A DNA stretch of 64,000 bases from a virus. How positions within the stretch are numbered: position 1 is the first letter of the stretch; each line of letters starts with the position of its first letter. Where the stretch lies: the IMG/VR virus record IMGVR_UViG_3300020416_000001, positions 64,001 through 128,000 of that record. One strand, 5' to 3'. This document shows positions 1 to 64,000 of this stretch, in pieces. The notes under the pieces are model-generated. The model made no database searches, was not told where the DNA came from, and worked only from the letters and a program-made list of their open reading frames with translations. The translations under genes were made by a program, and so were the position numbers.

Positions 1-2
1 CT

Positions 3-1016
3 GAATACCCATCTGGTACGTTTGCGTACTTTATGTCGATTCACGATGATCTTTCTGATAATAGAACTTTCGTTGTCACCGTCTCAGCAGAAGATGATGG
101 CAACAAATACAGACTTGATGGCGTTTTATATCCTGACATAACTCTTACCAAGGGTTCTACTTACATATTTGATCAAAGTGACTCTTCAAACGCCACACAC
201 AATCTTCGACTCTCAGCAACCCTAAACGGACCTTGGAATCTGGGAACCGAATACACTGACGGAGTAACTTATGAAGGAACTCCAGGTCAGGCAGGTGCTA
301 GGACTATAATTACAGTTCCTCAAGATGCTCCTGCAAATCTATATTATTATTGCCAAAACCATTCAGGTATGGCAAATAATGCAGTCGGTACTGTGATTGC
401 AGATATGAGTTATGAACCTAAGTTTCCATTCATCTTTGGACTTGTTTCAAAAGAACAGGTAAATGTTCCTGCCAACCAAGGTATTCAACAGGAGCAGCAA
501 TCAGGTGGTGGTGGAGACCAAGGTGGTGGAGATGAACCAGACCCACCATCTCTCGTGATCAGTAACCAACCAACTAATGCAACCATTGCTAACGGTGGAA
601 CTCAAACGTTCTCTGTTCTAGCAGAGGTTCAACCACAAGCAGGAACTATTAACTACCAGTGGCAGGTCTCCACTGATGGTGGTTTTGCTTGGTCCAATAT
701 CACTGGTGCAACATCTTCAACTTATCAGATTGTCGCACTATCTTTTATGACTGGATATAGATATAGAGTAGTGCTAACAGGTCCCATTGGTGAACCTCAA
801 CAAGCACAGAACTCTCCTCTATCATCTAACCTTGCTATCCTAACCGTTACTGGTGGTACCAGTGGCGAAGATACATCAGGTGTTTTGAAATGGGATAGTA
901 CCGTTGGACGTTATGATATGACTTCCGTTCCGTTTGACAGGGATAATAACAATCCTGGTTTCACAACGAACACTATAAGATTTGACCAAACCAATTATGA
1001 GTTCGACCTCACATAA
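3..1016 (+). CDS. 5'-truncated virion protein: YHYH-like C-terminal part, inserted cupredoxin-like module, Ig-like domain
   Basis: Frame is open from the window edge (EYPSGTFAYFM...PKFPFIFG). Contains YYCQNHSGM and an Ig-like stretch ISNQP...YQWQ...YRYRV. Confidence 0.65.
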   Translation, partial: EYPSGTFAYFMSIHDDLSDNRTFVVTVSAEDDGNKYRLDGVLYPDITLTKGSTYIFDQSDSSNATHNLRLSATLNGPWNLGTEYTDGVTYEGTPGQAGARTIITVPQDAPANLYYYCQNHSGMANNAVGTVIADMSYEPKFPFIFGLVSKEQVNVPANQGIQQEQQSGGGGDQGGGDEPDPPSLVISNQPTNATIANGGTQTFSVLAEVQPQAGTINYQWQVSTDGGFAWSNITGATSSTYQIVALSFMTGYRYRVVLTGPIGEPQQAQNSPLSSNLAILTVTGGTSGEDTSGVLKWDSTVGRYDMTSVPFDRDNNNPGFTTNTIRFDQTNYEFDLT

Positions 1017-1019
1017 ATA
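1012..1019 (+). promoter_or_regulatory. T4-type late promoter
   Basis: CATAAATA ending 24 nt before the ATG at 1044. Confidence 0.7.
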
Positions 1020-1043
1020 AAACTGTAGAAAAACCCCACCGCT

Positions 1044-2720
1044 ATGGCTAAGCAAAATCTTAACATTGGTGTGTCAGCAAATGACGGCACTGGTGATACC
1101 CTAAGAGATGGTGCTATTAAACTCAATAACGTTATTAACGAGTTATATACCTTTCTGGGAGACAACACAAACCTACAAATTAGTGTCGGGAGTCCGTCAA
1201 CTAATCAGGTTCTAAAATGGAATGGTTCAGTATTCACTGAAGGTCAACTTTCTGTTTCTAATCTTACCGATATTGATGTTAGCGGTGTCAGTAACGGTCA
1301 AGTTCTGAAGTGGAACGAGGCAAACGCTCGTTGGCAAGCAGGGGATGATCTACAAGGTGGTGGAGGCGGTGGTTCTTCTATTACTAATTTGTCAAACAAC
1401 GGATCGGGTAACGTTGTTATCGACACACATTTCCTTCCTAACTCAGATGCAACATACGATCTGGGTTCACCCTCACTGAAGTTCAGAGACTTATACCTTG
1501 ATGAATCTACCCTTTGGATGGGTGACACAGGTATCTCTACTGACTCAGTAACACAAGAAATCAGTCGCAGAAAGAGAAAGGAGCACACTGTTAATAGTAT
1601 TGACACTGGTGCTACCCGTACTATTGCATCTAAACTCGCTTCCGAAGATTCTACACAGGAAGAGGCGTTTAGAACTAGGTTCTCAGCGATGAAAGGAGAC
1701 ACTAAGTTAGAGATCGAAGATGCCACTGGTGCTAAAGCGACGGTTACCTTCAACTCATTCACTGCTGAAAACGGTGGAGCACGTGGATATATAACAACAA
1801 CTGCTGTAGGTGCTAACCAATCACAAGAACTATCGGTTTCAAGTGCTGTTAAGATCACATCATATAACCGTGTGGTATCTGAGGATGAAGGTGGAAACAT
1901 CGAACTCGGTGGTCAGTCACTGAAGTTTGCTGCAGGTAAAGAACTTAAATTCGATGATGATGGAACACTTGAACTTCCTTCAAACTCTTCTATTCGTTTT
2001 GGTGATAGTGGCTCTACGAAGGTCATTGCTATGGACGGTAGCGGTAATTTGGACCTTGCTGTTGGTACTGACATTCGTTTTGGTGGCGATGCTGCTAAGT
2101 CAATCAAGTTTGATGGATCTGGTAACCTTGAAGTCCCAGACACTGCAGAAATTCGTTTCGGATCTGGCGGAACTAAGAAGATAAAATTTGACGGATCTAA
2201 TAACTTAGAACTTCCTGCATCTTCTGAGATCAAGATCGGTACTAAGAGAATGAAGATTGGTACCAATGGTGAACTTGAAGTTGCAAATGATGGTACTAAC
2301 TTTACTGAAGTTGGTGGTGGATTCCAGTCACAGGTCAACAGTGCTCCTGTTGGATCATCAATCATCAAGGGTGCAGGTACATCGGGCACGGTACATAAAC
2401 CTTCACCTACAATCTTGTTCAGATTTACTGCAGTTGGATCTTCCAGTTACACAGTAAACGGACCAGGATTGCCTTCAGGTGGTGCTGCTGATGCTACTTT
2501 GGTTCTCTATCGTGGATTTACATATGACTTCCACAACCAAGCAGGGGGTGCACACCCACTAGCAATCAGAACTTCATCTGGTGGTTCTACATACACAACT
2601 GGTGTTAGTGGTTCCAACACAGGAATCCAAACATTCACCGTACCGATGGATGCACCTAACACTCTTTATTATCAGTGCACCATTCATAGTGGAATGATTG
2701 GAACCCTCGATATAAGGTAA
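1044..2720 (+). CDS. baseplate/fibre-connector protein with gp9/gp10-like N-terminus, ~25-aa repeats and C-terminal cupredoxin-like domain
   Basis: MAKQNLNIGVSANDGTGDTLRDGAIKLN is the T4 gp9/gp10 N-terminal motif; the protein ends LYYQCTIHSGMIGTL. Confidence 0.75.
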   Translation: MAKQNLNIGVSANDGTGDTLRDGAIKLNNVINELYTFLGDNTNLQISVGSPSTNQVLKWNGSVFTEGQLSVSNLTDIDVSGVSNGQVLKWNEANARWQAGDDLQGGGGGGSSITNLSNNGSGNVVIDTHFLPNSDATYDLGSPSLKFRDLYLDESTLWMGDTGISTDSVTQEISRRKRKEHTVNSIDTGATRTIASKLASEDSTQEEAFRTRFSAMKGDTKLEIEDATGAKATVTFNSFTAENGGARGYITTTAVGANQSQELSVSSAVKITSYNRVVSEDEGGNIELGGQSLKFAAGKELKFDDDGTLELPSNSSIRFGDSGSTKVIAMDGSGNLDLAVGTDIRFGGDAAKSIKFDGSGNLEVPDTAEIRFGSGGTKKIKFDGSNNLELPASSEIKIGTKRMKIGTNGELEVANDGTNFTEVGGGFQSQVNSAPVGSSIIKGAGTSGTVHKPSPTILFRFTAVGSSSYTVNGPGLPSGGAADATLVLYRGFTYDFHNQAGGAHPLAIRTSSGGSTYTTGVSGSNTGIQTFTVPMDAPNTLYYQCTIHSGMIGTLDIR

Positions 2721-2724
2721 TTAA

Positions 2725-4596
2725 ATGCCAAGAACAGTACCTGGAAGTGGAGCGATTATTGAACCTATCTTTAACTCTATATTCGGAGTAAGAGAGGTTT
2801 ATGTAATAGATGGTGGAAACGGATACAACTCATCCGATCCTCCACAACTCAAAGTCGGTAACTGTGGTACCCCAATTAGAGAAGCAGTATTGCAACCTAT
2901 CATTAGTAACGGTCAAATTGCTTCTGTACGAGTTTTGGATCCTGGCGAAGGGTACGATCCATTCAGAATTGAATTAGAAACAGAAGGAGACGGTCACGGT
3001 GCAGTTGCTAAGGCAATCTTGTATGAACAGGATGAACTTGCACCTGATGGTACTATCATTGCTCCTGCAGGTTCTATTCAATACATACAAGTTTTGTCTA
3101 ACGGTGATGAATACTACTCATCTCCCACGACTGCCGAAGTAAAAGGTGGTGGTGGATCTGGTGCTGAACTTCGTCCTGTTGTTGGTCTTGTTACTGGTTT
3201 GTCTTTGGAAAACCAAGGATCAAACTATGAGTTGGGAGACATCAACTTAGTTGTCTCTGGTGGCGGGGGGCAAGGTGCAACTGGCGTTGCTGAGGTGGAT
3301 GAATTTGGCGTTGTCAAATCTATCGACGTCTCCAACGTTGGTGAGTTTTACGAAACTGCACCTACTATCCTACTTAACGGTGGTGGTGGATCTGGTTCTG
3401 TTGCGAAAGCAAATATTGATCTAGGTTCTATTACATCAATCGATGTTATCAACCCTGGTGGTGGATACTCGTCTGCACCCTCTGTCTTGTTCACAAGAAA
3501 CACTGACTTGACTAAAGAGTCAAGAAACCGTCAATCATTTAACTCTAATCTCTATAACATATCTGGTCTACTTGCAGACGTAGACGAGAATGATCAAACC
3601 ATTTATGTACAAACAACTGCTCCTTATCCTGGTTCAGGCAAAATTCTTATCGGTCGAGAAGTTATCCGATATACGGGTAAAACACTTACCTCCTTCACTG
3701 GTTGCGACCGTGCTCTCAATTTCCGATATGATCAAAAGGTAACTGTTGATTCTCTAGCAGACGTAAATGGTGTCTCGGGTTATAACTTTAACGTTGGAGA
3801 CAGAGTTATTAGAACTACAGAAAGTTCTAGTAATAAGATTGCTAGAGTGTATGACTGGATCCCATCACAAAGGGCACTCTTCCTCGTGTTTGAGGTTGAC
3901 GAACTTGCATTTATTGATGGTGGATCGTCACAAGTTAAGTCGCAGGTTATTGACTTTTCTGGTGGTGTTGCTTCAGCATCTGCAACTGGTGTTGAACCTC
4001 ACGTACTAATTGATCTTGCTGATGCACAGATCATAACCTTGACTGTTCCTATTAGTTTCATTCAAGATAAAGCGTTTGAAGATGATGATGAAGCAAGTGG
4101 TGCAGGTGATGGCATACCTGATTTGGTAAATACTAATACTGACTTTGAAGGAGAGATCAACCTTGACGGTGGAATTTCTTCTTCACTTTATGGTATTGAA
4201 GAAACTGTTGGTGGTACTAATACCACTTTGTTTGCGATTGGAGATCAAATGACTGATGGTTCCAATCCTCCACTATCTCCCACAGTGTCTCTAGCAGGAG
4301 AACTTGGAGATGGTGATGTGCATCCTGCCTTGGTGCAATTCCAAATGCGTAGTACCAATCCTGAGAATGGAAACTTTACAGTTTCAGAAACTGTTACAGG
4401 ATCCATTACTGGTATTACTGCTACTGTGAAGTCTTGGGACAATGCAACCAAGATATTGATAGTTGAAAATGTAGTAGGTAATTCAGGCAACTTCCTTTGG
4501 AATAACAACGAAACTGTTACTGGCGGTTCGACAGGAACAGTGGGCACACCACTGAGAATTGAGTATCTCTCATACCTCAGAAACGAACCCGACTAA
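2725..4596 (+). CDS. baseplate wedge protein (cyanophage gp7-like)
   Basis: Repeated I-x-V-x-N-x-G-x-GY...P...GGGG-x-GA units; lies directly before gp8. Confidence 0.6.
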   Translation: MPRTVPGSGAIIEPIFNSIFGVREVYVIDGGNGYNSSDPPQLKVGNCGTPIREAVLQPIISNGQIASVRVLDPGEGYDPFRIELETEGDGHGAVAKAILYEQDELAPDGTIIAPAGSIQYIQVLSNGDEYYSSPTTAEVKGGGGSGAELRPVVGLVTGLSLENQGSNYELGDINLVVSGGGGQGATGVAEVDEFGVVKSIDVSNVGEFYETAPTILLNGGGGSGSVAKANIDLGSITSIDVINPGGGYSSAPSVLFTRNTDLTKESRNRQSFNSNLYNISGLLADVDENDQTIYVQTTAPYPGSGKILIGREVIRYTGKTLTSFTGCDRALNFRYDQKVTVDSLADVNGVSGYNFNVGDRVIRTTESSSNKIARVYDWIPSQRALFLVFEVDELAFIDGGSSQVKSQVIDFSGGVASASATGVEPHVLIDLADAQIITLTVPISFIQDKAFEDDDEASGAGDGIPDLVNTNTDFEGEINLDGGISSSLYGIEETVGGTNTTLFAIGDQMTDGSNPPLSPTVSLAGELGDGDVHPALVQFQMRSTNPENGNFTVSETVTGSITGITATVKSWDNATKILIVENVVGNSGNFLWNNNETVTGGSTGTVGTPLRIEYLSYLRNEPD

Positions 4597-4602
4597 AACC
4601 CT

Positions 4603-4610
4603 CATAAATA
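4603..4610 (+). promoter_or_regulatory. late promoter
   Basis: CATAAATA before gp8. Confidence 0.7.
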
Positions 4611-4632
4611 AAGAGAAGGTAGAAATTGTCCA

Positions 4633-6168
4633 ATGGCACTACTTACTGACCAATTTAGAATTTTTACTGCGGAAAAATTCATCAAATCACTGGAAGGTCC
4701 TGACAAAAATCAGTCAGACATCGCGGCTGGTGTAAATAGGGATCGTCTATATGTGTACATTGGACGTCCTCAAGAATGGGATAACGAGAACAACCCTCCG
4801 ACTCCTGTAGATTCTTTTCAGGAATTTTCTGACTCCTTCGATGATATGATCTCGATGAAGCGTGTTCTTGCGAACGACGCTGTTCAGGTTATTCGTCGTA
4901 TTGACTGGATCCCACCCGAACAAACCACTGGTGGTTTGGGTTATGTGTACGATATGTATCGTCACGATTATAGTTCCAGTAAAACTGCATCTTCTGGTGC
5001 TACTAAACTGTACGACGCTGATTTTTACGTTGTTAACTCATCGTATCAAACTTATAAATGCATTTACAATGGTACATCCCCCTCTGACCCGAACGGAAAA
5101 CCTTCTACGGTTGAACCTACAGGTACTTCGACTTCAATTATCACTACTGCTGATGGTTATCGTTGGAAGTATATGTACACAATTCCTGTTGGACAGGTTC
5201 TAAAGTTCTTCTCAGGCGACTATATGCCTGTGTTGGTTGATACTGCTGTGGTATCTGATGCTGTGGGTGGTGAGATTGACACTGTTGTTATCCAATCTGC
5301 AGGTTCTGGATACAACAACGGTACATATGAAAACATCCCCATCAAGGGTGATGGTACTGGTGGAAGAATATCTGTTGTGGTTGACGGTGGTCGTATCGTC
5401 TCTGCTACTGTAACTTCTGGTGGTGCAAACTACTCCTTCGGTAAAGTTATTATTGACGAGATCAACGGTATCGGTTCTGGTACTGGATCTGGTGGTGCTA
5501 TCGATGTGATCATTCCTCCTAAAGGTGGACACGGTTCAGGTCCACAAATTGAGTTAGGTGGATTCCGTGTAATGATCAACACCAAGTTCACATACGATGA
5601 AGGTTCTGGAGATTTCCCAACTGACAACGATTACCGTCGTATCGGTTTGGTTCTCAACCCTCTGAAGTTTGGAACTGAAGAATTGGCAGACGCTATTACT
5701 TTGTCTGCTACTAACGCTGTGATTTTCTCGCCCGATTTCACAGGTTCATTTAATACTGACGAAATTATTACTCAAACTCGTACTGTTGGTGGTCAGCAAG
5801 TGACTGCTAGAGGACGAGTTGTGTCTTGGAACTCCACAACAAAGGTTCTGAAGTATTACCAAAACAGAGTCGATGGTATCTTCCCTGAGATCTCTGGTAA
5901 TAAAACAGTCTTTGACGGTGGTAACACTGTTGTTGGTTCAGGTTCTGGTACTTCTGCCGACCCTGATATTAACTTCCCTATTGTTCCTGGTGAAGCGACT
6001 CGTGTTATTAACAACACTGAGTATGACCTAGGTATGTCATTCACATCTGGTTACGCCAAACCCGAAGTGAAAAAAGACTCTGGAAAAGTGATCTACATAG
6101 ACAATAGGAGAGCAATCTCTCGTGCAGGCGACCAAATTGAAGACATCAAGATCGTAGTAGAGTTCTAA
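4633..6168 (+). CDS. gp8: baseplate wedge subunit gp8
   Basis: YVYIGRPQEW, VIRRIDW, YKCIYN, DGYRWKYMY, C-terminal IYIDNRRAISRAGDQIEDIKIVVEF. Confidence 0.9.
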   Translation: MALLTDQFRIFTAEKFIKSLEGPDKNQSDIAAGVNRDRLYVYIGRPQEWDNENNPPTPVDSFQEFSDSFDDMISMKRVLANDAVQVIRRIDWIPPEQTTGGLGYVYDMYRHDYSSSKTASSGATKLYDADFYVVNSSYQTYKCIYNGTSPSDPNGKPSTVEPTGTSTSIITTADGYRWKYMYTIPVGQVLKFFSGDYMPVLVDTAVVSDAVGGEIDTVVIQSAGSGYNNGTYENIPIKGDGTGGRISVVVDGGRIVSATVTSGGANYSFGKVIIDEINGIGSGTGSGGAIDVIIPPKGGHGSGPQIELGGFRVMINTKFTYDEGSGDFPTDNDYRRIGLVLNPLKFGTEELADAITLSATNAVIFSPDFTGSFNTDEIITQTRTVGGQQVTARGRVVSWNSTTKVLKYYQNRVDGIFPEISGNKTVFDGGNTVVGSGSGTSADPDINFPIVPGEATRVINNTEYDLGMSFTSGYAKPEVKKDSGKVIYIDNRRAISRAGDQIEDIKIVVEF

Positions 6169-6172
6169 AACA

Positions 6173-9100
6173 ATGCCTCAGAATACCAATCTGAATATCG
6201 CCCCTTATTTCGACGATTTCGATAAGGCGAATAATTTCTACCGAGTGCTATTCCGCCCTGGGTATCCTATCCAAGCTCGTGAACTGACGACGCTTCAATC
6301 TCTGATGCAAAATCAGGTTGAATCGTTTGGTACACATATGTTCAAGGATGGCAGTATGGTCATCCCTGGTCAGATTGGTTACGACCTCGACGCCAAAGCA
6401 GTTATCCTGCAGGGGTCATTCTTGGGTGCTGATGTTGAACAATATAGAGATCAGATTACAGGTACTATTGTCGAAGGTTTGACAACTGGTATCAAGGCAA
6501 AAGTTTTATTCAGTATTTCTTCTACTGAATCAGAGCGTGGTTATATCACTTTATACGTTAAGTATTTGACATCTGGTGGTGAAGATAGTGACACCAGACA
6601 ATTTGTAAATAACGAGCAGTTGATCTGTGCTTCAGAAATTACTTTCGGTTCATCTCTAATTGAGATCGGAACTCCTTTTGCACAGTTACTTCCAACTAAC
6701 TCTACTGCTGTAGGTTCTACTGCAGCGATAGCACAAGGTGTCTATTTTATTAGAGGACACTTTGTAGATGTTAATGCTCAAACTATTATTCTAGATCAAT
6801 ATACAAACAACCCTTCATATAGAATCGGTCTAGAAATTTTTGAATCTATTGTTACTCCTGAAGATGATCCTAGTCTAAATGACAATGCAACTGGTACGTC
6901 TAACTACTCTGCTCCTGGTGCTCATAGGTTTAGAATCAGGACTTCCCTCGTCAAGAAGGTTATTGATGATGACACCGACAAGAACTTCATCGAACTTTTA
7001 AGAATTAACAAATCTCAAGTTGAGTCATTTGTTGAGAGAACTGCATATAACGAATTAGAAAAAGAACTTGCTAGAAGAACCTTTGACGAATCAGGTGACT
7101 ATACTGTTCGTGATTACGATGTTCGTGTTAGAGAACACTTGAACGATGGTTCTAACGGTGGTGTTTATCTCCCTGGTGAGAATTCACCTGCAGGACTTGG
7201 AGCATCTTCTGCACACTATGCTGTTGAGATTGGACCTGGTAAGGCATACGTTAGAGGTTTTGAGTCTGAGACTCTTGTTCCTACATTCATTGACTTAGCA
7301 AAACCAAGAGATACTCTTGCTTTACAGAACTCAATCATTCCGTTTGAGTTGGGTCAGTATATGTTGATGAGTAATGTGAAGGGATCACCTATCATCAACG
7401 GTAACAATATTACTGCTAACTATCAGGTTATTGAGTTTAGAGATCAATTCCAGAATGGTAACCTCTCTAGTCAAGGACAGATTGTTGCACTTGGTCGTAT
7501 CGCTGCATACGAATATCATAGTGGTACTACTGTTAACTCAACTAACACAGTTTTCAAGGCATACATTTTCGATCTACAACCTCTAACAATCTTCAAGACC
7601 GATGCTGCCGTTACACTTACTCAAGGTCACGTTATCAGAGGACGTACTTCTAAAGCAAAAGCATTTGTTGAAGGCGATGTTAGTGGCGGACAAATCTTCA
7701 ATGTTTATCAGGTTTATGGTACATTCCGAAATGGGGAGATACTTGAGCGTGATGGTATTGAAATCGGTACTCTAAACGATCACTTCTCGTTTGAAGTTAC
7801 AGATGCTCGTTCAATGATCGGTAGAGATCCAGATACAAATAATATTAGATTTGCAGGTGACCTTCTAACTGATGCTCAAGTTGTAATTGTTGGTACAAAC
7901 TTCAATCTTAGTTCTGGTGGTGCTACTGGTACATTGACTGGTACACAGTCTAACTTTACCTTGGACATCAGACCTAATGACATCTTTACACAGAATGGAA
8001 CTAATAGTCTGTTAATTGACAGGATTAGCACCATCTCAGGTAATATTGATAATAAGATCACAACTGCTACAACTGCTAGTTACTCTGGTAACAACATTGC
8101 TGCAGGAGATTATGGATTCTTAGTTAGATTGCGTCCACAAATCTATGATAGAGAAACTGCTGACCTTATGATCGAGATGCCTAAGGAATCTATCAACCAG
8201 ATTTCTGACGAATCTTGTATCGTTGCACGTTCTTTTGACGACATCACAGTTACAGGTGCTAATGACTTTACGATCTCACTACCTGCTGACGAACAGTTCC
8301 TTGCATATGATAAGGATCATTATCAATTAGTATCTCTTGCACCTACCCCAGGTACATTGATTGACATTGAATCAAGTCTTGCATTTAACAGCACTGGTAC
8401 ACCTAGAACTTCACTGACTGTTTCTGGTCTAACTGGTGTTACATCTTGTCGTTTGATTGCTTCTATCTCTAAGAACCAAGCAGAGAAGAAGTTGAAGAAT
8501 GCTACACAGATGGAAGTTATGAAGGTTGAGAGAACCAGTAACTCATCTGATAGCGTCAAGTATGGTCTTGCATACGGTTCATTGTATGGTACTCGTATTG
8601 AAGATGAAGAGATCTCACTTGGATCTACAGACGTTTATAATATTCACGCTATCTACGAATCAGTTGATAACAATCCTGCAGTAATTCCTAACTTGCAGAT
8701 GCAAGATGCAACTATCTTCAAGGAAGGTACTGTTATTGAGGGACAGACATCTAAAGCAAAAGCACGTGTTGTAAACTTCAACGCTGTATCATATATCTGT
8801 CATTTTGTTTATGAGAATGATCAGTTCTTCCAGTTAGGTGAAACTGTTCGTGGTTTTGATGCTAATGATGAGGTTATCACAGGTCTAATTAACGATGCTG
8901 AAGGTAGTATCAATAATGGATCTAGGAACATTACTTCCGATTACTTCCTCGATCCTAACCAGAAGGGTCACTTCTACGACATTTCTAAACTAATTCGTTA
9001 TGCATCATCAACTAAACCTCTAAGAAAATTGATGATTGTGTTTGATAGGTTCACTCACGAAGCAACGGGTGACTATTTTGCAGCACAATCTTATGTTGGT

Positions 9101-12100
9101 ATTGACTATGGTAGGATCCCATCATTTACAGAGAATGGTATTACCAAAGAGTTGAGAGATGTTCTTGACTTTAGACCTGCTGTTACTCCTGTTCTTTCAG
9201 GATCTGGTACTGTTGGATCACCTTATTATGTAAACTGTGCATCACTTGACTTCAAAGATAGAGGATTCTCCTCTGGTGGTGTTGCAAACAATGCTACGGT
9301 TATTGATATTCCAAAACCTGAGTCTGACTTCCGTTGTGACTATGACTATTACCTTGGTAGAGTTGACAAATTATTCCTAACTAATCAGCAAGAATTTAAG
9401 ATTGCTAAAGGTATCTCTGGTGAAAACCAAGAACTTCCTGCAGATATGGATAATGCAATGTTGCTTGCAACATTCTTCCACAAACCATATGGTTACAGTC
9501 CTGACGATGTAAGAATCTCTAGAGAGAACAACCGTAGATTCACTATGCGTGACATCGGTAGAATTGAAAAGAGAGTTGATAACCTTGAGTATTACACATC
9601 TCTAAACCTTCTTGAGATGGAAACTGCATCATTCTCTGTTAAGGATGCTGATGGTTTCGATAAGTTCAAGAATGGATTCCTAGTTGATAACTTTACATCA
9701 TTCGATTCTGCTCAAACTGTACACGAAGACTTTGCTTGTGCTCTTGACTTCAGAGAAGGCATCTTAAGAGCAGCACATTATACAACAAACGTTTCTCTTG
9801 AGTATAACGATACTGCATCGACAGATATGACTAATCATTCTGTTGGTACATTGACTCTTCCATACAATGAGATTCAGTTTATTGTTCAACCATATGCATC
9901 AAGAGTTGAGAATGTAAACCCATTCAACGTGTTTGCTTATATCGGTAGATTGGATCTATTCCCATCATCTGATGACTGGGTAGCAGAAGAAAGAGAACCA
10001 GATAGAGTTGTTAACATTGAAGGTGACTTTACTGCAAGAGTTCAAGCACTTGGTGGTGATAGCAACACAGGTTTCGTTCCTACACAGTGGAACTCTTGGA
10101 GAACTAACTGGTCTTCTAGCAGCACTTCATCTTCATCTCAGTTTATGAGAAGAGGTCACTGGCCGTTCATTAGAAGAATCAATACAAATACTACTACCAC
10201 AGTTTCATCACAATCTAGAACTGGTATTAGAACTAACGTTGTTCCTAGGATTGACCGTCAGTCTCTTGGTGACAGAGTTATTGAGCGTACAGTTATTCCG
10301 TTCATTAGATCAAGAAACATTGCATTTAAGATTCAGCGTCTGAAACCAAACACTAGATTCTATGCATTTATTGACAATGTTAATATTAATTTCTACACAA
10401 CTCCTAGATTGTTAGAAGTTATTAAGAATCCTATTGATGATACAAGAACAAACAACACTCCTTTTGTTGTAGGAGAAACAGTTGTTGGACAAACATCAGA
10501 TTGTCATTTGAAGTTGATGGATCCTAACGTTGGATTCGATGATGATATTAACCCATTTGATAGCAGTGAACTACCTAGTTCTTATGCATCAACAACCCCT
10601 CTCTTGAACATTGACACTAAGATTATGTCAGAGACGGTTGCAGGTCAATACTACGGTAACCCTCTAGAAGGTGAGATCCTTGTTGGTCAAACCTCTGGTG
10701 CTCGTGCTGTTGTTAAGACTAAGCGTCTCGTTGCAAACACTAACGGTGACCTAGAAGGTATTATCTGGATTCCTAATCCTGGTGTTGATACCAACCCAAG
10801 ATTTGCTACAGGTACAAGAGTTGTCAGACTAACAACATCTGCAACTGACTCTAGAGTTCCAGGTCAGGTTGACTCTGCAGCATCTGCAAACTACGTTGCA
10901 TCTGGTGTTATTGAGACTAAGCAAACAACTATCCTTGCTGTTAGAAACGCTGACATCGTTAGAGACACAGTTACTCAAGGTAGAACTGTTAATAGTTCTA
11001 GCACATCTACAAGAGACACAGGTTGGTATGACCCTCTTGCTCAATCATTCTTGGTTGAGTCTAAGGGTGGTGCATTCTTGACTGGTGCTGAACTGTACTT
11101 CAATACTAAGGATGAGAGAATCCCAGTATCTGTACAGGTTAGAGAGATGGCAAATGGTTATCCAACCACTAAAGTTCTTGCATTCTCTGACGTTACACTT
11201 CTTCCTTCACAGATTAACCTTTCTGAGAATGGAACAGTCTCTACTAAGTTTACATTCCCATCACCTGTATATGTGACAGAGAATAGAGAGTATTGTTTGG
11301 TTGTTCTTTCTGACTCAAACGAATACAAACTCTGGATCTCCAGAATGGGTGAAGACGATATTACAAACGATAGAACGATCTCTGAGCAACCATATGCAGG
11401 TGTGCTCTTCAAATCACAGAACGCTTCTACTTGGACTGCTGACCAGTATGAGGATCTTAAGTTTATCCTTCATAAGGCAGAGTTTACGATGAATAAAGTA
11501 GGAACTGCAGTATTCAACAACTCAGAACTTGCTCTTGGTAATGGTGGTATCAGCAGATTGCGTCACAATCCTATTGAAACACTGAAACCACAACTTAAGA
11601 TTATCCTTTCTGATCACATTGCTAACTTCACAATCGGTGCTGAGATTACTCAGACTGATACTAACCCAGTTCCTTCTGCTATTGTTCGTGAAGTTGTACA
11701 AGGTATCTCAGGTTCATCTAACGCTTACATCATTGTTGATGATGTTCAGGGTGAATTCAGGGAAGGTGTTGCATCTGGTGCAAACTACATCTATAGATTA
11801 GTATCATCTAGATCTATCGCTAACCTTACACTGACTGGTGTCACAGGTACATTCCAAGTTGATGAGACAATCACCAATGGTAGTGGTGCCTCTGGTATGG
11901 TTACTGCATTCAATGCAGGTACAGGTGTCCTAACTGTTAAGTCGGTCACTGGTACATTTAACGCTGCCGATCCTATTACACAAACTGTCGGTGGTTCAAC
12001 TGTTGGATCAGGTACGGTTGCATCTGGTGGTGTTGCACTTTCTGGTGATGACATCAATGATTATCCTGCTGCTCCAATCTCATACTTCAACAGAGCGACT

Positions 12101-13384
12101 GAAGTAACAGTGCATCACGCAAACCACTGTATGCACGATGCTGCTAACAACGTTAATATTACAGGCGTTATCTCAGAAGTTGCTCCTACAATTATTGACT
12201 CTGCATACCATACAAACGGTATCACTGCATCTGATGGTGTCTCAGGTACATTCCAGTTACACGTACAAGATGCATCTGCATTCCACTCTCTAGTGAATGG
12301 TACTCAAGTATCTACTAGTAACCCTGGATATATTATTCTTCGTGACCCTGACATCGGTCAGAAACACTTTGAGATTATTCAATATAATAACATCTCTGAT
12401 GATGGTAAGATCTTAACACTTCCTTCAGGTTCTCGTGGTCAGGCAGGAACTGGTGCTCTGGTTCACAACGCCAACACTATTGTTGAATGTTACAACCTAG
12501 ATGGTATTCCTCTAGTTGAGATCAACAAACTTCATACACAAATCGGTTCACCTACACTTGATACTTACAAGATTGCAGTCACATCAGTTTCTAGCAATGG
12601 TATTAGAAACGGTGGATCAAGAGTTACATCAACGCAGAACATCCAGTTTGAGCAGTTCTATCCTCAGATTCAGATGACTGTATATCCTGAAACTGATGTT
12701 GATCCTAGAATCAACGTTGTATCTGCTACTTCTCTAAGAGATGGTGCTAATACAGATGAAGCATCATTCATTAATGACGGTGTATTCATCGATTGTATCG
12801 CTAACGAAGACAACTACCTTGGATTCCCCAAGATGGTTTGCTCACAAGTTAACGAAGATGCAAAACTATCTGGTTCTAAATCACTGAACTTCCAGTTATT
12901 GATGAGCACAAACAACAAGAACTTGTCACCAATCGTTGACCGTGATCGTTGTTCAATCATCACAACTTCAAATAGAATCAATGAAATCCCTGCTGCTAAC
13001 TCTAATGCAGAAGATAGAACAGGTGATCTCAATAGTGCAGTCTACATCACCAAAGTGATCAACTTGCTTCAACCTGCTAACTCCTTGAGAGTTGCATTCG
13101 AAGCGTGGCGACACCCTGACACCGAAATCCACGTAATGTATCGTACGATGCCAGTGGGTACCTCATTAACCTTTGATGAGATCGGTTATACATATTTCAA
13201 CGGTAACGGAAAGGAAGACAAAACTGTGCCTAAGACAGAAGGGATTCTGTACCGAGACCTTGAATATACCAATGAGGGAACAGAGTTTAGTTCTGCACAG
13301 ATCAAAATTATTATGGTCTCCAAGAATCAAGCGTACGTTCCTGAAATCAAGAACCTCCGTGTAATGGCATTAAGTGACCTCTAA
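6173..13384 (+). CDS. large VrlC-like (DUF4815-type) virion/baseplate protein
   Basis: MPQNTNLNIAPYFDDFD...RVLFRPG..QARELT, LARRTFDESGDY, RFTMRDIG..EKR...LEYYTSL, DPLAQSF motifs; 2403 aa. Confidence 0.85.
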   Translation: MPQNTNLNIAPYFDDFDKANNFYRVLFRPGYPIQARELTTLQSLMQNQVESFGTHMFKDGSMVIPGQIGYDLDAKAVILQGSFLGADVEQYRDQITGTIVEGLTTGIKAKVLFSISSTESERGYITLYVKYLTSGGEDSDTRQFVNNEQLICASEITFGSSLIEIGTPFAQLLPTNSTAVGSTAAIAQGVYFIRGHFVDVNAQTIILDQYTNNPSYRIGLEIFESIVTPEDDPSLNDNATGTSNYSAPGAHRFRIRTSLVKKVIDDDTDKNFIELLRINKSQVESFVERTAYNELEKELARRTFDESGDYTVRDYDVRVREHLNDGSNGGVYLPGENSPAGLGASSAHYAVEIGPGKAYVRGFESETLVPTFIDLAKPRDTLALQNSIIPFELGQYMLMSNVKGSPIINGNNITANYQVIEFRDQFQNGNLSSQGQIVALGRIAAYEYHSGTTVNSTNTVFKAYIFDLQPLTIFKTDAAVTLTQGHVIRGRTSKAKAFVEGDVSGGQIFNVYQVYGTFRNGEILERDGIEIGTLNDHFSFEVTDARSMIGRDPDTNNIRFAGDLLTDAQVVIVGTNFNLSSGGATGTLTGTQSNFTLDIRPNDIFTQNGTNSLLIDRISTISGNIDNKITTATTASYSGNNIAAGDYGFLVRLRPQIYDRETADLMIEMPKESINQISDESCIVARSFDDITVTGANDFTISLPADEQFLAYDKDHYQLVSLAPTPGTLIDIESSLAFNSTGTPRTSLTVSGLTGVTSCRLIASISKNQAEKKLKNATQMEVMKVERTSNSSDSVKYGLAYGSLYGTRIEDEEISLGSTDVYNIHAIYESVDNNPAVIPNLQMQDATIFKEGTVIEGQTSKAKARVVNFNAVSYICHFVYENDQFFQLGETVRGFDANDEVITGLINDAEGSINNGSRNITSDYFLDPNQKGHFYDISKLIRYASSTKPLRKLMIVFDRFTHEATGDYFAAQSYVGIDYGRIPSFTENGITKELRDVLDFRPAVTPVLSGSGTVGSPYYVNCASLDFKDRGFSSGGVANNATVIDIPKPESDFRCDYDYYLGRVDKLFLTNQQEFKIAKGISGENQELPADMDNAMLLATFFHKPYGYSPDDVRISRENNRRFTMRDIGRIEKRVDNLEYYTSLNLLEMETASFSVKDADGFDKFKNGFLVDNFTSFDSAQTVHEDFACALDFREGILRAAHYTTNVSLEYNDTASTDMTNHSVGTLTLPYNEIQFIVQPYASRVENVNPFNVFAYIGRLDLFPSSDDWVAEEREPDRVVNIEGDFTARVQALGGDSNTGFVPTQWNSWRTNWSSSSTSSSSQFMRRGHWPFIRRINTNTTTTVSSQSRTGIRTNVVPRIDRQSLGDRVIERTVIPFIRSRNIAFKIQRLKPNTRFYAFIDNVNINFYTTPRLLEVIKNPIDDTRTNNTPFVVGETVVGQTSDCHLKLMDPNVGFDDDINPFDSSELPSSYASTTPLLNIDTKIMSETVAGQYYGNPLEGEILVGQTSGARAVVKTKRLVANTNGDLEGIIWIPNPGVDTNPRFATGTRVVRLTTSATDSRVPGQVDSAASANYVASGVIETKQTTILAVRNADIVRDTVTQGRTVNSSSTSTRDTGWYDPLAQSFLVESKGGAFLTGAELYFNTKDERIPVSVQVREMANGYPTTKVLAFSDVTLLPSQINLSENGTVSTKFTFPSPVYVTENREYCLVVLSDSNEYKLWISRMGEDDITNDRTISEQPYAGVLFKSQNASTWTADQYEDLKFILHKAEFTMNKVGTAVFNNSELALGNGGISRLRHNPIETLKPQLKIILSDHIANFTIGAEITQTDTNPVPSAIVREVVQGISGSSNAYIIVDDVQGEFREGVASGANYIYRLVSSRSIANLTLTGVTGTFQVDETITNGSGASGMVTAFNAGTGVLTVKSVTGTFNAADPITQTVGGSTVGSGTVASGGVALSGDDINDYPAAPISYFNRATEVTVHHANHCMHDAANNVNITGVISEVAPTIIDSAYHTNGITASDGVSGTFQLHVQDASAFHSLVNGTQVSTSNPGYIILRDPDIGQKHFEIIQYNNISDDGKILTLPSGSRGQAGTGALVHNANTIVECYNLDGIPLVEINKLHTQIGSPTLDTYKIAVTSVSSNGIRNGGSRVTSTQNIQFEQFYPQIQMTVYPETDVDPRINVVSATSLRDGANTDEASFINDGVFIDCIANEDNYLGFPKMVCSQVNEDAKLSGSKSLNFQLLMSTNNKNLSPIVDRDRCSIITTSNRINEIPAANSNAEDRTGDLNSAVYITKVINLLQPANSLRVAFEAWRHPDTEIHVMYRTMPVGTSLTFDEIGYTYFNGNGKEDKTVPKTEGILYRDLEYTNEGTEFSSAQIKIIMVSKNQAYVPEIKNLRVMALSDL

Positions 13385-13598
13385 AGAATTCATTCCCGTG
13401 AAAGGACATCCCGATTTAGTTCGGGATTCCGAATCGAAAGCGGTACTAAATACAAAACCGACTCCCCCTGGAAACGCTGCTAAGAAGCGTAAACAAAGGG
13501 ATGATACTATCGATAACTTGAAATCTGACGTAGATGTGCTAAAATCAGATATGTCGGAAATCAAATCCTTACTGAAAACATTATTGGAGCAACGCTAA
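13374..13598 (+). CDS. small conserved hypothetical protein with coiled-coil C-terminus
   Basis: VKGHPDLVRD motif; coupled to the VrlC-like gene. Confidence 0.7.
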   Translation: MTSKEFIPVKGHPDLVRDSESKAVLNTKPTPPGNAAKKRKQRDDTIDNLKSDVDVLKSDMSEIKSLLKTLLEQR

Positions 13599-13828
13599 TG
13601 CCCGCTGATCAAACTGAAACAGTTGACCAAGAGAAACTTCTTGGAGATTTCAAAGACCGCTACAAGCGTCTTATTGAAGATAATCAAAGAATGGCAAAGA
13701 TCATTCGTAATAATGAACAACAAGCACTTAAACTACAAGGTGCTATTGAAACTCTCGAATATTGCCTCGGAAATGGGGAAGAAGAAGCAGAAGCACCACC
13801 CGAAGTGGACAACGTGGACGCTGCATAA
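13598..13828 (+). CDS. hypothetical coiled-coil protein
   Basis: TAATG overlap with the previous gene; LKLQGAIETLE motif. Confidence 0.7.
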   Translation: MPADQTETVDQEKLLGDFKDRYKRLIEDNQRMAKIIRNNEQQALKLQGAIETLEYCLGNGEEEAEAPPEVDNVDAA

Positions 13829-13833
13829 TCCCT

Positions 13834-13858
13834 GGACCCGAAAGGGTCCTCTTTTTTT
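13834..13858 (+). terminator. Rho-independent terminator
   Basis: GGACCC-GAAA-GGGTCC followed by TCTTTTTTT. Confidence 0.9.
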
Positions 13859-13861
13859 GCG

Positions 13862-13869
13862 TATAAATA
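13862..13869 (+). promoter_or_regulatory. late promoter
   Basis: Exact TATAAATA. Confidence 0.85.
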
Positions 13870-13920
13870 TTCCGAGAGGCATTTTCTGTCCGTTATCGGA
13901 TACCCCACGTGTGTTAAACA

Positions 13921-16900
13921 ATGGCAAATAGAATCCAATTAAGACGTGATGGTGCTCAGCAGTGGGCAAACATCAATCCAATCCTTGCACAAGGTGAACT
14001 AGGAATCGAAATCGATACTTCACGTATCAAAATCGGTGACGGTGTTACCCCTTGGAACTCATTGAAATATGAGCGACCATTGGAGACGGAATCAAACGCT
14101 GCAAATACGCTTGTCAAGAGAGACGCTGACGGTAACTTCCAAGCAGGTGCTGTCACGGCGACGCTAATCGGTAATGCCTCAACTGCCACTAGACTCTCTA
14201 ACGCACGTCAAATACAATTAGCAGGACAGATTACTGGATCAGGTTCTTTTGATGGATCTTCTAACCTGACACTTAATACTGATCTGTCTCTGATCACAAC
14301 TCTGCCTCACTACGATCCCGCTAACCCTAGTGCTGAATCAACTTATACTAGAGTTAGGGTTAACTCACAAGGTCGTGTGGTGGGTGCTGAACTTGCTTCT
14401 ACATTAGCAGACTATGGTATCACTGATGCTCAGGCATTGGATGATGACCTTACATCACTTGCACAACTTACGAACGTTGGTATTCTTGTTCGTGCATCGC
14501 AAGGAAATATTATAACCAGACAGTTAACTGGTGGTGGAGGAAGAATTATATTTACAGTTCCTGACGGAACATCACAGAACCCATTCATCGATCTTGCTGA
14601 TACTGCTGTCGTTGTTGGATCATACAATACTGAATCCCTGACATCTGTCACTGGTAATGCTTCTAGCGAGACTGTAAACGCAACTAAATTTACAGTTGAC
14701 AGATATGGTCGTTTGACTGCTGCGTTGACTGTGCCTATTGCCACAGCAACAGAAGGATCTAAGTATGCAGTTTACGATGCAGGTACACCATATAATAGAT
14801 ACGATATTATTGAGAATGCAAGCAACGTTTATCAAGCGATTGCTGATATTGCAGCAGCACAAGGTGCTCCTACACATTCTACTGAGACTATAACTTATGC
14901 TGTTACTGTAAATGCAGAACCAGATGGAAATAAGTATTACTTAGATGGATCAATCTATCCTAATCTAACATTCAAGAGAGGAAGTACATATATCTTCAAT
15001 CAGGATGATGCTTCTAACGTTCTTCATCCGTTGCACTTTAGTGAAACATCTAATGGCACACACGGCGGTGGATCCGTCTATAATGTAGGAGTTACCTATA
15101 AACTTGATGGTGTAGTAGTATCATACTCTGATTACTACGATACTACCAACTTTACCAACGCAACAACACGTCAGGTAGAGATTGTAGTACCAAGAAATGC
15201 ACCTAAGTTGCTACATTACTATTGCTACTACCATTCTGGTATGGCAAACAATGCGTACATTGATGTTGTACATAGCGACTCTGGAAACTGGAGATGGTTG
15301 AACCCTGTTGCTGTTGAGCAAAAAGGACTAGCATCTTTTGCACAAGAAGACTTTGACGTCGATGGTAATGGACACGTTGTTATCGCTGCTAGTTCAGTGG
15401 ACAACACACAACTGCAGAATAATGTAGTTGGATTCGCAGATGGTAACACGGTCGAAACTTTTGAACTTGATAACGAACTCACTCCCACATCGGGATACAG
15501 AGGATTTAACTACTTAAACTATGTCAAAATTAACGATACTTCAGGGAATCTGTTATTCTCTGCTAATAATACTGGCGACTCTGGTAGTGGAGAGATTGAT
15601 ATTAATGTAAGGTCATATTATAGTGACCCTGACATTACACTGGATGGTACCGTAAATCAAACACTTGACAAAACAGGTGACGGTAACTTAACATTCCAAA
15701 CTACACAAGACAGTACATCTGATAGAGATCTTAATATTCTTGCTACTAACGCAGGATCTGGATCCTCTAACATTAAGATTACTGCCGAAGATACTGTACA
15801 GATCAATGCATCTGCAGGATCAGGTAAAATTTGGATCGAAGATGCCAGACTTCAAGACAACTACATTGCTACGACTAATTCAACTCTTAACCTTGACCCA
15901 GGTGATGACAGAGCAAACACTGGTACAGTCCGAGTTTGGGGTGACCTACAAGTCGATGGAACAACAACGACTGTTAACAGTACGACTGTTACTATTGATG
16001 ACCCTATCTTTACCCTTGGTGGAGACACTACACCTGTATCCGATGATGGATTAGATCGTGGTATTGAGTTCAAATACTATGACACTCAAGCAAGAATCGG
16101 TTTCTTTGGATGGGACGAAGATCTAACACGTCTTGATTCTGGAACTGGTGGTTATGCATTCCTTTATAATGCAACAAATAGTAGTGAGACATTTACTGGA
16201 ACTGACGCTTACATCAAGGCAGGTGCTCTTTCCTTAACCACAAACACTGGATCTACATCAACTACTACAGGTACACTTGTAGTTACTGGTGGTGTTGGCA
16301 TCTCAGAGAATGTTCACGTTGGTGGAGAGGTTACAGTTGCAGGTCAGACAGAAATTAATGACACCGTTCTTATCAAGTCTGATAACGAAGACTTTAAGAT
16401 TCAGACTGGAGCAGGTGTAGATAAGTTTACAGTTGATACTGACACAGGTAACACAGTTATCGAAGGTACTCTTGATGTACAACTCGAAACTACAGTTACT
16501 GACAACCTAATCGTTCAAGCAGATAACAAGAAGTTTGAAGTTAAGTCTGCTAACGGTACATCCAAGTTTGATATTGATACAGATAATGGTAACACCCACA
16601 CAGATGGTACGCTTGATGTTGATGGAGGAGTAACATTCAACAGCACTCTCGATGTTGATAACAATACAACATTGAATGCTGAGTTGGATGTTGATGGTAA
16701 TTCAACCTTCCACAATAATATTCTTCTCGATACAACTGGCAAGACGCTGACCATTACAAATGGTTCTACTAATAAGTTCCAAGTTACTAGCACAAATGGT
16801 AACACTGATATTGAAGGAACTCTAAACGTTGCTCAGTTTGTATATCTTGAGGATAACGATGTACCTACAATCTCTACTGACGGTAGCAATAACTTTGTTA

Positions 16901-19900
16901 TCAGTGGTGGTGATTACGGTGCATTTAGATTTGATGGTGGTGGTTACGTTGAAGGAGACACTCTATTCAATAGTGACATCTACATCAACGGTGCTATCAA
17001 TCAGAAAGACCAAGGTACTCAGACTGAGACATTCAGTACACAGAACTACCTAAGAGTAAGATATAAGTTCAGAGCAGGTACAACTGCTGCACTCACACCT
17101 AGTTTTGCAACCGATAATGGTTCTAACTTGAGAGTATTTGGTGGTGCAGGTATTGCTACCGACCTTCACATCGGTGACGATCTATTCATCGGTAAACTAA
17201 ACAGTGGTGATACCGTTGAGTTTAGTGTACTTGGTGAGTCTGGTAATACTGAGATTGGTAGAACTGGACAAGGTTCGAACTCTGCAGGTACTCTAACTGT
17301 TCACGGTGACGGTACATTTAACCGAAACGTCGCAATCAATGGCAATACAACCATTGGTAATCAGAACTCTGACACTCTTACAGTCAATGCTGTCACACAG
17401 TTCACTGATAATGCAACTGTTGACGGAGACTTGACAGTCAATCAGAACGCATTGATCGAGGGTAACCTCACTGTTAATGGAGTTACAACAACTGTCAACT
17501 CAACCACAACACAACTTGATGATCCTGTTATCACACTTGGTGGAGATACCGCTCCTCAGTCATCAGATGCCAAGGATCGTGGTGTTGAGTTTAGATATTT
17601 TGATGGAACTGCCAAGATAGGATTCTTTGGTTGGGACAATTCTGCTTCAAGATTTGCTCTCTTCCACGCTGCAACCAATTCAAGCGAAGCATTTACAGGT
17701 ACAAGATCAGGAATCGATGCAGGATCTATCAAGTTATTCGATACCACTTCTGCAACTAACTCTAGTTCTGGTGCTCTTATCGTTGGTGGCGGTGCAGGTA
17801 TCGGTGAGGATCTATTTATTGGTGATGATCTTTCGGTTGGCGATGACGCTTCTATCGGAGGAAACCTCGCAGTAACAGGAACATTTGATGTTACTAACGA
17901 TCTCGCAGTTAATAATAATAAGTTTACTGTAAACTCAGCAACTGGCGATACACAGGTAGCAGGAACCTTTGGATCCACTGGTGCTGCCACACTGTCCTCT
18001 ACACTGGCGGTAACTAGCAATACCACTATCGGTGGTACTTTAGGCGTTACGAACGCTACAACGCTTTCTAGCACCCTCTCAGTAACCTCTAACACAGACA
18101 TTGGCGGAACTCTAGATGTTGACGGAGCAACCAATGTTACCAATACCCTTGGTGTTACTGGAGTTACCTCTCTCACTAACAACGCTTCAGCAACTACCAC
18201 AGGTAGTTACACTGGCGATGGTGCACTGAGAGTCACAGGTGGTGCTTCTATCGGAAACAATCTGGTAGTTGCAGGCGACGTCAGATTCTATGGCAACTCT
18301 GTAATTGATGGAACTGTTTCATACGCATCCATCCAAACTTACGCAGAGAAAGTTAGATTCAATAATAATGCTGATGCTGTTACTGCATCTAGCAATGTTG
18401 CCTCAGTATTCACACAAGGTGGATTGGCAGTATCTAAGAAAGCATTCATTGGTAATGACCTAGATGTTGGTGGTGGTAACTTCACCGTTGACGGTCCTAC
18501 AGGTAATACTAATGTTAGCGGTAACTTTGGTGTTATCGGTTCATCCACAGTTTCAACTATCACCGCTTCTGGTGTTGCCGATCTACAGTCTACTGTAACT
18601 ATCGGTGGTAACCTTGCAGTTGGTAATAACAAGTTCAACGTTAACTCTTCTAACGGTAACACTGACATCGATGGTTCACTTGATGTTCTTGGTCAAACCG
18701 TTATTGATGACACACTGAATGTAACTCAGGCAGTTGACTTTGACAGCACACTGAATGTTGATGGTGGAACTACACTGAATGCTGCTCTTGTAAACAACAG
18801 CACTTCATTACTGAAAGATAACGTCATCCTTCGTGGTGCATCTAAGTCACTCAAACTACAGAACGGTAACAGTCAAGACAAGATTACTCTTGAGTCCACA
18901 ACTGGACACGTTACTATGGCAGGTAACTTGGTTACTTCTGGAACTGGTGCATTCACTGATGCCGTCACAATGGGCAACACCTTGAATGTAACTGGTCAGA
19001 TCACAGGTAACTTGACTGGTGATGTTACTGGTACATCAACGAACGCAGATAATATTGACGTCAACAATACAAACAATAATACAATCTTCTATCCAATGTT
19101 TGCAGCAGCGAACACTGGACATACTGGTGCGTTTGTTGACTCCGCTAACCTTACATACAACCCATTCTCTAACACTCTAACAGTTAACAACTTCACATCT
19201 ACCACGAACTTTGAAGTTCAAGGTAATATGAACGTTACTGGAACGATTACCTTCGGTCAGTCACAGGTTGGTTCTATCGCTAACCACAATACTGACGCTC
19301 TTACTGAGGGTACAAGCAATCTATACTTCACTAACGAAAGAGTTGATGATAGAGTTAACGCTCTAATCACTGGTGGTACAGGTATTACTGCAACTTATGA
19401 TGACGCAGGAAATATCCTAACCTTGAGTGCAACTCAGTCAGACATCAATACAGACAACGTAACCGAAGGATCGACCAACCTGTTCACCACTGCTGCTCGA
19501 TCAAGGACGCACTTTACCTACGGAACGGGTATTGAGTTGTCTGGTAGTGGTGAACTCTCTGTTACTCAAGGAGATATTAACACTGATAATATCACCGAGG
19601 GTTCAACAAATATCTTCTATACCAATGCTAGGTTTGATACCCAGTTAGCAACTAAGGATACAGGAGATCTTACTGAAGGATCTAACCTTTATTACACAGA
19701 CGCTCGTGCTGATGCAAGAATTGCTGCAGCAACTACAAGTGATCTGACTGAAGGATCTAATCTATACTTTACTGATGCTAGAGCGGACGCGAGAATCGCT
19801 GCTGCATCTACCAGTGACCTTTCCGAAGGAACAAATCTTTATCATACAACTGCTAGGGCACGTGCTTCTATCAGTGCAGGTGGAGATCTCTCATACAACG

Positions 19901-20187
19901 CCTCTACTGGTGTAATGAGTGTTACTCTTCCGACTGTATTCTCTGGTAACTACAACGATCTATCTAACCTACCTTCGCTCTTCTCTGGAGCATACAATGA
20001 TCTGACTGGTAAACCAACCCTCGGAACCGCTGCTGCTACAGCGTCTACAGATTATGCTACTGCTGCACAAGGTGCTAAAGCAGATTCTGCATTGCAGGCA
20101 GAAACAATTACATTAGCACAACTTAAAACTGCTGCTGCGAACTCCGCTACTTATGCTGCGTTCCAAGCTGCAATCGCTGCTCTCTAA
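13921..20187 (+). CDS. tail fibre / receptor-binding protein (2088 aa)
   Basis: MANRIQLRRD...NPILAQGELGIEIDT fibre N-terminus; many G-x-L-x-V-x-G beta repeats; TEGSNLY repeats. Confidence 0.85.
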   Translation: MANRIQLRRDGAQQWANINPILAQGELGIEIDTSRIKIGDGVTPWNSLKYERPLETESNAANTLVKRDADGNFQAGAVTATLIGNASTATRLSNARQIQLAGQITGSGSFDGSSNLTLNTDLSLITTLPHYDPANPSAESTYTRVRVNSQGRVVGAELASTLADYGITDAQALDDDLTSLAQLTNVGILVRASQGNIITRQLTGGGGRIIFTVPDGTSQNPFIDLADTAVVVGSYNTESLTSVTGNASSETVNATKFTVDRYGRLTAALTVPIATATEGSKYAVYDAGTPYNRYDIIENASNVYQAIADIAAAQGAPTHSTETITYAVTVNAEPDGNKYYLDGSIYPNLTFKRGSTYIFNQDDASNVLHPLHFSETSNGTHGGGSVYNVGVTYKLDGVVVSYSDYYDTTNFTNATTRQVEIVVPRNAPKLLHYYCYYHSGMANNAYIDVVHSDSGNWRWLNPVAVEQKGLASFAQEDFDVDGNGHVVIAASSVDNTQLQNNVVGFADGNTVETFELDNELTPTSGYRGFNYLNYVKINDTSGNLLFSANNTGDSGSGEIDINVRSYYSDPDITLDGTVNQTLDKTGDGNLTFQTTQDSTSDRDLNILATNAGSGSSNIKITAEDTVQINASAGSGKIWIEDARLQDNYIATTNSTLNLDPGDDRANTGTVRVWGDLQVDGTTTTVNSTTVTIDDPIFTLGGDTTPVSDDGLDRGIEFKYYDTQARIGFFGWDEDLTRLDSGTGGYAFLYNATNSSETFTGTDAYIKAGALSLTTNTGSTSTTTGTLVVTGGVGISENVHVGGEVTVAGQTEINDTVLIKSDNEDFKIQTGAGVDKFTVDTDTGNTVIEGTLDVQLETTVTDNLIVQADNKKFEVKSANGTSKFDIDTDNGNTHTDGTLDVDGGVTFNSTLDVDNNTTLNAELDVDGNSTFHNNILLDTTGKTLTITNGSTNKFQVTSTNGNTDIEGTLNVAQFVYLEDNDVPTISTDGSNNFVISGGDYGAFRFDGGGYVEGDTLFNSDIYINGAINQKDQGTQTETFSTQNYLRVRYKFRAGTTAALTPSFATDNGSNLRVFGGAGIATDLHIGDDLFIGKLNSGDTVEFSVLGESGNTEIGRTGQGSNSAGTLTVHGDGTFNRNVAINGNTTIGNQNSDTLTVNAVTQFTDNATVDGDLTVNQNALIEGNLTVNGVTTTVNSTTTQLDDPVITLGGDTAPQSSDAKDRGVEFRYFDGTAKIGFFGWDNSASRFALFHAATNSSEAFTGTRSGIDAGSIKLFDTTSATNSSSGALIVGGGAGIGEDLFIGDDLSVGDDASIGGNLAVTGTFDVTNDLAVNNNKFTVNSATGDTQVAGTFGSTGAATLSSTLAVTSNTTIGGTLGVTNATTLSSTLSVTSNTDIGGTLDVDGATNVTNTLGVTGVTSLTNNASATTTGSYTGDGALRVTGGASIGNNLVVAGDVRFYGNSVIDGTVSYASIQTYAEKVRFNNNADAVTASSNVASVFTQGGLAVSKKAFIGNDLDVGGGNFTVDGPTGNTNVSGNFGVIGSSTVSTITASGVADLQSTVTIGGNLAVGNNKFNVNSSNGNTDIDGSLDVLGQTVIDDTLNVTQAVDFDSTLNVDGGTTLNAALVNNSTSLLKDNVILRGASKSLKLQNGNSQDKITLESTTGHVTMAGNLVTSGTGAFTDAVTMGNTLNVTGQITGNLTGDVTGTSTNADNIDVNNTNNNTIFYPMFAAANTGHTGAFVDSANLTYNPFSNTLTVNNFTSTTNFEVQGNMNVTGTITFGQSQVGSIANHNTDALTEGTSNLYFTNERVDDRVNALITGGTGITATYDDAGNILTLSATQSDINTDNVTEGSTNLFTTAARSRTHFTYGTGIELSGSGELSVTQGDINTDNITEGSTNIFYTNARFDTQLATKDTGDLTEGSNLYYTDARADARIAAATTSDLTEGSNLYFTDARADARIAAASTSDLSEGTNLYHTTARARASISAGGDLSYNASTGVMSVTLPTVFSGNYNDLSNLPSLFSGAYNDLTGKPTLGTAAATASTDYATAAQGAKADSALQAETITLAQLKTAAANSATYAAFQAAIAAL
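19291..19870 (+). repeat. six T-D-x-L-x-EG-x-NL-Y repeats; the last three have a 72-nt period
   Basis: TDALTEGTSNLYF, TDNVTEGSTNLFT, TDNITEGSTNIFY, TGDLTEGSNLYY, TSDLTEGSNLYF, TSDLSEGTNLYH. Confidence 0.9.
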
Positions 20188-20193
20188 TAACAA

Positions 20194-20988
20194 ATGGCAA
20201 ATCCTACCTCTAAAGCAGAACTCAAAGAGTATGCACTCCGTAGACTGGGCAAACCAGTCTTGGAAGTTAACGTATCAGACGATCAGATTGATGATGCTAT
20301 CGATTATACTATCGAGAAGTTTCAGGTCTATCATTATGGTGGATCAGAAAAAGTATTTCTAAAGCATCAGTTTACTGCTGCTGAGATTACTGCATTTCAA
20401 TCAGACACTACTGAGACGGTAGGTAGTACAGAGTTCAAGACTCAGAATAACTATCTGGATCTGCCACCACATATCTCATCAGTGAACGGTATCTTTACCT
20501 TTACTGATAAGGGTACTCGTAATATGTTTGACATTCGTTATCAGATGAGATTGAATGATCTGTTTGATTTTACATCAACACAGTTCTATCATTATTATAT
20601 GATTCAGACACACCTTGAAACAATCAACTTCTTGTTGGAAGGTATGAAACCAACTAGATTTAATGCTACACAAGGTCGTCTTTATATTGACTTCGATGCT
20701 AAGACTGATGTAGTCGATGGTGGGTTTGTGATTATCGATTGCGTTCGTGCTCTTGATCCTGCAAACTGGAGCAAGATATATGGAACAATTTGGGTGAAAG
20801 ATTATGCAACTGCAATGATCAAAAAGTATTGGGGACAAAACCTAACGAAGTTCCAAAACGTGCAACTTCCTGGTGGTGTCACCTTGAACGGAGAAAAGAT
20901 TTACAGTGATGCGATTACTGAACTAGAAAACCTAGATGAAACTCTCCGTACCACATACGAAATGCCACCTCTAGATATGATAGGGTAA
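20194..20988 (+). CDS. gp13: neck protein gp13
   Basis: LKEYALRRLGKPVLEVNV, WGQNLTKF..VQLPGGVTLNG. Confidence 0.95.
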   Translation: MANPTSKAELKEYALRRLGKPVLEVNVSDDQIDDAIDYTIEKFQVYHYGGSEKVFLKHQFTAAEITAFQSDTTETVGSTEFKTQNNYLDLPPHISSVNGIFTFTDKGTRNMFDIRYQMRLNDLFDFTSTQFYHYYMIQTHLETINFLLEGMKPTRFNATQGRLYIDFDAKTDVVDGGFVIIDCVRALDPANWSKIYGTIWVKDYATAMIKKYWGQNLTKFQNVQLPGGVTLNGEKIYSDAITELENLDETLRTTYEMPPLDMIG

Positions 20989-21854
20989 TGCCATTAAATT
21001 CTTTTTTCACTAACGGAACGACTGGCGAGCAACAACTCGTCGAGGATCTTGTCGTAGAACAAATCAAGATGTTCGGTGTAGAACTATTCTACATTCCTAA
21101 AACCTTAGTATCTGAGGATAACATCCTTGGTGAAGATTCACTTAATAGTTTCAACTCTGCATATCAGATCGAAGGTTACCTTGAGAACGTACAAGGGTTT
21201 GGTGGAGATGGAGATTTGTTCAGTAAATTTGGTGTAAGGATTGCTGATCAGGTTAACTTTATTATTGCACGTAAAAGATTTAAGGATCTAGTTGATGATA
21301 ATACAACACTAGTGGTAGAAGGAAGACCCAATGAAGGAGATTTGATTTACTTCCCTCTTGCTAAAAAATTATTTCAGATTCAATATGTTGAATATGAGCA
21401 ACCATTCTATCAGTTAAACAAGATTCATATCTGGGGTCTCAAGTGTGAGTTGTTCGAATACAGTGGAGAGGACCTCGATACTGGCGTCGAAGACATCGAT
21501 GTTATCGAGAGAAACCTTGCTACAACTATCACCGTCAACTTTGCTGCAGGTGGTACTGGTGCATTCACAGTTGGTGAGGAGATCGTGGGTGGTACATCTA
21601 ATGTAACTGCTGAAGTTAAGAGTTGGGACTCTACTAATAACCAACTACAAGTGTACAACAGGTCTGGTATTTTCTCCATACCTGAGACCATTACTGGTCA
21701 AACCTCAGGTGCTGCTTGGACTACTGCAAGTTACAATACACTAAATAATACGAACTCGGAGTTTGATGCCAACGCTGACTTTGAGACCCTTGGGGACGCG
21801 ATCATTGACTTTAGTCAGGGCAACCCGTTTGGCGAATTTGGAGGTGAAGACTAA
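20988..21854 (+). CDS. gp14: neck protein gp14
   Basis: EQIKMFG, GDLFSKFG, RPNEGDLIYFP, PFYQL, NPFG. Confidence 0.95.
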   Translation: MPLNSFFTNGTTGEQQLVEDLVVEQIKMFGVELFYIPKTLVSEDNILGEDSLNSFNSAYQIEGYLENVQGFGGDGDLFSKFGVRIADQVNFIIARKRFKDLVDDNTTLVVEGRPNEGDLIYFPLAKKLFQIQYVEYEQPFYQLNKIHIWGLKCELFEYSGEDLDTGVEDIDVIERNLATTITVNFAAGGTGAFTVGEEIVGGTSNVTAEVKSWDSTNNQLQVYNRSGIFSIPETITGQTSGAAWTTASYNTLNNTNSEFDANADFETLGDAIIDFSQGNPFGEFGGED

Positions 21855-22651
21855 TGTTAGGAACGTATTCCTACAACGAAATTTTTAGAAAGACCGTTAT
21901 TGCATTCGGTACGCTTTTCAATAATATTGAAATCAAACGTACAGAAGGTAGTAAGACAGAGGTTATGAAAGTACCTCTTGCCTATGGTCCTAAAGATAAG
22001 TTTCTCGCTCGCATCAAACAGACTGGTGATCTAACCACTAAGAAAGCGGTTCAGATTACTCTTCCCAGAATCTCATTTGAGATTTCTGGATTTGCGTATG
22101 ATGCTACCAGAAAAGTATCACCTACGCAGGTGTTACGTTTTACTGGCACTGACAGTAAGACAAGAAAATCTTTTATGCCAGTACCATATAATGTGGACTT
22201 TGAACTGGCAATCCTAGCAAAGAATCAAGACGATGGTCTTCAGATTCTAGAACAGATTTTACCGTTCTTCCAACCGATGTTTAACATCACACTTAACTTA
22301 CAGGAAGCAATCGGTGAAGTAAAAGATTTCCCAGTTACATTGAACTCAGTGGTTTATGAGGATGACTACGAAGGTGACTTCACCACTCGTAGGACTCTGA
22401 TCTATACACTATCGTTTACTGCTAAGACATACATTTACGGTCCTGTCACTGACGTTACCGATAAACTTATCAAGAAAGCGATTGTGGATACTGCTACCGA
22501 TAGCAAACCCACTGCTGCACGTGAAGTCAGGTACACAGTTGAACCTGATCCTATCACAGCAGACCCTGATGATAACTTCGGATTTAATGAACTTTATAGT
22601 GAGTTTACAGATGGAAAATCAAGAAACCCAACCACAGGACAAGACGAGTAA
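21854..22651 (+). CDS. gp15: tail sheath stabiliser gp15
   Basis: FGTLFNNI, KVPLAYGPK, LPRISFE, QILEQILPFFQP. Confidence 0.95.
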   Translation: MLGTYSYNEIFRKTVIAFGTLFNNIEIKRTEGSKTEVMKVPLAYGPKDKFLARIKQTGDLTTKKAVQITLPRISFEISGFAYDATRKVSPTQVLRFTGTDSKTRKSFMPVPYNVDFELAILAKNQDDGLQILEQILPFFQPMFNITLNLQEAIGEVKDFPVTLNSVVYEDDYEGDFTTRRTLIYTLSFTAKTYIYGPVTDVTDKLIKKAIVDTATDSKPTAAREVRYTVEPDPITADPDDNFGFNELYSEFTDGKSRNPTTGQDE

Positions 22652-23057
22652 GTTCGACGGTATCGAGGATGCTCTTGATGTGGAGACATCTCTGGTCAAA
22701 CCAGGGCAACCACAGAAGAAAGCAATCGTACCAAATGTCACTGATCAACAGATCAAGGACTATGAATATTCTCGTGGAAACTTTTACTCACTGATCGAGA
22801 AAGGTCAGGAGGCGGTTGATGGTATTCTTGAACTAGCACAAGAGTCTGATTCACCTAGAGCATACGAAGTTGCAGGTAATTTAATTAAGAACGTTGCAGA
22901 TACTGCCGATAAATTGGCAGACCTCCACAAGAAAATGATGGAGATTGAAGGAGGACCGAAAGGTACATCAGCACAAAACGTTACTAATAACACTATGTTT
23001 GTTGGTTCTACAGCAGAACTTGCCAAGTTCTTGAAGCAACAAAAGAATGATAAATAG
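22611..23057 (+). CDS. gp16: terminase small subunit gp16
   Basis: DYEYSR, SDSPRAYEVAG, NNTMFVGSTAEL. ATG 22611 is preferred over the track start at 22482. Confidence 0.9.
   Translation: MENQETQPQDKTSKFDGIEDALDVETSLVKPGQPQKKAIVPNVTDQQIKDYEYSRGNFYSLIEKGQEAVDGILELAQESDSPRAYEVAGNLIKNVADTADKLADLHKKMMEIEGGPKGTSAQNVTNNTMFVGSTAELAKFLKQQKNDK
23049..23056 (+). promoter_or_regulatory. late promoter
   Basis: GATAAATA before 23081. Confidence 0.7.
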
Positions 23058-23080
23058 TAAAAACAAGTATTAAAAAGTCG

Positions 23081-23632
23081 ATGTCTGTATTAAATGTATT
23101 AGATACTACGACAGTGAGTGGATCAGGTACCGCTTATATTGTCGTGAAGACTGGTGTTGTACGGGCATATGCTGCAAGTGCTTCTTCTATCCAGTTTGAC
23201 GATGGTCCTGCGGTTACGTTGGCAGCAGGCGAAGCAATCCTTCTTCACACTGGTAAATCAAAGAACATTGGCGTCCACGCTGCGACCAATGCTAACGGTT
23301 CTGTATTCAGCGTTGGTGGAGCGGGCAGCGGATCAGGTGCAGGTGGAAGACATACATTTGCAGTTGGTGACTTTATTCAGACAGTAGATGGCGGAGATAC
23401 AAATGGTTTTGGTACTGACTTTGAATCTGCTGCATCAGCAGGTAAGAAAGTAACTGCAATCAGTGACCTAACAATCACAACAGATATTGATGCATCTGGT
23501 GCGGGCAGTGCATATACTCTCAGCGATGCTGACATTGTTGCAAACACAGTTCCTCAGATTCAGAGAACTGTAAAACTCACAGCAGGTAGTAACGACGTAG
23601 TTGTAGAAACAGTACAAATCGTTGGTGGTTAA
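23081..23632 (+). CDS. hypothetical beta-rich protein, possibly a virion component
   Basis: Gly/Ala/Thr-rich; follows a late promoter. Confidence 0.6.
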   Translation: MSVLNVLDTTTVSGSGTAYIVVKTGVVRAYAASASSIQFDDGPAVTLAAGEAILLHTGKSKNIGVHAATNANGSVFSVGGAGSGSGAGGRHTFAVGDFIQTVDGGDTNGFGTDFESAASAGKKVTAISDLTITTDIDASGAGSAYTLSDADIVANTVPQIQRTVKLTAGSNDVVVETVQIVGG

Positions 23633-23633
23633 G

Positions 23634-24326
23634 ATGGAAGCGCAACCTCAAAAGGAAAAAATTAATCCAAAGGATCAAGCGATCAAGAAGACTAAGCAAC
23701 TTCTAGACCGCAGGCAACTTATGATTAATCTTAGAAAGTTGCAACTTCAAAGAAAGTCCGTTCAACAAAAAGGAAACACTGATATGCACCTACAGACACA
23801 ATCGGTTGATCCCTGTGCTATGATAAGTTTCGGAGAGTTTATCTCCGAGGGCGGTCTCGCTCGGGCGATGCAGAAATCCAATACCAAAGTAACTGGACAT
23901 ATCAGTGCTGACCGTGGTTCTTCTGAAAAGGATAACCGTAGTAAAAGAAAAGGACTTGAAAAAGATCTTAAGAAGCACGGTATTGGTCACAAGAAAGGTG
24001 TTGGAGAGTATAAATATGATTCAGGTGAGACAGGTCGTGAGGTTTCGTACCACACTTCCAAACCCGACAAGATGTCCAAGCGTCGCTTTGGTAAAGTGAT
24101 GCGCCGTCTTGGTCGTAAGCACGGACAAGAATCTGTGATTACTAAAGACAAGGACAAACCTGCAAAGTTACACACTACCGAAAAAGGAAGCAAAGCAAAG
24201 TCTGAGACTCTAGGTAAGTCGAAGGTGGGCAAGCATCCAAAAGGATATGGTGAAACCTCATCAACTAAGGTGAGATCAGGTAAACTACCAGACAAATCTA
24301 AAGACAGGAAATTTCACTATGGCTGA
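23634..24326 (+). CDS. basic putative internal head protein
   Basis: Internal MISFGEFISE at 23820; K/R-rich; GHISADRG, LGRKHGQESV. Confidence 0.55.
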   Translation: MEAQPQKEKINPKDQAIKKTKQLLDRRQLMINLRKLQLQRKSVQQKGNTDMHLQTQSVDPCAMISFGEFISEGGLARAMQKSNTKVTGHISADRGSSEKDNRSKRKGLEKDLKKHGIGHKKGVGEYKYDSGETGREVSYHTSKPDKMSKRRFGKVMRRLGRKHGQESVITKDKDKPAKLHTTEKGSKAKSETLGKSKVGKHPKGYGETSSTKVRSGKLPDKSKDRKFHYG

Positions 24327-24462
24327 ACAGAACAACAATGGACAGTGGGTATGTCAGTATTGTGACCTCACTTCCCCTCAAGGACATTGGCGTCCTAAAA
24401 CTTGGATCGAAAAGCACGAATTAAATTGTGCATCTAACCCCAAACTCAATAAGGAAAAATGA
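24319..24462 (+). CDS. 47-aa Zn-finger-like protein (absent from the ORF track)
   Basis: MAEQNNNGQWVCQYC...HELNCASNPK; overlaps both neighbours. Confidence 0.65.
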   Translation: MAEQNNNGQWVCQYCDLTSPQGHWRPKTWIEKHELNCASNPKLNKEK

Positions 24463-25376
24463 AATCATTTAGCGAGTTCCTCACAGAAAGACAAAAGGAC
24501 AGCGACAACCAGAGATTAAGTCAAGAACGTGGTCGTTCTAACTATGGTAAAGCGTCTGTTCGTAATGTCAGAGCAACAGGTCAAGGTGGCAATGGTGCTG
24601 ACCCTGCTGAGAGACTCGTGGCAATGGATGCAAGACACAAGGCACACAAAGAAAAACGTGGTGTCAAAACTAAGGGTCTCAAAGAAGGATTAACTGGTGC
24701 AAGAGCACAACGTGCTCGTGAGATGCAAGATAGTGACATCAAAAAAGGTGGTGGTAAGAGAACTAATGCTGATAGAGATACAGCATTCAGACTTGGCACT
24801 GGCACAAGTGAGACCCGAATTTCACAAAAACAAAGAAAGGGTGCAAGTGATCAAGGCAAAGGTAACGCTGCCAAACGTCGTATGAGTGAAGGGGTAGGAC
24901 TTTCTATTGCGAGAGCGATTGACAAAACTAATCCACCTCTCGGAAGAGCATCTAAGAGAAAGGCAATCAGTCACGCACTAAAGATGCGTGAGATTATGAA
25001 GGATACTAAAAAGAACAAACAGAAAGACGATCCCTATTCAGCAGGTAAGATTGCTAAGGCAGCACTTGGTGGTAAGGATAGTAAGAAGAAAAAGAAACCA
25101 GAAAAATCTCCTGTTTCATTCCTACAGGACAAGCAAGTAAAAGAAAGTGCTTGGCAAAGAAAGGAAGGCAAGAATCCTAGTGGTGGACTGAACGAGAAAG
25201 GACGCAAGTCCTATGAAAGAGAGAATCCTGGTTCAGATCTCAAAGCACCACAACCCGAAGGTGGTCCTAGAAAAAGATCATTCTGTGCTCGTATGAGTGG
25301 AGTGAAAGGACCTATGAAAGATGAGAAGGGCAGACCTACACGTAAAGCACTCGCACTTAGGAAGTGGAAGTGCTAG
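24459..25376 (+). CDS. basic putative internal head (poly)protein
   Basis: N-terminal MKSFSEFLTE; C-terminal AWQRKEGKNPSGGLN...SFCARM...LRKWKC. Confidence 0.6.
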   Translation: MKSFSEFLTERQKDSDNQRLSQERGRSNYGKASVRNVRATGQGGNGADPAERLVAMDARHKAHKEKRGVKTKGLKEGLTGARAQRAREMQDSDIKKGGGKRTNADRDTAFRLGTGTSETRISQKQRKGASDQGKGNAAKRRMSEGVGLSIARAIDKTNPPLGRASKRKAISHALKMREIMKDTKKNKQKDDPYSAGKIAKAALGGKDSKKKKKPEKSPVSFLQDKQVKESAWQRKEGKNPSGGLNEKGRKSYERENPGSDLKAPQPEGGPRKRSFCARMSGVKGPMKDEKGRPTRKALALRKWKC

Positions 25377-25438
25377 TATTTTAATTGACATATATAATAT
25401 TCCATCCTAAATTTGAATAGTAAACTGGGGAGATTCCT

Positions 25439-25711
25439 ATGTCGGATGACTTCGCGTTCAAGATCGAGCAAAAAGTCTGCCAAAAATGTGGTGCAACTTG
25501 GTTAAATGGTGAACACCGTTGGACTGGCACTGGCGCTAAGGGAAACGAACTAGACTTGGCAGGTTTAGTATGTAATAATATCGACAAGACAGACCCCGAT
25601 TACAGTAAATGTATCAACCCCAAGAGGGGTGAAATCGGTGGTGATACTTGGGAATATCGACGAGGTTACGTTGATGGTGTGATGAGACAATTCGAGAACA
25701 GGAATCCCTGA
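25439..25711 (+). CDS. hypothetical protein with four Cys
   Basis: CQKCGATW...LAGLVC...CINP; GGAG ribosome-binding site upstream. Confidence 0.7.
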   Translation: MSDDFAFKIEQKVCQKCGATWLNGEHRWTGTGAKGNELDLAGLVCNNIDKTDPDYSKCINPKRGEIGGDTWEYRRGYVDGVMRQFENRNP

Positions 25712-25767
25712 CATATCTCGTAACGTCTTTTTGCAGCACAACTAGATAACTTAGTTGATCATTTTAT

Positions 25768-26091
25768 ATGAAGTTCATTCTGGCATTCTTTGCAACTCTG
25801 TTCTTGGCATTGCCAGTTTTTGCTGTCGATATTAATATGGGAGATGATGGAAAATTAGTTTTCCAACCTTCAGAGGTTACTATCTCTGCAGGTGAGACTG
25901 TTCATTTTTTGAACACTATGTTGCCTCCACATAATATTATAGTAGAATCACGTCCAGACCTTTCTAGGGAAGCACTTATGTTTAACCCAGGAGAGACTAT
26001 GGACATTACATTCCATACCCCAGGTGATTACGAATTCTTTTGTGCACCACATAGGGAAGCAGGAATGACAGGAACAATTCACGTAAACTGA
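25768..26091 (+). CDS. petE: plastocyanin
   Basis: Signal peptide; LVFQPS, PPHN, YEFFCAPHREAGM (His, Cys, His, Met copper ligands). Confidence 0.95.
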   Translation: MKFILAFFATLFLALPVFAVDINMGDDGKLVFQPSEVTISAGETVHFLNTMLPPHNIIVESRPDLSREALMFNPGETMDITFHTPGDYEFFCAPHREAGMTGTIHVN

Positions 26092-26441
26092 TGACTAAAA
26101 CACCAGAAAACCCGTCTAAGATAACGATCAAGGACGTGACCGATTCTGAAAAGGATTGGCAAGACTTTTGGGAATCCAATGAATCTATTGATTATTGGAT
26201 GCCTGAGTTAGGAGACTACCCAATGACAAATCGTTTTAAGGAGATACTTCCTGCAAAACGTCCACCGACTGTAGAAGAAGTAGATGAAATGATCGAGGCG
26301 AAGATTCGTCGTCATAATCGGAATGCTTCATTTATTAGTATGGCACTGGGATTCGCATTCCTAGGAGCATTCGTTGATGGTTTTTTGAGAGTCATTGGTA
26401 AAATTGCCCCATTCTTAGGTATAGACGTTAGCATTTTGTAA
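26091..26441 (+). CDS. hypothetical membrane protein with a possible internal start at 26223
   Basis: C-terminal hydrophobic segment; AGGAG before the ATG at 26223. Confidence 0.6.
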   Translation: MTKTPENPSKITIKDVTDSEKDWQDFWESNESIDYWMPELGDYPMTNRFKEILPAKRPPTVEEVDEMIEAKIRRHNRNASFISMALGFAFLGAFVDGFLRVIGKIAPFLGIDVSIL

Positions 26442-26459
26442 ACCCGCAAAGGACAAACA

Positions 26460-26633
26460 ATGAGTTGCAACCAGTGTGATGAAGAACGTAACTTCGACAA
26501 AGAAGATTACAGATTGATACTTGATGCTCTATGGAAGCGTCAACGCTGCTATATTGCAGGGGATAAGATGTTTAAGCACTACGGAAGTATTATTTCTGAA
26601 GTAGAACGAAGGTCTGAAATGGTAAAACAATGA
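26460..26633 (+). CDS. 57-aa hypothetical protein (absent from the ORF track)
   Basis: MSCNQCDEE...ILDALWKRQRCYIAGD; AAGGA upstream; fills the gap between neighbours. Confidence 0.6.
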   Translation: MSCNQCDEERNFDKEDYRLILDALWKRQRCYIAGDKMFKHYGSIISEVERRSEMVKQ

Positions 26634-26640
26634 GTTAAAG

Positions 26641-26907
26641 ATGACAATACCAAAAGAATACAAAGTTCGACTCAATATTAATGAGTTGATTGAAAAGAGA
26701 ATACCGTGCTGTGATTTACTGCACCCTGATCATTGCTTGACAGAGCAACAGGTCGCAGAGATTGCACACGATATTAGTATGGACTTGGATCTGCACCCAG
26801 TCTATAAACAAATAGATCAGCATATCTTAAGGTATGTTGCTGCAGCAGGAATTAAGAACGAAGACCATTGGGTTGAAGAGCGTTTGAATCATCCTTCAGA
26901 TGGGTGA
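26641..26907 (+). CDS. hypothetical protein
   Basis: 88-aa ORF within the operon. Confidence 0.65.
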   Translation: MTIPKEYKVRLNINELIEKRIPCCDLLHPDHCLTEQQVAEIAHDISMDLDLHPVYKQIDQHILRYVAAAGIKNEDHWVEERLNHPSDG

Positions 26908-27079
26908 TCCTGTTTGGTCTGTTAACATAATGATTGCCATTCTTGTAATAATAGTCACACTTTACATTGCCTATATATTGAGAATGTCTTTCAAGGAATT
27001 AGAAGATGGGAGCAATGGTGCCACCGAGTCGGAAGAGTTGTTACAACTTCCGAGTGACCGAGGTGAACAGAGTTCTTGA
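26900..27079 (+). CDS. small single-pass membrane protein (absent from the ORF track)
   Basis: MGDPVWSVNIMIAILVIIVTLYIAYILRM. Confidence 0.55.
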   Translation: MGDPVWSVNIMIAILVIIVTLYIAYILRMSFKELEDGSNGATESEELLQLPSDRGEQSS

Positions 27080-27467
27080 CGGAGATACGATTGATGTAAC
27101 AATCGATCTCGGTTTTGATCTATATAAAAAAGAGCGAGTAAGAATCGCAGGTGTAGATACTCCTGAGAAACGTACTCGTAATCTGGAGGAGAAGGCACTT
27201 GGAATCGATGCAACCGAATGGCTCAAAGCAAAACTGGAAGATACAATCTCTGGTGATGATGAGTTGTCTATTAGGACTGAACTTGTTGGTGGTGTCGGTA
27301 AGTATGGTCGCTTACTCGGTTGGTTATACGTCGGGGACTCAGATGTGTCCCTTAATGAACAAATGATCACCGAAGGTTATGCGTGGGAGTATGACGGCGG
27401 TACCAAACAAAAGGACTTTAACGAACTCCGTGAAATCCGTAAATCAAAAGGCACCCTTGTAGAATGA
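27006..27467 (+). CDS. staphylococcal-nuclease (thermonuclease) family endonuclease
   Basis: RVLDGDTIDV, RIAGVDTPE, GKYGRLLG, NEQMITEGYA. Confidence 0.9.
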   Translation: MGAMVPPSRKSCYNFRVTEVNRVLDGDTIDVTIDLGFDLYKKERVRIAGVDTPEKRTRNLEEKALGIDATEWLKAKLEDTISGDDELSIRTELVGGVGKYGRLLGWLYVGDSDVSLNEQMITEGYAWEYDGGTKQKDFNELREIRKSKGTLVE

Positions 27468-27667
27468 GAAAAGAAATCCTAGAAGCAGTTAAACTGCACG
27501 CTTTAGGTAACATCGAAAAGCATAAGATAAATATCGAAATTTATCTAACAAACCCTGTCGGTATCGGAGAGCACTCTGATGTAGTGGCAGCGATCTTAGG
27601 AGAGATCGATCAAATCTCCCATTATCACGATCAACTAGAGGTACTAGAAAAGTACATAGACAAATAA
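27464..27667 (+). CDS. conserved hypothetical protein
   Basis: NPVGIGEHSD motif. Confidence 0.7.
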   Translation: MRKEILEAVKLHALGNIEKHKINIEIYLTNPVGIGEHSDVVAAILGEIDQISHYHDQLEVLEKYIDK

Positions 27668-27668
27668 A

Positions 27669-27944
27669 ATGGATTCCTCCTTTGTCCCATTAGCACTTTG
27701 GTTAGTGTTGGTGGGCGTCGCTATCTCAATGGTACTGCAAGCATTTATGATTGCAAAAGAGATGGGCGGTTATAAAAGAAATCCTCGTGACTTCACGAGG
27801 CATCCTGAGATAGAGGAGATGGATCCTGATGAGAAATTATTGTCTATCAAGTTTAATTACTATGCTGACGAGTATCCAGAGGGATACGATGAACTACAAA
27901 AACGTATAGATAATTTGAAACGGAAGGAACAGAATGGGACTTGA
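27669..27944 (+). CDS. hypothetical membrane protein
   Basis: N-terminal TM segment followed by HPEI. Confidence 0.65.
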   Translation: MDSSFVPLALWLVLVGVAISMVLQAFMIAKEMGGYKRNPRDFTRHPEIEEMDPDEKLLSIKFNYYADEYPEGYDELQKRIDNLKRKEQNGT

Positions 27945-29580
27945 TGCATACTTAGGTAATCCCAATCTAAAGAAAGCAAACGTAGGACAGAACTTCACAC
28001 CAAAACAGGTAAAGGAATTTATCAAGTGTGCAGGTGATCCTATCTATTTTATCAAGAAGTACATCAAGATTGTATCTCTAGATGAGGGTGTCATACCATT
28101 TAACTTGTATGACTTCCAAGAAACTATGGTGAATCGCTTTCACGAGAACAGATTTAATATTGCAAAACTACCAAGACAGTCTGGTAAATCGACTGTTGTT
28201 ACCGCGTACTTATTATGGTATGTAATTTTTAACGATAACGTTAATGTCGCAATCCTCGCAAACAAAGCAGCAACTGCACGAGAGATGCTTGGGCGTCTAC
28301 AACTCAGTTACGAAAATCTTCCTAAGTGGATGCAGCAAGGTATTATTGGTTGGAACAAAGGGTCAGTGGAACTGGAGAACGGAAGTAAACTCCTGGCTGC
28401 ATCTACTAGTGCTAGTGCCGTCCGTGGTATGTCTTTTAACGTCATATTTTTGGACGAATTCGCGTTCGTTCCGAATAACATTGCGGATCAGTTTTTTAGT
28501 TCTGTCTATCCTACTATTTCTTCTGGTAAATCCACTAAAGTTATTATCATCTCTACACCTCACGGGATGAATATGTACTACAAACTCTGGCACGATGCCG
28601 AGCGTGGTACTAATGAATATATTCCTACAGAGGTTCACTGGTCTGAGGTTCCAGGCAGAGACGCTGAATGGAAAGCACAAACTATCCGTAACACATCTGA
28701 ACAACAGTTCCGTGTTGAGTTTGAGTGTGAGTTCCTTGGATCTGTAGACACTCTGATCTCTCCTAGTAAGTTGAGAGTGATGACTTACGATGAACCATTG
28801 GAGAAAAAGAATGGTCTGGATGTATTTGAGAAACCACAGGAGGGACATAATTATACAATGACAGTGGACGTGGCAAGAGGTATTGATGGAGACTACAGTG
28901 CATTCACACTATTCGATACATCTACCGTTCCATATAAGTTAGTTGCTAAGTATAGAAATAATGAAGTCAAACCTATGCTGTTTCCTGATATTATCTGTCA
29001 GGTTGGAAGAGCATACAACCACGCTTATATCCTTGTAGAAGTAAATGATATTGGTGGTCAAGTTGCAGATATTATACAGTATGATCTTGAGTATGACAAC
29101 CTGCTGATGGCAGCAATGCGTGGTAGAGCAGGACAGGTTGTTGGTCAAGGATTCTCTGGTGGTAAGGTACAACTAGGTGTCAAGATGTCAACCGCAGTTA
29201 AGAAGGTCGGTTGTTCCAACTTGAAGCAGTTACTAGAAGATGATAAGTTAATCCTGCACGATTATGATATTATCTCTGAACTAACTACATTCATTCAGAA
29301 GGGTCAATCTTGGGCAGCAGAGGAAGGTTGTAATGATGACCTTGCTATGTGTCTGGTAATGTTCTCGTGGTTGGCAGTTCAAGATTACTTTAAGGAACTC
29401 CACGATAACGATATTCGTGCTAGAATGTACGCTGAACAACGCGAAGCGATAGAAGCAGATATGGCACCGTTTGGTTTTATGGATGATGGTCTCCAAGAAG
29501 AGACTATCGTAGATCCAGAAGGTCAGGTGTGGCATACTGACGAATATGGTGATCGCTCTTATATGTGGGACTACAGATGA
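27934..29580 (+). CDS. gp17: terminase large subunit gp17
   Basis: YLGNPNLK, PRQSGKST (Walker A), IFLDEFAF (Walker B), DVARG and DDLAM nuclease motifs. Confidence 0.97.
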   Translation: MGLDAYLGNPNLKKANVGQNFTPKQVKEFIKCAGDPIYFIKKYIKIVSLDEGVIPFNLYDFQETMVNRFHENRFNIAKLPRQSGKSTVVTAYLLWYVIFNDNVNVAILANKAATAREMLGRLQLSYENLPKWMQQGIIGWNKGSVELENGSKLLAASTSASAVRGMSFNVIFLDEFAFVPNNIADQFFSSVYPTISSGKSTKVIIISTPHGMNMYYKLWHDAERGTNEYIPTEVHWSEVPGRDAEWKAQTIRNTSEQQFRVEFECEFLGSVDTLISPSKLRVMTYDEPLEKKNGLDVFEKPQEGHNYTMTVDVARGIDGDYSAFTLFDTSTVPYKLVAKYRNNEVKPMLFPDIICQVGRAYNHAYILVEVNDIGGQVADIIQYDLEYDNLLMAAMRGRAGQVVGQGFSGGKVQLGVKMSTAVKKVGCSNLKQLLEDDKLILHDYDIISELTTFIQKGQSWAAEEGCNDDLAMCLVMFSWLAVQDYFKELHDNDIRARMYAEQREAIEADMAPFGFMDDGLQEETIVDPEGQVWHTDEYGDRSYMWDYR

Positions 29581-29687
29581 TAGAAACAATGTTAGGACAG
29601 ATGGCAACCACACTATTCATATTAGTGTTGTTCTCGTTTGGATTCGTAATGGGTTATGCAGCAAGGAAGAGTGAGGAAGAACCTTGA
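29577..29687 (+). CDS. 36-aa membrane peptide (absent from the ORF track)
   Basis: ATGA overlap with gp17; TLFILVLFSFGFVMGYAA. Confidence 0.5.
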   Translation: MIETMLGQMATTLFILVLFSFGFVMGYAARKSEEEP

Positions 29688-29917
29688 GTCTTGAGGAAGA
29701 GTTTGAACTAGAAGCATTCCTGTTTGTAGATAGACAGTGCAGGAGATGTTTGAGAACTCTTTCTCTTTTAGATAACTTCTATAAGACAAGAAAAGATCGG
29801 GGGCAGAACCCGTCAGCATATTCGTATGAGTGTAAATACTGTACCAAGAGAAGAGTGACAAAGTATAGAAAAGCAAAACCTAAGCATAGAAAGGAATCTG
29901 AGTATCCTGACTGGTAA
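29684..29917 (+). CDS. small Cys4 Zn-binding protein
   Basis: RQCRRC...FY...YSYECKYC; ends YPDW. Confidence 0.7.
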   Translation: MSLEEEFELEAFLFVDRQCRRCLRTLSLLDNFYKTRKDRGQNPSAYSYECKYCTKRRVTKYRKAKPKHRKESEYPDW

Positions 29918-29955
29918 TGTTCACGTTCTGTTTCCCCGCTTGAACAATACCTTTT

Positions 29956-29963
29956 CCTAAATA
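29956..29963 (+). promoter_or_regulatory. late promoter
   Basis: CCTAAATA before gp18. Confidence 0.7.
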
Positions 29964-30001
29964 ATTTCAGCAATAGATTGAGATTTTCAAGGAGCTAACC
30001 A

Positions 30002-32782
30002 ATGGCATCTACCCAACTTTCACCAGGGGTCGTTGTACTTGAAAAGGATCTGACAACGGTTGCAAATGCGACCTTAGATAATGTTGCAGTGATAGTCGGT
30101 TCCTTTGAAAAGGGTCCTGTTAACAAAATTGTTGACATTACAAGTGAGAAAGAATTACTTTCTACATTTGGCAGACCAAATGATTTTAACTTCGAATACT
30201 GGTATTCAGCAGCACAGTTTTTATTGTACGGTGGTACATTAAAAGTTATTCGTGCAAACAGTTCTTCTCTTAAGAACGCTATTGACACAGCGCAGACTGT
30301 CGTCACTACATTCTCAGGAGCAGACACTACACTTACAGTCACATCAGCAACGGACTTCGCTACTAGCGATCTGATTCTGATCGACGCAGAAATTTTAAGA
30401 GTTACTAACGTTTCAGGTAATGACCTTACCGTTCAACGTGGACAACTTGCGACAGCAGCAACATCGCACGCTGCAGGCGCGAGCATCACCTTGATCGAAG
30501 AGTCAGGTAATAGCACAACAATGAACCAAGGCGGTACACTCGCTGCAGGTGGTACTTCATTGACTGTTACTTCTGTTGCTTCTCTTGCTGTTTCTATTAA
30601 CGACCACATCTTGATCTCTGACGAGATTCTCAAGGTGACTGGCATTTCAGGTAATGATCTTACTGTTGAGCGTGGTCAGTTGGAAACAACTGCTGCAGCA
30701 CAGACAGATGGTCAAACCGTTAAGCGTTTGGTTGTTACTGCAGGCAAGACAACAATCAATGAACAAACCTCTACTGGCGTAAGTGCTCCTCTTATCAGAA
30801 ACCTCGAAGAGTACGAGGGCAATGTAGAAGGTGCCTCTAACAACTGGAAGTGGGGTGCTAGGTTCCCAGGTCTTTACGGTAACTCACTAAGAGTTGTAAT
30901 GACTGACTGTGGTCCTGACCAAATCCTTTCACTTGCACAACCTACCACTGCTGAGTGGGAATTCGAAACTACAACTGATGTAACCTTTAGCGGTGCTAAT
31001 GCAGGAGCTAAGATCTACAGTTACAAGATCGTAGTTACTATGGATTCCGCATCCATCGCAGGTGACTTTGAGAACGGACAATACTGGAGGGCAGAAACAG
31101 ATGCTTCTTCACCTGTAAGTATTCCTGTTCAAGGTCAAGTGGTTGCATACGATCCTCTTACAAGAAAGATCGAGATTGATGTTAACTACTCACTCTCATC
31201 TGATGTACTTGAGGTTGGCGATGTAGTTGCTCTCTGGAGTGCAGAGACTGGCGGATCAAGAACTGGCGACAAAGGTAAGGTTGAAGCAATCGAAAGACAA
31301 CTTCTTACTATTACTAATCAGTCACAGGAAAGATTCGAAGCAAACTACACACTCTCTGACGACAACGCATCAGGTTCACCTAACGTTAACGTCGCAGCAG
31401 TAAGATCAGAATACGACGAAAGATTCTTCGGCGGAACACAGAAGTGGTCAAACGTTGCTCCTAGACCAGGCACTTCACCTTGGGTTTCAGATCGTGGTGG
31501 TTCTAAAGACCAAATGCACGTTCTTGTCCTTGATGGAGACGGCAAACTTACTGGCACACCTGGAGCAGTTCTTGAGAAGTTCCTCTTTGTATCTAAGTCA
31601 AACGACGCTAAAGGCGTTCAAGGCGAGACTATCTACTACAGAGAAGTTATTAAGAACAGATCACAATTTGTTTTCTGGGGTTCACACGAAACTGGAAGCA
31701 TCTTTGATAGAGATGCAGGTGCTAATGGAGACTTCGGTTCTTCAGGAGTATCAAGACATTTTGACTTGATCAAGCAAGCAGCAGCAATCAAGACAAACGA
31801 AACATCACTTGGTCGCGAGATCATCGGTACATCTGACGGTTCAACTCTTAAGTACAGTCTTCAAGGCGGTACTGACGGATACACCTTACAGAGATCTGAG
31901 ATCCTCGGTTCATATGACCTCGTTGCTGACAAAGAAACCATCGATGTAGATTACATCTTGATGGGTCCTTCAATGGCAGACACTAGCGATACAGTCGCTA
32001 AGGCACAGAAGATCATTGACATCGCTGCAACTCGTAAGGATTGCTTGGCATTCGTTTCACCTTCACGTAACGACGTGATCGGTCTTAGCGATACCAACGT
32101 GATTGTTAACAGAACTATTGATTACTTCAATAAACTCTCTAGCACATCATACGCAGTCTTCGATAACAACTACAAGTACATTTACGACAAGTACAACGAT
32201 AAGTACCGTTACATCCCTTGTAACGCTGACCTTGCAGGTCTAACACTTAGCGCAACTCTTAACTCAGAAGCGTGGTTCTCACCTGCAGGATTCAATAGAG
32301 GACAGTTGAGAAATGCAATCAAACTTTCTTACTCACCTCTTAAGGATCACAGAGATAGATTGTATGCTGCTCGTGTTAACCCAATCGTAGCATTCCCAGG
32401 TCAAGGCATCGTACTATTCGGTGACAAAACTGCTCTTGCTTACCAATCAGCATTCGACAGAATCAACGTTCGTCGCTTGTTCTTGGTACTCGAAGATGCT
32501 ATCTCTGAAGCAGCAAAGACTCAACTGTTCGAATTGAACGATGAGTTCACACGTGCTTCATTCAAGAATATCGTGGAACCATTCCTACGCAGTGTTCAAT
32601 CACGTAGAGGAATTATCGATTTCTTAGTTGTCTGCGACAGCAGCAACAACCCACCTGAGGCGATTGATAGAGGTGAGTTCTTCGCGGAGATCTTCGTGAA
32701 ACCAACACGCTCCATCAATTTCATCACCCTAACATTTACTGCTACTAGAACTGGTTCTAGTTTCAGTGAAGTAACATCCTGA
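30002..32782 (+). CDS. gp18: tail sheath protein gp18
   Basis: LSPGVVVLEKD, WFSPAGFNRG, FDRINVRRLF, FELNDEFTR, KPTRSINFI. Confidence 0.97.
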   Translation: MASTQLSPGVVVLEKDLTTVANATLDNVAVIVGSFEKGPVNKIVDITSEKELLSTFGRPNDFNFEYWYSAAQFLLYGGTLKVIRANSSSLKNAIDTAQTVVTTFSGADTTLTVTSATDFATSDLILIDAEILRVTNVSGNDLTVQRGQLATAATSHAAGASITLIEESGNSTTMNQGGTLAAGGTSLTVTSVASLAVSINDHILISDEILKVTGISGNDLTVERGQLETTAAAQTDGQTVKRLVVTAGKTTINEQTSTGVSAPLIRNLEEYEGNVEGASNNWKWGARFPGLYGNSLRVVMTDCGPDQILSLAQPTTAEWEFETTTDVTFSGANAGAKIYSYKIVVTMDSASIAGDFENGQYWRAETDASSPVSIPVQGQVVAYDPLTRKIEIDVNYSLSSDVLEVGDVVALWSAETGGSRTGDKGKVEAIERQLLTITNQSQERFEANYTLSDDNASGSPNVNVAAVRSEYDERFFGGTQKWSNVAPRPGTSPWVSDRGGSKDQMHVLVLDGDGKLTGTPGAVLEKFLFVSKSNDAKGVQGETIYYREVIKNRSQFVFWGSHETGSIFDRDAGANGDFGSSGVSRHFDLIKQAAAIKTNETSLGREIIGTSDGSTLKYSLQGGTDGYTLQRSEILGSYDLVADKETIDVDYILMGPSMADTSDTVAKAQKIIDIAATRKDCLAFVSPSRNDVIGLSDTNVIVNRTIDYFNKLSSTSYAVFDNNYKYIYDKYNDKYRYIPCNADLAGLTLSATLNSEAWFSPAGFNRGQLRNAIKLSYSPLKDHRDRLYAARVNPIVAFPGQGIVLFGDKTALAYQSAFDRINVRRLFLVLEDAISEAAKTQLFELNDEFTRASFKNIVEPFLRSVQSRRGIIDFLVVCDSSNNPPEAIDRGEFFAEIFVKPTRSINFITLTFTATRTGSSFSEVTS

Positions 32783-32810
32783 TTCAAGAGTCTAACTAGG
32801 AGTTAAAACA

Positions 32811-33488
32811 ATGGCAGAACAACAACCAGGACAGGTGGAACAGAGCGCAATCCGCGCTCCCATCTTTTCCTTTAGGGATCAAGTCAAAGACTTTGCCCGC
32901 CCCAATCTATTCCAATGCGAAATCTATGCACCCCCAATCCTACAGGATGGGGTAGCACCACAATCAGGTGGTGTTCTAGGATCTTCATTGGATACCGTCG
33001 AGAATGACGCAGGTGGATCACAACTTAACGCCTCCGAAGCATCCGCATTCGGTACCTTCCTTGTGAAGGCAGCAAACATTCCTGCATCAACTATTGGTGT
33101 TGTGGAAGTACCTTACAGAGGAAGAATCCTCAAGGTTGCAGGCGACAGAACATTCGAACCTTGGACTGTTACCGTATTGAACGATCAGTCATTCAAGTTC
33201 AGAGCGTTCTTCGAGTCTTGGTCAACAAACATTCAAGCACTACAGCAGAACTTCCAAAACTCTAACACCATCGCTGACTATCAAGCAATGGCAAAGGTTA
33301 GACAGATGGATAGAAAAGGTAAGATCATTCGTACATATAAGTTCGAAGGTATCTGGCCATCTAACATTTCTGCAATCGATCTTGACTGGGGAACCAACGA
33401 TACACCTGAGGAATACACAGTGGAATTCCAAGTTCAATACTGGACTTATGACACTGATGTCAATACAGGAAACAGTGATTCTGTTTAG
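32811..33488 (+). CDS. gp19: tail tube protein gp19
   Basis: ARPNLF, AGDRTFEPWTVTVLND, WPSNISAIDL. Confidence 0.95.
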   Translation: MAEQQPGQVEQSAIRAPIFSFRDQVKDFARPNLFQCEIYAPPILQDGVAPQSGGVLGSSLDTVENDAGGSQLNASEASAFGTFLVKAANIPASTIGVVEVPYRGRILKVAGDRTFEPWTVTVLNDQSFKFRAFFESWSTNIQALQQNFQNSNTIADYQAMAKVRQMDRKGKIIRTYKFEGIWPSNISAIDLDWGTNDTPEEYTVEFQVQYWTYDTDVNTGNSDSV

Positions 33489-33505
33489 TAGGGTTTTAGA
33501 ATCCG

Positions 33506-33513
33506 TATAAATA
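33506..33513 (+). promoter_or_regulatory. late promoter
   Basis: Exact TATAAATA. Confidence 0.85.
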
Positions 33514-33539
33514 GTTGGGATAGAAATTCTAATAATTAG

Positions 33540-35168
33540 ATGTCCCAACTTTTTGGTTATTCTCTTGAACGTGCCAAGAAGGACTCTGCGAAGGGTCCTT
33601 CTTTCGTGCGTAGAGAGTCAGATGATGCAGCGACACCAGTTGCAGGTGGTGGGTATTTTGGTACCGCCATCGATCTTGATGGAACATACAAAGACGAAAA
33701 TGATCTGATTCGTCGATACCGCGCTATGTCGATCCACCCTGAGTGTGATCGTGCTATTGATGATGTGGTTAATGAAGCAATCGCAGGTGAGTTAGATGAT
33801 ACTCCTGTTGACGTGGAGTTATCAAACCTCAAAGTCAGTTCCGCTATCAAGAAAAAGATTAGAGAGGAGTTCTTCAATATCCTCCGTCTTCTTGACTTTG
33901 ACAAGAAAGCATATGATATTTTCCGTCGTTGGTATATTGATGGAAAAATTTATTATCATAAAATGATTGATACCAAGAACCCTAGAGGTGGTATCACAGA
34001 ACTTAGATATATTGATCCAAGAAAAATCAGAAAGGTAATCGAACTAGAGCGTCCGAAGGATTCGGCAAAGTTCGTAGACCCTAGGACAATGGAAGCACAG
34101 ATTGCTCCTAAGTCCGCAGAGTATTACGTTTACAATCCTAAAGGTCTCCGAGCAATGGAGACTGCAGGTATCAAGGTTGCTCCTGATGCTATCGCTTTTG
34201 CCCACAGTGGGTTGAAGGATATGAACAAGAATGTGATTATGTCACATTTGCACAAGGCAATCAAAGCACTCAATCAACTTAGAATGATTGAAGACAGTCT
34301 TGTAATCTACAGACTATCACGTGCACCAGAACGTAGAATTTTCTATATCGATGTTGGTAATCTTCCTAAACAAAAGGCAGAGCAATACCTCCGCGAGGTT
34401 ATGTCACGTTATAGAAACAAATTAGTTTACAACGCAGACACAGGAGAGATCCGAGATGACAGAAAATTTATGTCAATGCTCGAAGATTTCTGGTTACCCA
34501 GAAGAGAAGGAGGAAGAGGAACTGAGATTACCACACTCCCAGGTGGACAGAATCTTGGTGAACTTGAAGATGTTAAGTATTTTCAGAAGAAACTTTATAG
34601 GGCGTTGAATGTACCTGAGTCACGTCTTGAATCAGAATCAACATTCAACCTAGGTCGCGCAGCAGAGATCACACGTGACGAGATTAAGTTCCAAAAGTTC
34701 GTAACTCGTTTGCGTAAAAAGTTCTCTGAACTTCTCCACGATCTCCTGAAGACTCAACTAATCCTGAAAGGTGTCATCTCCATTGAAGAGTGGGATGATA
34801 TGTCAGAGCACATTCAGTATGACTATGTTGCTGACAACTATTTCTCTGAACTTAAAGAGAAAGAGATCCTTACAGAGCGTCTAAACCTAGTTCAGACAAT
34901 GGATCCTTTCGTTGGCAGATACTTCTCCGCTGAATATATCCGTCGTCAAATCCTGAAACATACTGATTCAGAGATGGCGGAAATTGATGAGCAGATTGAA
35001 AAAGAGATCGAAGAAGGCAAGATCCCTGATCCTGCAGCGGTTGATCCTATGACAGGCGAACCTCTAGCAGGTGGAGAAATGGGAATGGAAGGTGAACTGC
35101 CCGAAGAGGAAGGTCCATCTGGCATTGAGTCTATCCCTCCTGCAGACTATAAACGCGGAGAATTCTAA
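33540..35168 (+). CDS. gp20: portal protein gp20
   Basis: RAPERRIFYIDVGNLPK, EDFWLPRREGGRGTEITTLPGG. Confidence 0.98.
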   Translation: MSQLFGYSLERAKKDSAKGPSFVRRESDDAATPVAGGGYFGTAIDLDGTYKDENDLIRRYRAMSIHPECDRAIDDVVNEAIAGELDDTPVDVELSNLKVSSAIKKKIREEFFNILRLLDFDKKAYDIFRRWYIDGKIYYHKMIDTKNPRGGITELRYIDPRKIRKVIELERPKDSAKFVDPRTMEAQIAPKSAEYYVYNPKGLRAMETAGIKVAPDAIAFAHSGLKDMNKNVIMSHLHKAIKALNQLRMIEDSLVIYRLSRAPERRIFYIDVGNLPKQKAEQYLREVMSRYRNKLVYNADTGEIRDDRKFMSMLEDFWLPRREGGRGTEITTLPGGQNLGELEDVKYFQKKLYRALNVPESRLESESTFNLGRAAEITRDEIKFQKFVTRLRKKFSELLHDLLKTQLILKGVISIEEWDDMSEHIQYDYVADNYFSELKEKEILTERLNLVQTMDPFVGRYFSAEYIRRQILKHTDSEMAEIDEQIEKEIEEGKIPDPAAVDPMTGEPLAGGEMGMEGELPEEEGPSGIESIPPADYKRGEF

Positions 35169-35171
35169 ATA
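35164..35171 (+). promoter_or_regulatory. late promoter
   Basis: TCTAAATA. Confidence 0.65.
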
Positions 35172-35194
35172 CTAGGTAACGAGAACATTTTATT

Positions 35195-35389
35195 ATGCCA
35201 TCCATTCAAGCACAAGAGATTGTCAACAAAATTTTTTCTGGGAACAAAGATCTCAGTTCAGAGGTTGATGATGCAATGAAAGCGGTTACTGCCGATGCTC
35301 TAGAAGCAAAGAAAAAGGAAATCGCAGGCGGTTGGATGAAACCCGAAACTACAGAGGAACCAAATGAAACTGATCACGGAACAGATTGA
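35195..35389 (+). CDS. small prohead core-like protein (gp67 position)
   Basis: Synteny between gp20 and gp21. Confidence 0.55.
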   Translation: MPSIQAQEIVNKIFSGNKDLSSEVDDAMKAVTADALEAKKKEIAGGWMKPETTEEPNETDHGTD

Positions 35390-36014
35390 AGACGTTCAGA
35401 TCCTCACTGAGGAAAAGAACGGCAAGAAAAATCTATACATAGAAGGAACTTTCTTACAAGGCGAGATTAAAAATCGCAATGGAAGAATGTACCCTATCAA
35501 CACACTCCGTCGTGAAGTTGATAAATATAACGAATCGTTTGTAAAGAACGGTCGCGCACTTGGAGAGTTGGGTCACCCTGACGGTCCTACTGTGAACCTT
35601 GATCGTGTCTCACACTTGATTACATCGCTTGTTCAAGAAGGTAATAACTTCAGAGGCAAGGCGAGAATCCTAGATACCCCTATGGGTAACATCGCCAAGA
35701 ACCTTTTAGGTGAAGGTGTGAAACTAGGAGTTTCCTCACGTGGCATTGGTTCACTCCAAGAAACTCGTGATGGATCAAAAGTAGTTGCTGATGATTTTAT
35801 GTTGGCAACCGCAGCAGATATTGTTGCTGACCCTTCAGCACCAGATGCTTTTGTTAATGGCATTATGGAAGGCAAAGAATGGATCTGGAATAACGGAATC
35901 ATTCAAGAGTCTGAAATTGCAAGTATGAAACAAAAGATTGACAATGCTGCGAACCACAAGATTCTTGAAGAGCGGAAGATTTCCGCGTTTTCAAAATTCT
36001 TAAACTCCCTGTGA
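35364..36014 (+). CDS. gp21: prohead protease gp21
   Basis: MKLITE, KNRNGRMYP, GELGHP, GVSSRGIGS, DIVADPSAPDA. Confidence 0.97.
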   Translation: MKLITEQIEDVQILTEEKNGKKNLYIEGTFLQGEIKNRNGRMYPINTLRREVDKYNESFVKNGRALGELGHPDGPTVNLDRVSHLITSLVQEGNNFRGKARILDTPMGNIAKNLLGEGVKLGVSSRGIGSLQETRDGSKVVADDFMLATAADIVADPSAPDAFVNGIMEGKEWIWNNGIIQESEIASMKQKIDNAANHKILEERKISAFSKFLNSL

Positions 36015-36015
36015 G

Positions 36016-36023
36016 TATAAATA
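36016..36023 (+). promoter_or_regulatory. late promoter
   Basis: Exact TATAAATA. Confidence 0.85.
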
Positions 36024-36063
36024 TTTTTACGAATAGCAAAGACTACTAACGGAGAAAACTCTA

Positions 36064-37056
36064 ATGTCACAAGAGAATGAAGTAATGGCATCCGAAGAAA
36101 AGCAGGAAGTCACCGAAGCAAAATTCGACGGTGCTGTTGCTGATGGTTCTTCTTTGGGTGGCGTTGAGGTACTCGGAGGTCCTACACCTCAGAACTCTAA
36201 ACCTGATGATGAGTCTAACAAACTGAAGACTCCATCACAAACCCAGGCAGCATCACCGAAGACAAAACCTTCTGCTGCTTCACCCCAGAAAGCGGAATCA
36301 GTAGAAGCAGAAAACGCTGAAGGAGATGAACTTATCGAAGTTGATCTTTCTGCAGACGTCGCTGCTCTTACAGAAGGCGAAGACCTTTCTGAGGAGTTCA
36401 AACAAAAGGCAGCAACAATCTTCGAAGCTGCTGTAGTCTCTCGTTTGAATGAGGAACTTGATCGTGTTCATAAAGAATACGCCGAGACTCTTTCAGAAGA
36501 GGTCGAAAGTATTAAGTCTTCCCTTGCCGAGCAAGTAGATGAGTATCTTACATATGCTGCTCAGCAATGGATGGACGCTAACCAACTCGCTGTTGAAACT
36601 GGTCTCAAAGCAGAGATCGCAGAGAGCGTAGTTAGCGGACTTAAAAAAGTTTTCGTCGAGAACCATATCGAGGTTCCCGAAGAAAAAGCAGACATCATCT
36701 CTGAGATGGTGACTGAACTTGATTCGATGGAAGCAAAACTCAACGAACAAATTGATAAGAACATTGCCCTCAACCACGAAGTTGCAGGTTATGTTAAGAA
36801 TGGAATCGTGAAGGAGATCGCAGAAGGTCTCGCATCTACCGAGAAGGAGAAACTTGAGTCTCTTTCAGAAGGTGTTGAGTTTGAAGATGAAGAGTCATTC
36901 CGCAGCAAAGTTGAGACTCTAAGAGAGTCGTATTTCAGCAGCAAGCCCCAGGCAGCAGCAGAAACGATTGCTGAGGATGTACAACCTGTTGTGGATACAG
37001 AAATGACGGATTCAATGTCTAAGTACGTTGATGCCCTCCGTCGTTGGACTAAGTGA
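36064..37056 (+). CDS. gp22: prohead scaffold gp22
   Basis: LSEEFKQKAATIFEAAV, VDEYLTY; acidic coiled coil. Confidence 0.95.
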   Translation: MSQENEVMASEEKQEVTEAKFDGAVADGSSLGGVEVLGGPTPQNSKPDDESNKLKTPSQTQAASPKTKPSAASPQKAESVEAENAEGDELIEVDLSADVAALTEGEDLSEEFKQKAATIFEAAVVSRLNEELDRVHKEYAETLSEEVESIKSSLAEQVDEYLTYAAQQWMDANQLAVETGLKAEIAESVVSGLKKVFVENHIEVPEEKADIISEMVTELDSMEAKLNEQIDKNIALNHEVAGYVKNGIVKEIAEGLASTEKEKLESLSEGVEFEDEESFRSKVETLRESYFSSKPQAAAETIAEDVQPVVDTEMTDSMSKYVDALRRWTK

Positions 37057-37105
37057 GTTAGTCATTAAACTATTTTTCCCTATAACCTAAAGAGGTAAAC
37101 AAGCA

Positions 37106-38470
37106 ATGTTCAAATCCGAACATCTGCAGGAGAAGTGGTCACCCGTTCTTAATTGTGAGGGTCTTGATTCCATCAAGGACAACTATAAGAAGGCGGTAAC
37201 CGCAATCTTGCTCGAAAACCAAGAATCATTTCTAAAAGAAGAGAGAGGAATCCTTACTGAGGCAGCACCTACAAACTCTACTGGATCTACAAGTTCAGTT
37301 GCAGGTTTCAGTGCAGACGCTACAGCAACTGGTCCTGTCGCAGGTTTCGACCCTGTTCTGATCTCCTTGATCAGACGTTCAATGCCTAAGCTTATTGCTT
37401 ATGACATTGCAGGCGTTCAACCTATGACTGGTCCTACTGGATTGATCTTCGCAATGAGATCTAGATTCGGTACAGACCGTGCTTCAGGTACAGAAGCATT
37501 CTACAACGAACCTGATTCTGACTTCACTGGTAGAGACGCTGCTCAAACTAGTGGATTCGGTTCTTCTACTGCACAGGCAGGTTCAAACCCAGGTCTTCTT
37601 AACGACTCTGGTACATACACAAACGGTACTGGAATGAGAACTGATGAGTCTGAGACTCTCGGTACTGGTTCTAACGCCTTCGCTGAAATGAACTTCAGCA
37701 TTGAGAAAGTTACTGTGACTGCGAAGTCCAGAGCACTCAAGGCAGAGTACAGTTTGGAACTAGCACAGGATCTTAAAGCAGTTCACGGACTTGACGCTGA
37801 ATCTGAGTTGGCAAACATCTTGTCTACTGAGGTTCTTGCTGAGATCAACCGTGAAGTTGTTAGAACTGTTTACAAGATCGCAAGACCTGGTGCTCAGTCA
37901 AACACAGCAACCGCAGGTATCTTCGACCTCGACGTTGACTCAAACGGCAGATGGTCTGTTGAGAAGTTCAAAGGTCTTCTCTTCAACATCGAAAGAGATA
38001 TGAACGCAATCGGGCACGAGACTCGTCGCGGGAAGGGTAACATCATCATCTGTTCTGCAGACGTTGCATCCGCCCTTTCAATGGCAGGCGTTCTTGACTA
38101 CACCCCTGCACTTTCTGGTAACAGCAACCTTCTTCCTGACGACAACTCCTCAACTCTTGCAGGTACGTTGAACGGTAGAATCAAGGTTTATGTTGACCCA
38201 TATTCTGCAAACGTAAGTGACAGACACTTCTACGTGGCAGGTTACAAAGGTAGTTCTGCATATGATGCAGGTCTGTTCTACTGTCCTTATGTTCCTCTCC
38301 AAATGGTTCGCGCCGTTGGTCAGGACACCTTCCAACCAAAAATCGGATTCAAGACAAGATACGGTCTTGTTTGCAATCCATTTGCTGAAGGTACAAATCA
38401 GGGTAGTGGTGCTCTTACTGCTAACGCTAACCGTTACTACAGACGTGTTCTTGTTGACAACCTTATGTAA
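37106..38470 (+). CDS. gp23: major capsid protein gp23
   Basis: GVQPMTGPTGLIFAMR, KSRALKAEYSLELAQDLKAVHGLDAE, FQPKIGFKTRYG. Confidence 0.99.
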   Translation: MFKSEHLQEKWSPVLNCEGLDSIKDNYKKAVTAILLENQESFLKEERGILTEAAPTNSTGSTSSVAGFSADATATGPVAGFDPVLISLIRRSMPKLIAYDIAGVQPMTGPTGLIFAMRSRFGTDRASGTEAFYNEPDSDFTGRDAAQTSGFGSSTAQAGSNPGLLNDSGTYTNGTGMRTDESETLGTGSNAFAEMNFSIEKVTVTAKSRALKAEYSLELAQDLKAVHGLDAESELANILSTEVLAEINREVVRTVYKIARPGAQSNTATAGIFDLDVDSNGRWSVEKFKGLLFNIERDMNAIGHETRRGKGNIIICSADVASALSMAGVLDYTPALSGNSNLLPDDNSSTLAGTLNGRIKVYVDPYSANVSDRHFYVAGYKGSSAYDAGLFYCPYVPLQMVRAVGQDTFQPKIGFKTRYGLVCNPFAEGTNQGSGALTANANRYYRRVLVDNLM

Positions 38471-38493
38471 GAAGTATATTCACTTCAACACAC

Positions 38494-38519
38494 AGAGACC
38501 CGCAAGGGTCTCTTTTTTT
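38494..38519 (+). terminator. Rho-independent terminator after gp23
   Basis: AGAGACCC-GCAA-GGGTCTCT followed by a T run. Confidence 0.92.
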
Positions 38520-38529
38520 ATGCAGTTTT

Positions 38530-38537
38530 AATAAATA
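38530..38537 (+). promoter_or_regulatory. late promoter
   Basis: AATAAATA directly after the terminator. Confidence 0.65.
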
Positions 38538-38565
38538 TTGGTAGTTACAATTTGGAGATTTGCCA

Positions 38566-38727
38566 ATGACCCATTACATTGTCGGGTATATGGACCATTC
38601 TCATAACCATCAAGAAATTGGTGTGACAGCAAAAGATTCTTTCGAAGCAAGAGATATTGCAGTAGAAGATGTACCATACATTCACGAACACCCGAACAGC
38701 ATCGATCATATTGGTAAAGTAGAATGA
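38566..38727 (+). CDS. 53-aa His-rich hypothetical protein (absent from the ORF track)
   Basis: GGAG RBS; MTHYIVGYMDHSHNHQEI...EDVPYIHEHPNSIDHI. Confidence 0.7.
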   Translation: MTHYIVGYMDHSHNHQEIGVTAKDSFEARDIAVEDVPYIHEHPNSIDHIGKVE

Positions 38728-38888
38728 ACGGCAGATTAAACAAAGTTGCAATGACCGATAGGTTGTTGAAACTGAAAAGGGAACTCGATTACAAATGTGA
38801 AATCGGGGAGAAAGGAGAGTGGGAATGTAGAGGTGCCAACGATTATCTAAACAAAGTGTTTGACGTTTTAGATGAGTTCTGGCAGTGA
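38724..38888 (+). CDS. 54-aa hypothetical protein (absent from the ORF track)
   Basis: ATGA overlap; MNGRLNKVAMTDRLLKLK...LNKVFDVLDEFWQ. Confidence 0.7.
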   Translation: MNGRLNKVAMTDRLLKLKRELDYKCEIGEKGEWECRGANDYLNKVFDVLDEFWQ

Positions 38889-38895
38889 CTAAATA
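38888..38895 (+). promoter_or_regulatory. late promoter
   Basis: ACTAAATA before gp3. Confidence 0.7.
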
Positions 38896-38924
38896 GAGAC
38901 AGGCGAACCCCACTAAAATAGATA

Positions 38925-39485
38925 ATGTCTTTCGAAACGCAAATTAGCAACAGGAATTTCCTTTCTCCAGGTGGGTTTCGCTTTACCTTAGCAAAATATC
39001 CTAAGGTAGCATACTTTGCACAGATGGCAAACATTCCGAACCTCTCGTTAAGTTTGCTTGAACAACCAACTCCATACAGAGACACCTATCTAGAAGGTGT
39101 TATCGACTATGGTCGTTTCAATCTCCAGTTTCTTGTAGACGAGAATATGGAGAACTATTTGATTATGCATAACTGGATGCGTGGTCTTGGTGTGCCTGAA
39201 AGATTCGAGGAGCGTCAACAGTTCATCGAAGCAAATCAGACTAACACCGCCAAGTCTCTAGGACAGGATTTGATTTTCGCAGACGGTACACTCGTTGTAT
39301 TGAACTCTAACTTCCAACCCTTGTATAATGTAGTCTTCAAAAATTTGAAACCAGTGGAACTTAGCACACTAGAGTTCGATGGAACGCTTAGTGACCAAGA
39401 GTATTTCCAAGCAATCGTATCATTTGATTACCTATCATATGAGATACAATCTGTATCTGGTGATAGACAGAAAAACTTAAAGTAA
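38925..39485 (+). CDS. gp3: tail completion protein gp3
   Basis: NRNFLSP.GF, FLVDENMENY..IHNW-like motif, FKNLKPVELS. Confidence 0.85.
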   Translation: MSFETQISNRNFLSPGGFRFTLAKYPKVAYFAQMANIPNLSLSLLEQPTPYRDTYLEGVIDYGRFNLQFLVDENMENYLIMHNWMRGLGVPERFEERQQFIEANQTNTAKSLGQDLIFADGTLVVLNSNFQPLYNVVFKNLKPVELSTLEFDGTLSDQEYFQAIVSFDYLSYEIQSVSGDRQKNLK

Positions 39486-39488
39486 ATT

Positions 39489-39911
39489 ATGGCGCTACTT
39501 GAAGAGTTGCAGGAGTCCTGGTCCAAGGACTCTATTTTTAATGAGGCAGATTTGGGAAATGAATCAATAAATATCCCCAGTCTCCACCAAAAGTATCACA
39601 TCTACTACAACAAATATAAACTAATCCTTGAGGATGAGAAACTAAAACTCAAGAGGATCTATCGCGAGCGGTGGTTATGGTACAGCGGAAAGAAAACTGA
39701 TGAGAAAGGTCAGGTGTATGACCTCAAGATATTGAAGGGAGATCTATCTACCTTCCTAGATTCTGATGAGGAGGTACAGAAACAATCTCTCAGAGTCACG
39801 TATTTTGAAACGTGTATAAATTATATTGAGAACATCCTTAAGATGATTAACAATCGCGGATTCCAAGTGAAGAATGCGATTGACGCAAAGAGGTATGAAT
39901 TCCCTATCTAA
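39489..39911 (+). CDS. uvsY: recombination mediator UvsY
   Basis: IPSLHQKY, YSGK, RGFQVKNAID. Confidence 0.9.
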   Translation: MALLEELQESWSKDSIFNEADLGNESINIPSLHQKYHIYYNKYKLILEDEKLKLKRIYRERWLWYSGKKTDEKGQVYDLKILKGDLSTFLDSDEEVQKQSLRVTYFETCINYIENILKMINNRGFQVKNAIDAKRYEFPI

Positions 39912-41371
39912 TGGTAACCATTGAAAAAAAGAATGAAGCGTTCTTGAAAATCAAGGCGGAACTCAGCGTACACAAGGAGTTATCAGACTACTTTACGTTC
40001 GAGGTGCCTGAAGCAAAGTTCCTCAAAACCCAGAAGAGATATAAGTATTGGGACGGTAAGATCCGTCTATACTCACCTGGGACTGGAGAGTTACCTTTAG
40101 GATTGTTTCATTATCTTGAAGAATGGTTACAAAAGAAAAATTATTCCTATACAATAGAGGAGAACAAATTCTGTGGCACACCAGGTGAACAAGACACTCT
40201 TATCACACCCGAGGCAGTTAATGGTTTTGTGCGATCTCTGGGTGCTCCTTTCAAGGCAAGAGATTACCAACTACAATCAGTTTACGCAGCACTTCGGCAC
40301 AACCGTAGACTACTATTGTCCCCCACAGGATCAGGAAAATCCTTCATAATCTATTGCCTAATTAGATGGCACCTACAGTTTAAGAGAGAAATATTAATAC
40401 TCGTACCCACAACCTCACTGGTTGAACAACTTTATAAGGACATTGAACAGTATGGATTCTACGCTCGCAATACCATCCACAAAATCTACGCAGGAAGAGA
40501 CCGTTATATCGAGAGTCCTGTTGTCATTTCTACGTGGCAATCTATCTACAAGGAATCTAAAAATTACTTTAATAGGTTTGATGTTGTTATCGGCGACGAA
40601 GCGCACCTCTACAAAGCAAAGTCTCTAACAGGTATTCTCAATAAATGCCACAATGCCAAGTACAGGATTGGATTGACTGGCACCCTTGATGGTATGCAGT
40701 GTCATCAACTGCAACTGGAAGGTGTATTTGGTAAGGTGAATAGTGCTATACGCACAAAGGATCTGCAGAAGAAAGGACACTTGACAGAACTGAAGATAAA
40801 CATTCTGTTGTGTAAGCATAGATATACTCGCTTCGAGGATTATCAGGAAGAGATTAACTATATCATATCCAATGAAAAACGCAACAAGATCATCACTGGT
40901 CTTGCGCGAGACTTACCTGGAAACACACTGGTACTATTCAACTACGTGGAGAAACACGGAGAACCTCTTTACGAAATGATAAATAGTAAAGGAGGAGACA
41001 AACATATCTTCTTTATACACGGAAAAGTTCCTACAGAGGAACGAGAAGAAGCACGCCAGATTTGTGAGAACACCGACAAAGCAATCATCCTTGCATCGTA
41101 CGGTACTTTCTCCACTGGTATCAATATAAAAAACCTACATAATGTGATATTCGCATCTCCATCAAAGTCTAGGATTCGCAATCTTCAGTCTATTGGTAGA
41201 GCATTACGGAAGCACGACTCTAAAGGTCAAGCAACTCTATATGATTTTGCTGATGATATAAGCAATGGTCATTTTCACAATGCAACTTTGAACCATTTAG
41301 TTGAACGTATTCGTACTTACAAGGATGAGAAGTTCGACTATTCAATCACAAAGATCAAACTAGGAGAATAG
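39911..41371 (+). CDS. uvsW: DNA helicase UvsW
   Basis: WDGKIRL, RDYQ, SPTGSGKS, GDEAH, GLTGT, LQSIGR. Confidence 0.97.
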   Translation: MVTIEKKNEAFLKIKAELSVHKELSDYFTFEVPEAKFLKTQKRYKYWDGKIRLYSPGTGELPLGLFHYLEEWLQKKNYSYTIEENKFCGTPGEQDTLITPEAVNGFVRSLGAPFKARDYQLQSVYAALRHNRRLLLSPTGSGKSFIIYCLIRWHLQFKREILILVPTTSLVEQLYKDIEQYGFYARNTIHKIYAGRDRYIESPVVISTWQSIYKESKNYFNRFDVVIGDEAHLYKAKSLTGILNKCHNAKYRIGLTGTLDGMQCHQLQLEGVFGKVNSAIRTKDLQKKGHLTELKINILLCKHRYTRFEDYQEEINYIISNEKRNKIITGLARDLPGNTLVLFNYVEKHGEPLYEMINSKGGDKHIFFIHGKVPTEEREEARQICENTDKAIILASYGTFSTGINIKNLHNVIFASPSKSRIRNLQSIGRALRKHDSKGQATLYDFADDISNGHFHNATLNHLVERIRTYKDEKFDYSITKIKLGE

Positions 41372-41372
41372 T

Positions 41373-41810
41373 ATGTCTCTAAATTACATAAAACCTGATG
41401 AAGAATTCTTTGGATGTATGAAACTTACATCTGGAGAGGAACTACTTGGGCGAATTGTTGTAGTAGAGGAGCACAAAGGTTTCTATTGTGCATTCATTCA
41501 AGACCCCGCTAAGGTTCACTCTAGTGAAAAAGTTATTGATGAAAAGCGGGCGGTCGCTGTAGGTCTCAAGAAATGGATGATCTTTTCTGATGAAGATTTC
41601 TTTATCATTCCTGAAGAAAGAATCATAACAATCGCGCCGATGTCGCACGACGCGGTTCTGATGTATAAGTTTTTTTGTAAGCAGGAACTCAAGAAAAATC
41701 CCGACGACCTCCCCGATTCGAGTATTGAACTGACTCAGGAAATGGGTCTGATCGGGAAAGTTGAAGAAGCAAGAAAGAAACTTGAACAACTCTTTAACGG
41801 TAATAGCTAA
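41373..41810 (+). CDS. conserved hypothetical protein, possibly Sm-like
   Basis: KLTSGEELLG...P...W; sits between uvsW and gp55. Confidence 0.65.
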   Translation: MSLNYIKPDEEFFGCMKLTSGEELLGRIVVVEEHKGFYCAFIQDPAKVHSSEKVIDEKRAVAVGLKKWMIFSDEDFFIIPEERIITIAPMSHDAVLMYKFFCKQELKKNPDDLPDSSIELTQEMGLIGKVEEARKKLEQLFNGNS

Positions 41811-41839
41811 GTATATCCTTTGCAACCCTGACAGTGTTG

Positions 41840-41868
41840 ATCATAATTGTTTTAGAGACCAATGTCAA
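41840..41868 (-). promoter_or_regulatory. sigma70-type promoter on the antisense strand
   Basis: Minus strand reads TTGACA-17 nt-TATGAT. Confidence 0.75.
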
Positions 41869-41883
41869 GGGTATCAATAGATA

Positions 41884-41912
41884 TTGACGAGAACCCTGTT
41901 CTATGTTATGAT
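41884..41912 (+). promoter_or_regulatory. sigma70-type promoter of gp55
   Basis: TTGACG-17 nt-TATGAT with extended -10 TG. Confidence 0.8.
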
Positions 41913-41936
41913 TTCATTATGAATTAACCATACCGT

Positions 41937-42419
41937 ATGGCGTTAATGGCACCAAGGCGAACCAAAAATCAGCACTATGTAGATAACCAGAAGTTCCTTG
42001 CTGCTATCGTGGATTACCGCGACCGTGTGGAGATTAGTAAAGTTCGCAATAAACCAAAACCTAGGATCAATGAATACATTGGAGAGTGTTTCCTAAAGAT
42101 CGCTACACACCTTTCATATAGACCTAACTTCATCAACTATATGTACAAGGAAGATATGATCTCAGATGGTATCGAGAACTGTGTACAGTACATTGACAAC
42201 TTTGATCCTGCTAAGAGTAAGAACCCTTTTGCATATTTTACTCAGATCGTTTACTATGCTTTCCTAAGAAGAATTGCTAAAGAGAAAAGACAGATGGATA
42301 TTAAGGATAAGATCATTGAGAAGTCTGGTTTCGATCAAGTATTCCATAGTGATGGTGATGGAGATACCGCTACACTGAATAGTATTAAGTCCCGTATTGA
42401 AATGAACAATCGTTACTAA
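41937..42419 (+). CDS. gp55: late sigma factor gp55
   Basis: HYVDN, YIGECFLKIA, DMISDGIENC, NPFAYFTQI. Confidence 0.97.
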   Translation: MALMAPRRTKNQHYVDNQKFLAAIVDYRDRVEISKVRNKPKPRINEYIGECFLKIATHLSYRPNFINYMYKEDMISDGIENCVQYIDNFDPAKSKNPFAYFTQIVYYAFLRRIAKEKRQMDIKDKIIEKSGFDQVFHSDGDGDTATLNSIKSRIEMNNRY

Positions 42420-43090
42420 TGATAGTAGAACAACTTGCAACCGTAATTCGATGTGCGGTTCTGGAGTTGGATGCTGTACGAGTTGAAACACCACAAGATT
42501 ATATCTTCAACGGTGATCTTGTAATTAAAAACGAGATCTATAAGTGTGAAGGTCTTCGTAAGTTACATCTTGAGATAGCAAAAACAAGTGCACTAGATGT
42601 ATTGCACTGTGTATTTTTTCCAGACTTTGAATACCCAATACCTATCTTCGGTGCTGACATCATCGCAACCAAGACAACAGTTACTGCTGCTATTGTAGAT
42701 GTATCTCCTGTACATAAATGCGGTAACATATATGCTAGTATAGCACCCTTAGCAAACTCGTATCATTTCTCTACGAATAGACCACTACCACTATGGGGTG
42801 AGATCTTCTCTCAATACTGTAAGTTTGTAAGGTTAAAGACAGAGAAAGAAAAATTAGACTTCGTTAACCTTGTCAATAATATACTGATGGTATATACAGA
42901 CTATGCCAAATCAGCACAAAGGGATGACAAGTGGGTGAATAATATGTTAAGATTGGATGACCAGATCTGGTACTGTAAATCCCAGAAACAAAACAAGAAG
43001 ACTCTCGCTGTTCTGAGTCAATGGTTCAATCCAGAATTTGCCAAGAGATACATCGACGAGATGCTCTTCGATACACCCAAGATCAAATGA
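42419..43090 (+). CDS. pcyA: phycocyanobilin:ferredoxin oxidoreductase
   Basis: RKLHLEIA (His/Glu), LHCVFFP (His), PIFGADII (Asp), AAIVDVSP, QKQNKKT. Confidence 0.88.
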   Translation: MIVEQLATVIRCAVLELDAVRVETPQDYIFNGDLVIKNEIYKCEGLRKLHLEIAKTSALDVLHCVFFPDFEYPIPIFGADIIATKTTVTAAIVDVSPVHKCGNIYASIAPLANSYHFSTNRPLPLWGEIFSQYCKFVRLKTEKEKLDFVNLVNNILMVYTDYAKSAQRDDKWVNNMLRLDDQIWYCKSQKQNKKTLAVLSQWFNPEFAKRYIDEMLFDTPKIK

Positions 43091-43221
43091 ACGATTCAAC
43101 ATTGCAACGCATCGCAGATGCACTTGAGAGAATTGCTTCCTCTCTTGAACACCTTCACATTGAGGAGATTGAACACAACCACATTGAGGGTGACATTAAC
43201 ACACACGCTAAAACTTGGTAA
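43087..43221 (+). CDS. 44-aa hypothetical protein
   Basis: ATGA overlap; LQRIADALERIA followed by HLHIEEIEHNH. Confidence 0.6.
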   Translation: MNDSTLQRIADALERIASSLEHLHIEEIEHNHIEGDINTHAKTW

Positions 43222-43439
43222 TGAGACTTACACAAAAACTAATCGATGAGATCCAGATTGCTCTACAGCATACCAAAAAGGATGGTACAGTAAACTGGAA
43301 AGACGGTGATGAGATTGAAGTCAGTGTTGCAGGTACGTTTGCTGCTGACAAGTTCATTGTCATCAACAATAGATCCAAGAAACCTTGGACACCATCAATC
43401 AATAGTACACACCACCCCGATTATAAAAAACCAGAATGA
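43221..43439 (+). CDS. conserved hypothetical protein
   Basis: TAATG coupling; HTKKDGTVNW, AGTFAADKFIVI. Confidence 0.7.
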   Translation: MRLTQKLIDEIQIALQHTKKDGTVNWKDGDEIEVSVAGTFAADKFIVINNRSKKPWTPSINSTHHPDYKKPE

Positions 43440-44482
43440 AAGTCCTACTAATTACAGATCAACATTTTGGTGTCCGTAATGATCATCCTGTATTCCTAGA
43501 AAAATACAGGCAGTTCTATACGAACACTGTGATTCCGTATATTAAGAGGAATAAGATTGACACGATCTTTTGTCTGGGCGATACCTTTGACAAGCGTAAG
43601 TCAATCAATTTTGCTTCTCTTGAAGCAGCACGTGATATGTGGTTTGATCCCCTGAGAGAAATGGGTGTCAAAGTAACTACCCTTATCGGTAACCACGACA
43701 TATACTATAAGAATACTTTACGTGTTAATGCACCCAATCATCTACTGGGTGAGTACGATAATATTACTGTCATAGATGAACCCACAGAAATAGAATACGG
43801 TGGTAAGAAGTTTATGTTCTTGCCGTGGATTTGTCCTGATGATAAAGAAAAATTTGGCGACGCAGTTGATAAGTCTGATGCTGATGTTCTTCTCGGACAT
43901 CTAGAACTAAATGGATTCGAAGCAATCCCAGGTCACGTGATGGAGCACGGAGAAGATCCTGCAAGGTATGAGAGGTTCCCTCTAGTTTGTACAGGTCACT
44001 ATCATATGAAATCTAGGAGAGGTAATATCCAATACCTAGGAAACCCGTACCAACTCTACTGGAATGATTACGGTCAGAGACGTGGATTCCACGTCCTAAA
44101 TACTGATACGTTGAAGTTAACATTTATACAAAACAAATACGATATTTTTTGCAAACTTTACTACGACGATTCTAGGAATGATTACGATGACATTCCTGAT
44201 CTCTCACAACTGAAAGGATCATTTGTTAAACTAATAGTACAGAACAGATCAAATCAAAAATGGTTTGATCGAATGATCAAAGCAATTCAACAGGCAGACG
44301 TAGCAGATCTAAAGATCATTGAGGATCTGACACTGGATGCACCCGAGGTCAAAGAAGATGTTAAGATGGAAGATACTATGAGTATCCTTGAAACTTACGT
44401 TATGGATCTTGAGGAAACTGTTGATAAGAAAAACGTCGTTAACATTCTGAAATCACTCTATGTCGAATCACTAAATCTTTAA
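43436..44482 (+). CDS. gp47: recombination endonuclease gp47 (Mre11/SbcD-like)
   Basis: TDQHFG, GDTFD, GNHD, GHLE, GHYH. Confidence 0.95.
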   Translation: MKVLLITDQHFGVRNDHPVFLEKYRQFYTNTVIPYIKRNKIDTIFCLGDTFDKRKSINFASLEAARDMWFDPLREMGVKVTTLIGNHDIYYKNTLRVNAPNHLLGEYDNITVIDEPTEIEYGGKKFMFLPWICPDDKEKFGDAVDKSDADVLLGHLELNGFEAIPGHVMEHGEDPARYERFPLVCTGHYHMKSRRGNIQYLGNPYQLYWNDYGQRRGFHVLNTDTLKLTFIQNKYDIFCKLYYDDSRNDYDDIPDLSQLKGSFVKLIVQNRSNQKWFDRMIKAIQQADVADLKIIEDLTLDAPEVKEDVKMEDTMSILETYVMDLEETVDKKNVVNILKSLYVESLNL

Positions 44483-44751
44483 TGTTCATTCTTACAGACG
44501 GAAAAACTGGTGGTGTCTATGCCGTAACTCCTAATGGGAAAAACGATCCCAAGGGTCCTAAGGCAGTGCAAATTTTCGTTGACAAAGATGATGCGATACG
44601 CTATAATTTAATGCTAGAGGCAAACGATTATGATCGTAAACTAGACGTGCTTGAGGTTGAGTTCGACCTCGTAGTACAGAACTGTCTAGCACATCGATAT
44701 GACTACGTTATTGTTAAACCTGATCAAGTGGTGGTTCCTCCAACCGATTAA
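44482..44751 (+). CDS. conserved hypothetical protein
   Basis: F..KDDA.RY, VVVPP; between gp47 and gp46. Confidence 0.7.
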   Translation: MFILTDGKTGGVYAVTPNGKNDPKGPKAVQIFVDKDDAIRYNLMLEANDYDRKLDVLEVEFDLVVQNCLAHRYDYVIVKPDQVVVPPTD

Positions 44752-44753
44752 TT

Positions 44754-46472
44754 ATGATTGTATTTGAGAAACTTCGATGGAGAAATTTCTTATCAACAGG
44801 ACAAAACTTCACTGAACTAGATCTCATCGACACATCCTCAACTCTTGTTGTGGGTAATAACGGTGCAGGTAAGTCCACGATGTTGGATGCTTTGTGCTTT
44901 GGACTCTTCAATAGACCTTTCCGTAAGGTTTCCAAGTCACAACTTGTTAATACTATTAATGAAAGAGATACGATTGTAGAAATAGATTTTAGTATTGGAT
45001 CTGTATCGTACAAAGTTGTACGAGGAATGAAACCCAATGTCTTCGAAATCTGGAGGAATGGTTCCCTCGTCGATCAGGACGCAGCGAATAGAGACTATCA
45101 AAAATACTTGGAGCAGAGCATACTTAAACTTAACTTCAAGTCTTTCACTCAGGTTGTTATTCTTGGTAGTTCAACTTTTGTTCCTTTTATGCAGTTGTCT
45201 GCACCGCATAGAAGAGAGGTTATCGAAGATCTGTTGGACATCCAAATCTTCTCGCAGATGAATATGCTGCTGAAGGAGAGAGTAAAAGATAATAGAGAAC
45301 AACTAAAAGAATGTGAGCATCAGTTACAACTTGCAGAACAAGCAATTACTTCTCAGAAGAGAACTGTTGATAAACTGTCTGCAGTAAATGATGAACGTAT
45401 CAATAGACAGCAACAAAAATTTAAGGACAACGAAGATAGGATGTTGGTAATCAAAGAAGAGATTGCTATCATCGAACAGCGTGTCATCGGACTCAAGTCT
45501 ATGCAAGAAGAGTTGATGAAGCACGAGAACCTTATGATGCAACAGAATAAGATCAAGGGCAAACTAGAAGACAAGAGTAAGAAGTTTGTCAAGGACAAAG
45601 CATTCTTTGAGACCAACTCAACCTGTCCTACTTGTTCTCAGGACATTGAAGAATCATTTAGAAATATGAAGGTTTCTATCTATACTAAAAAGCACGATGA
45701 TTTGCGTAGTGCAATTACAGAACTTGAAACACAGATTCAAGATACCCTAGAGATTAGTAGTAACATAAAGACTGAGACAGACAAGTTGTCTGAGGATCAG
45801 TTTGAGATCCGTCGTTTATATAATGAAGAAAAGAATCTGATGAAAGAGAACAGTGAGATCCTATCTCACGTACAGAAACTAAGCACACTGCCTGACATTA
45901 CTAAGGAGAAAGAACAACTCAAAATATTCCAAGAAACTTATGATGAGCGAGAAGAGTCTTGTTCAAAAGTTACAAAAGAAACTTTGGATTATAAACTAGT
46001 AGGAACTCTCCTCAAGGATGGTGGTATCAAGGCAAAGATTATCTCAAAGTATATTCCTATCATCAACCAGAGAATCAATAAGTATCTGGGAGAGATGGAC
46101 ACCTTTGTCAATTTTACCCTTGACGAAGAATTCTCTGAGGTGATAAAATCTCGCCATCGCGACAAGTTCTCCTATGCCTCATTCAGTGAGGGAGAGAAGC
46201 AGAAAATTGATCTGTCATTATTATTTACTTGGAGACACGTTGCGAAACTAAAAAACTCTGTTGCTACTAATCTGCTCATCCTAGATGAGGTGTTTGATTC
46301 ATCACTAGATAATCAAGCAACTGATGAACTCTTAAAAATTCTTAAGAGTTTAGGTAGCGAAACAAACTTCTTTGTTATCTCACACAAAGGTGAGGTTCTT
46401 GCAGACAAGTTTGAGAAACAAATCCGTTTCGAAAAGATCAACGGGTTCAGTAAATCCTTCACGTATGAGTAA
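44754..46472 (+). CDS. gp46: recombination ATPase gp46 (Rad50/SbcC-like)
   Basis: GNNGAGKST, CPTC hook, FSEGEK, LILDEVFD, ISHK. Confidence 0.97.
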   Translation: MIVFEKLRWRNFLSTGQNFTELDLIDTSSTLVVGNNGAGKSTMLDALCFGLFNRPFRKVSKSQLVNTINERDTIVEIDFSIGSVSYKVVRGMKPNVFEIWRNGSLVDQDAANRDYQKYLEQSILKLNFKSFTQVVILGSSTFVPFMQLSAPHRREVIEDLLDIQIFSQMNMLLKERVKDNREQLKECEHQLQLAEQAITSQKRTVDKLSAVNDERINRQQQKFKDNEDRMLVIKEEIAIIEQRVIGLKSMQEELMKHENLMMQQNKIKGKLEDKSKKFVKDKAFFETNSTCPTCSQDIEESFRNMKVSIYTKKHDDLRSAITELETQIQDTLEISSNIKTETDKLSEDQFEIRRLYNEEKNLMKENSEILSHVQKLSTLPDITKEKEQLKIFQETYDEREESCSKVTKETLDYKLVGTLLKDGGIKAKIISKYIPIINQRINKYLGEMDTFVNFTLDEEFSEVIKSRHRDKFSYASFSEGEKQKIDLSLLFTWRHVAKLKNSVATNLLILDEVFDSSLDNQATDELLKILKSLGSETNFFVISHKGEVLADKFEKQIRFEKINGFSKSFTYE

Positions 46473-47050
46473 TGTTTAGTCATCCATTTTTTACCAATCC
46501 AGATGGGTATCCAAAGCACGCTGATTTGAAAGTAGATCTACTTGAATCACGTGACAAGATTATTCAAGACTTCAACATTTTCTATGGAACTGGGTACTCG
46601 ACTGTTCATACTAACCCTAACTATCATCTGGTATATCCAGAGTTTGCAGATTGGGTTCTATCGAATATTGAACCTTTTGACCACGAACTCAAAATACACC
46701 AGATGTGGGTCAACGTTAATCCGCACGGCGGGTTTCAAATGCGTCACAACCACGCAGACGCAGATATGGCAGGCACCTACTATCTCAAGGTCCCACCAGG
46801 GGATACTGGGGATATTTTCTTCTATCATCCTAGCAACGCTGTCGATACGCTAAATAGAATTCAACCATACTGGAACTATACACACTGTCAGATTCCTAGA
46901 GAACGAGACTTGTATTTCTGGCCAGGTTATCAGGACCACGAAGTCCGACAAAATTATGAGAATCAAGAACGATGGTCTATCAGTTTCACTCTGAAAATTC
47001 CACAGAAGATCCGAGAGATAAGATTTCCCAGTTTACCCAAGACTTCTTGA
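46472..47050 (+). CDS. putative 2OG-Fe(II) oxygenase (TIGR02466-like)
   Basis: MWVN...HNH...GTYY...WPGYQDHEV...RWSISF. Confidence 0.8.
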   Translation: MFSHPFFTNPDGYPKHADLKVDLLESRDKIIQDFNIFYGTGYSTVHTNPNYHLVYPEFADWVLSNIEPFDHELKIHQMWVNVNPHGGFQMRHNHADADMAGTYYLKVPPGDTGDIFFYHPSNAVDTLNRIQPYWNYTHCQIPRERDLYFWPGYQDHEVRQNYENQERWSISFTLKIPQKIREIRFPSLPKTS

Positions 47051-47607
47051 ATCCTCTGACAAATGTTAAAGTAGAACTATTCCCTACTACACTCTATGTT
47101 TTTTCCCACCATAACTCAGCGATTGACAAAGAGATTGAAAACATACCTGACGATCCTGAGATACTATCCCACCTATCGCCAGGGGCAAAACCAAGTATTG
47201 TCGAAGGATCACATCAGGGTATGTACAGTCTTCAACTCTTCCGACGATATGAACTACCTGCCCTCAGTGAGTTCATACGCAACAGTATGGAGCAAGTTCT
47301 TCCAGACGCGAAAATTTTCCAGTCTTGGATAAATAGATTACCGAAGGGTGCGAAGCAAGAGGTACATACTCACGCAAATGCAGTTCTGTCTGGTATATAT
47401 TATCACAACACTACACCCGAGCAAGGTGGTATAGTGTTTATGAATCCCAATCCGTTCTCCAAGATGGCAATGTGGAATACTGAGGAAGGTAGGTTCTTCC
47501 CATCCACACCAAGAACATTAGTATTGTTTCCATCGTGGTTAGAACATAAGACATCGGAAAACAGATCAGATAAACTACGAGTCTCGATTGCATTCAATGC
47601 AAAGTAG
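47047..47607 (+). CDS. putative 2OG-Fe(II) oxygenase
   Basis: SWIN...HTHANAVLSGIYY...FPSWLEH...RVSIAFN; probable TTG start overlapping the upstream stop. Confidence 0.8.
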   Translation: MNPLTNVKVELFPTTLYVFSHHNSAIDKEIENIPDDPEILSHLSPGAKPSIVEGSHQGMYSLQLFRRYELPALSEFIRNSMEQVLPDAKIFQSWINRLPKGAKQEVHTHANAVLSGIYYHNTTPEQGGIVFMNPNPFSKMAMWNTEEGRFFPSTPRTLVLFPSWLEHKTSENRSDKLRVSIAFNAK

Positions 47608-47662
47608 ACAGTTGACAAAGTGGCACACTAACCCTTCCATCTCGGTGGAGGGGTTTTATAAT
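47607..47662 (+). promoter_or_regulatory. early-type promoter with upstream motif and internal hairpin/terminator
   Basis: GACA-N7-AAGTGGCACA-N29-TATAAT; CCCTTCCA/TGGAGGGG hairpin followed by TTTT. Confidence 0.75.
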
Positions 47663-47687
47663 ATGTACATACGACACACGGAAACAA

Positions 47688-49853
47688 ATGACAGTAAACA
47701 AAGGAGTCAAAGGTACACTCGCTAAGTTGCTCGCAACTGAAGACCTTATCATTGAGCACAAGAATTGTCAGACTGCATCATTCGATGTCAAGCGTCGTGT
47801 TCTTACTCTTCCTATCTGGGACAAAGCAAGCGAAGAAGTTTACGATCTTCTAGTTGCACACGAGGTAGGTCACGCTTTGTTTACACCTTCAGAGTGGACA
47901 ACAGATCAGTTCAAGTGCCCTCAGTCCTATGTAAACGTTACTGAAGATGCACGTATCGAGAAGTTGATGAAGCGTAAGTATGCAGGTCTTCCTAAAACAT
48001 TCTACAGAGGTTACAAAGAACTCAACGACGATGACTTCTTCCAAGCAGAGAATCCTGAGAAGTGCAACCTAATCGACCGCATCAATCTTTTCTTCAAGAT
48101 CGGTAACTACAGAGATATTCCTTTCACTGCTGAAGAGAAAGTATTTGTAAAAGAGACTGGCGATGCAGAAACATTCCAAGAGTCTTGCGATGTTGCTCTC
48201 AAAGTTTTCAAGTATATGAAAGAAAAGCAGGAGCAAATGCAAGAGGTTGAGGTTCCTGCAGCACCTAAAGGTGCAGACCAAGGTGCTCCATCAGGTGACA
48301 CTGTTGAGTCTGAAGACAAGTCAGAGAACACAGCAGGCGAAGGCGACAAGTTTCAAGAAGACATCAATCCTGACGCTGACCTTGATGCACCTGTAGATGA
48401 GACAAACTCTCAGCAACCTACAATCGAGGAGCAGAGTGGTAATGAAGGTTCAGATTCAAAGAATCCTCTTGAGGCAATGACTGACAAAGCATTCCAAGAG
48501 GCAGTCAAGGATCTTGTAGAGAACACATACGACTCTGAGTACATCCAGATTCCTAAGATTGACACAAAAAATATGATCGTATCTTGGGAGAAACTAGTTG
48601 AGTTGTCTGAAGAGCACTGGAATGCAGCAATCGATGAGTACGAAGTTGCAGATCTTGCCAAGTCCAAGACTGACTACAACGAGTTCATCAAAAAATCTCA
48701 AAAGGAAATCAACTTCCTTGTTAAAGAGTTTGAGTGCCGTAAAGCAGCAGACTCCTATGCACGTCAACTTACATCTAAGACTGGTGTTCTTAACACGACT
48801 GTGTTGCACCAGTACAAGTACAACGATGACATCTTCAAGCGTGTGACTGTTGTACCTGACGGTAAGAACCACGGTATGATCTTCCTTCTCGACTGGTCAG
48901 GTTCTATGTCTAACTGCCTGTTCGATACTGCAAAGCAAGTCCTACAACTTGCACACTTCTGCAGAAAGATCAACATCCCATTCCGTTGCTATGCTTTCAA
49001 CTATGCTTGGAATGCATTCTATCCTGATAGACCACAAGATGAGCGTTTCACTCCTGCCTATGGAGACATCTCATTCTCTAACGGATTCTGTCTTGTAGAA
49101 ATGCTTTCTTCTGAAGCAAAGAAAAAAGCAGACTTCGAGCGTACTTGCTTGACATTCTGGAGAAACGTTGCATCTAACTGCAGCGACAGAGGTAACTGGT
49201 ATGGACGTTACTATCGTTTCAACCACTGCCCAGGTCTAGGTCTTAGTGGCACACCACTCCTAGAGTCTATTGCAGCAATGCACTCAGTCATCCCTCAGTT
49301 CAAAAAAGAGACTGGTGCTCAGAAAGTATCTCTCTCAGTTCTATCTGATGGAGAGGCAGGACCCTGCTCATTCTTCTGTGAGCGTGCTAACCTCTTCTCA
49401 GGCAGATTGTTCGAGAACACATACGGTCGTAGGTGCCAACTTCGTGACCGTAAGATCGGTAAGATCTATCAAAAGGAAGACAATCCTTCATACCAACTTC
49501 AGACATTCCTTGAGAACCTCAAGGACAGATTCCCTGAGGTAACTATCGTAGGTTTCCGTCTTGTAGCACCTAGAGATTCATACTCATACTTCCGTCAACT
49601 TGGTTTTATGGGTCAACTCAAGCGTGTAGATCTTGCACACAATAAGTTCAAGAAGGACAAGTTTGTACAGATCGATACTTCTAAGTACGATGTACTCTAT
49701 GTACTTCCTACAAACAACCTTGAAGAGTCCGAGTCTATCGAAGTCGAGGACGGTGCAGAGATCAAGCAGATCCGTGCTGCCTTCAAGAAACTTTACAAAG
49801 GCAAGAACAGCAACAAGAAGATGCTTTCTTCCCTCAGTAAGACAATCGCATAA
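47688..49853 (+). CDS. HExxH metallopeptidase-like plus VWA-domain protein (CobT-like partner)
   Basis: AHEVGH, NVTEDARIE, MIDAS DWSGSM, SGTPL, LSDGE. Confidence 0.8.
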   Translation: MTVNKGVKGTLAKLLATEDLIIEHKNCQTASFDVKRRVLTLPIWDKASEEVYDLLVAHEVGHALFTPSEWTTDQFKCPQSYVNVTEDARIEKLMKRKYAGLPKTFYRGYKELNDDDFFQAENPEKCNLIDRINLFFKIGNYRDIPFTAEEKVFVKETGDAETFQESCDVALKVFKYMKEKQEQMQEVEVPAAPKGADQGAPSGDTVESEDKSENTAGEGDKFQEDINPDADLDAPVDETNSQQPTIEEQSGNEGSDSKNPLEAMTDKAFQEAVKDLVENTYDSEYIQIPKIDTKNMIVSWEKLVELSEEHWNAAIDEYEVADLAKSKTDYNEFIKKSQKEINFLVKEFECRKAADSYARQLTSKTGVLNTTVLHQYKYNDDIFKRVTVVPDGKNHGMIFLLDWSGSMSNCLFDTAKQVLQLAHFCRKINIPFRCYAFNYAWNAFYPDRPQDERFTPAYGDISFSNGFCLVEMLSSEAKKKADFERTCLTFWRNVASNCSDRGNWYGRYYRFNHCPGLGLSGTPLLESIAAMHSVIPQFKKETGAQKVSLSVLSDGEAGPCSFFCERANLFSGRLFENTYGRRCQLRDRKIGKIYQKEDNPSYQLQTFLENLKDRFPEVTIVGFRLVAPRDSYSYFRQLGFMGQLKRVDLAHNKFKKDKFVQIDTSKYDVLYVLPTNNLEESESIEVEDGAEIKQIRAAFKKLYKGKNSNKKMLSSLSKTIA

Positions 49854-49896
49854 GTGGCACACGGACCTCCCATCCGTGGTCCATCTGCTCTATACT
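49841..49896 (+). promoter_or_regulatory. early-type promoter, second copy
   Basis: GACA-N7-AAGTGGCACA-N29-TATACT. Confidence 0.75.
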
Positions 49897-49925
49897 TAAT
49901 TCATACAAACAAACACATAAAACAA

Positions 49926-51023
49926 ATGCCTTTCGATCCAATCCCACACACAACAGAAGACTTCTTCAACTATCTTACAGAGAACTTCGGTCCAGAAGTT
50001 TCTGTTCCTAATCTCCTTGCAGCATCAGATCACTTCAACTGTTCTCTTGCTACTGTAAAGAAAAGACTCAAGCAGTACAAGACAGGATACAACAAGTGGG
50101 AATTGACTGTCGCTGAGGCACGTAAGCAACTTGAGACAATCATTGCTCAACCTGACGTATCACTTGTTCCTTCAAAAGATCCTAACTACGTTCCTTTCGG
50201 TAACTACAGCACAATCAAGAAAGTTATCAAGAGTAAAGCATTCTACCCAACATATATCCAAGGTCTGTCAGGAAACGGTAAAACACTTGGTGTCGAACAA
50301 GTATGTGCGTCTCTAAATAGGGAGTTGATTCGCGTTAACATTACTATTGAGACCGACGAAGATGATCTTATTGGTGGTTTTCGTCTTGTTAATGGTGATA
50401 CTGTTTGGCACAACGGACCAGTCATCGATGCTCTGGAGAAAGGAACTGTGTTGCTTCTAGACGAAGTAGACCTTGCATCAAACAAGATTCTTTGTCTCCA
50501 GTCTGTCCTTGAGGGTAAAGGTGTATTCCTTAAGAAGATCGGTAAGTATGTCAAACCTGCCCCAGGATTCAACGTCATCGCAACTGCTAACACCAAAGGT
50601 AAAGGTTCTGATGACGGTCGTTTCGTAGGAACAAATGTTCTCAACGAAGCATTCCTTGAGCGTTTTGCTATCACTCTTGAACAGGACTATCCATCTGTAG
50701 TCACAGAAACCAAAATCCTTAAAGGTATCTGTGATGACGCTGACTTCTGCAAGCGTCTTGCTGACTGGGCATCTATCATCCGCAGGACATTTGCTGAAGG
50801 TGGTATCGATGAGTTGATCTCTACTCGTCGCTTGGTTCACATTGCAAAAGCATTCAACATCTTTGGTTCCAAGGAAGATGCTATCAAGTTCTCTATCAAT
50901 CGTTTTGATGAAGAGACAAAGCAAGCATTCTTTGAACTCTATGATAAGATTGACGCGGACTTCGCTCCCGAAGGAGACAAAGTTGTACCCTTGAGTGGTA
51001 ACGAGGATGTTGACTTAGGGTGA
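49926..51023 (+). CDS. cobS: MoxR/CobS-like AAA+ ATPase
   Basis: GLSGNGKT, LLLDEVD, TANTKGKG, AFLERF, STRRL; start reassigned to ATG 49926. Confidence 0.9.
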   Translation: MPFDPIPHTTEDFFNYLTENFGPEVSVPNLLAASDHFNCSLATVKKRLKQYKTGYNKWELTVAEARKQLETIIAQPDVSLVPSKDPNYVPFGNYSTIKKVIKSKAFYPTYIQGLSGNGKTLGVEQVCASLNRELIRVNITIETDEDDLIGGFRLVNGDTVWHNGPVIDALEKGTVLLLDEVDLASNKILCLQSVLEGKGVFLKKIGKYVKPAPGFNVIATANTKGKGSDDGRFVGTNVLNEAFLERFAITLEQDYPSVVTETKILKGICDDADFCKRLADWASIIRRTFAEGGIDELISTRRLVHIAKAFNIFGSKEDAIKFSINRFDEETKQAFFELYDKIDADFAPEGDKVVPLSGNEDVDLG

Positions 51024-51038
51024 TAACTCTGGTAAACT
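51010..51038 (+). promoter_or_regulatory. sigma70-type promoter
   Basis: TTGACT-17 nt-TAAACT. Confidence 0.65.
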
Positions 51039-51049
51039 AAAACTATCCT

Positions 51050-51214
51050 ATGGATCTACCTGTTAACGACAAAGAACTTGTCACTATCGTCGCTGCCCTT
51101 AAACTGGGTGGCGACACTGCCCTTCACAACAAACTAAAACTTGTTACTGAACTAAGAGCATTGGGTAAACCTTACAAAAAAATCTTACGAGAACAATACG
51201 GTTATGTCGTTTAA
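51050..51214 (+). CDS. 54-aa hypothetical protein (absent from the ORF track)
   Basis: MDLPVNDKELVTIVAALKLGGDTALHNKL. Confidence 0.65.
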   Translation: MDLPVNDKELVTIVAALKLGGDTALHNKLKLVTELRALGKPYKKILREQYGYVV

Positions 51215-51491
51215 GTATGAAGAGAGTGAAACTCTCGATCATTTGAAAGACTACATCAGCAACACATACAAAGGTCACTATTCAGCAGGCAACGATAAAA
51301 TTCAAACACTGGATTTAATTGAAGCGTGTGGTGATGCTGAGGCATTCTGTAGGAGCAACATCCTAAAGTATGCCTCTCGTTATGATAAGAAGGGTTCCGC
51401 CAAAATGGACCTTCTGAAAGTGATGCATTACGCAGTCCTTCTATACCACTTTTCACAAAAACAATCTATCACGGAAACTTACCCTCAATGA
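51204..51491 (+). CDS. DUF3310-like protein
   Basis: GHYS...IQTLD...FCRSNILKYASRYDKKG...DLLK..HY. Confidence 0.75.
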   Translation: MSFKYEESETLDHLKDYISNTYKGHYSAGNDKIQTLDLIEACGDAEAFCRSNILKYASRYDKKGSAKMDLLKVMHYAVLLYHFSQKQSITETYPQ

Positions 51492-52171
51492 GCACAGTAA
51501 AGATCTCCAAAAAAACTCAATCAATCCTTAAGAATTTTGCTACGATCAACAAGTCTATCGTTATCGATCCTGGTAGTAGGATCCGTACGATCTCTGTCAA
51601 CCGCAACATTTATGCTAGTGTCGAGGTTGCTGAAAAGTTCCCTCAGCAGGTCCCGATTTATGACCTCGGTCTGTTCCTCTCTGGTCTCTCACTCTTTGAG
51701 AGTCCGATTTTTGACTTCAGTGACCCTCAGAAACTTGAGATCAAAGATGAGATCCACCAAGCGAGGACGCAGTATTACTACTCTGATCCAGACATCATCA
51801 CAAAACCGCCGTCCAAAGAACTGGACATCCCTGGGGTAGATGTTGAATTTAATCTTCGTACTGATACTCTTGCTGATCTTCTCCGTGCTGCTTCCGTCTA
51901 CCAAGTGCCTGATCTATGTTTGTACAACGGTGGTGGGAACATTAACTTGATGGTATGTGACAAGAAGAATGAAACAAGCAATACATTCAGTGTCCCAGTT
52001 GGAACTCTTAACAATCCTGATGATGAGTTCTGTTACTGTTTCAAGGTAGAGAATCTTAGATTGCTCCCTGGAGATTACAAGGTTCGTATCGCTAAGAACA
52101 AGATCGGACACTTCCAATCTACAGGCACACCCCTTGAATACTACATCGCTCTAGAACCAAAAGGCAAATGA
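51488..52171 (+). CDS. gp45: sliding clamp gp45
   Basis: ILKNFATINKSI, IYDL..FL, YYIALE. Confidence 0.93.
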   Translation: MSTVKISKKTQSILKNFATINKSIVIDPGSRIRTISVNRNIYASVEVAEKFPQQVPIYDLGLFLSGLSLFESPIFDFSDPQKLEIKDEIHQARTQYYYSDPDIITKPPSKELDIPGVDVEFNLRTDTLADLLRAASVYQVPDLCLYNGGGNINLMVCDKKNETSNTFSVPVGTLNNPDDEFCYCFKVENLRLLPGDYKVRIAKNKIGHFQSTGTPLEYYIALEPKGK

Positions 52172-52740
52172 AGCAAACTGACCTCTTCAGAGTTCCAGTC
52201 TACATCCACTCAGTCCGTGACTGGGATAAGATCAAGGAATCATTCTTGAACAAGATTGACTGGAATGACCCTGAGTGTCAGGATCTAATGCAGGATGATT
52301 ACCTCAATGGCGGTTATAGTGATTTCCACAAATACTATGCTGCAGGTCGTAATGCAGATTATTATGACGAATTGATGACCATCCTGTCTCAACCGCTTCA
52401 AGAGTTTGCTAGTATGAACCCAGGAGCGTTTGTGACTAATGCGTGGTGCCAAAGGTATCCCGCTAACACTTGTCACTCTGCACACAATCACGGTGCAATC
52501 GGATACTCCTCTGTGTTCTATGCTCAACTGGGTAGAGCACATCAACCCACGTCATTCTTCTCACCGTTGATTGATCCGTGGTCTGGACAGATCGAATCGA
52601 TCAATCCACAATGTAGAGAGGGAGACATCATCTTCTTCCCTTCATATCTTATCCATCAATCGCAACCACATCGTGCTGCTGAGGATAAGATTATTTTTTC
52701 TTTCAATTTATATCTCTCTGGAGATACTATTTCATTATGA
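52168..52740 (+). CDS. putative 2OG-Fe(II) oxygenase
   Basis: AW...HNHG...SSVFY...EGDIIFFPSYLIH...IFSFN. Confidence 0.8.
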   Translation: MKQTDLFRVPVYIHSVRDWDKIKESFLNKIDWNDPECQDLMQDDYLNGGYSDFHKYYAAGRNADYYDELMTILSQPLQEFASMNPGAFVTNAWCQRYPANTCHSAHNHGAIGYSSVFYAQLGRAHQPTSFFSPLIDPWSGQIESINPQCREGDIIFFPSYLIHQSQPHRAAEDKIIFSFNLYLSGDTISL

Positions 52741-53678
52741 GTGATTTTCTTTGGTGCGAACAATATCGTCCTCGTAAGATTGACGATTGTATTTTGCCTG
52801 AGAATATCAAGAGTGTGCTAAGTAAGTTTGTAGAGTTAGGAGAGATTCCTAATCTTTTACTGTCTGGTCCTCCTGGTATTGGCAAGACCACAGTAGCGAA
52901 AGCATTGTGTGAACAACTAGAAGCAGATTATTATGTCATCAACGGATCAGACGAAGGAAGGTTCCTTGATACAGTCAGAAACAATGCAAAGAATTTTGCA
53001 TCGACCGTATCTCTTACTTCAACATCTAAACACAAAGTCATCATCATTGATGAGGCAGATAACACAACCCCTGATGTTCAACTCCTCCTCAGGGCAAGCA
53101 TTGAGGAGTTCAGTGGCAACTGTAGATTCATCTTCACTTGCAACTACAAAAACAAAATCATCGCACCCCTCCATTCTCGCTGCTCAGTTGTTGACTTCTC
53201 CATCACAGGAAAGCAAAAGCAACAACTCGCAGCAGAGTTTTTCAAGCGTGTCCAGTCCATCCTTGAAGAACAAAAGGTCACTGCAGAACCTCGCGTTCTG
53301 GCAGCGTTAGTACAAAAGTATTTCCCTGATTTCAGACGAACTCTAAATGAACTCCAACGTTATTCTTCCATTGGTAAGATTGACACTGGTGTTCTTGCTG
53401 CTGTATCTGATACTAAACTTGACGACCTAGTTACCTTCTTGAAGGGTAAAGAGTTTACCAAGATGAAGAAGTGGGTAGTACAGAATCTTGATAACGAACC
53501 CACACAGATTATGAGGAATGTTTATGACAGTCTCTATACATATCTGGCACCTCAGTCTATTCCTGAGGCAGTCCTTTTAATCGGTGAGTATCAATACAAG
53601 TCTGCATTTGTTGCAGATCAGGAAATCAATCTTGTTGCATTCCTTACTGAACTAATGATGAGGTGTCAATTCAAATGA
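52737..53678 (+). CDS. gp44: clamp loader large subunit gp44
   Basis: W.EQYRP, GPPGIGKTT, IIDEAD, LHSRC, FPDFRR. Confidence 0.97.
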   Translation: MSDFLWCEQYRPRKIDDCILPENIKSVLSKFVELGEIPNLLLSGPPGIGKTTVAKALCEQLEADYYVINGSDEGRFLDTVRNNAKNFASTVSLTSTSKHKVIIIDEADNTTPDVQLLLRASIEEFSGNCRFIFTCNYKNKIIAPLHSRCSVVDFSITGKQKQQLAAEFFKRVQSILEEQKVTAEPRVLAALVQKYFPDFRRTLNELQRYSSIGKIDTGVLAAVSDTKLDDLVTFLKGKEFTKMKKWVVQNLDNEPTQIMRNVYDSLYTYLAPQSIPEAVLLIGEYQYKSAFVADQEINLVAFLTELMMRCQFK

Positions 53679-54259
53679 AGACTAGACCACGAGAGTATCA
53701 CTTCGTAGATGCTCTGACTGATATTAGATCAGCAGTTTTGTTAATCGGACTCCACGGACCAAACCTTGTAGGTATGGAACTTGGGGTCTTTCGTGCAGAG
53801 AGTCATCTGACTATCCTGCAGAACTGTCCTAACGTGAAGAAGTTGTACGGTGTTGATAACTGGAGACCATATACTGACTGGATGAATCCTAACGGTGATG
53901 GTCCACTCAACTCCACAACTGAAGCACAGATGGAAACACACGAGTGGATTGCTAAACATCACATCAAGTGGTCTGGTGTAGCAGATCGTTCCGAACTTTG
54001 GAAGGGCAACACATCAGAACTACACGAAGAGGTGGATAACAATTCATTTGATTTTATATTCTTTGATGCTTGGTTAGACTACGAACAAGTTAAACGTGAA
54101 CTGACTGACTGGTATCCCAAACTTAAGAAGGGAGGTCTATGTATCGGTCACGATTATAACGCTGAAGCAGTGAATGTTGGTGTAGCAGAGTTCAGAGACA
54201 TAAATGATATTAACAAACATATGGCAACATATGATTCTATGTTCGCTTGGAGAAAATGA
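53675..54259 (+). CDS. class I SAM-dependent methyltransferase
   Basis: ELGVFRAES, GVDNW, FDFIFFDA, KLKKGGLCIGHDY. Confidence 0.85.
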   Translation: MKTRPREYHFVDALTDIRSAVLLIGLHGPNLVGMELGVFRAESHLTILQNCPNVKKLYGVDNWRPYTDWMNPNGDGPLNSTTEAQMETHEWIAKHHIKWSGVADRSELWKGNTSELHEEVDNNSFDFIFFDAWLDYEQVKRELTDWYPKLKKGGLCIGHDYNAEAVNVGVAEFRDINDINKHMATYDSMFAWRK

Positions 54260-54339
54260 ATCACATTGGATTAGAAGTTGTCTTCTGGACAACTATCACA
54301 GTTTACATTCTCGCTAGAGTAGGGGTCTTCAGAAAATGA
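54256..54339 (+). CDS. 27-aa membrane peptide (absent from the ORF track)
   Basis: ATGA overlaps at both ends; MNHIGLEVVFWTTITVYILARVGVFRK. Confidence 0.6.
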   Translation: MNHIGLEVVFWTTITVYILARVGVFRK

Positions 54340-55016
54340 AGAAACACCACATCTTTCCTATCGAGATCTTCACCTTTGAACGACCTGATCTCGTAGATCC
54401 TGTATTGGATGCACTTGATCCTATTGATCGTGGTATGTTTAACTTCCCACATCCTGTACAGTCAACTAAAGGTAACCTTCACAATATTCCTTCATTCAAA
54501 CCACTGGTTGATTGGATCGAGGAATGTATGGAAGAACTAAAGAAAGATCAAGAGTTTGAGATGTGGGGTAAGTTCGAAGTCTCTATGATGTGGGGCAACG
54601 TATCGATGCCTCGTAGCGAGGGTATGCATCAACCACACAGACACCCTCTTTCATACTGGTCAGGTGTCTTCAATCTTACTGAAGGACACCCTACGCAGTT
54701 CCAAGACCCCTGTTGGGTCCGCTCGTACAATCAGATGGAAATAGTCTCATCAGCATATAAGAACGCTTGTAGCGCCCCTGAGTGGCGTCCTGGGACATTG
54801 GTGATCTGGCCAAGTTGGTTGGTCCACTTCTCAACACCGCACGTGGGTGAAGAATACCGTGCAAACATTGCATTCAATGCAGTGCCGACTGGTCCTATTA
54901 ACTTCGGTCCTTTCGGACAAAATATGGTCAACTGGAAGTTGATCAAAGACGACCCTATTATGCATTCCGACCCAAATGAAAATAACAATGAAGAACACCA
55001 AGAAGGAAATGTTTGA
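54336..55016 (+). CDS. putative 2OG-Fe(II) oxygenase
   Basis: MWGN...HRHPLSYWSGVF...WPSWLVH...RANIAFN. Confidence 0.8.
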   Translation: MKKHHIFPIEIFTFERPDLVDPVLDALDPIDRGMFNFPHPVQSTKGNLHNIPSFKPLVDWIEECMEELKKDQEFEMWGKFEVSMMWGNVSMPRSEGMHQPHRHPLSYWSGVFNLTEGHPTQFQDPCWVRSYNQMEIVSSAYKNACSAPEWRPGTLVIWPSWLVHFSTPHVGEEYRANIAFNAVPTGPINFGPFGQNMVNWKLIKDDPIMHSDPNENNNEEHQEGNV

Positions 55017-55107
55017 GGAACTACAGAAAGTAGATACCTACAGACAAGAGCGTAACATTCTCACCTACTTGGCAATAACCTTTTTCGTAACCACCTGCTT
55101 GTTCTAA
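55009..55107 (+). CDS. 32-aa peptide with hydrophobic C-terminus
   Basis: AAGGA upstream; fills the gap between neighbours. Confidence 0.4.
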   Translation: MFEELQKVDTYRQERNILTYLAITFFVTTCLF

Positions 55108-55284
55108 ATGAAAATCGACAGATACTATGATCCATACGAAGATCTTGAAAGAGAGATCATTGCTGATCTAGAGTATGCAGCACAGAGAATTGGTGGTAAG
55201 ATGGAAAGAATCACCCGAGTAGATTCTCGTGGTAGATCTTCCAAAGTGATTACTATTGAATATGATGTTAACGAACCTGGGTGA
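55108..55284 (+). CDS. 58-aa hypothetical protein (absent from the ORF track)
   Basis: MKIDRYYDPY...DSRGRSSKVITIEYD. Confidence 0.65.
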   Translation: MKIDRYYDPYEDLEREIIADLEYAAQRIGGKMERITRVDSRGRSSKVITIEYDVNEPG

Positions 55285-55285
55285 A

Positions 55286-56125
55286 ATGAAATCTTATAAA
55301 ACTCCGCTGCGCTATCCAGGTGGTAAGTCACGTGCAGCAGCGAAGTTATATCCTAAGTTTCCAAACAACATCAAAGAATACAGAGAACCATTCCTAGGGG
55401 GTGGTTCTATGGCAATCTATTTTTCAAAAGCAAATCCAGACACACCTGTATGGGTAAATGACACATACTATTACCTGTACAACTTTTGGATTCAACTCCA
55501 AGATCGTGGGTATGATCTGAGTGATACATTGATGGCACTCAAGAACGCTCACGATACTAAGGAGAAAGCAAAAGATCTATTTCTCAAATGCAAGGCAGAC
55601 ATCGCCAACGTATCTGAGTTTCAACAAGCAATTTATTTCTACGTGCTTAATAAGTGTTCATTCTCTGGACTCACAGAGAACAGTTCATTTTCTAAGCAAG
55701 CATCTGTATCTAACTTCAGCAAGAAAGGAATCAAGAAACTTGCTCACTATCAACAGATCATTGAGCATTGGGAGATTACCAATGTTGACTATAGTGAACT
55801 GATGACAGATGAAAAAGATGTATTCTCCTTCTTAGATCCTCCATACGACATTAAAGATTTCTTGTATGGAACTAAAGGTGAAATGCACAAAGGATTTGAT
55901 CATCACAGATTTGCAAAGGTATGCAAAGAAACTACACAGGACTGGATGATCACCTATAATTCAAATGAGAACACTCGTGCTCTCTTCAGCGAGTATAATC
56001 AAGAAGAATGGGATCTCACATATACAATGAGATCTGTGGGCAACTACAACACCGAACAATCCAAACGTAAAGAACTTCTCGTCACCAACTATGTCAAAGC
56101 ACCACAAGGACTACCCTTTAACTGA
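55286..56125 (+). CDS. dam: Dam-family N6-adenine DNA methyltransferase
   Basis: TPLRYPGGKS, EPFLGGGS, FLDPPY. Confidence 0.92.
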   Translation: MKSYKTPLRYPGGKSRAAAKLYPKFPNNIKEYREPFLGGGSMAIYFSKANPDTPVWVNDTYYYLYNFWIQLQDRGYDLSDTLMALKNAHDTKEKAKDLFLKCKADIANVSEFQQAIYFYVLNKCSFSGLTENSSFSKQASVSNFSKKGIKKLAHYQQIIEHWEITNVDYSELMTDEKDVFSFLDPPYDIKDFLYGTKGEMHKGFDHHRFAKVCKETTQDWMITYNSNENTRALFSEYNQEEWDLTYTMRSVGNYNTEQSKRKELLVTNYVKAPQGLPFN

Positions 56126-56501
56126 TTACTTAAACAGTATCAATCATACTAAAGAAGATCTTCGTGAACGTGGAGACGACTGGATGAAGAAGTATCCTTC
56201 TTACATCGTCAACAAATGTTTGAGTGGATTCAAAGAGACAGTGCTATATGCTAATGCTGTCAATGAGTTCCACCAACTTGATAATGACCTTCAATATTCA
56301 TTTTATCTAAATAGTCTGAGAAAGAAACGCCGTTTCTCTCCCTGGCAACGTAAGGACAAGGTAGAACATCTTGACCTCATCAAAAAATACTTTAAGTATT
56401 CAGATGAAAAAGCACGGGATGCACTTAGAATTCTGACCAACGATCAGATTGAATTGATTAAATTAAAAATGAATACTGGAGGTAAAACCAATGGCAGGTG
56501 A
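56091..56501 (+). CDS. gp62: clamp loader small subunit gp62
   Basis: YLNSIN, YIVNKCLS, RKKRRFSPW. Confidence 0.9.
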   Translation: MSKHHKDYPLTDYLNSINHTKEDLRERGDDWMKKYPSYIVNKCLSGFKETVLYANAVNEFHQLDNDLQYSFYLNSLRKKRRFSPWQRKDKVEHLDLIKKYFKYSDEKARDALRILTNDQIELIKLKMNTGGKTNGR

Positions 56502-56913
56502 GATCGAGATTTCTTGGTCCCCCGATATGATGGTAGAGGTTAGTCTCAAGCAACCTGATGACTTTCTCAAAGTCAGAGAGACTCTTACTAGGATCGGTGT
56601 AGCATCGAGAAAAGAAAAGAAATTATTTCAGAGTTGTCATATTCTTCATAAGAAGGGCAAGTATTATATTGTCCACTTCAAGGAGTTGTTTGCGTTGGAT
56701 GGAAAGCACGCGAACCTAACTTCTAATGACGTAGAACGTCGTAACAGAATTACAAAACTCCTATCAGATTGGGGACTTGTAGGTATTGTTGATGAGGAGA
56801 TCGGTGAACTTGCACCGTTGAATCAGATCAAAGTTATTTCATATAAGGATAAGGGTGAGTGGATCCTAGAATCGAAGTATAATATAGGTAAGAAACGTAC
56901 AGTCTCAGAATAG
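56491..56913 (+). CDS. regA: translational repressor RegA
   Basis: DDFLKVRETLTRIGVAS, QSCHILHK, YYIVHFKELFALDG. Confidence 0.97.
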   Translation: MAGEIEISWSPDMMVEVSLKQPDDFLKVRETLTRIGVASRKEKKLFQSCHILHKKGKYYIVHFKELFALDGKHANLTSNDVERRNRITKLLSDWGLVGIVDEEIGELAPLNQIKVISYKDKGEWILESKYNIGKKRTVSE

Positions 56914-56920
56914 ATAAATA
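56913..56920 (+). promoter_or_regulatory. late promoter
   Basis: GATAAATA before 56943. Confidence 0.7.
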
Positions 56921-56942
56921 GGTCAGCAATCCATTCAGCACT

Positions 56943-57383
56943 ATGTCTGAGGAGAAGAAAACACCTCCTAAATCTGAAGAAAAACCAAAAGGTTTCTTCG
57001 GTCGTTTGAAGGAAGCATCTGAGGACAAAGAGGAACAACTGGCGATTCTCAGTACATTCGTGAGACTCGGCATTCTCATTTGGAGCGGAGGGATCCTGAC
57101 GTTAGCGTACGTTGATCTTCCCAAAGCACTAAATTTTCCCGAACAAGACCTCGATCCAACTTTCATAGCTAGCGTTTTCACGGGCGTTTTAGCTACATTT
57201 GGCGTCCAGACTGCCAAGAAGAATGGTAATGGAAATACCAATGGTAGTGTAGGTATTACAAAGGCAGATATGGAGAGACTCATCGAAGCAGCAGCACAAA
57301 GTGCACCTGCTCAAGTCATCCGTGTTGAACAAGCACCTTTGAAAATTACTACCGATGATAACCCTAAAAAGTATGATCTCTAA
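56943..57383 (+). CDS. two-TM membrane protein
   Basis: LAILSTFVRLGILIWSGGILTLAY and PTFIASVFTGVLATFGV, with charged termini. Confidence 0.75.
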   Translation: MSEEKKTPPKSEEKPKGFFGRLKEASEDKEEQLAILSTFVRLGILIWSGGILTLAYVDLPKALNFPEQDLDPTFIASVFTGVLATFGVQTAKKNGNGNTNGSVGITKADMERLIEAAAQSAPAQVIRVEQAPLKITTDDNPKKYDL

Positions 57384-57385
57384 TT

Positions 57386-57616
57386 ATGCAAAAAATTATT
57401 AACGTTCTGGTTGTATTCAACTTCCTATTCGCAGGTACTGTTACAGGTACTTTCGTATATACGTGGTTCAATCGTGAAACACTCGCTGAACAATCAAGAG
57501 AAAGACTTGCATCATTTGTTGCGGAAGCAGTCGGCAGTATGGTCCCAGGTCTTGTAGATAAAGGACTTCCTGATGTTACTGGTCCTGCAATTCCACCTAT
57601 CGGTCTACCAAAATGA
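57386..57616 (+). CDS. single-TM protein with Pro-rich tail
   Basis: MQKIINVLVVFNFLFAGTVTGTFVY. Confidence 0.7.
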   Translation: MQKIINVLVVFNFLFAGTVTGTFVYTWFNRETLAEQSRERLASFVAEAVGSMVPGLVDKGLPDVTGPAIPPIGLPK

Positions 57617-58149
57617 AATGGTTTTACGCTACTGCAGGTGTACTCTTAGGTGTATCACACCTTGGGATGATCGGCATCATAGCGAATAAACAAACCTTTC
57701 CACATCTCAACCCACCTGTAGGTCCTTATAGTTCCTACAGTGCTGAGGTTGGTAGAGAAGGATATAAGATCAATTATCAAGGAAATGATCCAAAGGTAAT
57801 GTCGGAAGACATTTACGTTAATAAGAGTGGTTTCTTTGGTAATAAATCTATCGTCACAAAATCTCACGAGTACACTATGGATGGCATCAGGCATCTAGGA
57901 GGTGAAGGCGTGGGAAAGTTGACTGCCAAAAAACTAGAATGTATCAAGGCGGAAGGTGGTGGAGAACAAACGGGCGCTGTGATCGGCGCTAGTGTAGGAA
58001 CCGCTGCTGCCCCTGCTCTATCAGGCATTCCATTTATAGGTCCAGTCCTAGCAGGAGGCATTGCACTCTTTGCAGGTAACAAGGGAGCAAATGTAGGTGG
58101 AGAAATCGCTGTCGCAATGGCAGACTGTGAAGAAGAATTAATTGACTGA
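57613..58149 (+). CDS. membrane protein with glycine zipper
   Basis: N-terminal TM; GAVIGASVG...IPFIGPVLAGG...GANVGG flanked by two Cys. Confidence 0.75.
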   Translation: MKWFYATAGVLLGVSHLGMIGIIANKQTFPHLNPPVGPYSSYSAEVGREGYKINYQGNDPKVMSEDIYVNKSGFFGNKSIVTKSHEYTMDGIRHLGGEGVGKLTAKKLECIKAEGGGEQTGAVIGASVGTAAAPALSGIPFIGPVLAGGIALFAGNKGANVGGEIAVAMADCEEELID

Positions 58150-58152
58150 TGA

Positions 58153-58935
58153 ATGGAAATCCCAGAGATCGGAACGAACGATATTAATATTCGTTCCTTG
58201 AACATACCTGAGATCCGATCTTATAGTTGGATCGAATCTATACCAAAAGCGATACCGATCTACCCACCTGTCACTCAAGAGTTAGGTACACCGATCATCA
58301 ATATCCCAGGTTGTGTAGAAGCACACGAACTTGATGATGGTAAGAATGAAAACCTAAAGTCAGATGACCCGAAGGGAGCGAAGGTGTATTGTGATGCTGC
58401 ATTGCCTTCGTTCTCCCCTATCGAGTACAACAAAGAGAAATTACAGTTCCAGTTGCCTGCTGTAGAGGCACCTAAGTTTGAGAATGAATCACCAGACCTT
58501 TCTGTACCAGAGACAAAGGTACCAAAGGTTGACTCACCTGAGTGTCCTACAAGGGCACAGGTATTAAAAAACCCCATAGGAAAGATCCTAGAGGGTAATA
58601 AAAAGATTGTTGCTTACGAGTTGGTAGGCAAAGAATGTATTGAAGTTACAGAGAAATTAAATATCACTGATCAAATTATTCAAAACATCCCTTCCCCTGG
58701 TTTGATAGTTACTACAGGTTCTATTGCTGCTGTTGCTGCCACCTCTGCGTTGCTCGCAAAACCGCTTGCCGATCTTCTTCTGAAAATTGTGAAACCTGCT
58801 GTGAAGAAGACGATTGGGAAGATTGGATCTCTGTTTGGACGGGTTCCGAAACGCCAATCTCAAAAGGACCGCCAAGATCTGCAGCGTTTGAGGACACGGG
58901 CACTTCGAGAGTTGAAGAGGATGAAGAAGAGATAG
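58153..58935 (+). CDS. Pro-rich protein with C-terminal TM and basic tail
   Basis: Two Cys pairs; LIVTTGSIAAVAATSALLA; K/R-rich end. Confidence 0.7.
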   Translation: MEIPEIGTNDINIRSLNIPEIRSYSWIESIPKAIPIYPPVTQELGTPIINIPGCVEAHELDDGKNENLKSDDPKGAKVYCDAALPSFSPIEYNKEKLQFQLPAVEAPKFENESPDLSVPETKVPKVDSPECPTRAQVLKNPIGKILEGNKKIVAYELVGKECIEVTEKLNITDQIIQNIPSPGLIVTTGSIAAVAATSALLAKPLADLLLKIVKPAVKKTIGKIGSLFGRVPKRQSQKDRQDLQRLRTRALRELKRMKKR

Positions 58936-59770
58936 GTTTAGAATTACTATGCACGTGTGGTTTGATATAGTTCACACCCTGTACCACAACGTCTGCACAT
59001 ACACTATAGTATGGTGACTTTGGATGGAAGGTGATTCCCGCTTTCATAAGTTCACCACAGTTTTTTAATCTCGCGATCTCAAAGTCTAATCTCTTGTTTG
59101 CAGTCAACTGACGTTGCATATTTAGTTGGGTTTGGACTGCCTCTTTACATTGTTGTTGTGCCTTCTTATCGAGAGGTATAGACCACGTAGCAGATACACC
59201 GATGGATAGGTTATATGTATCTTTCTGTCCCGTTCTTACAGGAATTTGATATAACACTGACCCAGGATTGTCAGGTGCACCGTCTCCTATTTGATTACCA
59301 TCGTCATCTGTTGTACCTGTTAGGTCACGCATATCATATACATTATCAAACCATTCACCTTCAAATGGTTTCTGTCCAGATGCACTACCTGTTGCATATG
59401 GTGTGATGTTAAGTGTACTACCTTGACACTGAATACCACCACCGTAAGTGTTAGTTATATACGGACCTTGTAAAACTTGTATTGCCTGATTAGTCACGCT
59501 ACCACTGGAGTTTGCGATGGGCGCTGCAGTTGCAGATACACCACCAACAGTCTCAGCATTGACTACTTGAGGGGATAAGATTGATAAGGCAAGTGCCCCT
59601 ATTGTTGGAAGATTGAGGTTGTGTCTGTGACGCTTGTAACCTCTGTTACCCTCTGGATTATTGTTTGATTTTGAAGTCCAGGTCCAGAGTAAGTTTCTGT
59701 AAATTGAAATGCGGATCCCACATTGTTCTGGGTCCAGTTTGGTTTGTTGTTGATGTTTAATCCTGTCCAT
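58721..59770 (-). CDS. secreted/outer-membrane-like protein (start uncertain)
   Basis: Signal-like IGALALSILSPQVVNA|ET; SIGVSATWSIPLD followed by a long helix; four Cys in the mature part. Confidence 0.65.
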   Translation of the reverse strand: MDRIKHQQQTKLDPEQCGIRISIYRNLLWTWTSKSNNNPEGNRGYKRHRHNLNLPTIGALALSILSPQVVNAETVGGVSATAAPIANSSGSVTNQAIQVLQGPYITNTYGGGIQCQGSTLNITPYATGSASGQKPFEGEWFDNVYDMRDLTGTTDDDGNQIGDGAPDNPGSVLYQIPVRTGQKDTYNLSIGVSATWSIPLDKKAQQQCKEAVQTQLNMQRQLTANKRLDFEIARLKNCGELMKAGITFHPKSPYYSVCADVVVQGVNYIKPHVHSNSKPISSSSSSTLEVPVSSNAADLGGPFEIGVSEPVQTEIQSSQSSSSQQVSQFSEEDRQAVLRATQRWQQQQQ

Positions 59771-60060
59771 TTTGAAGTCACGCCATCAATAGTTTGAGAT
59801 TGTTCACTTACACCTGGTGTCATAGATGCACCATCGTGTTTTACGTTTGTACCAGAAACGGAATACACCCAACCCGTAGCATAGTCCATCGAATTTATCG
59901 TCTCAGTTACCTTGGAAGTCGTTTCCGTGTGGCTCGTCATACTTCCCTGAGTGAAATTTGGCACCACGGGCACTGCGAGAACAGGTGCAGTAGAATTGAC
60001 TACGAGTGCACCTGTTGCAATACACGTTACGATCTTTCCAAAAGGGATGTTCACGTACAT
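59599..60060 (-). CDS. secreted beta-rich protein
   Basis: GGAG RBS; signal peptide ending APVLA|VPVVPNF; Thr/Ser-rich. Confidence 0.75.
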   Translation of the reverse strand: MYVNIPFGKIVTCIATGALVVNSTAPVLAVPVVPNFTQGSMTSHTETTSKVTETINSMDYATGWVYSVSGTNVKHDGASMTPGVSEQSQTIDGVTSKWTGLNINNKPNWTQNNVGSAFQFTETYSGPGLQNQTIIQRVTEVTSVTDTTSIFQQ

Positions 60061-60066
60061 TCTCCA

Positions 60067-60567
60067 CTAGTCGATTCGGATCTCGGATACAAATTGACCG
60101 ACAGCACTGGTTCCTGCCCCACCTGCTGTTAAACCGATAGTAGAACTGGAATCGATAGTTCCTGCCAAACTGCCCGCACTGCCTGCAGCAGTTGAGGTCT
60201 GGTTACTGAAGTTACTTACAGCACCGACAGTAGGAGCACTACCAGATATTGCATCCCCTTGCAAGAATGACTGAGTAAAACTCCAAGATTCGCCTGCAGT
60301 CGCTTGGGTCGCTGTCAATGCAGGGATCGATCCAACGCCTGAGGAAATGGTAAGTGCACCAATAGAAGAGGTTGCTGAACCACCACTGGGTGTATATTGT
60401 GTGGTGACATTGTTGCCACTTACACTATACGACGTACCTATGCGTTGTACATTTGTTGCTGCTGCGTCCACATTGAGTTGGACACTGCTGCTTAATTTAT
60501 GTGTTACATCGGCATATGCAGGTGCCGTCATCAAAACCATACCAAAGAGCAATGCTACTCTTTTCAT
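60067..60567 (-). CDS. secreted beta-rich protein
   Basis: Classical signal peptide MKRVALLFGMVLMTAPAYA|D. Confidence 0.8.
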   Translation of the reverse strand: MKRVALLFGMVLMTAPAYADVTHKLSSSVQLNVDAAATNVQRIGTSYSVSGNNVTTQYTPSGGSATSSIGALTISSGVGSIPALTATQATAGESWSFTQSFLQGDAISGSAPTVGAVSNFSNQTSTAAGSAGSLAGTIDSSSTIGLTAGGAGTSAVGQFVSEIRID

Positions 60568-60598
60568 TCTTCTAGAAATACAAAGTTATAACTAAGCC

Positions 60599-60606
60599 TA
60601 TTTAGC
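60599..60606 (-). promoter_or_regulatory. late promoter for the minus-strand operon
   Basis: Minus strand reads GCTAAATA, 31 nt before the ATG at 60567. Confidence 0.65.
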
Positions 60607-60665
60607 GTGTTGATAACTGCACATATGATACCGTTTTAACCGAACCCGTAATCCATTGTCACAAC

Positions 60666-60673
60666 TATAAATA
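60666..60673 (+). promoter_or_regulatory. late promoter of hsp20
   Basis: Exact TATAAATA. Confidence 0.85.
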
Positions 60674-60677
60674 ACTT

Positions 60678-60727
60678 TGTCGCCTTCGGGGACATTAAAC
60701 CAAATCTCGCTCTTAAGGAGAATTATG
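60678..60727 (+). promoter_or_regulatory. structured 5' UTR, ROSE-like RNA thermometer candidate
   Basis: cUUCGg hairpin, then a UCUC-G-CU/AG-GAGA hairpin covering the Shine-Dalgarno. Confidence 0.65.
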
Positions 60728-61189
60728 AATCAATTCACTTCAAGTGATCTAGATAGAATCTTACAAGCATCTAGGTCATACTCAGTCGGACTCGACAACA
60801 TCTTCCACAGACTAGAGGCACGTGCCCTAGCAGACCACGAGAAAACATCTTACCCTCCATACAACCTGATCAAAGAAACAGATCATAGATGGGTCATCGA
60901 GGTAGCATTAGCAGGATTCAAACAGGAAGAGTTCGAGGTCGCAACAGAAACTAACGTCCTATCGATCAGGACAGTCGCAGAAAAGAACGATGATGATAGA
61001 GGTTATCTGCATAAAGGTGTAGCAAAAAGATCCTTTGCTAGGACATTCACACTTTCCGATGATGTCAAGATCGGTGATGTCAACTACGAAGACGGTCTAT
61101 TGACCATCGTATTGAACAAGGTGGTACCTGACAGTCACAAGAGAAAGGTGTATAATATTGGATGTGGTTGCAAACCTGACTCTAATTGA
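60725..61189 (+). CDS. hsp20: small heat-shock protein (IbpA-like)
   Basis: YPPYNLIK, IEVALAGF, YLHKGVAKRSFARTFTL, DGLLTI; start at ATG 60725 after AAGGAG. Confidence 0.95.
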   Translation: MNQFTSSDLDRILQASRSYSVGLDNIFHRLEARALADHEKTSYPPYNLIKETDHRWVIEVALAGFKQEEFEVATETNVLSIRTVAEKNDDDRGYLHKGVAKRSFARTFTLSDDVKIGDVNYEDGLLTIVLNKVVPDSHKRKVYNIGCGCKPDSN

Positions 61190-61374
61190 AGAAAAAACTA
61201 GTCGCACTGTTCACCAGTACATTCACTCATCTGTTCCTGATCGTCTCAGGAACTTTGATCATTATTGAATTCGCTCATCTTCGTGCTCATAAGAGTTACG
61301 AGATAGATGTCCACGGTTATGTAAAGCAATTTTGCAGACTGAATGACTGTGAAAAACTGAACTCTGAACTGTGA
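61186..61374 (+). CDS. small single-TM protein
   Basis: TTG start overlapping the hsp20 stop; hydrophobic N-terminal half. Confidence 0.55.
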   Translation: MKKKLVALFTSTFTHLFLIVSGTLIIIEFAHLRAHKSYEIDVHGYVKQFCRLNDCEKLNSEL

Positions 61375-61392
61375 CTATATAATGCACAACAG

Positions 61393-61417
61393 AAGAGACC
61401 CCTTCGGGTCTCTTTTT
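61393..61417 (+). terminator. Rho-independent terminator
   Basis: AAGAGACCC-CTTC-GGGTCTCTT followed by TTT. Confidence 0.9.
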
Positions 61418-61433
61418 CTATGGAGTCTTTTTA

Positions 61434-61673
61434 ATGAATCACTATGTGAACTGCGCTCCAAGGGGGAGCGACGATTACGAATCGATTACACTCGATGTTC
61501 CAACTAAAAATGTTGAAGAGGTTTTGCATCTAGCAAGAACCCTCGCCGATGAGCATAACGTGGATGTTCGTAGAGCATTCTCTGATATTGTTCGTGGTGT
61601 TTACCATAACCTAACTGAAAATTATGACAGTAAAAATCGTAAGAATGATCAACGGCGAAGACGTCATCGCTGA
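61434..61673 (+). CDS. hypothetical protein
   Basis: GGAG RBS; 79 aa. Confidence 0.65.
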   Translation: MNHYVNCAPRGSDDYESITLDVPTKNVEEVLHLARTLADEHNVDVRRAFSDIVRGVYHNLTENYDSKNRKNDQRRRRHR

Positions 61674-61974
61674 TGTTCAAGAAGCATATCCTGAGGAGAA
61701 AGCATACTCTCCTATTGGTTACCTGATGAAGGATCCTTATCAAGTAAATCTACACGCTGCAGCAGAAATGCTGTTTGAAGGAACCCAAGCAGAACCACAG
61801 AAAATCAATGACCTGAACTTGGAATTGTTTCCTTGGATCCCACTTTCCAAAAATAATGCTACACTAGTAGTATTGAGCAACGTCGCTACAATCTACAATC
61901 CACACCCTGAGGTGGAATCAAAATGGAAAACTTGTATCAAAGGTAATGACACCACTGAAAATAATCCTACTTAA
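61624..61974 (+). CDS. conserved hypothetical protein, possibly Sm-like
   Basis: VKIVRMINGEDVIADV...PW.PLS. Confidence 0.7.
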   Translation: MTVKIVRMINGEDVIADVQEAYPEEKAYSPIGYLMKDPYQVNLHAAAEMLFEGTQAEPQKINDLNLELFPWIPLSKNNATLVVLSNVATIYNPHPEVESKWKTCIKGNDTTENNPT

Positions 61975-62182
61975 GGATCACACACACCTGATAGGTGCAG
62001 TCACAGAACTAGATGAGGAACCTTCATACCTCATCTCAGACTGTATGAAAATTGATGATGGTAACTACATCAAGTATCCTCTCTACACTGACCAACGTGA
62101 CATCTTCTTGACTTCTGACGTGGTTTTGACTATAGTTGAACCGTCTGAAGAGACCTTGACAAACTACAAGAAGGCACTTTGA
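61946..62182 (+). CDS. conserved hypothetical protein before gp43
   Basis: LKIILLKD, ELDEEPS, LTIVEP. Confidence 0.7.
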   Translation: MTPLKIILLKDHTHLIGAVTELDEEPSYLISDCMKIDDGNYIKYPLYTDQRDIFLTSDVVLTIVEPSEETLTNYKKAL

Positions 62183-64000
62183 GTTCAGTTTATACAAACG
62201 TAACATTGCTAGGCGACTCCATCCTGTGTCGTGGATACGAGGATGGTGTACCTATTCAATACAAAGAAATCATCAAACCAACATTGTACGTTCCCTCACC
62301 GAAAGGTAAGTGGAGAACTCTTGAGGGCGAGAAGATGGCACCTGTCAAACAAGACGGTGCTAAGCGTGCTCGTGAATTCATTGAGAAGTACAAGGGGGTT
62401 GATGGTTTTGAAGTGCACGGTTACGAACGATTTGTATATCAGTGGATCTCTGAGAAATACCCTCAGGATATGAGGGCGAACCTTGACCAGATGAAAATCT
62501 ATACGATTGACATCGAGGTTGCTTGTGAAAATGGTTTCCCAGATACCGAAGCGTGTCAAGAAGAGATGCTTCTTATTACTATTAAAGATCTTAGTAGTGG
62601 TAAGTACATCACTTGGGGTACACGTGAGGCAAAGATAGAGACAGAGTATCGTGTCTTTTGGACCGAGCAGGAGATGTTGACTGACTTCCATAATTGGTGG
62701 GTAGAAAACACTCCTGATATAGTGACTGGTTGGAACTGTAATCTGTATGACATCCCCTATATCTGCCGTCGTATTGAACGTGTGCTAGGAGAGAAGTGGC
62801 AAAAATCACTCTCACCTTGGAACAAGGTCAATATGCGTGAGGTATTCATCAAGGGTCGTAAGAACTTGTCTTACAGCATCCTTGGAGTTAGCATTCTGGA
62901 TTACCTTGATCTATACCGAAAGTTTACATATACCAACCAAGAGTCATACCGTCTTGACCATATTGCATTCGTCGAACTAGATGAACGCAAGTTAGATCAC
63001 AGCGAGTTTGAAAACTTCAAAGCATTCTATACGGATGACTGGCAGAAGTTTGTAGAGTACAACATCCACGACGTTGAACTGGTAGATCGTCTTGAGCACA
63101 AGATGAAACTACTTGAACTTGCTGTGGTTATGGCATACGATGCCAAAGTAAACTTCGAAGATGTGTACTCACAGGTTCGTATGTGGGACACTCTCATTTA
63201 CAACTACCTCAAGGAGCGTAAGATCTGTGTCCCTCCCAGACAAGAGAGCAACAAGAATGACAAGTATGCGGGAGCATATGTCAAAGAACCTAAACCAGGT
63301 CTTTATGAATGGGTGGTTTCGTTTGACCTTAACTCTCTCTATCCTCATCTCATTATGCAATATAATATTTCACCTGAGACCCTCATCGACACCAGACACC
63401 CCTCCGCCAGTGTTGATGGACTGCTCAATAAAGAGATACGAATCAGTGGAGATTACTGTGTGTGTGCCAACAGAGCACAATACAGGAAGGACATCCAAGG
63501 ATTCCTACCAAAGATGATGCAAAAGATCTACGATGAACGTGTGATCTATAAGAAGAAGATGATCAAGGCGAAGAAAGAATATGAGAAGACTGGTAACAAA
63601 AAGTTACAGGATGATATTTCTGCCTTCAACAATATACAGATGGCGCGAAAGATTCAGTTGAACTCTGCATATGGTGCTATTGGTAACCAATACTTTAGGT
63701 ATTATAACCTAGCAAATGCCGAAGCAATCACTCTTTCGGGTCAGGTTTCTATCCGTTGGATCGAAAATAAGATGAATACTTATCTAAATAATCTACTCAA
63801 CACGGAAAAGGAGGATTATGTCATTGCATCTGACACTGACTCAATCTATCTTAACCTTGGACCTCTTGTTGATAAATTTTTTGGTAGTAAGTGTGGCGAT
63901 AAAGACGCAGTTGTGGGGATACTTGACAAGATCTGCCAAGAGAAGATTGAACCCTACATTGATAAGTCTTACGCGGAACTCGCGTCGTATGTATCGGCGT
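62179..64000 (+). CDS. gp43: family B DNA polymerase gp43 (3'-truncated; missed by the ORF track)
   Basis: TTG start; TIDIEVACENGFP (ExoI), SFDLNSLYPHLIMQYNISPET (motif A), KIQLNSAYG (motif B), ASDTDSIY (motif C); open to the window end. Confidence 0.97.
   Translation, partial: MSSVYTNVTLLGDSILCRGYEDGVPIQYKEIIKPTLYVPSPKGKWRTLEGEKMAPVKQDGAKRAREFIEKYKGVDGFEVHGYERFVYQWISEKYPQDMRANLDQMKIYTIDIEVACENGFPDTEACQEEMLLITIKDLSSGKYITWGTREAKIETEYRVFWTEQEMLTDFHNWWVENTPDIVTGWNCNLYDIPYICRRIERVLGEKWQKSLSPWNKVNMREVFIKGRKNLSYSILGVSILDYLDLYRKFTYTNQESYRLDHIAFVELDERKLDHSEFENFKAFYTDDWQKFVEYNIHDVELVDRLEHKMKLLELAVVMAYDAKVNFEDVYSQVRMWDTLIYNYLKERKICVPPRQESNKNDKYAGAYVKEPKPGLYEWVVSFDLNSLYPHLIMQYNISPETLIDTRHPSASVDGLLNKEIRISGDYCVCANRAQYRKDIQGFLPKMMQKIYDERVIYKKKMIKAKKEYEKTGNKKLQDDISAFNNIQMARKIQLNSAYGAIGNQYFRYYNLANAEAITLSGQVSIRWIENKMNTYLNNLLNTEKEDYVIASDTDSIYLNLGPLVDKFFGSKCGDKDAVVGILDKICQEKIEPYIDKSYAELASYVSA

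What the first reader, a model, noticed from the sequence alone, without database searches (positions are those of the whole stretch)
63..15270. Type-1-copper (cupredoxin-like) module in three virion proteins: a possible copper-decorated tail
Seen: the same ~100-aa module occurs at about 63-398 (H...YYCQNHSGM), 2420-2717 (HP...YQCTIHSGM) and 14881-15270 (HP...YYCYYHSGM). All three keep an upstream His plus C-x2-H-x2-M. Known: this is the type-1 Cu ligand set with amicyanin loop spacing (plastocyanin has C-x2-H-x4-M). Inference: the baseplate and fibres display many Cu sites. These could bind a Cu/plastocyanin-related host receptor (a copper analogue of the iron 'Ferrojan horse' idea), act as a redox trigger, or scavenge metal. 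The same phage also carries petE.
Basis: partly seen in the sequence, partly recalled or inferred. Interest (0 to 1): 0.8.

Follow-up and report, generated by a model that had tools for sequence, protein, structure and literature searches.

The report
Blue-copper-type domains on cyanophage tail proteins
Three tail and baseplate proteins of this marine cyanophage each carry a small domain with the predicted fold and all four metal-binding residues of blue copper proteins such as plastocyanin, so the virus particle probably displays bound copper, which nobody has yet tested.

Summary
Three homologous modules of about 105 aa lie at window 63-398, 2397-2717 and 14881-15270. Each keeps an upstream His plus C-x2-H-x2-M.

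- **Fold:** an AlphaFold2 model (pLDDT 97) matches almost only cupredoxins in two independent structure searches.
- **Selection on the ligands:** all 44 distinct gp9-like orthologues keep the four residues, even though the loop varies between C-x2-H and C-x4-H. The ligand Cys is the only Cys in both the 558-aa and the 2088-aa carrier. Two further copies in the same genome have lost all ligands.
- **Family:** it is very large (7829 representative proteins) and has no Pfam model of its own. It occurs in tail fibres of marine phages, including phages of SAR11 and OM43, and in giant surface adhesins of marine bacteria.
- **Consequence:** petE is present but is not detectably closer to the module than cellular plastocyanins.

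Copper binding and its role are inferred, not shown. I found no paper describing this domain. This scan has already found and followed up the same module in at least eight other phage genomes, with the same conclusion.

The parts
63..398 (+). Cupredoxin-like module 1 (His at 198-200, Cys 351-353, His 360-362, Met 369-371). It is inserted in the last loop of a YHYH domain of a 586-aa virion structural protein (G000 63256-65013, window up to 1016).
   Evidence: AF2 model with pLDDT 97. Cupredoxin matches. YHYH PF14240 at 103 bits on residues 62-261. Insertion shown against the contiguous motif in the giant protein.
1044..2720 (+). gp9-like baseplate wedge / tail-fibre connector, 558 aa. It carries module 2.
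   Evidence: PF07880 T4_gp9_10_N at 40.3 bits against a cut-off of 25. phrog_677 at E 6e-69, and that profile includes the module. Its only Cys is C545.
2397..2717 (+). Cupredoxin-like module 2 at the C-terminus of the gp9-like protein (His 2553-2555, Cys 2676-2678, His 2685-2687, Met 2694-2696).
   Evidence: All 44 distinct orthologous C-termini keep the four ligands. Orthologues give sub-threshold PF00127 hits.
13921..20187 (+). 2088-aa fibre or structural protein with an Mtd_N N-terminal domain. It carries module 3.
   Evidence: PF18454 Mtd_N at 47.7 bits against a cut-off of 26.3. phrog_697 at E 8e-217. Its only Cys is C435.
14881..15270 (+). Cupredoxin-like module 3, with an insertion of about 15 residues (His 15025-15027, Cys 15223-15225, His 15232-15234, Met 15241-15243).
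25759..26091 (+). petE, a true plastocyanin with a C-x2-H-x4-M loop. It is in the same phage but shows no specific relationship to the module and is not part of the virion feature.
   Evidence: No significant similarity to the module.

Best explanation
**What it is.** The three modules belong to a very large subfamily of the cupredoxin (blue copper) superfamily that has no Pfam model of its own. The subfamily serves as a portable, surface-exposed domain of tail fibres and baseplate proteins in marine phages, and of giant surface adhesins in marine microbes.

**The metal site.** Each window copy keeps the complete type-1 ligand set. One His lies in the loop after strand 4, Cys lies at the end of strand 7, and His and Met lie in the short loop before the last strand.

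**Inference.** Because these residues are selectively maintained, the domain most likely holds a metal ion. Copper is the best candidate, since Met thioether together with Cys thiolate and two His is a copper-specific set. The metal would lock the ligand loop and stabilise an exposed domain that makes contacts, either with the host surface or with other virion parts such as the fibre socket on gp9.

**Shown versus inferred.** Shown here: homology of the copies, predicted fold, ligand positions, their conservation, and the distribution of the family. Inferred: metal occupancy, metal identity, and the role in adsorption or assembly.
For: **Fold.**
- AF2 with an 84-sequence alignment gave pLDDT 97 and pTM 0.89.
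- The top Foldseek PDB hits are nearly all cupredoxins at probability about 1.0 and E 3e-3 to 1.6e-2. They include the nitrite reductase cupredoxin domain, AcoP, plastocyanin, rusticyanin and pseudoazurin.
- An independent all-against-all VIA search gave Z 7.9 to 5.3, and most of the 50 listed entries (about 45) are cupredoxin folds, among them amicyanin, azurin, auracyanin and CuA domains.

**Ligand positions.** They fit cupredoxin topology in the DSSP string. They align column for column with the plastocyanin ligands in a global hhalign, P 0.0023.

**Sequence bridge to Pfam.**
- Multi-repeat relatives P0006 and P0008 pass the PF00127 gathering score.
- The L169 and L170 domains pass PF00127 and also hit the module HMM at 32-34 bits.
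- Five of ten gp9-like orthologues give end-to-end PF00127 hits of 13.8-16.3 bits.
- The ESM Atlas names one viral cluster 'Blue (type 1) copper domain-containing protein'.

**Selection.**
- 211 of 249 ungapped copies keep H-C-H-M, and losses are mostly of several ligands at once.
- 44 of 44 gp9-like orthologues keep all four residues although the loop length varies.
- The ligand Cys is the sole Cys in the 558-aa and 2088-aa carriers, and the ligand-less 638-aa fibre has no Cys at all.

**Exposed or contact role.** The module lies at the C-terminal tips of gp9-like, T7-type and collagen-like fibres. It also sits beside lectin and Ig-like domains in giant adhesins.
Against: - No metal-binding data exist, and the model coordinates could not be read, so ligand geometry was not measured.
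- Structural scores are middling (best Z 7.9, Foldseek E about 3e-3).
- The window's single modules do not reach any curated copper-protein threshold.
- Virions assemble in the cytoplasm, where type-1 copper proteins are not normally loaded. This rests on established knowledge of copper trafficking.
- Ligand-less copies in the same genome show that the fold can serve in fibres without a metal.
- The top-150 sample and the pattern-based locus scans are biased toward ligand-bearing copies.
Confidence: 0.6

Rival explanations
1. The module is metal-free in the virion. It would be a cupredoxin-derived beta-sandwich used like the Ig-like decoration domains of phages, for weak adhesion or as a spacer. 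The ligand residues would then be conserved for packing of the loop or as part of a binding face, not for copper.
For: Ligand-less copies coexist in the same genome and within the same multi-repeat proteins. Carrier 1 also has an Ig-like domain, and the adhesins carry lectin and Ig domains. Cytoplasmic assembly makes copper loading uncertain, from established knowledge.
Against: All four residues are retained together in 44 of 44 orthologues despite changes in loop length. Losses tend to be of several ligands at once. A lone exposed Cys and a conserved Met are hard to explain without a metal.
Confidence: 0.25
2. The copper centre is functional beyond stability. It could be a redox or copper-status sensor that gates baseplate triggering, or a copper-loaded bait recognised by a host uptake system, as a copper version of the Ferrojan-horse idea put forward by the first reader.
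For: The site sits on host-contact machinery: the gp9-like fibre socket and a long fibre. Type-1 sites are redox-active by nature, from established knowledge. The Ferrojan-horse concept is discussed in papers found.
Against: No partner, receptor or redox chain is evident. The module occurs in phages of unrelated hosts and in bacterial adhesins, so there is no specific link to cyanobacterial copper or plastocyanin biology. Nothing in the sequence tests this idea.
Confidence: 0.1
3. The site binds a metal other than copper, for example Zn(II) acquired in the cytoplasm, and acts purely as a structural clip.
For: Cupredoxins expressed in the cytoplasm are often zinc-loaded, from established knowledge. 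Virions fold in the cytoplasm.
Against: The Met position is 93% conserved, and Met is not a typical Zn ligand. Secreted adhesin homologues fold outside the cell.
Confidence: 0.05

Closest known systems
Amicyanin (type-1 blue copper protein; NCBIfam TIGR02657; PDB 1aac)
   Same: Cupredoxin fold (VIA Z 5.3). His...C-x2-H-x2-M ligand spacing, the shortest natural type-1 loop (established knowledge).
   Different: There is no significant sequence match: 12.2 bits against a cut-off of 110.2. Amicyanin is a soluble periplasmic electron carrier with a defined partner. This module is embedded in virion and adhesin proteins, usually has Pro rather than Asn after the first His, and has a longer middle region with a short helix.
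Plastocyanin / Pfam PF00127 Copper-bind, including this phage's own petE
   Same: Same fold and same four ligand types, with ligands in register in hhalign. Multi-repeat relatives and bridge sequences pass PF00127.
   Different: Plastocyanin has a C-x2-H-x4-M loop. The window's modules do not reach the PF00127 threshold. petE is not detectably similar to them.
N-terminal cupredoxin domain of three-domain copper nitrite reductase (PDB 6tfd, 6tfo, 2dv6) and the purple cupredoxin of Nitrosopumilus (5fc9)
   Same: These are the best structural matches: Z 7.9 and 7.2, rmsd 2.6-2.9 A over 92-94 residues, with Foldseek probability 1.0.
   Different: Sequence identity is 12-16%. Those domains are parts of redox enzymes. 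Nothing here suggests an enzyme or an electron-transfer partner.
Ig-like decoration domains of phage structural proteins (for example Hoc-type domains)
   Same: A small beta-sandwich module, shuffled among tail, fibre and baseplate proteins, sometimes inserted into other domains, and presumed to be exposed.
   Different: The predicted fold is cupredoxin, not Ig. The module carries a conserved metal-ligand set, which Ig-like domains lack.
Metal sites of T4 fibres (Fe in gp37 His-x-His repeats, Zn in gp12), the basis of the Ferrojan-horse hypothesis
   Same: Metal ions bound in phage host-recognition fibres (established knowledge; papers found).
   Different: Those ions sit on the trimer axis and are coordinated by His from three chains. 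Here the site lies within one chain and has blue-copper chemistry.

Membership tests
Cupredoxin superfamily (fold level) | Greek-key beta-sandwich of 7-8 strands | tested here: met
   AF2 pLDDT 97 with 9 strands and one short helix. Foldseek top hits are nearly all cupredoxins at probability about 1.0. In the VIA wide search most of the 50 listed entries (about 45) are cupredoxins, Z up to 7.9 over residues 1-112.
Type-1 (blue) copper site | His after strand 4, plus Cys, His and Met in the loop between the last two strands | tested here: met
   H46, C97, H100 and M103 are invariant in A1 and A2. Their positions relative to the DSSP strands fit. They are in register with plastocyanin ligands.
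Type-1 (blue) copper site | The four ligands converge within bonding distance, and Cu is bound (absorbance near 600 nm, small A-parallel in EPR) | not testable with these tools
   Model coordinates are not exposed to scripts.
Pfam PF00127 Copper-bind | Score at or above the gathering cut-off of 21.2 bits | tested here: not met
   The window modules give no hit at E<=1. A search of the phage's own genome finds only petE. Relatives P0006 and P0008 (23.5 and 22.3 bits) and L169 and L170 (33.7 and 26.3 bits) do pass. gp9-like orthologues score 13.8-16.3 bits.
Amicyanin (TIGR02657) and plastocyanin (TIGR02656) equivalogs | Score at or above the curated cut-off (110.2 and 87.85 bits) | tested here: not met
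   Module 2 scores 12.2 bits against amicyanin, and the other modules give nothing. petE alone passes the plastocyanin model.
T4 gp9/gp10 family (carrier of module 2) | N-terminal domain PF07880 above its cut-off, and a position in the baseplate gene cluster | tested here: met
   40.3 bits against a cut-off of 25. phrog_677 at E 6e-69. Flanked by genes matching baseplate-wedge PHROG families: phrog_708 (the reading as gp10-like is mine) and phrog_438 (gp8 per the records).
YHYH domain PF14240 (carrier of module 1) | Score above the cut-off of 25 bits | tested here: met
   103 bits on residues 62-261, matching profile positions 11-181 of 193. The module interrupts the last loop.

The most novel reading that the evidence does not exclude
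Marine phage virions, and giant adhesins of marine bacteria, carry genuine redox-active blue copper centres on their contact machinery. The copper would be functionally required, either for receptor binding or as a trigger that senses redox state or copper status. Ocean virus particles would then be a previously uncounted pool of protein-bound copper, and adsorption would depend on copper.
Probability: 0.15. Interest if true: 0.85.

Novelty: new variant of a known kind. Interest (0 to 1): 0.62.

Why it matters
If the sites are occupied, each virion would display many copper centres. T4 carries 18 copies of gp9 (established knowledge), so by analogy with T4 the gp9-like protein alone would give 18; this is an inference. 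That would be the first blue-copper chemistry described on a virus particle. It would also give a concrete, testable handle on how trace metals affect phage stability and adsorption in the ocean. The family is very large (7829 representative proteins at E<=1e-3) yet has no Pfam model and no literature that I could find. Naming it would improve the annotation of thousands of "hypothetical" tail-fibre and adhesin proteins. If the sites are empty, the family is still a clear case of a redox-protein fold recruited as a structural module.

Tried and rejected
- **Single-sequence AF2 of module 3** gave pLDDT 34 and was useless.
- **Profile searches of PDB sequences** returned only antibody "YYC" noise and pseudoazurin at E 1.3.
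- **hhalign of the alignment against petE alone** was not significant, although the N-terminal strands aligned sensibly.
- **The search for homologous proteins with the module at "near" lengths** returned only 4 proteins, because of the length window.
- **Derivation of the modules from the phage's petE** is rejected. The module HMMs score petE at E 0.06-0.17, lower than a cellular plastocyanin.
- **A cyanobacteria-specific function** is rejected because of the Pelagibacter and Methylophilales phages, the Marine Group II contigs and the Flavobacteriaceae and Photobacterium adhesins.
- **Literature searches** found no description of this domain. Terms tried: cyanophage + cupredoxin; cupredoxin + tail fiber + phage; plastocyanin-like + tail fiber; cupredoxin-like + bacteriophage + receptor-binding; cyanophage cryo-EM + copper. 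The P-SCSP1u cryo-EM paper did not resolve the distal fibre (PMC10575957).
Full report
**Setting.** The window is bases 64001-128000 of a 171.8-kb T4-like cyanomyovirus record estimated to be 94% complete. Its nearest isolates are Synechococcus and Prochlorococcus myoviruses at about 72% DNA identity over gp8. The region examined is the baseplate and fibre gene block:
- a 586-aa virion structural protein that starts upstream of the window;
- a gp9-like connector (1044-2720);
- a protein matching baseplate wedge subunit family phrog_708, which I read as gp10-like (2725-4596);
- gp8 (4633-6168);
- a 2403-aa protein of unknown function;
- a 2088-aa fibre protein with an Mtd_N domain (13921-20187).

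**Observation.** Translation shows the three modules exactly as described. The one correction is that the second module is in frame from 2421, not 2420.
- The modules are homologous: BLASTP gives E 4e-34 and 2e-9.
- They share 24 invariant columns, including H46, C97, H100 and M103.
- An HMM scan of all six frames finds no further copy in the window.
- The whole genome holds two more, degenerate copies. One is in a 638-aa tail fibre (G000 2181-4094). The other is in the 6921-aa giant baseplate protein (G000 42308-63070). Both have lost the ligands.

**Fold.** A single-sequence prediction failed. I then gathered domain copies from IMG/VR loci and short representative proteins and predicted module 1 with that alignment. 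The result was pLDDT 97 and pTM 0.89.
- Foldseek against the PDB returns almost only cupredoxins at probability about 1.0, although E is only 3e-3 to 1.6e-2 and TM is 0.5-0.6.
- The independent VIA search of 48,161 representative chains gives Z 7.9 for the cupredoxin domain of a nitrite reductase. Most of the 50 listed entries (about 45) are cupredoxin folds, including laccases, the purple cupredoxin, rusticyanin, auracyanin, plastocyanin, azurin, amicyanin and CuA domains.
- The Z values are middling in absolute terms. The uniformity of the list and the full-length coverage are what make the assignment secure.
- BFVD shows the same domain, at TM up to 0.96, in dozens of phage proteins named tail fibre, structural protein or baseplate wedge tail-fibre connector. 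None of them is named as a copper protein.

**Ligand positions.** In the model, His46 lies in the loop before strand 48-51. Cys97 ends strand 92-97. His100 and Met103 lie in the loop before the last strand. This is the cupredoxin arrangement, from established knowledge.
- A global hhalign against three true plastocyanins puts all four ligands in register, with a two-residue gap in the loop (P 0.0023).
- I could not read the coordinates, so convergence of the ligands in 3D remains untested.

**Sequence link to copper proteins.** The window's single modules hit no Pfam or NCBIfam family, and a PF00127 search of the genome finds only petE. The link is nevertheless bridged in four ways.
- Multi-repeat relatives pass the PF00127 gathering score.
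- Domains in a Flavobacteriaceae chromosome and in a Prochlorococcus SAG pass PF00127 and also match the module HMM at 32-34 bits. They show near-identical local motifs (HPF.IKT, YYYQC.VH.GM).
- Five of ten gp9-like orthologues give end-to-end sub-threshold PF00127 hits.
- The ESM Atlas labels one viral neighbour cluster "Blue (type 1) copper domain-containing protein".

**Selection on the site.**
- Among 249 ungapped domain copies from the 150 best representative proteins, 211 keep H-C-H-M. About a dozen others have a C-x2-H-x3-M loop. Most of the rest have lost several ligands at once.
- Among the gp9-like orthologues fetched from IMG/VR, all 44 distinct C-termini keep His, Cys, His and Met. 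The loop is C-x2-H-x2-M in 29 and C-x4-H-x2-M in 15. Keeping the residues while the spacing changes is what a selected metal site predicts.
- The ligand Cys is the only cysteine in the 558-aa gp9-like protein and in the 2088-aa fibre. The ligand-less 638-aa fibre has none.
- These samples are biased toward ligand-bearing copies, because the seed profile and the scan patterns contain the motif. The orthologue set was retrieved with patterns taken from across the gp9-like protein: five lie outside the module and the sixth (FTYDFHNQ) lies inside it but contains no ligand.

**Distribution and context.** The family is very large: 7829 representative proteins at E<=1e-3 and 4115 at E<=1e-10, with up to 18 matched stretches per protein.
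- In isolate phages it occurs in 100 records. Most are cyanophages, but there are also Pelagibacter and Methylophilales phages, a T7-like cyanopodovirus and the siphovirus PSS2.
- In cellular assemblies it sits in three settings. One is giant surface proteins of Flavobacteriaceae and Photobacterium, beside DUF11, lectin and GEVED domains. Another is the C-terminus of collagen-repeat proteins on Marine Group II archaeal contigs. The third is the C-terminus of a T7-type tail fibre in a Pelagibacteraceae SAG.
- Module 1 is nested in the last loop of a YHYH domain. The flanking motifs are contiguous in the giant protein but separated by the module in the 586-aa protein.

The module is therefore a mobile, exposed unit, typically at distal or tip positions.

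**Mechanism.** I commit to a metal-stabilised, copper-type site in an exposed contact domain, with confidence of about 0.6.
- The metal is inferred from the copper-specific ligand set and from its conservation.
- The contact role is inferred from position. For the gp9-like protein the contact could be the fibre socket rather than the host, by analogy with T4 gp9.
- Loading is the weak point, because virions fold in the cytoplasm, where blue copper proteins are not normally metallated. The secreted adhesin homologues suggest that uptake outside the cell is possible.

The rivals are an apo adhesion or spacer domain (0.25), a redox or bait function (0.1), and another metal (0.05).

The fold and the ligand claims hold. 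The specific ideas of a plastocyanin-related receptor or a link to petE do not, given the host range of carriers and the lack of similarity to petE.

**Novelty.** I found no paper describing the domain. Earlier follow-ups of this scan reached the same conclusion on at least eight other phage genomes. Other first-stage notes on this genome mention the YHYH insertion. I tested the insertion here, and the ligand-less copy in the giant protein, reported for another genome, turned up independently.

Noticed in passing
L223-L235, L240, L241, L247 (C-termini of gp9-like orthologues): One clade of gp9-like proteins has a longer ligand loop, C-x4-H-x2-M (for example CGIPSHAAM), instead of C-x2-H-x2-M. 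All four ligands are still kept. This is a natural loop-length series for a type-1 site.
   Followed up: partly
G000 2181-4094 (L004:376-2289), outside the window: A 638-aa tail fibre (phrog_693) carries a copy of the module in which His, Cys, His and Met are all replaced. The protein has no cysteine at all.
   Followed up: partly
G000 42308-63070, just upstream of the window: A 6921-aa open frame, a giant baseplate protein, holds a YHYH motif with a contiguous C-terminal loop and a faint ligand-less remnant of the module near residue 2879.
   Followed up: partly
window 3-450 (586-aa protein, residues about 256-395): Module 1 is inserted in frame into the last loop of a YHYH domain (PF14240), between ...YFMSI and PKFPFI. 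The same motifs are 9 residues apart in the giant protein.
   Followed up: yes
L102, L106, L107, L110, L113-L116, L120-L123, L125, L127-L129, L141 (Marine Group II archaeal MAG contigs): Proteins of about 330-450 aa have collagen triple-helix repeats and a C-terminal ligand-bearing module (CQNH..M). They look like virus fibres, possibly from viruses or proviruses of Poseidoniales.
   Followed up: partly
L170 and L171 (one Flavobacteriaceae chromosome, at 458 kb and 1.95 Mb): Two proteins end in an identical PF00127-passing domain (HPFYIKT...YYYQCSVHNGM). It bridges the phage module and classical copper-binding proteins.
   Followed up: partly
window 6173-13384: A 2403-aa protein (phrog_358, unknown function, 14 Cys) lies between gp8 and the fibre gene. 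It has no Pfam-level clue.
   Followed up: no
window 555-830 (586-aa protein, residues about 434-526): An Ig-like domain that matches head and tail decoration families (phrog_613, phrog_3995) follows the cupredoxin module in the same protein.
   Followed up: no

Follow-up and report, generated by a model that had tools for sequence, protein, structure and literature searches.

A conserved seven-gene cassette of predicted membrane and exported proteins in marine cyanophages, a tentative candidate for late envelope lysis

The analyzed DNA, a window of 64,000 nucleotides (positions 64,001 to 128,000 of the IMG/VR record IMGVR_UViG_3300020416_000001), belongs to a marine T4-like cyanophage. Between regA, identified by Pfam Translat_reg with 156 bits, and hsp20 it carries a cassette of four genes on the plus strand (A to D) and three convergent genes on the minus strand (G, F, and E). 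The features of the cassette are as follows.

56913..56920, plus strand: late-promoter-like motif GATAAATA, 22 nt 5' of the gene A ATG, read from the sequence
56943-57383, plus strand: gene A, 146 aa, Pfam DUF6450 and phrog_2714 at 8e-68
57386-57616, plus strand: gene B, 76 aa, phrog_568 at 2e-17
57613-58149, plus strand: gene C, 178 aa, phrog_605 at 3e-57
58153-58935, plus strand: gene D, 260 aa, phrog_570 at 3e-95
58721-59770, minus strand: gene E, 349 aa, phrog_848 at 2e-126
59599..59770, minus strand: same-strand overlap of F and E, 172 nt, with the ATG of E inside F
59599-60060, minus strand: gene F, 153 aa, Pfam DUF6322 (PF19847)
60067-60567, minus strand: gene G, 166 aa, phrog_564 at 1e-58
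60599..60606, minus strand: late-promoter-like motif GCTAAATA, 31 nt 5' of the gene G ATG, read from the sequence

The seven open reading frames had been proposed in an earlier note on this DNA and were all recovered at these positions between regA and hsp20. They are considered real genes because each matches a large, unannotated PHROG family, with E values from 1e-17 to 1e-126. G, F, and E are the sole family-supported minus-strand open reading frames of at least 100 aa in the window, as the earlier note had held. Its statement that no enzyme motif is present was borne out by searches of Pfam, NCBIfam, and PADLOC, in which the seven proteins matched no enzyme, holin, spanin, or defence family and NCBIfam and PADLOC returned noise only. 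None of the products maps to a known function, and the concern that they might belong to unrelated known systems thus found no support. A simple terminator scan between the two operons yielded nothing convincing.

The T4 late promoter is TATAAATA. Both operons are preceded by the box of a T4-type late unit in the form of its variant NNTAAATA. Of 50 distinct related loci, nearly all have it 29-41 nt upstream of the G ATG, and most of 48 have it at about -30 relative to A. The two late promoters that had been proposed are therefore backed by a motif about 30 nt upstream of either operon that is kept across dozens of related contigs. From their sequence, both motifs may be read by a phage gp55-type late sigma factor.

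The topology of the seven proteins was predicted with Kyte-Doolittle hydropathy windows, which assigned A to D to the membrane and signal peptides to E, F, and G, in line with the earlier proposal. By hydropathy and alignment, the product of gene A starts with a charged N-terminus, continues with a conserved hydrophobic hairpin of two helices, and ends in a hydrophilic C-tail. It matches DUF6450 (PF20048) over aa 27-94 with 123.9 bits, above the gathering cut-off of 25, and in the alignment its homologues measure 71-103 aa in podoviruses and siphoviruses and 71-146 aa across phages. The 76-aa product of gene B is predicted to consist of an N-terminal transmembrane segment, a short helix, and a Pro-rich end (hydropathy, alignment). 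Its “plasmid stability” name exists only as a PHROG and GenBank label, and no partition, stability, or toxin-antitoxin support was found for it in Pfam, NCBIfam, or PADLOC. Hydropathy indicates an N-terminal transmembrane segment or signal in gene C, together with two Cys and a Gly-rich, zipper-like hydrophobic segment at the C-terminus. Gene D carries invariant PGC...CD motifs in its N-domain, a Pro-rich spacer, and four Cys (alignment, hydropathy), followed by a C-terminal transmembrane segment at about aa 183-202 and a strongly basic tail of 50 aa. No signal peptide, N-terminal hydrophobic segment, or lipobox was found in D, and no upstream in-frame start is available.

The exported proteins of the minus strand differ in architecture. 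E begins with a basic N-extension of about 55 aa, so that the signal peptide claimed for it is present as a signal-like segment at about aa 55-72, ending VNA|E of the AxA type, and is internal rather than at the start of the protein. Alignments and the model show a mature part with an invariant N-terminus of 37 aa, four strands, a helix of 42 aa, and four invariant Cys, as would suit an oxidising compartment; the variable low-complexity tail is encoded antisense to the 3' end of D. The paired Cys noted earlier accordingly hold for C (two), D (four), and mature E (four, invariant), but there are none in the mature parts of F and G; a single Cys in the signal region of F is absent from its homologues. 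F combines an N-terminal signal peptide with a DUF6322 domain (147.7 bits over aa 53-153, gathering cut-off 30.6), and G combines a signal peptide with a Ser/Thr/Gly/Ala-rich domain. In all three exported proteins the signal peptide ends at an AxA-type site and has no conserved lipobox Cys.

With 13.8 bits G scores below the DUF6322 cut-off, but it can be aligned with F, and DUF6322 is present in every one of its nearest Atlas clusters. By these comparisons, F and G are distant paralogues. In the F model (pLDDT 79), two strands of about 24 residues make up most of the structure, and both proteins are predicted to form very long beta-hairpins that match no known fold; the F model had no significant PDB match (Foldseek best E 0.019, VIA best Z 3.6). 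Its top neighbours were long-hairpin beta oligomers, namely aerolysin/lysenin-type pore stems, phi29/P68 tail knobs, the FliF ring, and Ena spore fibres, with TM-scores (0.15-0.28) and Z values (at most 3.6) no better than chance. AlphaFold modelled E at a pLDDT of 57, too poor for a fold test, and PDB searches with this model returned generic long-helix and coiled-coil matches only. E gave no match to TolC/outer membrane efflux protein (PF02321) at the gathering cut-off of 22 bits; one host homologue scored 16.4 bits (E 0.008), under that cut-off. Profiles of E and D found nothing among PDB chains at E values up to 1. Among 1.84 billion representatives the E profile found 613 clusters at E ≤0.001, and the best 150 of these, from a library without names, gave no functional lead. 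In the ESM Atlas, E and G retrieved no clusters other than the viral ones to which they belong. A complex prediction for E (residues 1-205) with F scored 0.00 and is evidence neither way.

The start of E is embedded in F. Its ATG is composed of the wobble A of one F codon and the TG of the following, invariant Trp codon of F. This wobble A is retained in all 30 non-redundant F genes although the encoded residue varies (S, T, K, Q, R), and in all 77 loci the overlap is either 166 or 172 nt long. No other canonical start for E is present in 45 of 55 cases. The arrangement is the same in podoviruses, and F/E represents a clear example of a conserved overlapping-gene start.

The co-occurrence of the genes as a block, asserted in the earlier note, is strongest for G, F, E, and D, which were kept in all 27 well-flanked loci, followed by A (25), B (24), and C (17), the least constant member. 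In Syn9, gp161-167 occur in the same order between regA and hsp20, and P-SSM2 has the same convergent layout (T4-GC 231-237, PSSM2_236-242). A collinear D-A-F-E core, with D-like and A-like genes, lies between the tail-fibre and terminase genes of the T7-like cyanopodoviruses KBS-P-1A, S-TIP37, and P-SSP7; in P-SSP7 it corresponds to genes 042-045, with annotations of 1 TM, 2 TM, and signal peptide. The same collinear core is found in the siphovirus P-HS2 directly after a tail-fibre gene, where the late module ends. Gene C was not found in the podovirus or siphovirus versions. The cassette is present in Synechococcus and Prochlorococcus phages of all three tail types, myo-, podo-, and siphoviruses, and its distribution tracks the host group, not the phage lineage. 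In the complete genome of S-PM2, no E or DUF6322 match was obtained, with Syn9 and P-SSP7 as positive controls. As S-PM2 is a lytic cyanomyovirus, the cassette is not universally required. In several cyanophages the cassette lies among host-type genes, and in S-RSM4 it adjoins psbA, hli, and petF. A, B, and C are sometimes displaced by insertions.

Copies in cellular genomes are rare. Two Cyanobiaceae chromosomes carry G-F-E and a D-like gene near ndh genes, and the G homologues of the hosts terminate in ...LTAF, similar to an OMP beta-signal. The homology of the D-like gene is a guess from position and architecture, because the D profile missed this open reading frame and hhalign aligned the hydrophobic segment only, at a probability of 7%. 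DUF6322 was detected in 5 of 395 genomes of the family, of which three are incomplete assemblies with phage-like matches; in a sample of the phylum, 1 of 401 genomes had it. A scan of genome contigs for E returned 11 loci, none of which resembles a genuine cellular copy: in nine the cassette has phage-like identity, four of these nine are on contigs of phage size (about 190 kb), and several loci are within unrelated MAGs. The cassette offers an example of exchange with host genomes.

Part of this cassette has been described as a conserved, possibly mobile cyanophage cluster of hypothetical proteins consisting of T4-GCs 218, 219, 234, 235, and 237 and a ‘plasmid stability’ gene (Sullivan et al. 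2010, PMC3037559), and its existence is therefore not new. The cluster was reported from all cyanomyoviruses then studied except S-PM2, and its position varied in 6 of 15 genomes, for which mobility was proposed (PMC3037559). It is the same cassette, described in that paper without topology, promoters, podovirus and siphovirus versions, the F/E overlap, host copies, or function. The supplements of PMC7238727 contain orthologue lists and no expression class for the cassette genes. New here are the G-F-E-D linkage in 27 of 27 loci, the podovirus and siphovirus cores, the E start in the F Trp codon, the paralogy and predicted long hairpins of F and G, the two Cyanobiaceae chromosomal copies, and the absence of E and F from S-PM2.

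Lysis genes usually sit after tail-fibre genes, and on the T7 map the interval between tail-fibre and terminase genes holds the holin 17.5 and the spanins 18.5/18.7. In T7-like cyanophages the cassette likewise comes behind the tail-fibre genes, ahead of or around those for terminase, and in P-HS2 it closes the tail module. It also shares with T7 and siphovirus lysis genes the late expression signals and the small membrane and exported proteins, a composition without enzyme that is typical of lysis cassettes. It differs from them in showing no sequence or profile similarity to such genes and in lacking a lipoprotein o-spanin, a type II coiled-coil i-spanin of normal size, and a linked endolysin; in no phage examined was an endolysin linked to the cassette. 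The 94%-complete genome gave no match to T4 lysozyme, holin T, or M23 peptidase.

Class II holins such as S21 68 have two transmembrane domains. Gene A corresponds to them in its two-helix hairpin, its charged hydrophilic ends, and its position as first gene of a late-type operon, but it matches no holin family in Pfam or PHROGs and its myovirus forms have long extra tails. To judge from its sequence, A appears to resemble holins in size and topology only; a small size, at least one transmembrane domain, a charged hydrophilic C-terminus, and a place among late or lysis genes are holin traits that A shares, and they are non-specific. A, B, C, and D alike matched no described holin family (Pfam, NCBIfam, PHROGs). 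Neither spanin architecture is present, because E, F, and G lack a lipobox and D lacks a signal peptide. As for an Rz/Rz1 pair, no o-spanin with a lipobox Cys is encoded, B has the N-terminal transmembrane domain of an i-spanin but only about 45 further residues, and the long coiled-coil-capable helix is located in E, which has conserved Cys and is predicted to be exported and unanchored. D shares the C-terminal transmembrane domain and Pro-rich spacer of the unimolecular spanin T1 gp11, but has no N-terminal lipoprotein or Sec signal. A C-terminal-TMD protein together with an OMP has been speculated to act as a spanin (Kongari et al. 2018).

Tentatively, and at somewhat less than even chances, the cassette is read as a non-canonical lysis or outer-membrane-breaching system that acts late on the host envelope. 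In its favour is the place of the core, behind the tail-fibre genes in podoviruses and one siphovirus. The two convergent operons would be transcribed late in infection, with the plus operon making four cytoplasmic-membrane proteins (the hairpin A, the N-terminally anchored B and C, and D with its C-terminal anchor and cationic tail) and the minus operon three Sec-exported proteins, the putative long-hairpin beta paralogues F and G and a disulfide-bonded E with its beta region and long helix. A would take a holin-like role in the inner membrane, the exported E, F, and G would weaken or perforate the outer layers otherwise handled by canonical spanins, and B, C, and D might tether or trigger them. 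What is observed is the gene content, linkage, late-type promoter motifs, predicted topology, and spread among phage types; the periplasmic or outer-membrane location, any assembly of the parts, and the role in lysis are inferred. Cyanobacterial signal peptides may also route proteins to the thylakoid lumen, which counts against lysis, and both the absence of E and F from S-PM2 and the two host chromosomal copies weaken a simple ‘essential lysis system’ reading. Chromosomal G-F-E with a D-like gene would be unexpected of lysis genes and points to a function at the cell surface.

An alternative is late surface remodelling, in which the exported proteins would coat or block the outer membrane or phage receptors and thereby spare progeny from adsorption to infected cells and debris or exclude superinfection. 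Three exported Ser/Thr/Gly-rich beta proteins without an enzyme, a distribution following the host group across phage types, a cassette that is not essential, as S-PM2 lacks E and F, and cellular homologues that suggest a surface protein tolerated by cells all agree with it. We nevertheless regard remodelling as unlikely: it leaves the four inner-membrane proteins and the position after tail-fibre genes in podo- and siphoviruses unexplained, and no PADLOC match was found. Superinfection exclusion in particular fits poorly with the late-type motifs, as exclusion systems are usually expressed early. It is distinctly unlikely that the genes build a secreted fibre or oligomeric beta-barrel unrelated to lysis, with F and G as subunits, E as an outer-membrane or periplasmic partner, A to D as an export or anchor platform, and sharing with cyanobacteria by gene transfer in either direction. 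The exported subunits are paralogous, like the major and minor subunits of curli and Fap, which were considered for this reason; no similarity to either was found. The strands of the F model with its long-hairpin neighbours, the ...LTAF end of the host G proteins, and the two chromosomal copies would suit such a structure, but these neighbours are all at chance level with no significant match (Foldseek E > 0.01, VIA Z ≤3.6), the cassette has no ATPase, usher, or secretin, and host copies are rare at the DUF6322 frequencies given above.

Cyanobacterial Sec signal peptides do not separate periplasm from lumen, and this ambiguity would allow a module directed to the thylakoids, with the membrane proteins in their membranes and E, F, and G in the lumen, altering photosynthetic membranes late. 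The host-type neighbours in several cyanophages (as in S-RSM4) and the ndh genes near the host copies point the same way. It is judged highly improbable, as the seven proteins have no similarity to any photosynthesis protein and the post-tail-fibre position in podo- and siphoviruses better suits late lysis-type genes. Scarcely credible is the literature proposal that the ‘plasmid stability protein’ B promotes movement or maintenance of the cassette. It draws on the variable position in 6 of 15 genomes, for which mobility was proposed (PMC3037559), and on the occasional displacement of A, B, and C by insertions, but B is a predicted membrane protein without a Pfam or NCBIfam partition or stability match that owes its name to database labels, and mobility would leave the conserved exported proteins unexplained.

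The cassette is the best candidate so far for host-cell exit by these cyanophages. Doubtful, in its more far-reaching form, is a new lysis class specific to picocyanobacteria, in which A would be a holin of an undescribed family, F/G and E would assemble into a beta oligomer that, instead of spanins, breaks open the outer membrane, and the genes would have been passed among myo-, podo-, and siphoviruses and occasionally to hosts. Phages of Prochlorococcus and Synechococcus account for the turnover of a large part of the ocean's primary producers, and to our knowledge they have no recognised holin or spanin. About 20 of these phages have been listed as spanin-less (Kongari et al. 2018). Being late-type, envelope-directed, nearly universal, and common to the morphotypes, the cassette therefore provides a concrete target of four to seven genes for the question of lysis, with Syn9 gp161-167 and P-SSP7 042-045 as the genes to address. 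If its role is not in lysis, the cassette would still rank, in marine viromes, among the most widespread gene sets that lack an explanation.

The seven genes A to G form a late, envelope-directed cassette between regA and hsp20, a reading that is well supported. The source IMG/VR record, of which the window covers bases 64001-128000, is a T4-like cyanomyovirus of 171,756 bp with a completeness estimate of 94%.

Genes of the cassette and the adjoining regA (window coordinates)
56491-56913, regA, flanks the cassette (Pfam Translat_reg, 156 bits)
56943-57383, + strand, gene A, Pfam DUF6450
57386-57616, + strand, gene B, PHROG family match (phrog_568)
57613-58149, + strand, gene C, PHROG family match
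58153-58935, + strand, gene D, PHROG family match
58721-59770, - strand, gene E, PHROG family match
59599-60060, - strand, gene F, Pfam DUF6322
60067-60567, - strand, gene G, PHROG family match

The + strand genes A to D are tightly packed, with gaps of 2 nt or overlaps of 4 nt. All seven genes were assigned to large PHROG families of unknown function (E-values 1e-17 to 1e-126), and no named family, be it enzyme, holin, spanin, defence or other, was found for their products in Pfam, NCBIfam, PADLOC or PDB sequences. This agrees with the earlier note, which had seen no enzyme motif. Its view of G-F-E as the sole credible - strand operon also stands, since the remaining - strand ORFs of at least 100 aa in the window either lie under a longer + strand ORF or lack a family match. 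D and E share 215 nt at their 3' ends, on opposite strands (window 58721-58935). Across loci the variable, low-complexity tail of E reaches 0-239 nt into the 3' end of D, with gaps instead at two loci, and the overlap varies because this tail differs in length. No terminator-like site was found between the two operons, so the convergent transcripts should overlap.

Linkage was assessed in 80 IMG/VR loci fetched with E, among which the order G-F-E, then convergent D-(C)-B-A, was recurrent. Sufficient flanking sequence was available at 27 loci: all of them contain G, F, and D beside E, and A is found at 25, B at 24, and C at 17, so the proposed module does co-occur as a block. Syn9 has the identical layout (gp161-167, between regA gp160 and hsp20 gp168), the same cassette is PSSM2_236-242 (T4-GC 231-237) in P-SSM2, and S-RSM4 carries it as well. 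In the phage collection, E matched 431 records and D 408, with hsp20 matching about 470 cyanophage records. The complete S-PM2 genome gave no match to the E profile or DUF6322; Syn9 and P-SSP7 scored. Besides S-PM2, E is missing from roughly 10% of cyanomyoviruses. An F homologue is given for S-TIM5, of a non-T4-like myovirus lineage, in published orthologue lists, and G homologues are called "OMP1 protein" in S-SSM4, S-RIM8, and ACG-2014 records (both PMC7238727 supplement).

Both operons are preceded by a late-promoter-like motif, GATAAATA lying 22 nt ahead of the ATG of A and GCTAAATA 31 nt ahead of that of G. A NNTAAATA box occurs 29-41 nt ahead of G in nearly all of 50 distinct related loci, and at about -30 relative to A in most of 48. 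The divergent hsp20 has a perfect TATAAATA late box (window 60666-60673), and its start is likely the ATG at 60725 rather than the TTG at 60677 given by the ORF finder. Judged by sequence, all of these boxes are T4 late promoter variants, and those ahead of A, G, and hsp20 would be served by the phage late transcription apparatus. The late promoters that the earlier note had placed on both operons are thus confirmed as late-promoter-like motifs whose position is kept across related loci.

The + strand products were characterized by hydropathy and, for A, B, and D, by alignment. Protein A starts with a charged N-terminus, which is followed by a conserved hydrophobic hairpin (motifs WSG..LT and DPTFIASVF) and then by a hydrophilic tail, and its homologues in podoviruses and siphoviruses are merely 71-103 aa long. 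Protein B is a predicted membrane protein of 76 aa with an N-terminal TM followed by about 45 residues with a Pro-rich end. Protein C starts with a TM or signal, contains two Cys, and ends in a Gly-zipper-like hydrophobic stretch. Protein D has no hydrophobic segment at its N-terminus by hydropathy. Its PGC and CD motifs are invariant, and a Pro-rich spacer precedes a C-terminal TM and a strongly basic tail of 50 residues.

Among the predicted exported proteins, F and G have ordinary signal peptides with AxA-type end sites. They share the motifs YSVSG.NV and G..F.F(T/S)(E/Q), and from the alignment are distant paralogues; the Atlas clusters closest to G all carry DUF6322. The F model (pLDDT 79) is a sheet made up largely of two strands, each about 24 residues long, with no significant PDB neighbour (best Foldseek E-value 0.019, TM 0.15-0.28; best VIA Z 3.6). 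Its top, non-significant neighbours are long-hairpin oligomers, i.e., the pore-state anthrax, iota, and lysenin toxins, the phi29 and P68 tail knobs, FliF rings, and spore-appendage fibres, which is no more than a hint that F may act in oligomeric form. In E, a signal-like segment closes at VNA|E near residue 72, and the mature protein begins with 37 near-invariant residues and has four invariant Cys. The E model was poor (pLDDT 57): the invariant N-terminus came out disordered, ahead of four strands and a helix of 42 residues, and the PDB search with this model returned generic coiled-coil matches only.

The sole canonical start of E is the ATG at 59770, 172 nt within F, formed by the wobble base of one F codon and the TG of the invariant Trp codon of F. 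This wobble base is A in 30 of 30 non-redundant F genes, while the residue encoded differs (S, T, K, Q, R), and F and E overlap by 166 or 172 nt at every one of 77 loci. The first 66 codons of E lack another ATG, GTG or TTG in 45 of 55 distinct sequences, and F never stops with TGA, which would make a junction start. The ATG-in-Trp arrangement is also found in the T7-like cyanophages KBS-P-1A and S-TIP37, where E identity is only 26-30%. Given the conserved overlapping ATG and the general lack of other canonical starts, a basic extension of about 55 residues most likely precedes the signal peptide of E. Extended signal peptides of autotransporters are similar in form.

Versions of the cassette were also found in other morphotypes. 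In the siphovirus P-HS2, B and D are convergent with E, F, G, and A, at 30-40% identity; this set begins roughly 1 kb beyond a tail-fibre-like gene, with three small genes of unknown function between, and is followed by recombination genes. In T7-like cyanopodoviruses, collinear D-like, A-like, F, and E genes lie between the tail-fibre and terminase genes. The podovirus F was matched with an hhalign probability of 98.7%. For the D-like protein the probability was 87% on one motif; this protein is rich in Pro, its C-terminal hydrophobic segment matches, and its tail is basic. Comparison of the three gene sets defines D-A-F-E as the core. Sipho- and myoviruses have G and B in addition, and C is confined to myoviruses. 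In T7, holin 17.5 and spanins 18.5/18.7 are encoded between genes 17 and 19, and siphovirus lysis genes commonly come after tail genes.

The P-SSP7 set comprises genes 042-045, the first three annotated as "1 TM", "2 TM", and "signal peptide". Ahead of annotated gene 045 (38591-38932), the corresponding part of the E profile aligns with a reading frame that is interrupted by two TGA codons; in this phage E may have a shortened N-terminus or a different organisation. In S-TIP37 (L100:5467-5721), an 84-aa ORF, longer than annotated gp49, overlaps the 3' end of E and extends just beyond it, and resembles an i-spanin in form, its N-terminal TM being followed by a coiled-coil-like portion.

Scanning prokaryote genomes with E gave 11 loci, nine with the cassette at phage-like identity, four of these on phage-size contigs of about 190 kb. 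None looks like a true cellular copy, and several are in unrelated MAGs. Matching stretches, mostly the whole cassette at phage-like identity, occurred in genomes labelled Lewinella, Formosa, Euryarchaeota, Gammaproteobacteria, and Sphingobacteriales (loci L085-L095), with further matches on a 188-kb contig of the Nonlabens xiamenensis 1Q3 isolate assembly and on ~190 kb contigs of Prochlorococcus SAGs and a Synechococcus MAG; binning errors, contamination, or infected cells are the apparent explanation. DUF6322 was detected in 1 of 401 genomes of the phylum sample and in 5 of 395 of the Cyanobiaceae-level family; incomplete assemblies with phage-like matches account for three of these. The two genuine cases come from Cyanobiaceae genomes 4.1 and 3.6 Mb in size, on contigs 85 and 120 kb long; their chromosomal G-F-E genes show 33-38% identity and are separated from ndhG, ndhI, and ndhA by about 4-5 kb.

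Chromosomal G-F-E copies
L104:1-3000, G055 contig 25
L105:1-2100, G107 contig 5

In L104, E is followed by a convergent ORF that is Pro-rich with a C-terminal hydrophobic segment and basic tail; it is D-like in architecture, and homology to D is putative. Neither genome yielded an A homologue. Each copy is at the end of its contig, so A-C-like genes could lie beyond. The host G homologues terminate in ...LTAF, resembling an OMP beta-signal.

The favoured role, proposed tentatively and at somewhat less than even chance, is lysis or outer-membrane breaching, based on where the cassette lies in podo- and siphoviruses, on a first gene that resembles a holin, and on membrane and exported proteins with no enzyme among them. 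Against it stand the lack of E and F in S-PM2, the absence of a linked endolysin, the match to neither spanin architecture, and the copies on host chromosomes. Cyanobacterial exported proteins may also enter the thylakoid lumen, which counts against lysis too, and a thylakoid role is itself improbable. The whole genome from which the window comes (94% complete) had no match to Pfam Phage_lysozyme, Phage_holin_T or Peptidase_M23, and no peptidoglycan-degrading enzyme of the phage was identified with Phage_lysozyme and Peptidase_M23.

Late masking of a receptor is unlikely, and a secreted fibre or barrel serving another purpose quite unlikely. A part in plasmid stability or mobility is the most far-fetched: mobility of the cluster was proposed by Sullivan et al. 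(PMC3037559), and B homologues are labelled "plasmid stability" in phrog_568, Syn9 gp162, and several GenBank records, a label that papers repeat, but neither Pfam nor NCBIfam backs this name for B.

The existence of the cluster has been in print since 2010 (PMC3037559), and no study of its function was found in the literature searched. New here are its seven-gene anatomy, the D-A-F-E core common to three phage morphotypes and placed in the lysis slot, the conserved overlapping start of E, the paralogy of F and G, and the rare host copies. We rate it as a lysis or envelope cassette made of unknown families.
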